A stretch of 33,906 nucleotides of DNA from a virus (lineage: Duplodnaviria > Caudoviricetes), in IMG/VR virus record IMGVR_UViG_3300005512_000164, positions 1 through 33,906 of that record. One strand, given 5' to 3'. A program made the translations under genes and the position numbers. The notes beneath the pieces were generated by a model. It saw only the letters and a list, made by a program, of their open reading frames with translations. It was not told the DNA's origin and searched no databases. Of the stretch, positions 1 to 33,906 are shown piece by piece (position 1 is the first letter of the stretch; every line of letters begins with the position of its first letter).

Positions 1-2
1 GT

Positions 3-314
3 AAGACTAGAATACCAGAAGGTAGCTATGAAGTTACGCTTAGACATGAAGGGACAATGGTAAAGAAGTATGATGATAGATACAATGGACATGATGGTAT
101 GCTTTGGCTTAGGAATGTGGATAATTTTGAATATGTTTATATTCATGTTGGGAATGATGATGATGATACCGATGGCTGTTTACTTGTTGGCAGAGGATGT
201 AATACTCACAACGTACAAACAGTCACAGGAAGTGTATTAGCTTATACAGCTTTATACCCAATGATATATAGTGAGATTAAAGCAGGTAGACCTGTGAACA
301 TAGAGGTATACTAG
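3..314 (+). CDS. DUF5675-family protein, 5'-truncated (putative peptidoglycan L,D-peptidase-like enzyme)
   Basis: The frame is open from the window start (KTRIPEGSYEVTLRHEGTM...), so the ATG at 57 is probably internal. The TxIPxGxY and YIHVGNxxxDTDGCLLVG motifs are typical of DUF5675. Confidence 0.7.
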   Translation, partial: KTRIPEGSYEVTLRHEGTMVKKYDDRYNGHDGMLWLRNVDNFEYVYIHVGNDDDDTDGCLLVGRGCNTHNVQTVTGSVLAYTALYPMIYSEIKAGRPVNIEVY

Positions 315-352
315 TACATTTACCTCATCAACATTCTACTCTTATACTTATC

Positions 353-364
353 TATGATATAATT
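353..364 (+). promoter_or_regulatory. Extended -10 promoter (TATGATATAATT)
   Basis: TGnTATAAT in the intergenic gap before the 393 ORF, followed by an AAAGGA RBS. The same TATGRTATAATT 12-mer recurs at 11010 and 13018. Confidence 0.7.
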
Positions 365-392
365 ACACAATTAACTAAAAAGGAATTCTATT

Positions 393-1610
393 ATGGCTAT
401 ACCTGACTCAGCAACACCCAAAGACTACTCTATACTATTGTATAATAAGACAGAGATAGACACTATCAACTCTACTGAACAAAACAGGGTCAACACTGCT
501 TTAGAGTCTAAGGTCTCTCTATTAGATGTAGGAAACCCAAATGGACTAGCTACGTTGGGGGAGGGAGGTACTTTAAAAGCATCTCAGATACCTATTGCTA
601 CTAATGTAGAGGCATTAAATGTCCTGAATACGTCTACAGTGATCACACCTTATAACATAGGTTACATCCTAGAAGCCAAGAACTATTTACCTACATCTGT
701 AGCTATATCGACTTATGGAAATTTTAGGTCTGACGGAACTATACCAATGGACGCAGGTTACATTCCACAAGGTATGCTAGACGTAACAACAGTAAACTAC
801 GTACAAAACGCAATACTTGCCAATACTACCACATATGTTAAAGATACAGTAGCTGAGATGTTACTGATTAGTCCGATAGTGGTAGGAGACGTTTGTTTTG
901 TTACTAATGATGGTCTAAGTAATGGAGAATACTTATGCGTCACTCCTAGTACAGGAGGGTCGGCAGTAGAAGACTGGGCGTTACGACCAGATGTGGCTGC
1001 TTGGGGTACCGTCACTGGTACTCTGTCTGATCAAACAGATTTGCAGAATGTACTGGACACTAAAGTAAATGTAGTTGACATCGCCAAACTCGCTCATATA
1101 ACAGTAACCCAACCTGTTAACTTAGACACTATGGAATCAAGTATAGCCACTAATACTGCAGATATAGCAGTACTAGAGTCTATCAATAAGGTAGCTATTT
1201 CTATAGTATCGACTAGTGCACTATCAACTCAAACCTTAACTAGTGGTACTGCTGAGAGGCTAAGATGGATGACTACAGCCTTAGTAGACGCTGGTGGAAG
1301 TGATATATCTTATAGTATAAGTACCGATAACATACTGATAGGTAATACTGGTATCTATAAAGTGTACGGAGTTTTATCGGCTATTGCCCCTATAAATGAT
1401 ATTGTAGATGTAGAGCTATATATAGATAATTTACCTACAGGGTTTAAGTCATCTTGTATAGGTAGAGGTAATACCTCCGCTGTAACTTTTGTATATACGT
1501 TCATGTCTTCATTTGCTATTAACGATGACATCAGCCTTTACGTTACATCTACAGGTACAGAAATCACAGTACAATCTGCCTCTGTAACAGTAGAAAAAAC
1601 AACATACTAG
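393..1610 (+). CDS. Tail/head fibre protein with a C-terminal C1q/BclA-like beta-sandwich
   Basis: 405 aa. Fibre-type motifs GNPNGLATLGEGGTLKASQIP and WGTVTGTLSDQTDLQNVLDTK, then a short coiled coil. The C-terminal pattern (TGIYKVYGVLS...VELYID...NDDISLYV...SASVTVEK) resembles C1q/TNF-like trimer heads. Confidence 0.55.
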   Translation: MAIPDSATPKDYSILLYNKTEIDTINSTEQNRVNTALESKVSLLDVGNPNGLATLGEGGTLKASQIPIATNVEALNVLNTSTVITPYNIGYILEAKNYLPTSVAISTYGNFRSDGTIPMDAGYIPQGMLDVTTVNYVQNAILANTTTYVKDTVAEMLLISPIVVGDVCFVTNDGLSNGEYLCVTPSTGGSAVEDWALRPDVAAWGTVTGTLSDQTDLQNVLDTKVNVVDIAKLAHITVTQPVNLDTMESSIATNTADIAVLESINKVAISIVSTSALSTQTLTSGTAERLRWMTTALVDAGGSDISYSISTDNILIGNTGIYKVYGVLSAIAPINDIVDVELYIDNLPTGFKSSCIGRGNTSAVTFVYTFMSSFAINDDISLYVTSTGTEITVQSASVTVEKTTY

Positions 1611-1619
1611 GAGTATTAA

Positions 1620-2165
1620 ATGAGTAGATTATATAATGAAGAGGGTTGGAAAGACAACACAGCTAACTTTGTAACACAAGGTGCTATCGGAATAACTGAA
1701 CCAAACTTTGAAGATATGGGTAATGGTGTGTATGCTCATGGGTTCACAAATGGAGAAGCGTTAGTTACTAGTCATCACATGAATCATGACGTTAAACCAG
1801 GAGGCGATACCTATTTTCACATCCATTGGGCTCCTAGTACTGCCATGACAGCTGGAGAGACAATTACATGGACCATTAATTACATAGTGGCAAGAGGATA
1901 CCATCAGGGGGACTCCGTTATTGGTGTTACCTCAACCTTGAACTTAGAGTATACAGCTGATGGTACTGAGATAGCCGGAGAACATATGGTGTTAGAATCC
2001 CTCACACCTATCACAACACCTGAACCAGATAGCCATATAAGTAGTAAAATTACGTATAGTGACGGTACTTATAATACTAAGTCGTATGCATTTGCTATGG
2101 GTATCCATTATCAAGTAGATAGAAACGCTACCCCTAATAAAGAACCTAATTTCTATGGAGCATGA
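1620..2165 (+). CDS. Putative virion structural protein (beta-rich)
   Basis: 181 aa, AGGAG RBS, tail-gene context. No family recognised. Confidence 0.5.
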   Translation: MSRLYNEEGWKDNTANFVTQGAIGITEPNFEDMGNGVYAHGFTNGEALVTSHHMNHDVKPGGDTYFHIHWAPSTAMTAGETITWTINYIVARGYHQGDSVIGVTSTLNLEYTADGTEIAGEHMVLESLTPITTPEPDSHISSKITYSDGTYNTKSYAFAMGIHYQVDRNATPNKEPNFYGA

Positions 2166-2542
2166 CAATGAGTAAATTTATAATTTATGCAGGCAGAGAC
2201 TACACGGCAGATTTTACATTAGTCTCTAACGATGGTACAACCCCTCAAAAGTTAAATACAATTGATACAGGTACCATCACTATTTTTAGTAGTGGGCCTG
2301 AGGGGGAATGTATCTTAAGTAACATTTCATTGAATCTTACCGATAAGGATAATGGACTATTTACAGTATTCCTTACAGCAGAGCAAACAGCTAAACTGGC
2401 TCAAAAGTTAGGATTTGAAGAAGATTCTTACAGTCCTATAGGTAACTATGAGGGGTTCCTAGACTTTAATTTAGTATCTGGTAATAGGCAAGCCTTAATA
2501 CAGATAAATGTCAAGGAGGTCCCTTCGTGTCCGATAGTATAA
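2162..2542 (+). CDS. Putative tail adaptor/Ig-like structural protein (BppU N-terminal-like)
   Basis: 126 aa, ATGA overlap with the upstream gene. DKDNGLFTVFLTAEQTAKL resembles BppU-like fibre-attachment domains. Confidence 0.45.
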   Translation: MTMSKFIIYAGRDYTADFTLVSNDGTTPQKLNTIDTGTITIFSSGPEGECILSNISLNLTDKDNGLFTVFLTAEQTAKLAQKLGFEEDSYSPIGNYEGFLDFNLVSGNRQALIQINVKEVPSCPIV

Positions 2543-5500
2543 AAGTTGACACTAAAACGGAAGTAGCGGTAACCTCTAAACCTACTATGGTCGTAGGTAC
2601 TCCCATAACTACTGAAGTCTACAAAGATCAACGTAACAAGGTACAGGTCTCTCCTAGGAGTTATCAAATAGTAAGTCAAGACATCTATACTACTAAGAGA
2701 AATACCAAACTAGAACCTTGGTTCGAGGACCAAATTACTGATGTACTGAAAGGTAATGGGGTAATTGACTCTATAGATGAGTTAAAAACTGCGTTTGAGA
2801 ACTTTAAAGACGGTATTACTAAAGAAGTAGGTTATTTAGATGATGGGTATACTAAGTTAGCGTACGACTTAGATGTAGTAAAAGTAAGTAATGACCAAGT
2901 AGTAGCAGGAATCAAGACCCTAGATATAACAAGGGTTACACCTGATGAGGCTGCAGCTATTTCAGATAAAGTTGTATCAGCTTTCCAGACTAATGGTACT
3001 GGCGGTGCTTGGGTACAGAAACAAGTCTCTGCCTTATCGAATAACATCATCAACACAGCTAAAAGTATTAGTTCTGTAAACGCTGTAATGGATACTCAAA
3101 GTAAGTATCTTAAAGCTATTTCAGGTTCTATAGATGTATTAAAGGCACAAGTAGACGGTAAAGTCATTACACATAAAGGCTACCATGACGTTGTATCCCC
3201 AGACGGAACTATAAAGGAAGACGCTAAACCTTATGCTTGTTGGGCTCCTGGGGAAGTATGTGTAGAAGAGTCTGGCGATGATAGTTCAGATACTAGGGCT
3301 GAGCACACTGGTGACACCTATTTACATGTAAGAATTGACGATGCCACAAATAAAGATAAAATTATCACAGTTTACCGCTTTATATATGATTTTGAGGTCG
3401 AGACGTACGCATGGAGTGTTTTAGAGAATGACTTAGCCTCTGAAGCTTTTCAAAAAGCCTTAGATGCAGGCTATTTAGCGGATGGTAAGATAAACTCTTT
3501 TTACCAAGCCTATCCTCCTACGCTAGCAGAAAACCCTACTTTAGGTGCTGGTGACTTATGGATTGACAGTAGTGAGAATGGCAATAACAAGATGTATAGG
3601 TATGACCCAGATAACACTACTTGTCCTGAAGGCCTTAGTGGTTGGTGCCCTATAGATGATAAACGTATACAAGCTAGTGTGGATTTTATACAAGAAGCGA
3701 CTGTAGACTGGCAGGGTAATGCTAAAGCTGTAGGATCACTAGTTGTGAAGGCAGGTGAGTATATATCAGGTTTCGTATCTTCTGCTTCTTCTGGACCTAC
3801 AGATGCAGGTTCCACATTTGCTATATTTGCTGATAGGTTCTCTGTCGGTGGGTATAGTGGAGATGGTAGTTTATATGATAGAGCACCGTTCAAGATAGAT
3901 AATACTGGCACTGAGCCACAAATAACTTTTACAGGTAATGTAACTTTTAAGAGTGTAAATGTAGGTGATCTATACGATGATGGTACTTATACTAATGATG
4001 CTAAAGCAGAAGCAGTGTATAAAGACCTTTATGGGTATAAAGATAGTAATGATGAGCAAGTAAAAATTATAAGTACTGCCTTAAACGATGGAGAGACAGG
4101 CCTAGCTAATACCTACAAAACAGCGTCTGATGCTGCCCTAATAACAGGTATTTTAGGTAACGGTGAAGATAATAAACTTATACATACTTTAACAACTGAT
4201 ACAGAGTCCGCTATAGTAAACATAGCTAGGGTGGAGAAGGATTCGGTAGTAGAAACCTGGTATGTAGGTACTTTACCTGTAGTGACTGTAAAAGAAGGTA
4301 AAAAGGTAGTAGAAACCTCTAAACCTGATGCTACTCTATCTCCTTATAAAGATTGGTTACCTATCCAAGAGGTCACTAACGCTGAGGGTGTTGTAACTAC
4401 TGTAGGAAGAAAAGATACTAGAATGATACATTCTGGGGATACTATAGTTCATTATGAGATAGTAGACGGTAAACGTAAATTTGTTAACGATTATAGATTT
4501 GGTAAAGCTTTAAATCAGGGTATCGACAGCAACTACTTGGACGCATCCGGGTATGGCTTATTCTCTGTTGTTGATAAAAGGGCCGAACTCGCCCATGACC
4601 AAGCCTTAGCTGCAGGACTTACTTCTGACAATAAAGTTAACACATTCGTACAAGATAAAGCACCTAAAGATGGTGATGCTAATATCCCTGTAAATTTCGA
4701 TGGTAGTTATACTTTAGGGGATGGGGATATATGGATAGATACTACTAAAGTAGGTGAAGAAAAGAATGATGAGGGTACCATCGTAAAAGAAGGTATTTCT
4801 AAAAATCTCCTATCCATATATGATGAGGATAAAGCGGTATGGAACCCTTTACCTGTTAGTGCTGATGCTATTGTGAACAGTTTTAACTGGACTAATGACG
4901 CTAAAGCAAATGAAGCTATAAAGTATTTTACCGAATTGGCCCCTAAAGTGGAGGTACTCGAGAAACAAATTGATGGTGTAGTAGAAACCTTCTACAAAGA
5001 CACCTTTCCAGTAGCACTAAATAGTGATGGTGTACCTAATTCTACTATACCTGTTACATCTGTACTACCGTACAGTAGTTGGTTACCGCAAGAGGCAGTA
5101 GTAGATGAGAACGGGGAAGTCACAACTCCTGCTGTACTAGACACTAGGAAGCTACATGTAGGTGATACTGTAGTAGTGTATAAAACTGTAGTGTCTGAAG
5201 ATGAAAGTATGTCTAAAGAGTTTTTAGAGGACTTTAAGTTTGCTAATCTAGGTGGATACGTAGAGGGAGAGACTGATTCAGCTGGCTATGCATTTATCCG
5301 TGTAGAGGGCTCTTTAGCTACAGTAGCCCATACCTTAGCTTTACAAACCGCTATATCGGCAGATGGTAAACAACTTATATTCACAGATAGTAAGTATACT
5401 AAAACTAATCCTCCTAAAGACACTGATGCTCCAGAGGATAGTAAAGGCAATCGAGCACTTTCTACCGGTGATATTTGGTATAATGTGAATGAAGGTAATA

Positions 5501-7266
5501 AGTTATACGTATATGCTGCAACTGGTGCTGATCCTGTGACATATATGTGGAAAGAAAGAATAATTACCCCTACTGCTTTAGACCTATCTGCGTATAAGAG
5601 TTCATTACAAGTAGAAAGTTACGTAGAAGGGTTAGCGTTAGTTAGTCAAAGCAGCTTAGACACACAGCTAGATAAAAAGATAGATATGCACTTTACTACT
5701 AATGTTCCATTTAAACCTACTAGTATTGCTTCTGTATCGTCAAGTGATACTACCTTATGGGGCTCACCTGAACGGAACGGTGACATTTGGATTAACGCAC
5801 AAGTCATTTATGTTAAAGATATAGATGGGAACAATACTACGGAAGTAGAATATAACATAGGCATGTACAAATTTACATGGGTTGGTACAGGTAACGACAA
5901 TAATGAATGGGCAAAGATAGAAGACAGCACATCACTACAAGCTTTTATAGATGCTGGATCTGCTTTAAAGAAAATAGAGGATGATATTACTGTATTTGTA
6001 AAGAACGAGTATAACAGTAAAGGTAAAATACAGCCCCCGTTGGCCCCTTATAAGCTTAATGACTTATGGTTAGTTGGTAATGATGTACCCTATAGTAATG
6101 ATGTTACTGTCGATAAATATAATGAGGAGTATAAGAACGCCATTCTCATATGTACTAGGTCTAAGGCTTCCCTCCATACTCAAAGTATAGATGATTGGGT
6201 GTCTTATATAAATCCATTGAAGTCTAATGAAATTATCAAGCTAATAGGTGACGGAATCACGACATTTAAAAATACTGAGGTAAACAATCTTATAAATAGG
6301 ATTGACTCCTTAGAAAAGCAGAATGATGGTAGAATAGACTCATTCTTCTACGATTACAGCCCAGGTACTGTGATTACAGTAACTCCTTCTTCGTTTGGTG
6401 ACAGACGAGTACTTGCTAGACCTTATGTTAGGTATAGCCCTGCACCTAATCCTTTAGTGACCCCTTATAAAGATTGGTATTCGATTGACTATAATAATAG
6501 AATAGGTGAAACAGTCCCTATTACAGAGAGGTTAAAGCATGTAGGGGATACTTTTACTCAACTGAATACAGCAGATAATATGGTTGTAGAGGGGTCTTAC
6601 AAGTTTACCCATCACACAACACCTTCTAGTGATACAGATGCAGAAGGGTTTGCTTGGAACATCCTGGCCGAAGATTCCGCTGCAGCACAGGTACTAGCTG
6701 GTATGATTACACTAGAAGCTGTAGCTGACGGTAAATTGTCTATGGTATCGTCTGCTAGTAAGCTGTCTTATATACTACGGCATAAGACTACTTCTGCTAC
6801 TACTACAGTACCACAAGATGAGTATGAAGAAAAATACACTACAGACACTAACTATATAGTGTATGATACTAGATTAACTAATATCCCTGATGCTGACTTT
6901 ACGGAAGTGTCTGATGGGGACCTTTGGTTAAGAAGTCAGGATAACGCTACTTATAGGTATGACGAGTCAGCTAAACAATGGACTAACATATCGTTAACTG
7001 CCAAAGGTATTATCAATGCTATAAATGGCGATAACGACACTACAACTCACGTTATAGATGATACTACTATTAACGGCAACGTCATCCGAACAGGAACTAT
7101 AGTAGCTGATCACATCAACACTAGCACTTTAAGTGCATTATCGGCTAACTTAGGTATAATCAAGGCAGGTGTTATGTATGATAAGAGTGCAGTATTCAAT
7201 GAAGATGGTACTGTAAATTATAGTATGAAAGTAGATCTCACTAAAGGGGAGATCCATATAAAATGA
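2527..7266 (+). CDS. Large tail fibre/tail-tip protein with about five degenerate internal repeats and DUF1983-like segments
   Basis: GTG start after an AAGGAGGT RBS; 1579 aa. Coiled-coil N-terminus, repeated QxDGx...PY..W...HxGDT...ADGK...GDxW modules, a FAIFADRFSV...APFKID segment and a C-terminal GTIVADHINTSTLSALSANLG typical of tail-tip proteins. Confidence 0.7.
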   Translation: MSDSIKVDTKTEVAVTSKPTMVVGTPITTEVYKDQRNKVQVSPRSYQIVSQDIYTTKRNTKLEPWFEDQITDVLKGNGVIDSIDELKTAFENFKDGITKEVGYLDDGYTKLAYDLDVVKVSNDQVVAGIKTLDITRVTPDEAAAISDKVVSAFQTNGTGGAWVQKQVSALSNNIINTAKSISSVNAVMDTQSKYLKAISGSIDVLKAQVDGKVITHKGYHDVVSPDGTIKEDAKPYACWAPGEVCVEESGDDSSDTRAEHTGDTYLHVRIDDATNKDKIITVYRFIYDFEVETYAWSVLENDLASEAFQKALDAGYLADGKINSFYQAYPPTLAENPTLGAGDLWIDSSENGNNKMYRYDPDNTTCPEGLSGWCPIDDKRIQASVDFIQEATVDWQGNAKAVGSLVVKAGEYISGFVSSASSGPTDAGSTFAIFADRFSVGGYSGDGSLYDRAPFKIDNTGTEPQITFTGNVTFKSVNVGDLYDDGTYTNDAKAEAVYKDLYGYKDSNDEQVKIISTALNDGETGLANTYKTASDAALITGILGNGEDNKLIHTLTTDTESAIVNIARVEKDSVVETWYVGTLPVVTVKEGKKVVETSKPDATLSPYKDWLPIQEVTNAEGVVTTVGRKDTRMIHSGDTIVHYEIVDGKRKFVNDYRFGKALNQGIDSNYLDASGYGLFSVVDKRAELAHDQALAAGLTSDNKVNTFVQDKAPKDGDANIPVNFDGSYTLGDGDIWIDTTKVGEEKNDEGTIVKEGISKNLLSIYDEDKAVWNPLPVSADAIVNSFNWTNDAKANEAIKYFTELAPKVEVLEKQIDGVVETFYKDTFPVALNSDGVPNSTIPVTSVLPYSSWLPQEAVVDENGEVTTPAVLDTRKLHVGDTVVVYKTVVSEDESMSKEFLEDFKFANLGGYVEGETDSAGYAFIRVEGSLATVAHTLALQTAISADGKQLIFTDSKYTKTNPPKDTDAPEDSKGNRALSTGDIWYNVNEGNKLYVYAATGADPVTYMWKERIITPTALDLSAYKSSLQVESYVEGLALVSQSSLDTQLDKKIDMHFTTNVPFKPTSIASVSSSDTTLWGSPERNGDIWINAQVIYVKDIDGNNTTEVEYNIGMYKFTWVGTGNDNNEWAKIEDSTSLQAFIDAGSALKKIEDDITVFVKNEYNSKGKIQPPLAPYKLNDLWLVGNDVPYSNDVTVDKYNEEYKNAILICTRSKASLHTQSIDDWVSYINPLKSNEIIKLIGDGITTFKNTEVNNLINRIDSLEKQNDGRIDSFFYDYSPGTVITVTPSSFGDRRVLARPYVRYSPAPNPLVTPYKDWYSIDYNNRIGETVPITERLKHVGDTFTQLNTADNMVVEGSYKFTHHTTPSSDTDAEGFAWNILAEDSAAAQVLAGMITLEAVADGKLSMVSSASKLSYILRHKTTSATTTVPQDEYEEKYTTDTNYIVYDTRLTNIPDADFTEVSDGDLWLRSQDNATYRYDESAKQWTNISLTAKGIINAINGDNDTTTHVIDDTTINGNVIRTGTIVADHINTSTLSALSANLGIIKAGVMYDKSAVFNEDGTVNYSMKVDLTKGEIHIK

Positions 7267-8270
7267 GTTTATTTATTGGTAAGGATTTAGAAGGTAATGG
7301 AATACTTCATATAACTGAAGGAGTAAAATCTGCAACAGCTATGAAATCTGGAGTATTAGATGATACCATATTCCATAACGACCTAGAGTTTACTACTTTT
7401 ACAGTATATGATATTATACAAGGAGGAGTGACTACTTGGAGGCCTTATCTTTCTAGGTATAATCAACAAGCATATACCCAATCCTCAGAAGGGTTTAGTA
7501 GGCTAAATGACGCTAATGTAGTCGGATCCTTTTACTTAGATAATGATAATAACGTAGTAACAGGACAAATACAATTTAAAATCGGAGTACAAAGTTCTAC
7601 TACATTAGTAACAACTTATCATGTCGGTAGTACTCCTATAGGTCCGGATAACTTATCCAGAGATGTAAGTGGGAACAGTTATTCTGCAATATCTTCTACA
7701 GCTAAAAAGTTAGTAATACTTCATAAAGAGAAATTAGCTTCTGGGCCAGGAGTTACTGTAGGTCAAGGTATATTTAAAATAGGTTCAGCAGACTTACAGA
7801 ATTTAAAGTACGCTTATTATGGTGATCTTAACAACCATCCTTCTACTATTCGTATAGATAATTACCTATCTTTAGTGGATAGTTCTAAAATAGATGGAGA
7901 TATTCTTATCTCTAGTAACTCTGCTGCTACTATTATCAGCAAAGGAGGATATGACTTATTTAATTCAAGTGTAGGTAGATTCGTACCGGGTATAGGTACT
8001 ACTACAGTTAAGCGTAATACTACTGACTTAAATACTTATAAAAATACATACTATCCAATAATGGATGCAACCCTAGGCAATTTTTACAGCCTAAAAGCTG
8101 TAGTAGACTTTGGGTATGGTGCCTATACCTCTGCTACTTTTTTAGAAGAAGACTTTGATGAATACGTAGCAGGTTACACTAGGATTAGGTACTTAAATGG
8201 TCAATTAGTGTCATATACAACATCTACAGATTTTTACGTTACTTTTACAATAGAAGAGTTTGAGGTATAA
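7263..8270 (+). CDS. Putative tail-associated/receptor-binding protein
   Basis: 335 aa, ATGA overlap with the large tail gene. Ser/Thr/Gly/Tyr-rich; an N-terminal ILHIT...DTIFHNDL segment is typical of genes following tail-tip proteins. Confidence 0.5.
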   Translation: MSLFIGKDLEGNGILHITEGVKSATAMKSGVLDDTIFHNDLEFTTFTVYDIIQGGVTTWRPYLSRYNQQAYTQSSEGFSRLNDANVVGSFYLDNDNNVVTGQIQFKIGVQSSTTLVTTYHVGSTPIGPDNLSRDVSGNSYSAISSTAKKLVILHKEKLASGPGVTVGQGIFKIGSADLQNLKYAYYGDLNNHPSTIRIDNYLSLVDSSKIDGDILISSNSAATIISKGGYDLFNSSVGRFVPGIGTTTVKRNTTDLNTYKNTYYPIMDATLGNFYSLKAVVDFGYGAYTSATFLEEDFDEYVAGYTRIRYLNGQLVSYTTSTDFYVTFTIEEFEV

Positions 8271-8271
8271 T
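8263..8271 (+). promoter_or_regulatory. Possible -10 element (AGGTATAAT) overlapping a stop codon
   Basis: TATAAT followed by an AAAGGA RBS before 8293. It lacks the TG extension. Confidence 0.35.
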
Positions 8272-8292
8272 TTTAAATATAAAGGATAAAAA

Positions 8293-9138
8293 ATGGCATG
8301 TGATGCAACAGTAGATAGTTATAGTAGAGAAGATGGTGCATTAGATGTAAGTACTAAATACTTACAACTAATGAAGGATACAGTATCAGAAGATAGTTTG
8401 TATATAAGGGCTAAGGATACCTTTAAAGTCATATTTAAAGACTTAGACATGACTACAAAAGAGAAGGCTGCGATAGTAAGTGAATATATTGTGGGCCTTA
8501 CTACTAACTTAAGTAGTGCGGCTATGCAAACAGCAGTGGCTTGGGCCAAAGAGGAACGAGATGGTGCGTACACTTTAACTAAAGTCAAAGCAGAAACGCA
8601 GATAGCACTGGCTCAATCTAAGAAGACTCAAGTAGAGATATGTTTAGTACAAGAGCAGACATCTTATCAGAAAGCTAAAATGTTGTCAGAGTATGCGGGT
8701 AGTCTTAGAGATAATGGTCCTATAGCCACGTTTAACACTGATGGTACCCCTAAAACTCTCTCAAACAGTGGTTTAAAATACCATCAAACTAAGCAAGTCG
8801 AAGCTTCTACCTACCAAATACAGGCAGACGCTTTCCGTAAGTCCGGAGTAGTTACTATAAGTGTAGACACTGATAACGTAGTTAAAGGTACTATGGGTAA
8901 TACTGCTGGTTATACACACCAACAGACTATAAATGCTGAGAGACAGAGACAAGCGTATGAGGATAGTAAGATTAACCATTTACTCAACTCTACTGGTGTG
9001 ATTATAGGACAAATGTTAAGTGCCGAAATTGACCCTGACACTGAGGTAATCGGTTATATGAAATCAGCTATGGGTAAACTACTTACACCGAATCATACTA
9101 CTCCTGAACCGTTTGGGGCTACTACTACCGAGGGGTAA
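8293..9138 (+). CDS. N4 gp54-like virion structural protein
   Basis: 281 aa, helical. EYIVGLTTNLSSAAMQTAVAW, a central coiled coil and QRQAYEDSK resemble N4-like gp54 proteins; it sits next to a gp53-like gene. Confidence 0.5.
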   Translation: MACDATVDSYSREDGALDVSTKYLQLMKDTVSEDSLYIRAKDTFKVIFKDLDMTTKEKAAIVSEYIVGLTTNLSSAAMQTAVAWAKEERDGAYTLTKVKAETQIALAQSKKTQVEICLVQEQTSYQKAKMLSEYAGSLRDNGPIATFNTDGTPKTLSNSGLKYHQTKQVEASTYQIQADAFRKSGVVTISVDTDNVVKGTMGNTAGYTHQQTINAERQRQAYEDSKINHLLNSTGVIIGQMLSAEIDPDTEVIGYMKSAMGKLLTPNHTTPEPFGATTTEG

Positions 9139-9141
9139 ATA

Positions 9142-11007
9142 ATGTCTTTTATGTACTATGATGGCTCTATTGTTGCTCGTATGGACTTAAACAGGGCACT
9201 TAGTGTTTACAGACGTTTTGATGATTTCTGGGGCACTACGTATATAGATGGGGTAAAAGTGTATAATGCTTCTATGATATTCTACACTAGGACTTATAGA
9301 GATGATCGTACTATCAAAAAGTTTGTAAAATCTTTAGGTATGACCTGGGAAACATTTACAGGCAGTAAAGTAGATAGGGAAATTGAGAATATGTACTTTA
9401 AGTTTAAGCCAGGGTTTGCGTACTCAGGTGAGGTGGCTAATAGAGAAGTAATACAAGTAGAGGCAGAAGGCAGGAAAACGAGCCCATTGGCAGCTCCTAC
9501 ACTAGAGGAAATTCGAAGCAAGTTAAATCTAGTATTTTCAGGTACTGATGAGATAGCGGTTACAACTAGTTATGGTGGTATTACTAAAAAGTACCTGGAA
9601 AACCATGAGTTAGAATGGGATATAGGTCCCACTGGTGTAACAACTACTCCACTAAATGTGGAGGAACTTAGGAAAGTACTTGACTCAGATCCATGGTTCT
9701 ACTATGCTAATTCTAGGTTTTCTGATAAAGGTTCAGTGACAATTGATGCATCTCACTATGACGGGAGCGGTAACGGTATTATAACTAAAGACACTAAAAC
9801 CCCTTCAACAATCGGTGTGTGTAATACTGGATCCACCGTAAACATACTAGGTACTTTAGCGTTATTAGATAGTCAGAGTGAAGTGTTTACTCTTCTCAAT
9901 GAAGCCTACGATGAAGAGGTTAATGCCGTAAAAGGAACTCACGATATATACTACACTGAGTATAAGTTTACAAGAACATATAAGTTTAATAAGATTACAG
10001 GAAGTTCTACCTTTTTAAATATGCTTTTAGATTGGTACTCCTACGCTGGCGATAAACTGGTACACTCGTCTGATACTAGTATTAAGAAAGCACTAGAAAC
10101 TATGATGGTAGATACCAATCCTGGTAATAATAGTTTATATATTGTAGACCGTGGAAACGTCTATTTAAAGTATGATACACTCAGGTATATGAAGAAGAGA
10201 GAATTTGTTAAGCTCTTAGGTACTAGTATAGATATAGGTTATACAGTGGAAGATGCTGAGTGGTGGGAGAAAGCACTGATGGTAGTTCTCGTTATTCTTG
10301 CTACGTATATCTCGATAGTTATGCCGCCTGCTGGACCAGGAGCATTTGCAGCTATAGCTACTTTCGCTGGTACTCTGGCTATAACTTTGTCTATCGCTAG
10401 TTTTATTATGATGCAAGTTGGTGGCCTATCCTCTTTAGGGTATGTCAAACGTATTGGTAAATTTGCCGCTGTAGCCGGTGTAATCGGGCTTCTAGCTGGG
10501 ATACTAGCCGCTTTACAGAATTTAATTACACAAGCCATAACTAAAGAAGCTTTGAAAGAGGGTTTACAGAATATGACAAAAGAGCAGGTAGCTACAGAAA
10601 TCAGTAAAAAAACTGTATCTGAGCTAGCTATTATGGCCATTAAAGAATCTTTTACTGGATTAACCTCTGCGGTACAAAACATTTTTACAGACTTCTCAAT
10701 GGAGTCATTAAAGGTTCTAGCCAATAGTGTTATAGATAGTTTAAATGGTTTAACTACAGCTTTTAACTTTTACCAGGATACAGAAAAATCTAAGTATGAT
10801 AAAGAGATGAATGATTTAAAAGAGCAAGATGAAGCATATGAACAGGAGATACTGAATAAACCTTTTATGTTTCCCTTTGGTCAAGTTATGCTTATGCACG
10901 AAAAGTTGTCTACACCAGACATGCTTCAAGACTTATCCTTAGATATAGATAGTCGTATTGGTAGAGATAGTTCCTACACTTCGTGGGAAAACAACGTCAA
11001 TATGTAA
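9142..11007 (+). CDS. N4 gp53-like virion protein with a multi-helix hydrophobic region
   Basis: 621 aa. EWWEKALMVVLVILATYISIV is followed by further Ala/Gly-rich hydrophobic helices and a C-terminal acidic coiled coil, as in N4-like gp53 proteins. Confidence 0.55.
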   Translation: MSFMYYDGSIVARMDLNRALSVYRRFDDFWGTTYIDGVKVYNASMIFYTRTYRDDRTIKKFVKSLGMTWETFTGSKVDREIENMYFKFKPGFAYSGEVANREVIQVEAEGRKTSPLAAPTLEEIRSKLNLVFSGTDEIAVTTSYGGITKKYLENHELEWDIGPTGVTTTPLNVEELRKVLDSDPWFYYANSRFSDKGSVTIDASHYDGSGNGIITKDTKTPSTIGVCNTGSTVNILGTLALLDSQSEVFTLLNEAYDEEVNAVKGTHDIYYTEYKFTRTYKFNKITGSSTFLNMLLDWYSYAGDKLVHSSDTSIKKALETMMVDTNPGNNSLYIVDRGNVYLKYDTLRYMKKREFVKLLGTSIDIGYTVEDAEWWEKALMVVLVILATYISIVMPPAGPGAFAAIATFAGTLAITLSIASFIMMQVGGLSSLGYVKRIGKFAAVAGVIGLLAGILAALQNLITQAITKEALKEGLQNMTKEQVATEISKKTVSELAIMAIKESFTGLTSAVQNIFTDFSMESLKVLANSVIDSLNGLTTAFNFYQDTEKSKYDKEMNDLKEQDEAYEQEILNKPFMFPFGQVMLMHEKLSTPDMLQDLSLDIDSRIGRDSSYTSWENNVNM

Positions 11008-11009
11008 AG

Positions 11010-11021
11010 TATGGTATAATT
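11010..11021 (+). promoter_or_regulatory. Extended -10 promoter (TATGGTATAATT) for the portal gene
   Basis: TGnTATAAT in the short intergenic gap; AAAGGA RBS at 11031-11036. Confidence 0.7.
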
Positions 11022-11043
11022 ATAGCTATTAAAGGAAAAATAT

Positions 11044-13008
11044 ATGATTGATATTAACAATAGTGCCGAGTTACTAGAAAGCTTAAAAGCTGATAAAGAG
11101 TCATCTAACAACCATAAAGCTACCTGGGATTCCAGAAGAGAGATATGGATTAAAGAAGGTAATGGTGATCCTTACGGTAACGAACAAAAGAATAAGTCTT
11201 CAATAGTTTCTAGAGATATTAAAAAAACTGAAGTATGGCAACATGCCACTATTATTGACCCATTTGTCTCTAACACTGATATGGTTAGAGCTACTGCTGT
11301 TGGTGCAGAAGATTCTCCTGTTGCTATACAGTCAGAGTCCTTACTAAACTACTTTTTTTGTAGGGACTTTGATAGGTACAATTTTATATCTGAAGGATTC
11401 AAAATACTACAGAGAGAAGGTACTGTAATAGCCAGAGTAGGATGGGAGTTCCAAGAAGCCGAAGTGGATATAGAGGTTCCTATTACTAAGGTAGTTTCTA
11501 TACCTACCCCCCAAGGTATTATGCAACAACAACAAATAGTAGGTTATCGTACTGAAACTCAGATGAAGACTATTCTTAATAGGCCTACTGCTGAAAACAG
11601 GGATAATAGGACCCTATGGATAGATCCTACAGAAAAACAGAATATATCTAAGGCACAATTTGTTATAGAACACTTCAAGTCTAACCTGTCTAAACTAACG
11701 CAAGATGGTATATATGAGAATTTAGATTTAATAGACGTTAAATCAGATGCCCACCAAGAATCTGAGGATGTATCCTACGATGATAGCGACCCTGACAGTT
11801 TCACATTTCAAGATAAGGCGAGAGCTGAACTAGATGTGTATGAGTATTGGGGTAATTATGATCTGAATGAGGATGGTATAGCTGAACCTATAGTATGTAC
11901 ATGGGTAGGCGAAACTATAATTAGATTAGAGGAAAACCCGTATCCAGATGGGGAGGTACCTTACATCTCCACTGCGTTAGATCCGGAACCTTTCAGTATT
12001 AATGGTAGACCTAATGCAGACTTACAGAGTACTGATCAAAAGATAAGTACATCTATCATTAGGTCATTTATGGACACATTAGATAATTCAACTAATGGGC
12101 AAAGAGGGTTTAAAGAAGGTACATTAGACCCAGCTAACGAACGTAAATTTAGAGCTAGGAAGGATTTTAAATTCCAAGGGGATAGTCCTGTAATATGGGA
12201 AGGTAAGTACGCAGACTTCAATCAGAGTGTACTTAGTTTTTATGAGATGGTACAGAATAACCAGAGTGAATTAACTGGTGTAAGACCTTTTGCTGGCGGT
12301 AACGCTGATTATGGCAGCTCTAGGCAGGCTGGTATGGCTATGGGAGCTGTAGCTAAGAAAGAAATAGATATATCTCGTAATTTCGCAGAAAACTTTATCA
12401 AACCCTTGCTGCGTAAGTGGTTAGCTATGATAAATGAGTTTATGGAACCAGAGGAAGTAGAGAGAATTACTGGGGCTCCCTACGTTAAACCAGACCCATT
12501 AGACATGGATGGTAACTTAGATATTAGGATAGAAGTATCTACGGCTGAAACGGATGCGGCCAAAGCTGGTGACATTAGTTTTATGCTACAAACTATGTCT
12601 CAGAGTTTACCATTTGATCTTACCAAAATACTCCTAGCGGAACAAGCTGACCTAAAGAAGATGCCTACCCTAGCTAAGAAGATCATGGAATATACTCCTC
12701 AGCCAGATCCGTTAGAACAAGAGAAGAAGATGTTAGAGATTGAAGAGCTTAAAGCAAGTATAGCGGAGAAACAATCTAGAGCTAGAGAGAATGAGGTTGA
12801 TATGAGGCTCAAAGAAAGTCAGACAGTGCTTAACCAAGCTAAAGCTAGACAGACTCACGCAGACTCCGATATAAAGGATCTAGACTTTACCGATAAGTCT
12901 ACGGGCGTATCTCATCAAAGAGAGTTAGAAAAGCAAAACCAGAAAATCACTGGAGATATAGCAAAACAGAGGATCAGTAATACTAATAAGGCTAATTCTG
13001 GTGTTTAG
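11044..13008 (+). CDS. Portal protein (N4 gp59-like)
   Basis: 654 aa. SSIVSRDIKKTEVWQ, REGTVIARVGW, VYEYWGNYDLNEDGIAEPIVCTWVGETIIRLEENPYPDGEVPY and STAETDAAKAGDISFMLQT are N4-type portal motifs. Confidence 0.9.
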   Translation: MIDINNSAELLESLKADKESSNNHKATWDSRREIWIKEGNGDPYGNEQKNKSSIVSRDIKKTEVWQHATIIDPFVSNTDMVRATAVGAEDSPVAIQSESLLNYFFCRDFDRYNFISEGFKILQREGTVIARVGWEFQEAEVDIEVPITKVVSIPTPQGIMQQQQIVGYRTETQMKTILNRPTAENRDNRTLWIDPTEKQNISKAQFVIEHFKSNLSKLTQDGIYENLDLIDVKSDAHQESEDVSYDDSDPDSFTFQDKARAELDVYEYWGNYDLNEDGIAEPIVCTWVGETIIRLEENPYPDGEVPYISTALDPEPFSINGRPNADLQSTDQKISTSIIRSFMDTLDNSTNGQRGFKEGTLDPANERKFRARKDFKFQGDSPVIWEGKYADFNQSVLSFYEMVQNNQSELTGVRPFAGGNADYGSSRQAGMAMGAVAKKEIDISRNFAENFIKPLLRKWLAMINEFMEPEEVERITGAPYVKPDPLDMDGNLDIRIEVSTAETDAAKAGDISFMLQTMSQSLPFDLTKILLAEQADLKKMPTLAKKIMEYTPQPDPLEQEKKMLEIEELKASIAEKQSRARENEVDMRLKESQTVLNQAKARQTHADSDIKDLDFTDKSTGVSHQRELEKQNQKITGDIAKQRISNTNKANSGV

Positions 13009-13017
13009 TATTAAATT

Positions 13018-13029
13018 TATGATATAATT
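13018..13029 (+). promoter_or_regulatory. Extended -10 promoter (TATGATATAATT) for the head operon
   Basis: Identical 12-mer to 353-364, immediately after the portal stop codon. Confidence 0.7.
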
Positions 13030-13102
13030 TGTGTATAGGTTACGAGCAATAAGTTATCTCACTAAAAGAACCTGACATTTCCCAATCAATGAAGGAAAAC
13101 TA

Positions 13103-13420
13103 ATGAATGAAGAATTGAACCGTGTGCAAGTTACTCTAGCTCAAGCAGAGATGAAAGTAGAGAAGGCAGAAAAGTGGGAGAAGCTACTAGCTAATCCGTT
13201 ATTTGAAGAACTTATTACTAAAGATTACCTAGGTGATGACGCTGTTAGGTTAACTATGAATTTAAAACCTAAGTCAGACGATAATGAAATTGTAAGTAAT
13301 ATGCTGATTGCCAAAGCAACCTTTAGTAGATTTGTAGGTAATATACTTGAAGAAGGTATGAACGCCAAAATGTCTATTGAAGAGAACTCTGAACTTCTTA
13401 GTGAACTAGATAATGAGTAG
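13103..13420 (+). CDS. N4 gp58-like small protein
   Basis: 105 aa between portal and scaffold. WEKLLANPLFEELITKDYLGDDAVRL fits the conserved small gene at this position in N4-like phages. Confidence 0.65.
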   Translation: MNEELNRVQVTLAQAEMKVEKAEKWEKLLANPLFEELITKDYLGDDAVRLTMNLKPKSDDNEIVSNMLIAKATFSRFVGNILEEGMNAKMSIEENSELLSELDNE

Positions 13421-13425
13421 GTACC

Positions 13426-14535
13426 ATGATTAATATGACTAATACTCAACTGGAAGAGATGAGTGACGATGACTTTGAAGAAGCTCAAGCACTGATAGAC
13501 GAAACGCCAGAAAATACTGAGCCTGTTATTGATGATGAAGTGGTAGAACCGGAAGTAGGTCCTGAGACTGTTAGTGAAGGGTTTGAAGAAGACACTGAAG
13601 AGTTTAGCGAGGAAACTAAGGAAGTAGAGGAAACAGAAGAAGTAAGTGAAACAGAAGATGACATTCTTGCTGACACAGAAACAGAAGAATCCACTACTAA
13701 GGAAGAATCTCCTGATGACACTGAAGAAAATAGTGAGGATACCCAAGACTTCAACTATGAAACTAGTTACAATGAGTTAATGAAACCACTTAAAGTGTCT
13801 GGAAAAGAGACACAAGTTAAAAGCATAGATGATATGCGAAACTTAGCGATGATGGGTATGGATTATTCTCGTAAAATGCGAGACATCAAACCACTTAGAG
13901 CTGTGGGTGAGACATTGGCCAAAGCTGGGATTATGGTTGATGGTGGTGTAGACGAAGCTGCTTTAGCTAGATTAATTGACATTAATAATGGAGATCAAGA
14001 CGCTTTATCTCAGCTTATACAAGAGAAAGGGATTGATCCATTAGACTTATCTACGGATGATGTAGACTATACACCTACTGCTAGTATTGCTAGTGAACAG
14101 AGTATAGAAATCGCTGATGTAGAGAAAGAGTTAATTAATCGTGGCAGTGTTGATAATGTTATTTCTGAACTAGATAAACTGGATGAAAGATCGAAGCAAT
14201 TCTTTAATGAAACTCCGTCCAACCTGTTGAAGCTAGACGATGACATTAAGAATGGCACGTATGAGACCATCATGGGTGCTGTTCAGTATGAGAAGTCAGT
14301 AGGTAGACTAACTGGTATGAGTGATATGGAAGCATACATTCAACTTGCTACTCAACAAGGACCGGTTACTCAACCAGTAGCTGCGGTTACTAAACCTAGT
14401 GTGAAACAGCGGAAGGCTGCAGGTATTACTAAACGACCTCCGGCTAGAAAGAGTGTACATAAGACCTATGACTACGTTAATATGTCAGACGATGAGTTTG
14501 AAGCATTGGCGATGGTTGATAGTCTGATGTACTAA
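13426..14535 (+). CDS. N4 gp57-like protein (acidic, probable capsid scaffold; often annotated as tape measure)
   Basis: 369 aa, very acidic N-terminus. PLKVSGKE...DDMRNLAMMGMDYSRKM...KP and GIDPLDL motifs; directly upstream of the major capsid gene. Confidence 0.75.
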   Translation: MINMTNTQLEEMSDDDFEEAQALIDETPENTEPVIDDEVVEPEVGPETVSEGFEEDTEEFSEETKEVEETEEVSETEDDILADTETEESTTKEESPDDTEENSEDTQDFNYETSYNELMKPLKVSGKETQVKSIDDMRNLAMMGMDYSRKMRDIKPLRAVGETLAKAGIMVDGGVDEAALARLIDINNGDQDALSQLIQEKGIDPLDLSTDDVDYTPTASIASEQSIEIADVEKELINRGSVDNVISELDKLDERSKQFFNETPSNLLKLDDDIKNGTYETIMGAVQYEKSVGRLTGMSDMEAYIQLATQQGPVTQPVAAVTKPSVKQRKAAGITKRPPARKSVHKTYDYVNMSDDEFEALAMVDSLMY

Positions 14536-14556
14536 CAAAAATACAAGGAGCCTATC

Positions 14557-15849
14557 ATGGCAGGTGAAAACACACCAGGAATTTATAACGAAGGTACTGC
14601 TGCAAACCCATCAAGTATTGATGCTGGAAACAGTAATGCACAACTAAGTCCGTTTTATTACGACAAACAAGCGGTAATTGAAGCAAATAAAAAAGCTTAT
14701 ATTGGTCAATTATCAGGAACTCGTAATCAACCAAAACATATGGGTAAATCTATTAAGAAACACGTTATCGTGCCTATGTTAGATGATCGAAATGTGAATG
14801 ATCAAGGTATTGATGCAGCAGGTGTTGTTCTAGATAACACTAAATGGACTGCAATTAGTGGTGCTGGTGTAATCCAGGGAACTGCTTATGCTGATGAAGC
14901 TGCTGCTACTACTGCTGCAGGTGCTGATGGTACTGTTAAACAAACTGGTGGTAACCTTTACGGTTCATCTAAAGATGTTGGTACAGTTTCTGCACTTACT
15001 CCTGTTATCTCTGAGACTGGTGGACGTGTAAACAGAGTTGGATTCTCACGTGAAGTTATTGAATCTACGTTAGAAAATTACGGCTTCTTTTATGAGTTTA
15101 CTCAAGATGACCTGAACTTTGACTCTGATGCTAAGCTAAAGTCTCATTTATACCGTGAATCTGGTAAAGCTGCTGGTGAGATGACTGAGAAGTCACTTAT
15201 GGTTGACCTTATCAATAACGCTGGTATTGAGATCTTTGCTGGTACAGGTAATACTGACTTAGCTGGTGTAGCTACAGGTGATACTGTTGGTTTAGCTGAG
15301 CTAAGAGCTATGACTAAAGTACTTAACGCTAATCAGTGTCCTATGGATACTAAGATTATTTCTGGTTCACGTAATATTGATACTAAAGTTGTATCTAATG
15401 CTCGTTACGCTTATACTACTGATGATATGATTACTATCCTTGAGGATACTATGAACACAACTACTAGTAAACATGCTTGGGCTTACGTTGAAGAGTACGC
15501 AGATGGAGCTAAATACGCTAAATCTAATGTTGCTCGTGGTGAAGTAGGTAAGATAGGTAAAGTTAGATTTATTGAACACCCAGAAATGCTTATTCAAGAG
15601 AATAAAGGTACAGCTGGTATTGATGTGCACCCAATTCTTTTCGTAGGTTCTGGATCGTTTACTCAAATCGGTTTCCAAACTAATGGTACTAAAGGTAAGT
15701 TCGAGATTATTACTAAAATGCCTGGTAAGGAGATTGCTGATCGTCAGAATCCATATGGTAAAGTTGGATTCAGTTCTAACAACTACTGGTATGGTATTCT
15801 TGTCGAAAGACCGGATCACTTAGGTGTAATTTATGGTGCTGTTGCATAA
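14557..15849 (+). CDS. Major capsid protein (N4 gp56 family)
   Basis: 430 aa. PMLDDRNVNDQGIDAAG, GNLYGSSKD, ETGGRVNRVGFSR, YGFFYEFTQDDLNFDSD and NPYGKVGFSS..WYG are N4 gp56 signatures; AAGGAG RBS. Confidence 0.93.
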   Translation: MAGENTPGIYNEGTAANPSSIDAGNSNAQLSPFYYDKQAVIEANKKAYIGQLSGTRNQPKHMGKSIKKHVIVPMLDDRNVNDQGIDAAGVVLDNTKWTAISGAGVIQGTAYADEAAATTAAGADGTVKQTGGNLYGSSKDVGTVSALTPVISETGGRVNRVGFSREVIESTLENYGFFYEFTQDDLNFDSDAKLKSHLYRESGKAAGEMTEKSLMVDLINNAGIEIFAGTGNTDLAGVATGDTVGLAELRAMTKVLNANQCPMDTKIISGSRNIDTKVVSNARYAYTTDDMITILEDTMNTTTSKHAWAYVEEYADGAKYAKSNVARGEVGKIGKVRFIEHPEMLIQENKGTAGIDVHPILFVGSGSFTQIGFQTNGTKGKFEIITKMPGKEIADRQNPYGKVGFSSNNYWYGILVERPDHLGVIYGAVA

Positions 15850-15860
15850 CAGTAAATTTA

Positions 15861-15881
15861 GTAGAGGGTAACCCCCTCTAC
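15861..15881 (+). terminator. Stem-loop after the major capsid gene (weak terminator or mRNA stabiliser)
   Basis: GTAGAGGG-taacc-CCCTCTAC, an 8-bp perfect stem just after the stop codon. The U-tract is poor. Confidence 0.55.
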
Positions 15882-15910
15882 CTCTTAGAGAATAAAAATA
15901 AGGATATACA

Positions 15911-16465
15911 ATGAGTCAACATTTAGAGGAAAAGTCACTTCCAGAGTTACGTGATATTGCGGATGAGCTGGGTATAGAGTACCCTAATAATATAAGCAAA
16001 GCTAAGATTATTCAGAAGCTTGTCGAAGATGATGAAGCTGTGGAAGGTAAACCTGCTGATGTGGAAGGTGTTAAGGTTAAAAAAAGAGAGTCTGCTGCAG
16101 ACATTAAGGCACGTATGAATAAGTTAATTAGATTACGTGTTTCTAGTAATGACCCTCAGTATAAAGGGCGTAATGGTGTTACTCTTCAAGTAGGTAATAA
16201 GACTGCTGTAGTAGGTAAGTTTATCCCATTCAATACTATCTGGCACTGTCAAGAGCCGGTATTAAACTCTTTAAAAAGAAGACAGTGGAGACAAACTGTA
16301 TTTAAAACAGATAGAACTACAGGTATGAAAGTACCTGTAACTTCTGTACACCCTTCTTTTATTATTGAGTTACTCCCGAGTCTAACGGAGAAGGAACTTG
16401 CGAAGCTGGCTACAGATCAGTCTGCTCGAGGTTCTATACCGATGGATAGTGACACTAACGTTTAG
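15911..16465 (+). CDS. N4 gp55-like protein with an N-terminal Rho_N/HeH-like helical motif
   Basis: 184 aa. LPELRDIADELGIEYPNNISKAKI at the N-terminus; KLIRLRVSSNDP, VGKFIPFN..WH and FIIELLPSLTEKELAKLATDQ resemble gp55. Position right after the MCP matches N4. Confidence 0.75.
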   Translation: MSQHLEEKSLPELRDIADELGIEYPNNISKAKIIQKLVEDDEAVEGKPADVEGVKVKKRESAADIKARMNKLIRLRVSSNDPQYKGRNGVTLQVGNKTAVVGKFIPFNTIWHCQEPVLNSLKRRQWRQTVFKTDRTTGMKVPVTSVHPSFIIELLPSLTEKELAKLATDQSARGSIPMDSDTNV

Positions 16466-16470
16466 TAGAT

Positions 16471-16500
16471 AGGGCTCATGTATTCTCCTTCATGGGCCTT
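16471..16500 (+). promoter_or_regulatory. Intergenic RNA hairpin (10-bp stem with two G-U pairs, 10-nt loop)
   Basis: AGGGCTCATG-tattctcctt-CATGGGCCTT. Confidence 0.45.
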
Positions 16501-16534
16501 ACTGTATTAAACTACAACAACTAAAGGAATAAAT

Positions 16535-17002
16535 ATGCCTACGGAATATAACTCACAATTTGATAACTTGGTTAGGCCAGGTACTACTGGAGCATACGAG
16601 CCTATAGTATCTTCGTCACAAAGACAGTCATCACAGAACACTCCATTCGATTTGTACGGTGCGTTAAAGACAGGTGTTGGCACTGTACAGTCTATGTTTG
16701 CAGGTAACCCTTTAGCACAAACCGCAGGACTAGACCCGGTAATATATGCTAAACTATCACCCACAGAACAACTTCAAAGTCAAGAAGCTTTTAACCTAGG
16801 AGCAAAGAATGTTGCAGCTAATGAGTTTGATGTTACTGGTGCAGCCAACCTAGGTATAAGTGCGTTTAACGCATATAATACTAATAAGTATCAAAATGAG
16901 ATGATGGACACCTATAAAGCAGATTTAGGTATGAAGTGGAAAGATCAAGAACGTAGAGATGCTGTTAGAGACAAATGGTCATCAGCATTTCAGAACTCAT
17001 AA
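16535..17002 (+). CDS. Small internal virion/ejection protein (N4 gp52-like position)
   Basis: 155 aa, no Cys. Gly/Ala amphipathic segment (GAANLGISAFNAY) followed by a Gln/Asn-rich helix. Confidence 0.55.
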   Translation: MPTEYNSQFDNLVRPGTTGAYEPIVSSSQRQSSQNTPFDLYGALKTGVGTVQSMFAGNPLAQTAGLDPVIYAKLSPTEQLQSQEAFNLGAKNVAANEFDVTGAANLGISAFNAYNTNKYQNEMMDTYKADLGMKWKDQERRDAVRDKWSSAFQNS

Positions 17003-17015
17003 ATAAGGATTCTAC

Positions 17016-19604
17016 ATGGCATTAGGTCAAGCATTCCAACAAACCGTACGTGCACCTGAGTATAGAGACGTAACTTCAGGCTTACGTGAAACATTATTAC
17101 AAAATGAGGCTAGGCAGCGACAAAAAGATCAAGACTATTCTCAAGCACTACAAGACTATAAACCTACTGCAGAGCAACAGACTATTGCTGGTTCATTAGC
17201 TAGTACTAAGGAAGCTCTTACTTCAGAGTCTGAAGATAGTATCAATGCGTCTTATGATGCCCTAGCACTAGATACTGAGTACAGTAAGGCACTAAATAAT
17301 TTAGACGCTAGTTACACTACTGCTAAAGGCAGATGGATACCTACTTATGATGAAAAAGGTAATGTGACTAACTTTGATGCCACTGAAGAAGGTAAAGCGT
17401 ATAAGGATAGAGAACTAGAGTTTAATGAAAAATATCGCAACTACCGTAGTGCATTAGAACCTAAGTTACAAGGATTGAACGCTACTGCACTTTCCACTAT
17501 GAGTGCTGGGTACGATCCGGTTAAGTTACAATCTCGTATGCAAGAGGACCTTATATCCAAAGGGGTAGGGTTAGAGTCTGCACTTAAAGCTTCTACTGTA
17601 GCTGCACAACCATACCAAACTGCTCCGATAACAGAAGTAGAGAAGATAGCGTTACAAGCTAAGGTAGATCAAGGTAAAGAACTAACTAAGTCTGAACTGA
17701 ATACGTTAGAAAAACTTAGAGAAGGTAATGAGAAGATTACTAGGCTAGGTGGAGCTACTGTTAATCCTGATGGTAGTATTACGTATACTGGTAAAGGTGG
17801 TAAAGCTAAATCATATTCAGCTAATGAGATTAGGGAATCTCAGAAAGAGCTAATGGATACTTTTGATAATGTAGGTTGGGGTATATGGAAAGATAATAAA
17901 GATATTGTACAAGACTACTTGAATCCTTTGTACCAAGAATTCGCTGGTTACTTAACCCCTAAAGATATTAATGATGCTATTATATCTTTTAAAGATGATG
18001 GACTTATAAAAGATACTCTTAAGAGTGGTACTACTCCTGAAGCCGTAGCTAAAGTATTAAGAGATAAAGTAGCTACTACTGTTAAAGCTGGAGGTAGTGG
18101 TTATACTACTACTGGACAAAAAGCTATTAGCAATAAAGAATATGAGACTCGTAGAGCATCTATAGAAGCTAGAGGTAGTCAACGTATATCAGATGTATTA
18201 GCTCAATACACTAAAGGTAACAATAAATCTACAGGATTAGCAAATATACTAGCTCGAGTGAAAGATTACAATGCTACTGAAATTAATCCTACTATTCCTG
18301 GTACTGATAAAAAAGCTCCTAATAATGAAACACAAGTTACTAAAGCAGATAGGTATAAGTCCGGAACTGTCATAGGTGATGCTATGAACTCTAGCAAGAA
18401 AGGGTTACTAGCTAAAGCACTTATGAAAGATCCACAAAAGTTTGGAGAAGAGTTCAACAAACTTACAGATGCACAGCAGAAAAGTGTAACTAGTATATTA
18501 TCTTCTAAGACTAGTGAAAAAGTTATGACGGGTATAGCTACAGGAATCGAAGTTAATAAGGATAAACCTAGAAAAGAAGAGCCTTCTGTAGTAAATAAGC
18601 TAAAAGATACAGCAACCAATACTCTAACACCTGCTACAAAACCTACAAACTTGGTAGGTGATAAGTATGACGCTGACGCTAGGTTTATGGAACTGACAGA
18701 AGAGTTGCCTGAGTCATATTCAGACGCAGATAAATTCTTTCTACTTAAAAAACAACTTAAACAAAAAATTGATACTGGTACTTTAACACCAGAGGATGAG
18801 AAAGCTTTAAATTTCTATCAGTCTAAAATATCTACTGGTGAAAAGCTTAAAGGTTCTTCTAAATTTGGAGGAGAGTTTGTAGGTTCTATGTACAGTAAAG
18901 CAGCTTCTTCTGGAGCGGATACAGGGGAGTTTTTAGCTAATGCTTTACGTGTAAACCCTATAATAAACTCTGGGTTAAATCTTTTATCAGGTAAAGATTC
19001 TATAGTGGATAAAGATACTTTAACGTCTATAGCAGAAACCTTCGGAGGAGGATCTAAAAAAATATCTGAATTGGACGCTAATCTGGTTAATAGGATGTCA
19101 GAACAAACAGGTATCCCTACCTCTGAGATTAATAAGTATGCCACTGTAGGTTCGTTTTTACTCGCATTAGGTGGACCTCTAAAAGAACTTACTAAGTCTG
19201 TAATCAAAAAAGGTGGTAAAACCCTTAGTGATACTTTAGTTAAAGGTAAAAGAGTATCAGCTAAAAGAGCTAAAAAGAATCAACATCTTAAATCTGACGA
19301 ACCAATTATTGTTGGGCATGGTAAACCTAAAAATACAGGACCTACTAGTGTTTCAGACGATATTGATGAGTTAATTAATAGTACTGACCCAGTAAAACAG
19401 GCTATAGGTAAAGACATGAAACGTCAAGCCGCTGAAGTAGCTAAAGTAGCGGCTAAAAAATCTTCTTTGGAAGCTAGGAATTTAGTCACTAAGTTAGAAA
19501 AAAAGTTAGATAAACTCTACAACAACAATAAAAATAGTGAAGCTAATCAGATAGCTATAGAAGAGACTATAGAACAGATACGAAATTTACAGTCTCGATT
19601 ATAG
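17016..19604 (+). CDS. Internal virion/ejection protein (N4 gp51-like position)
   Basis: 862 aa, helical, Lys/Ser/Thr-rich, no Cys; directly upstream of the vRNAP locus. Confidence 0.55.
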   Translation: MALGQAFQQTVRAPEYRDVTSGLRETLLQNEARQRQKDQDYSQALQDYKPTAEQQTIAGSLASTKEALTSESEDSINASYDALALDTEYSKALNNLDASYTTAKGRWIPTYDEKGNVTNFDATEEGKAYKDRELEFNEKYRNYRSALEPKLQGLNATALSTMSAGYDPVKLQSRMQEDLISKGVGLESALKASTVAAQPYQTAPITEVEKIALQAKVDQGKELTKSELNTLEKLREGNEKITRLGGATVNPDGSITYTGKGGKAKSYSANEIRESQKELMDTFDNVGWGIWKDNKDIVQDYLNPLYQEFAGYLTPKDINDAIISFKDDGLIKDTLKSGTTPEAVAKVLRDKVATTVKAGGSGYTTTGQKAISNKEYETRRASIEARGSQRISDVLAQYTKGNNKSTGLANILARVKDYNATEINPTIPGTDKKAPNNETQVTKADRYKSGTVIGDAMNSSKKGLLAKALMKDPQKFGEEFNKLTDAQQKSVTSILSSKTSEKVMTGIATGIEVNKDKPRKEEPSVVNKLKDTATNTLTPATKPTNLVGDKYDADARFMELTEELPESYSDADKFFLLKKQLKQKIDTGTLTPEDEKALNFYQSKISTGEKLKGSSKFGGEFVGSMYSKAASSGADTGEFLANALRVNPIINSGLNLLSGKDSIVDKDTLTSIAETFGGGSKKISELDANLVNRMSEQTGIPTSEINKYATVGSFLLALGGPLKELTKSVIKKGGKTLSDTLVKGKRVSAKRAKKNQHLKSDEPIIVGHGKPKNTGPTSVSDDIDELINSTDPVKQAIGKDMKRQAAEVAKVAAKKSSLEARNLVTKLEKKLDKLYNNNKNSEANQIAIEETIEQIRNLQSRL

Positions 19605-19610
19605 TATAAT
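19602..19610 (+). promoter_or_regulatory. Possible -10 element (TAGTATAAT) upstream of the vRNAP locus
   Basis: TATAAT directly after the upstream TAG stop, AT-rich gap, AAAAGG RBS before 19635. Confidence 0.4.
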
Positions 19611-19634
19611 TATATAAATACATAAAGGCTTATA

Positions 19635-22607
19635 ATGGCACAATCAGCGTTTGCAGACATACAAGCTCCAGTAGTACCTGGAGTAGTAGATACATCCCTT
19701 ACAAGACAGACACCCCAACAACTAGATTCTATGTATAATACATATAATCCTATTATAGAAAGATCTAGATTACTTGAAGAACAAGCTGATAAGATACGTA
19801 ACTCTAAACTAAGTCAGAAACAGGCATCTATTGCGGATAAACTAAAGAGTAAACAGGAAGCTATTACGGGTGTAGGTTATACTGATACTGATGGCCATTT
19901 CGGAGAAGCTGTAGACGCAGCTCAATCGGGTATAGCTAAACTAGCTACTAAAGGTGTTAATGCCTTCGGTACATTAGGTATAGAAGCATACGATGCAGTT
20001 GCTGATGTAACTTCTGAAGAAAAGTCAGGGTACTATGAAAAGCTAAAACAGGTATCACCCTTTGGGGATTTAACGATAGGTGACGCATTAAATGAACAAG
20101 ATACTAAATTTGATTCAGCATTTGGTGTTAAACCAGAAAGTAGACAAAGACAACAAGTACTTAATCAAGCAGCAGAAAAAGCCCAATTAAGAGCTGATGC
20201 TGTACAAGTTACTGATATAGATTCATTTGGAGAGTGGGCTAATCACAAAACTGATCAGATACTTTTGAATATGCAAAATGCTCCGATGACTATAGGAGAT
20301 TCCATTCCAGAGTCTGCTGCACTAATATCTAGTACACTAGGATTACCCCTTGTTGTTGGTACTAGAGTTGCTACACACCATAACAATTATAAAGAAAACA
20401 ATGATGGCAATTCTATGTCTCTAGAAAAAGCCGCAGCTGTAACAGCTCTTACTACAGCCTCTCTGGGTACAGAAAAATTCTTAGTAAAAACAGGTATTGG
20501 TACAGTAGCTAAAAACTTACTAGGAAAATCAAAACTCCTAGATAGTGTAGCTGGATTCTTAACTACCGTAGGTGGTGAGTATACACAAGAAAGGTTTGAC
20601 TATACTGTAGAAAAATGGGCTGAACAAAAAGAAGGTACAGCTACGTTTGAAGAGATATGGAATTCCCATCGAGCAAGAGCTGCCGGTACCGCAGGTGCTA
20701 CAGCTGGTGGTGAGCTAATGGGTGCAGGTATGGCCGTTAAACAGGCTCCTGCTGCTGTTAAAGCAGTGACAAAACCGATAGTAGCTCCACTCAATGCTTA
20801 TGGTAAACGTAAAGCATCTCAACATCAAGAAAAGAAAAACTTAGAAGCAGCTAGATCATATGTTAAATCTGGGTATAACGATGCTGAAACCAAAGCTAAA
20901 CATGAGACTTCATTAGCTGTTGATTTACAGACACAAGAATCTGCTATTAAAACTTTAAAGGATGCCCAAGACACGATAAAAAACTTGGATAAAAAGGGTG
21001 GCAGCCCATTAGCCACTGTATTAGAAGTCCAAAAAGCTATGAATGTAGGCTATGAATCCGACAAGGCAGAAGATAACGTAATAGCTAGTTTAGGTGTAAG
21101 AGAGCTGTCAAACATACTAGACTCACTGACTCCTGAACTTAGAAGAGAAGTAGAGAATAGTGTTGACAAGAAGGTAGATACTCCACTAACCGTTCTATCT
21201 AAAGTAGGTATACTACTAGTTTCTAATAAAGAGTTACTGACACAAGAAATCAAAGATACCTTTAATAGTAATAAATCTGCTATAGAGGAACAAGCGGTTC
21301 AAGCTCTTAAGGATGGGGCGTTAGATATTACCTTTAAGCGTAGTATAGCTCAACTAGAGAGAGATAATAAAATAACATCTTCGGTAGCTAAAGAACTAGC
21401 TAGTATGTCAGATCCAAAATCCACTGTGGATACTCCATATAGTAGCTTAGTTAAGTTAGATGGTGAAGCACTAACTAAAGAACTGGCTAAATACGATGCT
21501 AAGGCGTTGAAGACTATTATAGATGAAGCTAAACGTAAGACTCGTGAATCTAGGTCCGCAGATAGGGATGTATTATCCAGTACTCAGATAGGGGTAATGG
21601 AAAAGTTCTACAAAGGTATCACTGGGGCTTTTAGTGTTAAACCTTCTGAGAAGATTGTTAAGGAGGTGCAGGGTATTAAACGTGCAAGGAAGCTAGCTAA
21701 AAGGCACTACGACCCTAAGAAGCCTTTAGGAGAGCAGTTTAAGGAATTCGTATCTGATATGAAAGGTAAGATAGCTGAAGCCGTTAAAACACCTGGGCAA
21801 GCTAATAAGCAAGACTTCGCCAATACGACTAAAGCTGTAATAGAGGCTGTAAATAACCTAGACCAGGTTAATGATATACCTTACGTACAAAAGGTAATTG
21901 AAGATCTGGAAGTTATAGGTGTTTTAACTAAAGCCAAAGCTGAATCTTTACGTAATAAAGTGCTAGAGTATTCTGAAAATCTTGATGTTGCTGATGGTGT
22001 ATTACGTCCTGGAGTAAAGAAAGGGTACGACACCTTAGTTAATACTGCTAAGACTTCTACGAAAGGGGACGTGGATAAAGCTATTGATAGCTTTCTGTCT
22101 AAACTTAAAGGTAGACTAACCGACACTGAACGTAAAGTTATTACTAAAGCATTAGCTAAACTAGAGAATCTTGGTAAGGCTTCTAAAGCTAAGGTTATCT
22201 CTGCTATAGATGACATAAGTGATGGAGATAAAACTATTAAAGAACAGTTACTAGGCACCTATGAAGCTATGCAAAAGACTATATCTGACACAGTTAAGGG
22301 TAGAGAAGTTTATGAGAAGAAAGCTGAAAGTGTAGTATCCAGCATTAGGGATTCTGCACTACGTAAAGAGGTAGGTAAAGACTTTGATAAGATATTTGAT
22401 AGTGTAATGACCAACCTTGGCAGTGTGAACATTAAAGAATCTTTTGATAAAATAACAAAGAAAGTAACTGATGCTGATTACCTGGCTATGTATCAATCAA
22501 TGAAAGATATTGGTGTCGTACAGAATAATGGTAAGAAAGTTAAACAAGTAGATAAAGTATTAGATGAGAACGGTAAACCGTTAATTAAAGAAGAGGTATG
22601 TAAGTAA
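19635..22607 (+). CDS. Internal virion/ejection protein; probable equivalent of the N-terminal domain of N4 vRNAP
   Basis: 990 aa. Gly/Ala hydrophobic segments (GGEYTQE; AAGTAGATAGGELMGAG) typical of ejected proteins. Single Cys at residue 989; stop overlaps the next start (TAATG). Confidence 0.6.
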   Translation: MAQSAFADIQAPVVPGVVDTSLTRQTPQQLDSMYNTYNPIIERSRLLEEQADKIRNSKLSQKQASIADKLKSKQEAITGVGYTDTDGHFGEAVDAAQSGIAKLATKGVNAFGTLGIEAYDAVADVTSEEKSGYYEKLKQVSPFGDLTIGDALNEQDTKFDSAFGVKPESRQRQQVLNQAAEKAQLRADAVQVTDIDSFGEWANHKTDQILLNMQNAPMTIGDSIPESAALISSTLGLPLVVGTRVATHHNNYKENNDGNSMSLEKAAAVTALTTASLGTEKFLVKTGIGTVAKNLLGKSKLLDSVAGFLTTVGGEYTQERFDYTVEKWAEQKEGTATFEEIWNSHRARAAGTAGATAGGELMGAGMAVKQAPAAVKAVTKPIVAPLNAYGKRKASQHQEKKNLEAARSYVKSGYNDAETKAKHETSLAVDLQTQESAIKTLKDAQDTIKNLDKKGGSPLATVLEVQKAMNVGYESDKAEDNVIASLGVRELSNILDSLTPELRREVENSVDKKVDTPLTVLSKVGILLVSNKELLTQEIKDTFNSNKSAIEEQAVQALKDGALDITFKRSIAQLERDNKITSSVAKELASMSDPKSTVDTPYSSLVKLDGEALTKELAKYDAKALKTIIDEAKRKTRESRSADRDVLSSTQIGVMEKFYKGITGAFSVKPSEKIVKEVQGIKRARKLAKRHYDPKKPLGEQFKEFVSDMKGKIAEAVKTPGQANKQDFANTTKAVIEAVNNLDQVNDIPYVQKVIEDLEVIGVLTKAKAESLRNKVLEYSENLDVADGVLRPGVKKGYDTLVNTAKTSTKGDVDKAIDSFLSKLKGRLTDTERKVITKALAKLENLGKASKAKVISAIDDISDGDKTIKEQLLGTYEAMQKTISDTVKGREVYEKKAESVVSSIRDSALRKEVGKDFDKIFDSVMTNLGSVNIKESFDKITKKVTDADYLAMYQSMKDIGVVQNNGKKVKQVDKVLDENGKPLIKEEVCK

Positions 22608-25600
22608 TGGCATGTGATAACGTAATAATTACTAAAGAGAACTATGAAGAAAGACCTAATGATAAAGAATTGAAGCAGTCTATATACTCAGCTAATATGA
22701 TAACTGATGAGATACTTACAAATCTATTCTCATCTGAAGTGTCTAACGCTAAACAGTTTGAAGAGCTTTTTGAAGGAGATAGTCCTACTATCCCCTATAA
22801 GTCTGTACTAGATAAGGTTAGTTCACTTAAGTATTTTGATGAATCTAAGATGCCATTTGGTAAGAAGATAGGGGAAATAGTTGATGGTGATGATATTAGA
22901 GATATTACTATAGCCTTATCACAACTAATATCTGTAAATAAGTCTGAACAAGACCTTACTAGAAAGTACAACTTAGACGCTAAAGCTGTAGAATCTGTAC
23001 AAGATAACACTGATCCATCTAAGTACCAAACATCTTACTCTAATATAGCTAGGACTATCGGTAGGGAAATACTAAAGACTAGAGGTTATAGACTTATACC
23101 TAAGAATGAAAAAGGTATAAAAGATTCTGTAGCTTATGAGACTAAAATAGGTGAGAAAGCCTTACAGAAGTTAGAGGATAGGGGTTTATTGTCCATTACT
23201 GAGTCAGGTACTATAGTTAACCGTAATTTTAGAGATCCTAATCCAGACAATATGAAGGATATAAACTATACTAAAGGTAAGCGTAAAAAAGTACTGACGG
23301 GTATAAAGACTGTTGTTCTACTAGACCTTATAGAAGATACAGCTACACAAGAGGACAGAAGATCTATATCTGGTAACATAGCTGCTACAAGGGCTTTAAT
23401 CAGCCCTCCAAATAGTGCCGTACCTAGTTCTACACCTAAAGAGATTAATCGTCAAGCCCAAGACATGAATATGCTAGATAAACATGAAGAAATACTAGAG
23501 CATGTACAAGATAACCCTTTAAGAGTTACACCGTTCATGAAAGAAGCTATAGATGACTTAAGTAAGAGAATTAAGTCGACTAAAGGTAGTACAAAAGGTA
23601 CTCTAATGGGATTAGCTGATTTTATAAGTAGTAGTAAATCTTCTCCTTTCTTATTTGGTACTATAGACTCTGAAGAATTAAACGCTATTATGATGGGAGA
23701 TCCTGTAGGTATAGAACAGAACTACGGTAGATCACAATCAAAGACTATACAATTCAGTAGAGTGTTAGATGTATGGGATGATTTACAAGATAGTTTATTC
23801 TACTCATTCCAAACAGCTAATCAAAATAGAGCTCATGTATTAGAGCAGACTTTATCTTATCAATCGGATAACTTCTTATCTAGGCATGTATTAGGTTCAG
23901 ATAAAGTACAAGAAATAGCGGATCCTGCAGATATACGTTATGTCATATCTTATATTGCAGATGAGACTGGATTAGCACCAGCGGATATTCTAGGTGGTAC
24001 TAAAAGCTCAGCACTATTGGATGAGTATGTAGGGTATTTAGATGACAAAGACAAGAATAATGACTCTGCTTTAGGTCTAATAGCTACTATGGCTAACAAC
24101 TTAGATAAAGGTAAAAGCCCTTTTAATAAGCCTTCTAAGTCTGCATGGGAACTAATGAGTTATGTACAGGCTGTTAAAGATATTAGAGATGGTATTAATA
24201 ACGATGGGGTAGTTAGAACACACTTCATGCCTAAACCAGATGCTACAGCTTCCGGAGCAGTTATTACATTACTACAAGCAGCTAGGTATGGTGGATATAA
24301 TGAAGAAGTAGCTAAAGACTTGATAGAAGGTAATCTAAAAGATGCATACGATTTATCAGTCAAAGAATTAGATTCCAGGCTTAAATCATTCTCTAATAAG
24401 ACTACTAAAGACGCTTTTAAAACTAGTCATAAAGATTCTTACCTACTAATAAAGAAATTATCTGATTATAAGACCGGTATTATAGATGGGCCTAGAGAGC
24501 TTATGAAGCTACCATTTACTAAATTTATCTATGGTCAAAATAAAGACAATAATGTACAAGAGATCACTAAAGAAATGGCTAGTCTTATTATTGAACAGCA
24601 AAAGACTGACCTAGCTAAAGAGATTCTTGGCGATAACTATACTGCAGATACTATAGAACTTAGAGCTGCATTAGAGAAAGAACTTGGTAAAGAGTATGGA
24701 GTAGCTTATGAACTAGTTACTATCATTGACGAGACTACTGGTAAATCATTATTTGATCGTCAAGGAGAAGAACTTGGGGATATGCACAAGCTTATGGAAG
24801 AAGCTAGATTCTCAGAAGGTTCCACTTATGGTCAGATTAAAGTAGTACCACCATTAGCTTGGATCAATAGCGATAGAGATCTTACTAACCTAGTTAATTA
24901 TGAAGAGATGCGTGATGGTAAAGAAGGTGAGAAAGGGTATGCGACAGTTATAGAAAAGTATTTTGAAGCAGTATTAACTGATAAAGATGGAGCATTGACT
25001 ACTATTAAGAAGAGATACCCTAATGAGAATAGTATTAAAGTACTTCTACAACATATGATGGATGCTGCTATTCTATATGAGTCATTAGGTGAGACAGAAG
25101 GCTTTGAAACTTACTTCAACGGCTTTATGCTTAACCATGACTCTATTGGTGCAGAAGTAACTTTTGCTAGAAACTTAGAACCAGTATATAAACGTAAGAC
25201 TATGGAAATCAATAGTGAGTATGATTTTAAAGAAGCCGCATTAATGGAATTAAAGTATGCTAGATCTAGAACTACTGAACCATCTTTACTAGAGAAAATG
25301 GATGCCCTTATAACTAAAACAGAGGAACAACTAAAGACTGAAATACCTAATAAGCAGAAGGTACTATCTAGTGGTAAAGGTATAATAGATAACGCTTTTG
25401 GAGTTAAACCTAGTGTATTAAAAGAAGCAGAAGCTTTAGATCTAAGCCCTAGAAGAGTTAAGAAAACTAAAGAAGGTAAAGTAGTAAATCTTAATGCAGA
25501 GAAAGAACTAAATAACCTACGTGAGCTTATAGAGAATGATCCTGACAGTGTTATTACTTATGACCTAGAAACTGATAGTGTAGACACTAAAGTAGCTAAT

Positions 25601-28600
25601 TTAGTTCAGATAGGGTACAAGAAGGGGACTAATCCAGCTACTAGCATTAATATACAGATGACTCAAGAACAGGCAGGTAAATATATAGAAGCTCTTAAAG
25701 GTACTCCTATAGAAGATTCTCAATTATATAAAGATATACTTTTAAATTATAGAGCTGATAACAATATGGCTGACTGGAATAAAGAAGCATTACCATTAGT
25801 AAAAGCTGTAAAAGAATTCAAATCTATAGTAGATGATAGTAAAGCTTTAGTTAGTTTTAATGGTAGACTGTATGACGATAAAGTACTTAAAGCGTATGGG
25901 GTTGATGTAAAAACTACTCATGATATGCGTAATTTATCTCAAGATTCTGTAGTTATTACAGGCAGCAGGAAAGGTAAGTTATCTGACTTAGCTGATAAAG
26001 CTAAATGGACTGAAGACCAACTACATAATGCAGATATAGATGTTGAAGTTACATTTGAAGCTATCGGTAGTAAGACTGAGACTAAACCTACTCCAGATAA
26101 CGTACTAAGTAAAGATGCAGTAGAAGATTTTAAATCTAACGTAAAGCTATTTAATAAAGTGAGTCAGACTATTATACTTGAATCTTTTAATGTTAACCCC
26201 AGTGTCAATATAGTTAGTTATACAAAAGATATAACTCCTTATTATGATTTAGCTACTAATACAGTACATGTAAATCAGACTATGAATGAAGAGCTATTTG
26301 CCCATGAGTTTGTACACGCTACTATTGCACAGAAAATAGAGAATGACCCAGTGTATGCTGGTAAAGTAAAAAAGCTATATGATAAAGTAATGAAAGAAGA
26401 CCCTTCTATTTTAGAAGGTTTAAAAGATGTACCTGACGCAGATATACTTCATGAATTTATGGCTGTAGCTTTAGCAGATAAAACTACTCGTAATAAATTA
26501 AAGAAAGTCCCATACGGTAAACGTATCATAGATGCAGCAGTCAAACTAGTATTTGCAGCTTTCGGTGTGTCTCCTAATAAATATGGAGATAGTGCATTAG
26601 GTGAGGCTATTACATTATTTTATGAAGCTACATACGATGATAGTATAGTTAATCCTGACAAAAAGTTGAACTACATAGATGTAGTTACAGAAAAATACAA
26701 GGGGTATCGGCCCGAATTAAAAGATAACAGAAGTATCATAGAAAGGACATCTAATGTAATGATAGATGTAGACTCCTATGTATCTAGTAAGATACAGTCT
26801 ACTATAGATTATACTATAGGTATAGATAGAGATAAAGAAACAATAACATCTAAGTCACATGACTACATGATGGAAAACTCTGATATATATAAGAATACAT
26901 TCAATGCTATTACTGATCAATGGGATAGTAACACTTTCATAAACAAAATGAAGTTCTATCTAGACTTAGATGAGAAAGCTAGGAGAAAAGAGTTTAATGT
27001 TTTAAATACGCAGTCTATTCATGCTGAAGAGCGTAAAGCACAGTTTGAAACTGATAAGATGAATGAACTGTATGATGATATTGAAGGACTATTCACTAAA
27101 GCAGAGACTTCTACATTATACAGTTTACTGAGTGAAACTCCAATAGCCTACCTAGGTAAAGATGATGTATTTAAAGGACTGCTAAAGAAAGAGTTTACTA
27201 TAGATGAGAAGATAAAAGATTTATTAGATAACAGTACATTAAATGCTAAAGCTAAGAAGAACATAGCTAAGAAGGCCCAAGAGTTATCTGAATTCTACAT
27301 AAATAAGAAAGCTCCAAAAGGATTAGCTACAGATAGAAATTTTGAAGGGGACAGTAGAGTATTGGTTGGTCAGCTATCTGCTTTATACGCTATGCAAAAG
27401 ATACCTAACGTAAATAGTATATTACATAAGATAAACTCTACTAAGAGGCATAGAAAAGTAGTAAATAAGCTATTAGAGCTATCTTCGGCAGTGCAAGTAC
27501 TAGATGATGAGTTATATGGTACTATATCTTTAAACTACGATACACATACAGGTAACCTTAACCATAAAGTGTTTGAGGGTAACATCGAAGTTAAGCATGT
27601 TAACGCACATACTATAAATAAAGAATTTAGAGAAGACTTGGGGTGGAAGATACTTGAGCACCCTGCAGACGGTAAAGCCGGTATTATGTATAGGAATGCA
27701 GGTGATATTACGTTCCAAGGTGGACTAGGTACACAACTAAAGTTACAACCTGACTTACAGGTAACTATACCAAAATCGTATGGCTTAGAAAGAAACAATG
27801 CTATGTCACAAGTAAATGGCGATAGATCTACTGTAGTGTTTACTAATGATCAACTAGATACTATGGGAATGGTTCGTGACCCTATCGTATCCTTAGTTAA
27901 AGGCTATTCACATAGAATGCTGTTACAAGAGACTCAATCTATCCGTAAAGAGCTAGTTAATGAGTTTACGGATGTATATAGTAAGAAAGATGACGATAAA
28001 TTAAAACAAAAGATAAAAGACAGAGAGCATAATTGGTACTTAAATCTTCCAGAAGGTATTACTATAGATCAACTACCTAAAGAAATAAGAAGTCGTTACA
28101 AGCTGTCTAGATCTTCATCGGACGTAGATGATTTTGCTTCACAAGTAACATTAGTAAGAAGTGATATGGCAGATTTCGTTGAAGGGTATAAAGAGATACA
28201 AATAGGTGGAACTAACACTAAATTGAATAAAGTATTTAGCGTAGTTAAGAAGACAGTATTACTTCAAAAGATCCACTGGGTAATTACAGCACCAGTAAAA
28301 ATAGCTATGGACACTACGTCTAACCTAGCGTATTTACTAAGTAGAAATATCCCTATTACTACTGTATATAGTAAGACTAAGCGTATAGCTAATGATATGG
28401 TAGAGTTTACTAAGTTAAGAGAAGAGTTATTACATGCTGAGTTTAAGAATAGGGCTAACCCTAGTAAGACGTTAGCTAAAAAGATTGAAAGTTTAGAAGA
28501 GAAGATAAAGACTCATAGAATGTCTTCAGCTTACTTTAGAGGATTTATACAATCTATTGCTATAGATATATCACAGAAGAATGAGCATACGGCAGCAGGC

Positions 28601-29347
28601 CTACATAAAGATGTTGGCAGTATACTTACCAAAATATTCAGAAACGATACTGGATCCTTAAACAGAGCAGGTAAAGCTGTAGATTACTTAAGTAAGTTTG
28701 CTATTAACGGTGAGGATATATTACTAAGAGTATCAGCAATAGCTAAAGCCAAAGGTAGTAGTAATGTAGCTAAAGCAACAGCCGATATGTTAGAGGATAT
28801 TGCCAATAATATAAAGAGAATTAAAGATAAAAGTGATGTCGAAGCTTACATACAAGAGTATATGGCTACTCCTGGTACAGCTTTAGTTAATGTAGGTTCA
28901 GTGCTAGTGCAAACTCCGGATGTTATAGCTAAAGTTATACTACATGAACATTTAGTAGAGCAGAAAGTAAGAAAGTATAGAGATAGTCATAATGGTAGAG
29001 GACCAGACAGGGATGCTCTATATGCTATTAATGAGGAGGCAGCAATAGAATCTGTCACTAGTTTTATAGATTATAAAATGAATATACCTAGGGAGCTAAG
29101 GTTGTTAGAGCAAACTGGTGTTACTAGCTTTATTAGTTTCTGGTCTAGAATTCAAAAAGTGATATTGGTAAGCTTAAGAAACAATCCTGTGAATGCTCTT
29201 ATCACAATTCTTATAAATGAAATGTTAAATCTTGATGGCGGTACTATACTTGATGCCAGTTTTGTAGAAAAATGGGGTTCAGGAAGTTTAGCGGGAAGTT
29301 ACAATCCTGGAATGGATGTTCTATTCCCTACTAAATTGGCAGGCTAG
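22607..29347 (+). CDS. Virion RNA polymerase polyprotein: single-subunit (T7/N4-type) RNAP + DEDDh exonuclease + zincin + helical C-terminal domain
   Basis: 2246 aa. RNAP motif A D545 (PDATASG), motif B R630-x3-K634-x7-Y642G, QHMMDAA, motif C HD845S. Exonuclease motifs D986xE988, N1085-x4-D1090, H1140-x4-D1145. Zincin HEFVH at 1233-1237. GAGGT RBS at 22593-22597. Confidence 0.85.
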   Translation: MACDNVIITKENYEERPNDKELKQSIYSANMITDEILTNLFSSEVSNAKQFEELFEGDSPTIPYKSVLDKVSSLKYFDESKMPFGKKIGEIVDGDDIRDITIALSQLISVNKSEQDLTRKYNLDAKAVESVQDNTDPSKYQTSYSNIARTIGREILKTRGYRLIPKNEKGIKDSVAYETKIGEKALQKLEDRGLLSITESGTIVNRNFRDPNPDNMKDINYTKGKRKKVLTGIKTVVLLDLIEDTATQEDRRSISGNIAATRALISPPNSAVPSSTPKEINRQAQDMNMLDKHEEILEHVQDNPLRVTPFMKEAIDDLSKRIKSTKGSTKGTLMGLADFISSSKSSPFLFGTIDSEELNAIMMGDPVGIEQNYGRSQSKTIQFSRVLDVWDDLQDSLFYSFQTANQNRAHVLEQTLSYQSDNFLSRHVLGSDKVQEIADPADIRYVISYIADETGLAPADILGGTKSSALLDEYVGYLDDKDKNNDSALGLIATMANNLDKGKSPFNKPSKSAWELMSYVQAVKDIRDGINNDGVVRTHFMPKPDATASGAVITLLQAARYGGYNEEVAKDLIEGNLKDAYDLSVKELDSRLKSFSNKTTKDAFKTSHKDSYLLIKKLSDYKTGIIDGPRELMKLPFTKFIYGQNKDNNVQEITKEMASLIIEQQKTDLAKEILGDNYTADTIELRAALEKELGKEYGVAYELVTIIDETTGKSLFDRQGEELGDMHKLMEEARFSEGSTYGQIKVVPPLAWINSDRDLTNLVNYEEMRDGKEGEKGYATVIEKYFEAVLTDKDGALTTIKKRYPNENSIKVLLQHMMDAAILYESLGETEGFETYFNGFMLNHDSIGAEVTFARNLEPVYKRKTMEINSEYDFKEAALMELKYARSRTTEPSLLEKMDALITKTEEQLKTEIPNKQKVLSSGKGIIDNAFGVKPSVLKEAEALDLSPRRVKKTKEGKVVNLNAEKELNNLRELIENDPDSVITYDLETDSVDTKVANLVQIGYKKGTNPATSINIQMTQEQAGKYIEALKGTPIEDSQLYKDILLNYRADNNMADWNKEALPLVKAVKEFKSIVDDSKALVSFNGRLYDDKVLKAYGVDVKTTHDMRNLSQDSVVITGSRKGKLSDLADKAKWTEDQLHNADIDVEVTFEAIGSKTETKPTPDNVLSKDAVEDFKSNVKLFNKVSQTIILESFNVNPSVNIVSYTKDITPYYDLATNTVHVNQTMNEELFAHEFVHATIAQKIENDPVYAGKVKKLYDKVMKEDPSILEGLKDVPDADILHEFMAVALADKTTRNKLKKVPYGKRIIDAAVKLVFAAFGVSPNKYGDSALGEAITLFYEATYDDSIVNPDKKLNYIDVVTEKYKGYRPELKDNRSIIERTSNVMIDVDSYVSSKIQSTIDYTIGIDRDKETITSKSHDYMMENSDIYKNTFNAITDQWDSNTFINKMKFYLDLDEKARRKEFNVLNTQSIHAEERKAQFETDKMNELYDDIEGLFTKAETSTLYSLLSETPIAYLGKDDVFKGLLKKEFTIDEKIKDLLDNSTLNAKAKKNIAKKAQELSEFYINKKAPKGLATDRNFEGDSRVLVGQLSALYAMQKIPNVNSILHKINSTKRHRKVVNKLLELSSAVQVLDDELYGTISLNYDTHTGNLNHKVFEGNIEVKHVNAHTINKEFREDLGWKILEHPADGKAGIMYRNAGDITFQGGLGTQLKLQPDLQVTIPKSYGLERNNAMSQVNGDRSTVVFTNDQLDTMGMVRDPIVSLVKGYSHRMLLQETQSIRKELVNEFTDVYSKKDDDKLKQKIKDREHNWYLNLPEGITIDQLPKEIRSRYKLSRSSSDVDDFASQVTLVRSDMADFVEGYKEIQIGGTNTKLNKVFSVVKKTVLLQKIHWVITAPVKIAMDTTSNLAYLLSRNIPITTVYSKTKRIANDMVEFTKLREELLHAEFKNRANPSKTLAKKIESLEEKIKTHRMSSAYFRGFIQSIAIDISQKNEHTAAGLHKDVGSILTKIFRNDTGSLNRAGKAVDYLSKFAINGEDILLRVSAIAKAKGSSNVAKATADMLEDIANNIKRIKDKSDVEAYIQEYMATPGTALVNVGSVLVQTPDVIAKVILHEHLVEQKVRKYRDSHNGRGPDRDALYAINEEAAIESVTSFIDYKMNIPRELRLLEQTGVTSFISFWSRIQKVILVSLRNNPVNALITILINEMLNLDGGTILDASFVEKWGSGSLAGSYNPGMDVLFPTKLAG

Positions 29348-29448
29348 GAGGAATTATTCCTTCTTTTACTGGCTTTTACCTCGTACATAACATTCGATAA
29401 AAGTACCAGTGCACTAATAACTATTTTTAACGTACCGTGAGTAAACAA
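29344..29448 (-). CDS. Unannotated 34-aa small membrane peptide (MFTHGTLKIVISALVLLSNVMYEVKASKRRNNSS)
   Basis: TTG start preceded by GAAAGGAGGTGAT; one hydrophobic helix and a basic tail. It fills the otherwise empty gap between the two convergent modules. Confidence 0.6.
   Translation of the reverse strand: MFTHGTLKIVISALVLLSNVMYEVKASKRRNNSS
29347..29367 (+). terminator. Putative intrinsic terminator of the late operon
   Basis: GGAGGAA-tta-TTCCTTC followed by TTTT, directly at the vRNAP stop codon. Confidence 0.5.
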
Positions 29449-29488
29449 TAGTATCACCTCCTTTCAATTAAGGTTCCTGGGTGTTATT

Positions 29489-30013
29489 TCAGGGTTTACT
29501 AACACGATTCAGTTCATCTACAACTAGTTGGGCAAATCCGCAAATGTCTCTATAATTGTCATCGTATGTTGGATCTCCATTAGCTATACGAGCTAGTTTA
29601 TGGAATATCATTTCTATAGCTTCAGACATGAATGGTTCAAACTCTTCAGGTCTACCGTATTCTTTAACGTGGTTATCGAATGTAGCTTTTAACTTTTGAG
29701 ATAACTGTGCATGGTTAGAAAACTCTCCGTAGCGAATACCTCTTTGTTTGAGTGTAGCTTCTACTGACTGTAGTTTCTCTCCAGCATCGTTAGTTTCAAA
29801 CTCTCCATATCTATACAGTTTAGCTCCATCTATTGGCTTGGTAATACCTACTCTTGCCTCAGATAAAGGGATTTCACGTTTCATAAGATCTTTGTTACTG
29901 TAGACTGTTTTATCTCGGACTTGGTTTGCTTCTTCACGATAACCACAAGATAGGCAGGATATAATTCCTTGACTATCTTCGTGTACCTCGTGGTTACATT
30001 TTTCACAGTTCAT
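29489..30013 (-). CDS. Zn-ribbon + DUF6378-like protein
   Basis: N-terminal CEKC...CLSC. C-terminal TLKQRGIRYGEF...EAIEMIFHKLARIANGDPTYDDNYRDICGFAQL is typical of DUF6378. Confidence 0.7.
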   Translation of the reverse strand: MNCEKCNHEVHEDSQGIISCLSCGYREEANQVRDKTVYSNKDLMKREIPLSEARVGITKPIDGAKLYRYGEFETNDAGEKLQSVEATLKQRGIRYGEFSNHAQLSQKLKATFDNHVKEYGRPEEFEPFMSEAIEMIFHKLARIANGDPTYDDNYRDICGFAQLVVDELNRVSKP

Positions 30014-30198
30014 TAATCATCTCCTGTCATATCTGAGGTGTCTGGTTTAGACTCCTCTATTTGTTGTCTAGCTACATCTATACTATCTGCACCATAGAAC
30101 TCTGCTTGAAGTTTGTTCATGGCATCAGCTTTCAATCTAGGGTGAGCACTAGATACCGCTATCGAAGCTCGTTTTCTTTCGAATTCTAACCTATCCAT
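30013..30198 (-). CDS. Hypothetical protein
   Basis: 61 aa; overlaps both neighbours in a translational-coupling arrangement. Confidence 0.55.
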   Translation of the reverse strand: MDRLEFERKRASIAVSSAHPRLKADAMNKLQAEFYGADSIDVARQQIEESKPDTSDMTGDD

Positions 30199-31222
30199 CT
30201 AAGGTACTCCATTTAGTGTAATCTATGTCACCCCATGATCCCTGGATATTCTTAGAGTATTCAGTAACAGAACCTGCGAAGAAATCTGTAAGTACTGTAC
30301 CTACAACGTCATCCATGTAAGCTAACGGATTAGTAGTAGTTCCATAGTTCTTCTTCATACCGAGTTCATTTAGAGCAATATCTGCACGATATTCTGCGTA
30401 TCTTTTTAGAGATTCATTAGACATATGTGGAGGATTCAAGTAATCTATGAGTGTGTGCTCATAAGCCACTGTTTCTCGTATAGCTTCATAGATGTCATAC
30501 TTTAACTCATCAGTCCATATGTCCATGTTCTCTTCCACTGTTTGTCTGAATAGTGCAGAATTACCTAGTCCATGTATAGTTTCTTCTTTTATCGAGTACT
30601 CAACTATAGTACAAAGTCCAGGATATTTACCTTCAAATTGATACTTAAGTAATGCTGCAAACTGTGCCATAAGACTAATCCACTCTGCTCCACCACCGTA
30701 GGTAGCTAACATACGAAGTACATCAGATCTAAAGACTTTATCTAGTTCTATATTTGATAGATTCATAGATTTGTAGTCTTCATACTTCTTTACTTTCGCT
30801 TTATCTAGGTACTCGGTCTTTAACGCCATCTGTGGTATATCTAGAAAGTCGGAGTATATGGAGTTAGGTAATCCAATAGTTTCAGTAAATAAAGAGTAGT
30901 TCTCAATATGTGTGTACTCTCTAGCCATGAAATTGGATAACATAGCTTGTACTTCCATAGGTTTAAATATGCGTAACATAGTTGCGTATCCTGTACCTAC
31001 TACTACTTCATTCTGAGTAAATAGTCTCATAACATTAGTGATGAATTCTTTTTCCTCTGGTGAAGCTCGTTGAAAGTCCTGTAAATCTTGGTTAAGATTA
31101 ATCTCGTCACTGGTCCAATGCATCCTATCGTGTTTCTTATAGAACTCCCAGAACTCAGGGTATCTAAAACCCTTAGCTCCTTTAAATGTAGAAATCCCAT
31201 TCATGTGTAGTAAGTTACTCAT
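30191..31222 (-). CDS. nrdB: Ribonucleotide reductase class I beta subunit
   Basis: 343 aa. HWTSDEI, E102-x2-H105-x3-Y109, E180, E214-x2-H217 and C-terminal DFFAGSVTEYSK. Confidence 0.93.
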   Translation of the reverse strand: MSNLLHMNGISTFKGAKGFRYPEFWEFYKKHDRMHWTSDEINLNQDLQDFQRASPEEKEFITNVMRLFTQNEVVVGTGYATMLRIFKPMEVQAMLSNFMAREYTHIENYSLFTETIGLPNSIYSDFLDIPQMALKTEYLDKAKVKKYEDYKSMNLSNIELDKVFRSDVLRMLATYGGGAEWISLMAQFAALLKYQFEGKYPGLCTIVEYSIKEETIHGLGNSALFRQTVEENMDIWTDELKYDIYEAIRETVAYEHTLIDYLNPPHMSNESLKRYAEYRADIALNELGMKKNYGTTTNPLAYMDDVVGTVLTDFFAGSVTEYSKNIQGSWGDIDYTKWSTLDG

Positions 31223-31746
31223 TATTTATTCCTTTCAGCGTTACCGCTTTTATACTTTGTTTTTAGTACATCAAGAGTAAATAGTTCACTACGTTTATAG
31301 TACTCTATGAACTTACCTTTACGCATACTGCGAATATGTTGAGCTGTAACCTGTGGGTACTTTAACGCCATATCCTTAGCTGTATCTGTACATGTCATAA
31401 TATCATGCATCTGCTCTATGGTTAGCTTTTTTCTAGGAGTACGTAGGTTAGTATCTAATGCATGTTGGTTATTCTCACTATCGGTAGACCACTCAAGGTT
31501 AGATACATCATTATTAGACTTATTGCCATCTATATGATTTACCGTCCTTTTGTTTTCTGGGTTAGGCAGGAACTCCTTAGCTATTAATCTATGTACACGT
31601 TTCTTTGTAGGTACCTTATCTATGTATAAGGAAACAACAGGGTACCCTTTTGGGTCCGTGTTGATTGCTAAGAACTTATTAGATACTTTACTGAATACTC
31701 TTCCATTACTATGTAATGTATAATTATTATATAATGCTACTTCCAT
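31222..31746 (-). CDS. Free-standing HNH homing endonuclease (HNH_3 type)
   Basis: 174 aa. YTLHSNGRVFS...GYPVVSL...RVHRLIAKEFLPNPENKRTVNHIDGNKSNNDVSNLEWSTDSENNQHA, plus a C-terminal HTH-like segment. Confidence 0.9.
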   Translation of the reverse strand: MEVALYNNYTLHSNGRVFSKVSNKFLAINTDPKGYPVVSLYIDKVPTKKRVHRLIAKEFLPNPENKRTVNHIDGNKSNNDVSNLEWSTDSENNQHALDTNLRTPRKKLTIEQMHDIMTCTDTAKDMALKYPQVTAQHIRSMRKGKFIEYYKRSELFTLDVLKTKYKSGNAERNK

Positions 31747-31772
31747 TTTACTTCCTTGGTTAAGATGCTTGT

Positions 31773-31781
31773 ATTATACCA
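31773..31781 (-). promoter_or_regulatory. Extended -10 promoter (TGGTATAAT) for the HNH gene and possibly nrdB
   Basis: The minus strand reads ...TTTGGTATAATAC...AAGGAAGTAAAATG in the nrdA-HNH gap. Confidence 0.6.
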
Positions 31782-31798
31782 AAGAAAGTGCAACGAAG

Positions 31799-33574
31799 TC
31801 AAGAGCAACCTATACACGTGTCTGAAGTTAGCTCATCCATTGTAGTTCCTTGTTCGATATGTTTACGTCCATCTGATGATGTAGAAGCCCTAGTTTCAGC
31901 ACTACTACGTAAATAGTAGAGTGACTTAACTTTCTTTTTCCACGCTAAGATATGAAGGTCTGATATATACTGTACATGACTTCCACCGGGTACAAATAAG
32001 TTCAATGACTGAGACTGATCTATAAACTGCTGTCTATCCCCTGCCATCTCAATAACCCATCTCTGGTCTATCTCGAACGCAGTCTTAAAGACATCCTTCG
32101 TATTCTGATCCATCCAATCTAGATGCTGTACTGAACCATTGTTCTTCTTAATAGAAGCCCACTGTTCGTCATACCAGGATTGGCTACTATCTAACATCCC
32201 ATCTCTGATATGCTTATCTAGGTATTTATTTGTAATAGCGAATGAGCCCTGCTTCACTTTCTTTGTGAATGCGTTAGTAACCCAAGGTTCAATACCTGAA
32301 CTAGTTACATTACATAAACTAGATATAGACATGGTAGGTGCTATAGCTGTAACGTGAGTATTTCGTTTAAGTCCACCATTAGCTCTGATAGATAAAGGAC
32401 AGGGTTCAGTAGGATTAGACGTATTATGTCTATCTGCCGAGTCTTTAATCTGTTTAAATATCTTCATATTCAGACCCTTCGCAATAGCTGATTCCCAAGG
32501 TATCATCTTAGACTGTAATAAACTATGGAAGCCCATAACACCTAATCCGATGCTGCGTTCGTCTATAGCTCCATTTCTGGCTCTCTCGAATCCAGGTAAT
32601 CCTTCAGTTCTGTCGATAAAGTCTTGAAGTACATTATCTAGGTAATCTGTACAATCTGCTATGAACTGGTCAAAATTAGATTGATACTCATCCCAATACT
32701 CAAGATTAATTGAGCCAAGACAACAAACACCACTGTGATTATCATCCGTTCGAAGTGCGATTTCGACACACAAGTTGGAAGTAGATACTTTAATCCCTTC
32801 ATGCTTATATTCCTCTGGAGCTAGTTCATTTACTGTATCTATAAATAAAAGATAAGGCTCCCCTTTAAGAGTAGACCTAACCTCTAACAGTTGTATCCAT
32901 AGTTTCCTAGCTTTGACTGTTTTAACTACTGTTTGGTCTTTAGGAGATATAAGATCCCAATTAGAATCAGATAGTACAGCTTCCATAAAAGCATCTGGTA
33001 TAACTACACCATGATGTAGATTTGGTGCTCTACGATTTTGATCTCCAGTAGGTTTACGTAAATCTATAAACTCTTCTATTTCTGGATGAGCGATATTTAA
33101 GTAGACAGCCTCAGAGGCTCTCCGCAGTCCACCCTGACTAATGGCAAGGGTGGAACGATCTGAAATCCCCATGAAAGGTATGATGCCTGAAGAGGAACCT
33201 CCGTGTTTTCCGACTGAGGCGTTAACTTCTCTGACTGAACTCCAATCAGTTCCAATTCCACCTCCGTAAGCACCGAGGTTGAACGCTTCGTTGTAATTCT
33301 GGAAGATTCCTGGTTTGTCGTCACTGACTGACTTGGTAAAGCAGCTAATAGGCAATCCACGATTTGTTCCTCCGTTAGAGGAGATTGGGGTACTTGGGTG
33401 AAACCAGTAGTTTTTGACATATTTTTCCATCCTCATAGCGTGTTGTGGGTCATTAGCATAAGCGTTAGTTACTCGTTCTACCCATCCCTGATAGTCTTCA
33501 GAGGGTAGAAAATAAGTATCTTGGTACAGCTTTTTGCTGAATTCGGGGAGATTTTCCCACCCTCTGTCAGTCAT
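31799..33574 (-). CDS. nrdA: Ribonucleotide reductase class I alpha subunit (short form, no ATP cone)
   Basis: 591 aa. GLPISCF, GGGIG, TSNLCVEI (NxCxE), VCCLGS, AIAPT, DQSQSLN, KSLYYLR and a C-terminal CIGC. Confidence 0.95.
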   Translation of the reverse strand: MTDRGWENLPEFSKKLYQDTYFLPSEDYQGWVERVTNAYANDPQHAMRMEKYVKNYWFHPSTPISSNGGTNRGLPISCFTKSVSDDKPGIFQNYNEAFNLGAYGGGIGTDWSSVREVNASVGKHGGSSSGIIPFMGISDRSTLAISQGGLRRASEAVYLNIAHPEIEEFIDLRKPTGDQNRRAPNLHHGVVIPDAFMEAVLSDSNWDLISPKDQTVVKTVKARKLWIQLLEVRSTLKGEPYLLFIDTVNELAPEEYKHEGIKVSTSNLCVEIALRTDDNHSGVCCLGSINLEYWDEYQSNFDQFIADCTDYLDNVLQDFIDRTEGLPGFERARNGAIDERSIGLGVMGFHSLLQSKMIPWESAIAKGLNMKIFKQIKDSADRHNTSNPTEPCPLSIRANGGLKRNTHVTAIAPTMSISSLCNVTSSGIEPWVTNAFTKKVKQGSFAITNKYLDKHIRDGMLDSSQSWYDEQWASIKKNNGSVQHLDWMDQNTKDVFKTAFEIDQRWVIEMAGDRQQFIDQSQSLNLFVPGGSHVQYISDLHILAWKKKVKSLYYLRSSAETRASTSSDGRKHIEQGTTMDELTSDTCIGCS

Positions 33575-33760
33575 TTAGTTATACCCAAGCTTATCTAACG
33601 CAACTAACTCTTGTCTGAGGCTTGCTGTTTGCTTTTTGATAGAACCTAATCCTGTACGGATACGTTTAGCTGATGCTTTAGTAGGTTTTTCGTTGTAAGC
33701 TACTACCTCAGCTGTTAGTGTTTGTAGTTCTTTTTCTAATCTTTCTGTTGACTGTGACAT
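33575..33760 (-). CDS. Small basic helical protein, Hc1 (histone H1-like) family-like
   Basis: 61 aa. YNEKPTKASAKRIRTGLGSIKKQTASLRQE resembles the EKGNKAAGxRARKxLxELKK..KELR core of Hc1-like proteins; AAGGA RBS. Confidence 0.55.
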   Translation of the reverse strand: MSQSTERLEKELQTLTAEVVAYNEKPTKASAKRIRTGLGSIKKQTASLRQELVALDKLGYN

Positions 33761-33769
33761 TGTAATTCC

Positions 33770-33904
33770 TTAATTATATATTTTAAGACCGTCTTGGTCG
33801 TATTCTTCTAGGCAGATTTTAGCTGCTGCTGTTACTACTGATTCAAGTTTGTAAAGGTATTCTAGGTCCTCTGCTTCAAACATTTTATCTATGCCTCTGT
33901 GCTT
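33770..33904 (-). CDS. Hypothetical protein, 3' end (starts outside the window or at an internal ATG)
   Basis: Open frame from the window edge (KHRGIDKMFEAEDLEYLYKLESVVTAAAKICLEEYDQDGLKIYN-stop). The stop overlaps the RBS of the next gene. Confidence 0.5.
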   Translation of the reverse strand, partial: KHRGIDKMFEAEDLEYLYKLESVVTAAAKICLEEYDQDGLKIYN

Positions 33905-33906
33905 CA

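Follow-up and report, generated by a model that had tools for sequence, protein, structure and literature searches.

Phage N4 carries a virion RNA polymerase (vRNAP), gp50, that is one Cys-free chain of about 3500 aa and whose gene is the last in the order gp52-gp51-gp50. The vRNAPs of N4 and of other Schitoviridae (DEV gp71 is an example) share an operon position behind gp52-/gp51-like genes and the order N-terminal domain (NTD), polymerase (RNAP), C-terminal domain (CTD) (PMC13434306, PMC11445570). Cys makes up 0.00075% of residues in the gp71 homologues of 191 Schitoviridae (PMC11445570). In N4, the NTD and the polymerase are joined by a low-complexity linker, residues 907-1006, and the ejected chain has a channel of about 35 Å at its disposal (PMC13434306). 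The CTD has been reported to function in encapsidation and the NTD in injection (as cited in PMC3821669). A protein of at least 350 kDa has to pass through this 35-Å tail channel. Further features of the family are a two-subunit RNAP II, terminal repeats, and podovirus shape (as in PMC3821669).

Exceptions to the one-chain arrangement have been described. In Alteromonas phages AD45-P1 to P4 the vRNAP is encoded by two genes, ORF127 and ORF126, and both products are seen on gels, where they run at 270 and 175 kDa; the main text is silent on reducing conditions (PMC3821669). Their separate migration at these sizes means that no splicing joins the two halves into a single chain. We find in AD45-P3 that each half has a sole Cys and that the two lie at facing ends (Cys2493 of 2495 and Cys4 of 1409), versus two Cys reported for ORF127 of P1 (PMC3821669). 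Lack of Cys is treated as an injection requirement for these proteins, which led the AD45 authors to read Cys as the sign of a protein that is not injected; its terminal position goes unremarked in the text available to us (PMC3821669). The AD45 break is located in a linker behind the polymerase, whereas the break described below lies in another linker, in front of it. This front break is also present in two other isolated Alteromonas phages, PT11-V19 (OP751378; lone Cys997 of 1000 and Cys6) and R22Y (PP212876; Cys1004 of 1008 and Cys6), both with about 23% identity to our sequence. The R22Y paper describes a 2083-aa vRNAP and, in its accessible text, mentions neither the upstream half nor the cysteine (PMC11705849).

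A structural precedent comes from cyanophage A4 (A-4L), in which cryo-EM resolved gp27 Cys1715 bonded to gp26 Cys5 by a disulfide within the packed core of the virion (PMC12002296). These proteins are encoded by adjacent genes, and each has a sole Cys, which is the third-last residue of gp27 (1717 aa) and the fifth residue of gp26 (1114 aa). The pair resembles the one reported here in being adjacent ejection genes with sole Cys at facing ends, but it includes no polymerase. Because gp26 and gp27 gave no match with four polymerase-side profiles, we use the A4 pair as an analogy only. The A4 bond is treated as a stabilising detail, and no linker role is proposed for it in the Discussion (PMC12002296).

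A split virion RNA polymerase in an N4-like phage

The sequence that we analysed (the window) is a viral assembly of 33,906 nucleotides; this 33.9-kb assembly consists of the window alone and the early region is absent from it. Judging from its genes, it holds the structural half of an N4-like phage. The following genes and domains were assigned.

11044..16465, + strand: N4-like portal, gp58-, gp57-, major capsid and gp55-like genes, from PHROG matches in N4 order
16535..17002, + strand: 155-aa Cys-free protein, putative gp52-like ejection protein, from position and size only
17016..19604, + strand: 862-aa Cys-free protein, putative gp51-like periplasmic tunnel protein, from position only
19635..22607, + strand: vRNAP NTD encoded by its own ORF, 990 aa, sole Cys989, from profile matches
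22607..25426, + strand: single-subunit RNA polymerase domain, residues 1-940 of a 2246-aa protein, from motifs, model and Foldseek
25484..26086, + strand: putative DEDDh-type exonuclease-like insert between polymerase and CTD, from weak Pfam matches
26087..29347, + strand: CTD of the virion RNA polymerase, Cys-free, with HExxH (H1233-H1237) at its start, from phrog_2206

The capsid protein is 40% identical to N4 gp56. The 155- and 862-aa proteins have no Pfam or PHROG match; they are likely the N4 gp52-like and gp51-like proteins, judging from gene position and, for the 155-aa protein, also size, and together with the polymerase genes they fit the N4 order by position, size and lack of Cys. 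ORFs of 281 and 621 aa gave no BLASTP match to N4 gp54 and gp53. The window contains fewer promoter-like sites than shuffled sequence (28 versus 46), and a search for + strand terminators in the window found none.

The 990-aa ORF (19635-22607) ends in IKEEVCK before its stop codon, and the 2246-aa ORF (22607-29347) starts with MACDNVIITK. An earlier note on this DNA had reported these two ORFs with their overlap and a separate ribosome binding site for the second, all of which we recovered from the sequence. The overlap makes translational coupling of the two ORFs likely. The features of the junction are as follows.

22593..22597, + strand: GAGGT, Shine-Dalgarno-like site 9 nt 5' of the second ATG, from sequence
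22599..22601, + strand: TGT codon of Cys989, sole Cys of the 990-aa protein; column C989 is invariant in 16 NTDs that are 14-23% identical to the window's
22605..22609, + strand: TAATG stop/start overlap (TAA 22605-22607, ATG 22607-22609)
22613..22615, + strand: TGT codon of Cys3, sole Cys of the 2246-aa protein, invariant in 16 of 16 close homologues

The 990-aa protein is matched, with E 4.7e-32 in a 2-sequence database, by a profile built from the upstream proteins of 17 other loci. When all 18 upstream proteins are combined, the resulting profile, whose E-values refer to a 13-sequence database, matches the N-terminal part of five of six fused close relatives and of all four NTD+RNAP proteins; in the same database it has no match to N4, phi50-12 or D505. 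Because these matches fall on the N-terminal part of fused relatives, we identify the 990-aa protein, by profile, as the vRNAP NTD, which in relatives is fused to the polymerase. Used alone, the protein returned only itself in a protein search and nothing in phage records. Its model is helical but of low confidence (pLDDT 54) and has no fold match, and a hydropathy scan was uninformative, since at the chosen threshold it overlooked N4's own NTD.

The fold and motifs A-C establish the 2246-aa protein as an N4-type polymerase with a CTD. Its polymerase domain is that of a T7-like single-subunit RNAP of the N4 vRNAP type, having motif A (D545), motif B (R630/K634/Y642) and motif C (D845), with both catalytic aspartates, at N4 spacing and invariant among 42 sequences. 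The model of residues 1-940 (pLDDT 91) has the mini-vRNAP fold: its best Foldseek match is N4 mini-vRNAP 2po4 (E 5.3e-14), followed by 9pnq (E 8e-14), with a TM of about 0.46 and a structural-alignment identity to mini-vRNAP of about 12%. The CTD matches phrog_2206 (virion RNA polymerase) with E 1.7e-26, best over residues 1901-2236, and H1233, E1234, H1237 and E1283 are invariant. A PDB sequence search with the single 2246-aa protein found nothing relevant, and a PDB profile search gave two weak matches, both to the HExxH region. The segment between polymerase and CTD is likely a DEDDh-type exonuclease-like insert; its Pfam scores (RNase_H_2, E 6.9e-4; RNase_T, E 0.032) are both below the curated cut-off, and the relative P0067 passes the cut-off for RNase_T.

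A profile of 16 close homologues maps onto N4 gp50 with an offset of about +1000, which places the break of the window at the NTD-RNAP linker of N4. The proposal of the earlier note, a split N4-type virion RNA polymerase broken near N4 residue ~1000, fits both this offset and the limits of the N4 linker. The locus is like N4 gp50 in its likely operon position, domain order, fold, motifs, near-absence of Cys and total size (3236 versus 3500 aa). It is unlike N4, where one Cys-free chain is made, in having two chains cut at the NTD-RNAP linker with one Cys at each new end, and in having the putative exonuclease-like insert. The N4-type block of portal, gp58, gp57, capsid and gp55 genes is as expected for Schitoviridae, whereas the single Cys-free vRNAP of ~3500 aa is here two chains with one Cys each. 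The phage is therefore described as an N4-like relative and is not placed in Schitoviridae.

The break is real, since it recurs in 17 other distinct loci, including the two isolated phages. Over 12607-29529 the window is also matched, with no mismatch, by contig JGI11705J14877_10000344 (L008), which may derive from the same data and does not count as an independent case.

Terminal cysteines mark the breaks

A Cys count bore out the observation in the earlier note that each half has one Cys (residue 989 of 990 and residue 3 of 2246) and that the 155- and 862-aa ORF products have none. The other 19 counted ORFs of the window have 35 Cys in 6759 aa, a frequency that predicts about 22 Cys in the four ejection genes (4253 aa), versus the two seen. 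Given one Cys per protein, the probability that both fall within seven residues of the facing ends is P = 2.2e-5.

We read 18 distinct front-break junctions as DNA, the window included. This number omits repeated or near-identical loci (L006, L008, L009, L016, L026, L027, L030, L031, and 16 of the 18 loci of one further set) as well as loci from which the junction is absent (L005, L007, L010, L012, L022). All 18 upstream (NTD) proteins have a lone Cys zero to four residues from the C-terminal end, with no other Cys in 18,299 aa, and the downstream proteins have Cys at position 3-6 (18 of 18). Close polymerase homologues share the start point and have Cys at position 3 or 4 in 15 of 15 cases. 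The one or two genes located 5' of the NTD gene in 17 related loci encode 33 proteins, none of which contains Cys.

In addition, 67 full-length polymerase proteins were sorted by length and profile coverage, a classification that was not blind to Cys positions, although the classes are far apart in length. Proteins consisting of RNAP and CTD, which are split in front, have an N-end Cys in 41 of 41 cases and never a C-end Cys. NTD+RNAP proteins, split behind, show the reverse (C-end Cys in four of four, N-end Cys in none), and RNAP-only proteins, split on both sides, have Cys at both ends (13 of 13); these 13 and three of the four NTD+RNAP proteins were classed from protein sequences, their ends being provisional and their partner genes presumed. 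Fused one-piece polymerases have no Cys (0 of 9), and no native, uncut end carries a terminal Cys. The 136,642 aa contain only four internal Cys, which form CxxC pairs in the sister proteins P0011 and P0012. As judged from these sequences, terminal Cys are strictly tied to breaks across relatives. The check suggested by the earlier note, that terminal Cys should be kept in split relatives and absent from fused ones, was thus passed by the 67 full-length and 18 NTD proteins.

The tally leaves aside 15 apparent fragments (P0018-P0021, P0027, P0037, P0047, P0055, P0057-P0061, P0063, P0064), P0062, which is in the same cluster as P0031, and P0070-P0075. Five of these (P0018, P0070, P0064, P0021, P0057) stop within the chain, have no Cys there and carry no partial label; these are possibly assembly errors, possibly genuine exceptions. 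P0018 and P0070 have a common end and their final residues diverge from those of homologues, and P0064 stops elsewhere; these three ends look like assembly errors. P0061 corresponds to an inner segment of P0073, whose start falls within the linker of a fused-type relative. Scans of viral contigs with single proteins yielded no relative and no three-gene locus at the DNA level, and scans of genome contigs likewise found no relative.

A quick catalytic-core tree with 67 rows, which cannot separate fission from fusion, places the front break as one change uniting 54 rows with a support of 83, so that the front-break cases represent one inheritance and are not independent. The window's own break is therefore a single ancient event that selection has maintained at 20% identity. 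In contrast, the rear break requires at least seven changes. Five of five independent pairs go with C-end Cys (sign test, p 0.0625), and a single clade is rejected for the rear break (p-AU 0.0005) and for RNAP-only proteins alone (1e-33). The position of the rear break also varies, being before the HExxH region in most proteins and after it in P0048 and P0049. Independent support for the tie between Cys and breaks therefore comes, at the level of sequence, from the rear break.

Selection acts on the cysteine residue

Could the Cys codons be a by-product of a nucleotide signal for frameshifting or readthrough, or could the break be an assembly error? The TAATG overlap and the prevalence of the TGT codon would fit. 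However, the 16 junctions compared have gaps of -4, -1, 0, 2, 3, 9 or 12 nt, span two reading frames, use all three stop codons (with a double stop in L013) and both Cys codons, TGT being the commoner. Because spacing varies in this way, recoding is unlikely, and we rejected programmed frameshift and readthrough; an assembly artefact was rejected because the break recurs in isolated phages and the AD45 stop was confirmed by PCR resequencing (PMC3821669). Either explanation is very improbable. Since gap, frame, stop and Cys codon all vary, selection acts on the Cys residue itself.

Around the terminal Cys, neighbouring residues are not conserved and Cys alone is. His is found nearby in four of 54 N-ends and one of 18 C-ends, and all 54 N-end Cys fall at position 3-6, none of them at 1 or 2. 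Split inteins that act by trans-splicing have HINT domain halves and a nucleophile at the first position. No Pfam match on either protein and the absence of Cys from positions 1 and 2 led us to reject a split intein. The isolated conservation of Cys, the rarity of His and the position of the N-end Cys together disfavour intein-like ligation and a metal site with fixed ligands.

A proposed disulfide in place of a linker

The conservation pattern is equally compatible with a disulfide and with another thiol-based link, and with any time of link formation. We consider a disulfide of some kind between the terminal Cys quite probable; with A4 as structural precedent, a tail-to-head bond is likely the best candidate for the chemistry. 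The reading that we favour, with some reservation, is that a Cys989-Cys3 disulfide in the virion would replace the peptide linker, the halves being co-ejected as one thread, as the sequence pattern and the analogy with A4 suggest.

For this reading we infer four steps: docking, oxidation timing, threading and later reduction. The NTD and polymerase halves would be co-translated and would dock non-covalently during packing in the reducing cytoplasm. The juxtaposed thiols of Cys989 and Cys3 would oxidise after lysis, without mispairing because these are the only thiols in the four ejection proteins. At infection, the chain would open to beads on a string to pass the ~35-Å channel. Threading would break the docking surface and not the covalent bond, so that the NTD, which would follow the tunnel protein as in the N4 model, would pull the polymerase after it. 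The disulfide would probably then be reduced in the cytoplasm, a tolerated consequence and not a purpose. Each half would need the other, the CTD for encapsidation and the NTD for injection.

The bond might instead only lock the packed core, contributing stability or stoichiometry, while the halves are ejected via other contacts. In A4 the disulfide does reinforce a helix-in-cleft contact of a mortise-and-tenon core (PMC12002296). A stabiliser could be anywhere on an interface, however, and the Cys here are only at ends that are peptide-joined in fused relatives, always paired in gene order; we consider a pure lock unlikely. To a similar degree we doubt a redox switch, in which cytoplasmic reduction detaches the polymerase from the membrane half as a necessary step, a reading that is compatible with a thread. 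Under the N4 model, the bond would come to lie in the cytoplasm, and release at a rear break would shed the CTD, which inhibits N4's polymerase. Yet nine fused relatives and the fused Schitoviridae manage without release, and in the N4 model the polymerase stays anchored and pulls the DNA in. Reductive release had been put forward in the earlier note as the function of the Cys pair; it lacks support, given that fused relatives use a peptide linker, that the N4 polymerase is modelled as anchored and that the same Cys pair marks the rear break too. It is plausible that reduction is a consequence of entering the cytoplasm rather than a purpose.

Two further possibilities appear clearly less probable than these. 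A metal clasp, for example zinc held by the four thiols of two heterodimers, would function in the reducing cytoplasm, where packing takes place, and would suit the roughly four polymerase copies carried by N4 (PMC13434306); against it, no second ligand is conserved, the one solved analogue was modelled as a disulfide (PMC12002296), and threading would likely disrupt a metal link. The thiols might also be free in the virion and be joined by the host periplasmic DsbA during ejection, which we find, if anything, slightly harder to credit. That these proteins lack Cys is usually attributed to the oxidases of the periplasm, and a lone Cys pair would be a clean substrate, but the polymerase is thought to travel inside the tunnel rather than in the open periplasm, and the A4 bond is already present in purified virions (PMC12002296).

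Returning to the disulfide as a linker substitute, the Cys exceptions occur exactly at chain cuts, which argues that chain continuity, and not contact alone, is needed for ejection. A tentative extension, which we hold to be possible but rather doubtful, is that tailed phages use terminal Cys pairs as general, repeatedly evolved linker substitutes: ejection genes could be cut at any domain boundary, post-lysis disulfides would give one thread in gene order, and cytoplasmic reduction would free the polymerase or shed an inhibitory domain.

Relation to earlier work

The AD45 split vRNAP and the A4 disulfide were already known. Our literature search, whose coverage largely excludes subscription journals, found them separately and found no report in the accessible texts tying terminal Cys to breaks. 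Isolated phages PT11-V19, R22Y and AD45 offer a handle on chain continuity, since the domains would come apart after a single point mutation or on addition of a reductant. Split loci of this kind are annotated as 'potential frameshift' in GenBank and are likely intact.

Domains downstream of the polymerase domain

Judging from weak Pfam matches, the segment between the polymerase and C-terminal domains is likely a DEDDh exonuclease-like domain, followed by a short conserved motif.

Window 25484-26086, + strand: likely DEDDh exonuclease-like domain (weak Pfam matches)
Window 26303-26317, + strand: HExxH motif which, with a Glu further downstream, does not vary among 16 close homologues

The distribution of the exonuclease-like domain among relatives is patchy. 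One polymerase relative, P0067, has a Pfam match to it above the cut-off, and the consensus of the RNAP-only relatives, which are split on both sides, carries motifs resembling those of the domain. Over the HExxH region, the homologue profile gave weak matches to the internal virion proteins 23sg_S and 9sfn_G.

Variation among polymerase relatives

Three proteins outside the tally of 67 full-length relatives (P0018, P0064 and P0070; 44-46% identity) all terminate near the HExxH region and lack a C-end Cys. Their source names are those of Sulfurovum genome bins, which provides a weak hint of the host group. Six relatives (P0033, P0034, P0039, P0042, P0050 and P0053) form a clade of compact, Cys-free virion polymerases made in one piece; their lengths of 2658-2838 aa fall below the 3476 +/- 176 aa reported for Schitoviridae (PMC11445570). 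The sole internal cysteines in the tally are a CxxC pair at residues 778-781 of P0011 and P0012, and a similar CxxC-like pair occurs in the related locus L007.

The polymerase of Alteromonas phage AD45-P3 is also encoded by two genes.

L021 (KF005318) 18438-30162: AD45-P3 two-gene polymerase, labelled 'potential frameshift' in GenBank, without CDS

Despite this label, the authors of the AD45 paper verified the stop codon (PMC3821669).

Tail and neighboring genes

In N4, the tail tube and plug genes lie between gp55 and gp52. In contrast, no genes separate the gp55-like and gp52-like genes of the window (region 8293-16465 examined), and the related locus L032 has the same gap. Candidates for the tail tube and plug are the 281-aa and 621-aa proteins encoded upstream of the portal gene.

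Window 8293-9138, + strand: 281-aa virion-region protein, N-terminus MACD (Cys3), as in the 2246-aa polymerase protein

BLASTP of the 281-aa protein against N4 gp54, which begins MSC, gave no match. A 123-aa AD45 protein begins MACS, and a 126-aa ORF of the window ends in SCPIV. From these sequences, terminal cysteines may be recurrent in tail proteins.

Ribonucleotide reductase genes are also present, with an endonuclease gene between them.

Window 30191-33574, - strand: genes for the large and small subunits of ribonucleotide reductase
Window 31222-31746: HNH endonuclease gene, between the two subunit genes
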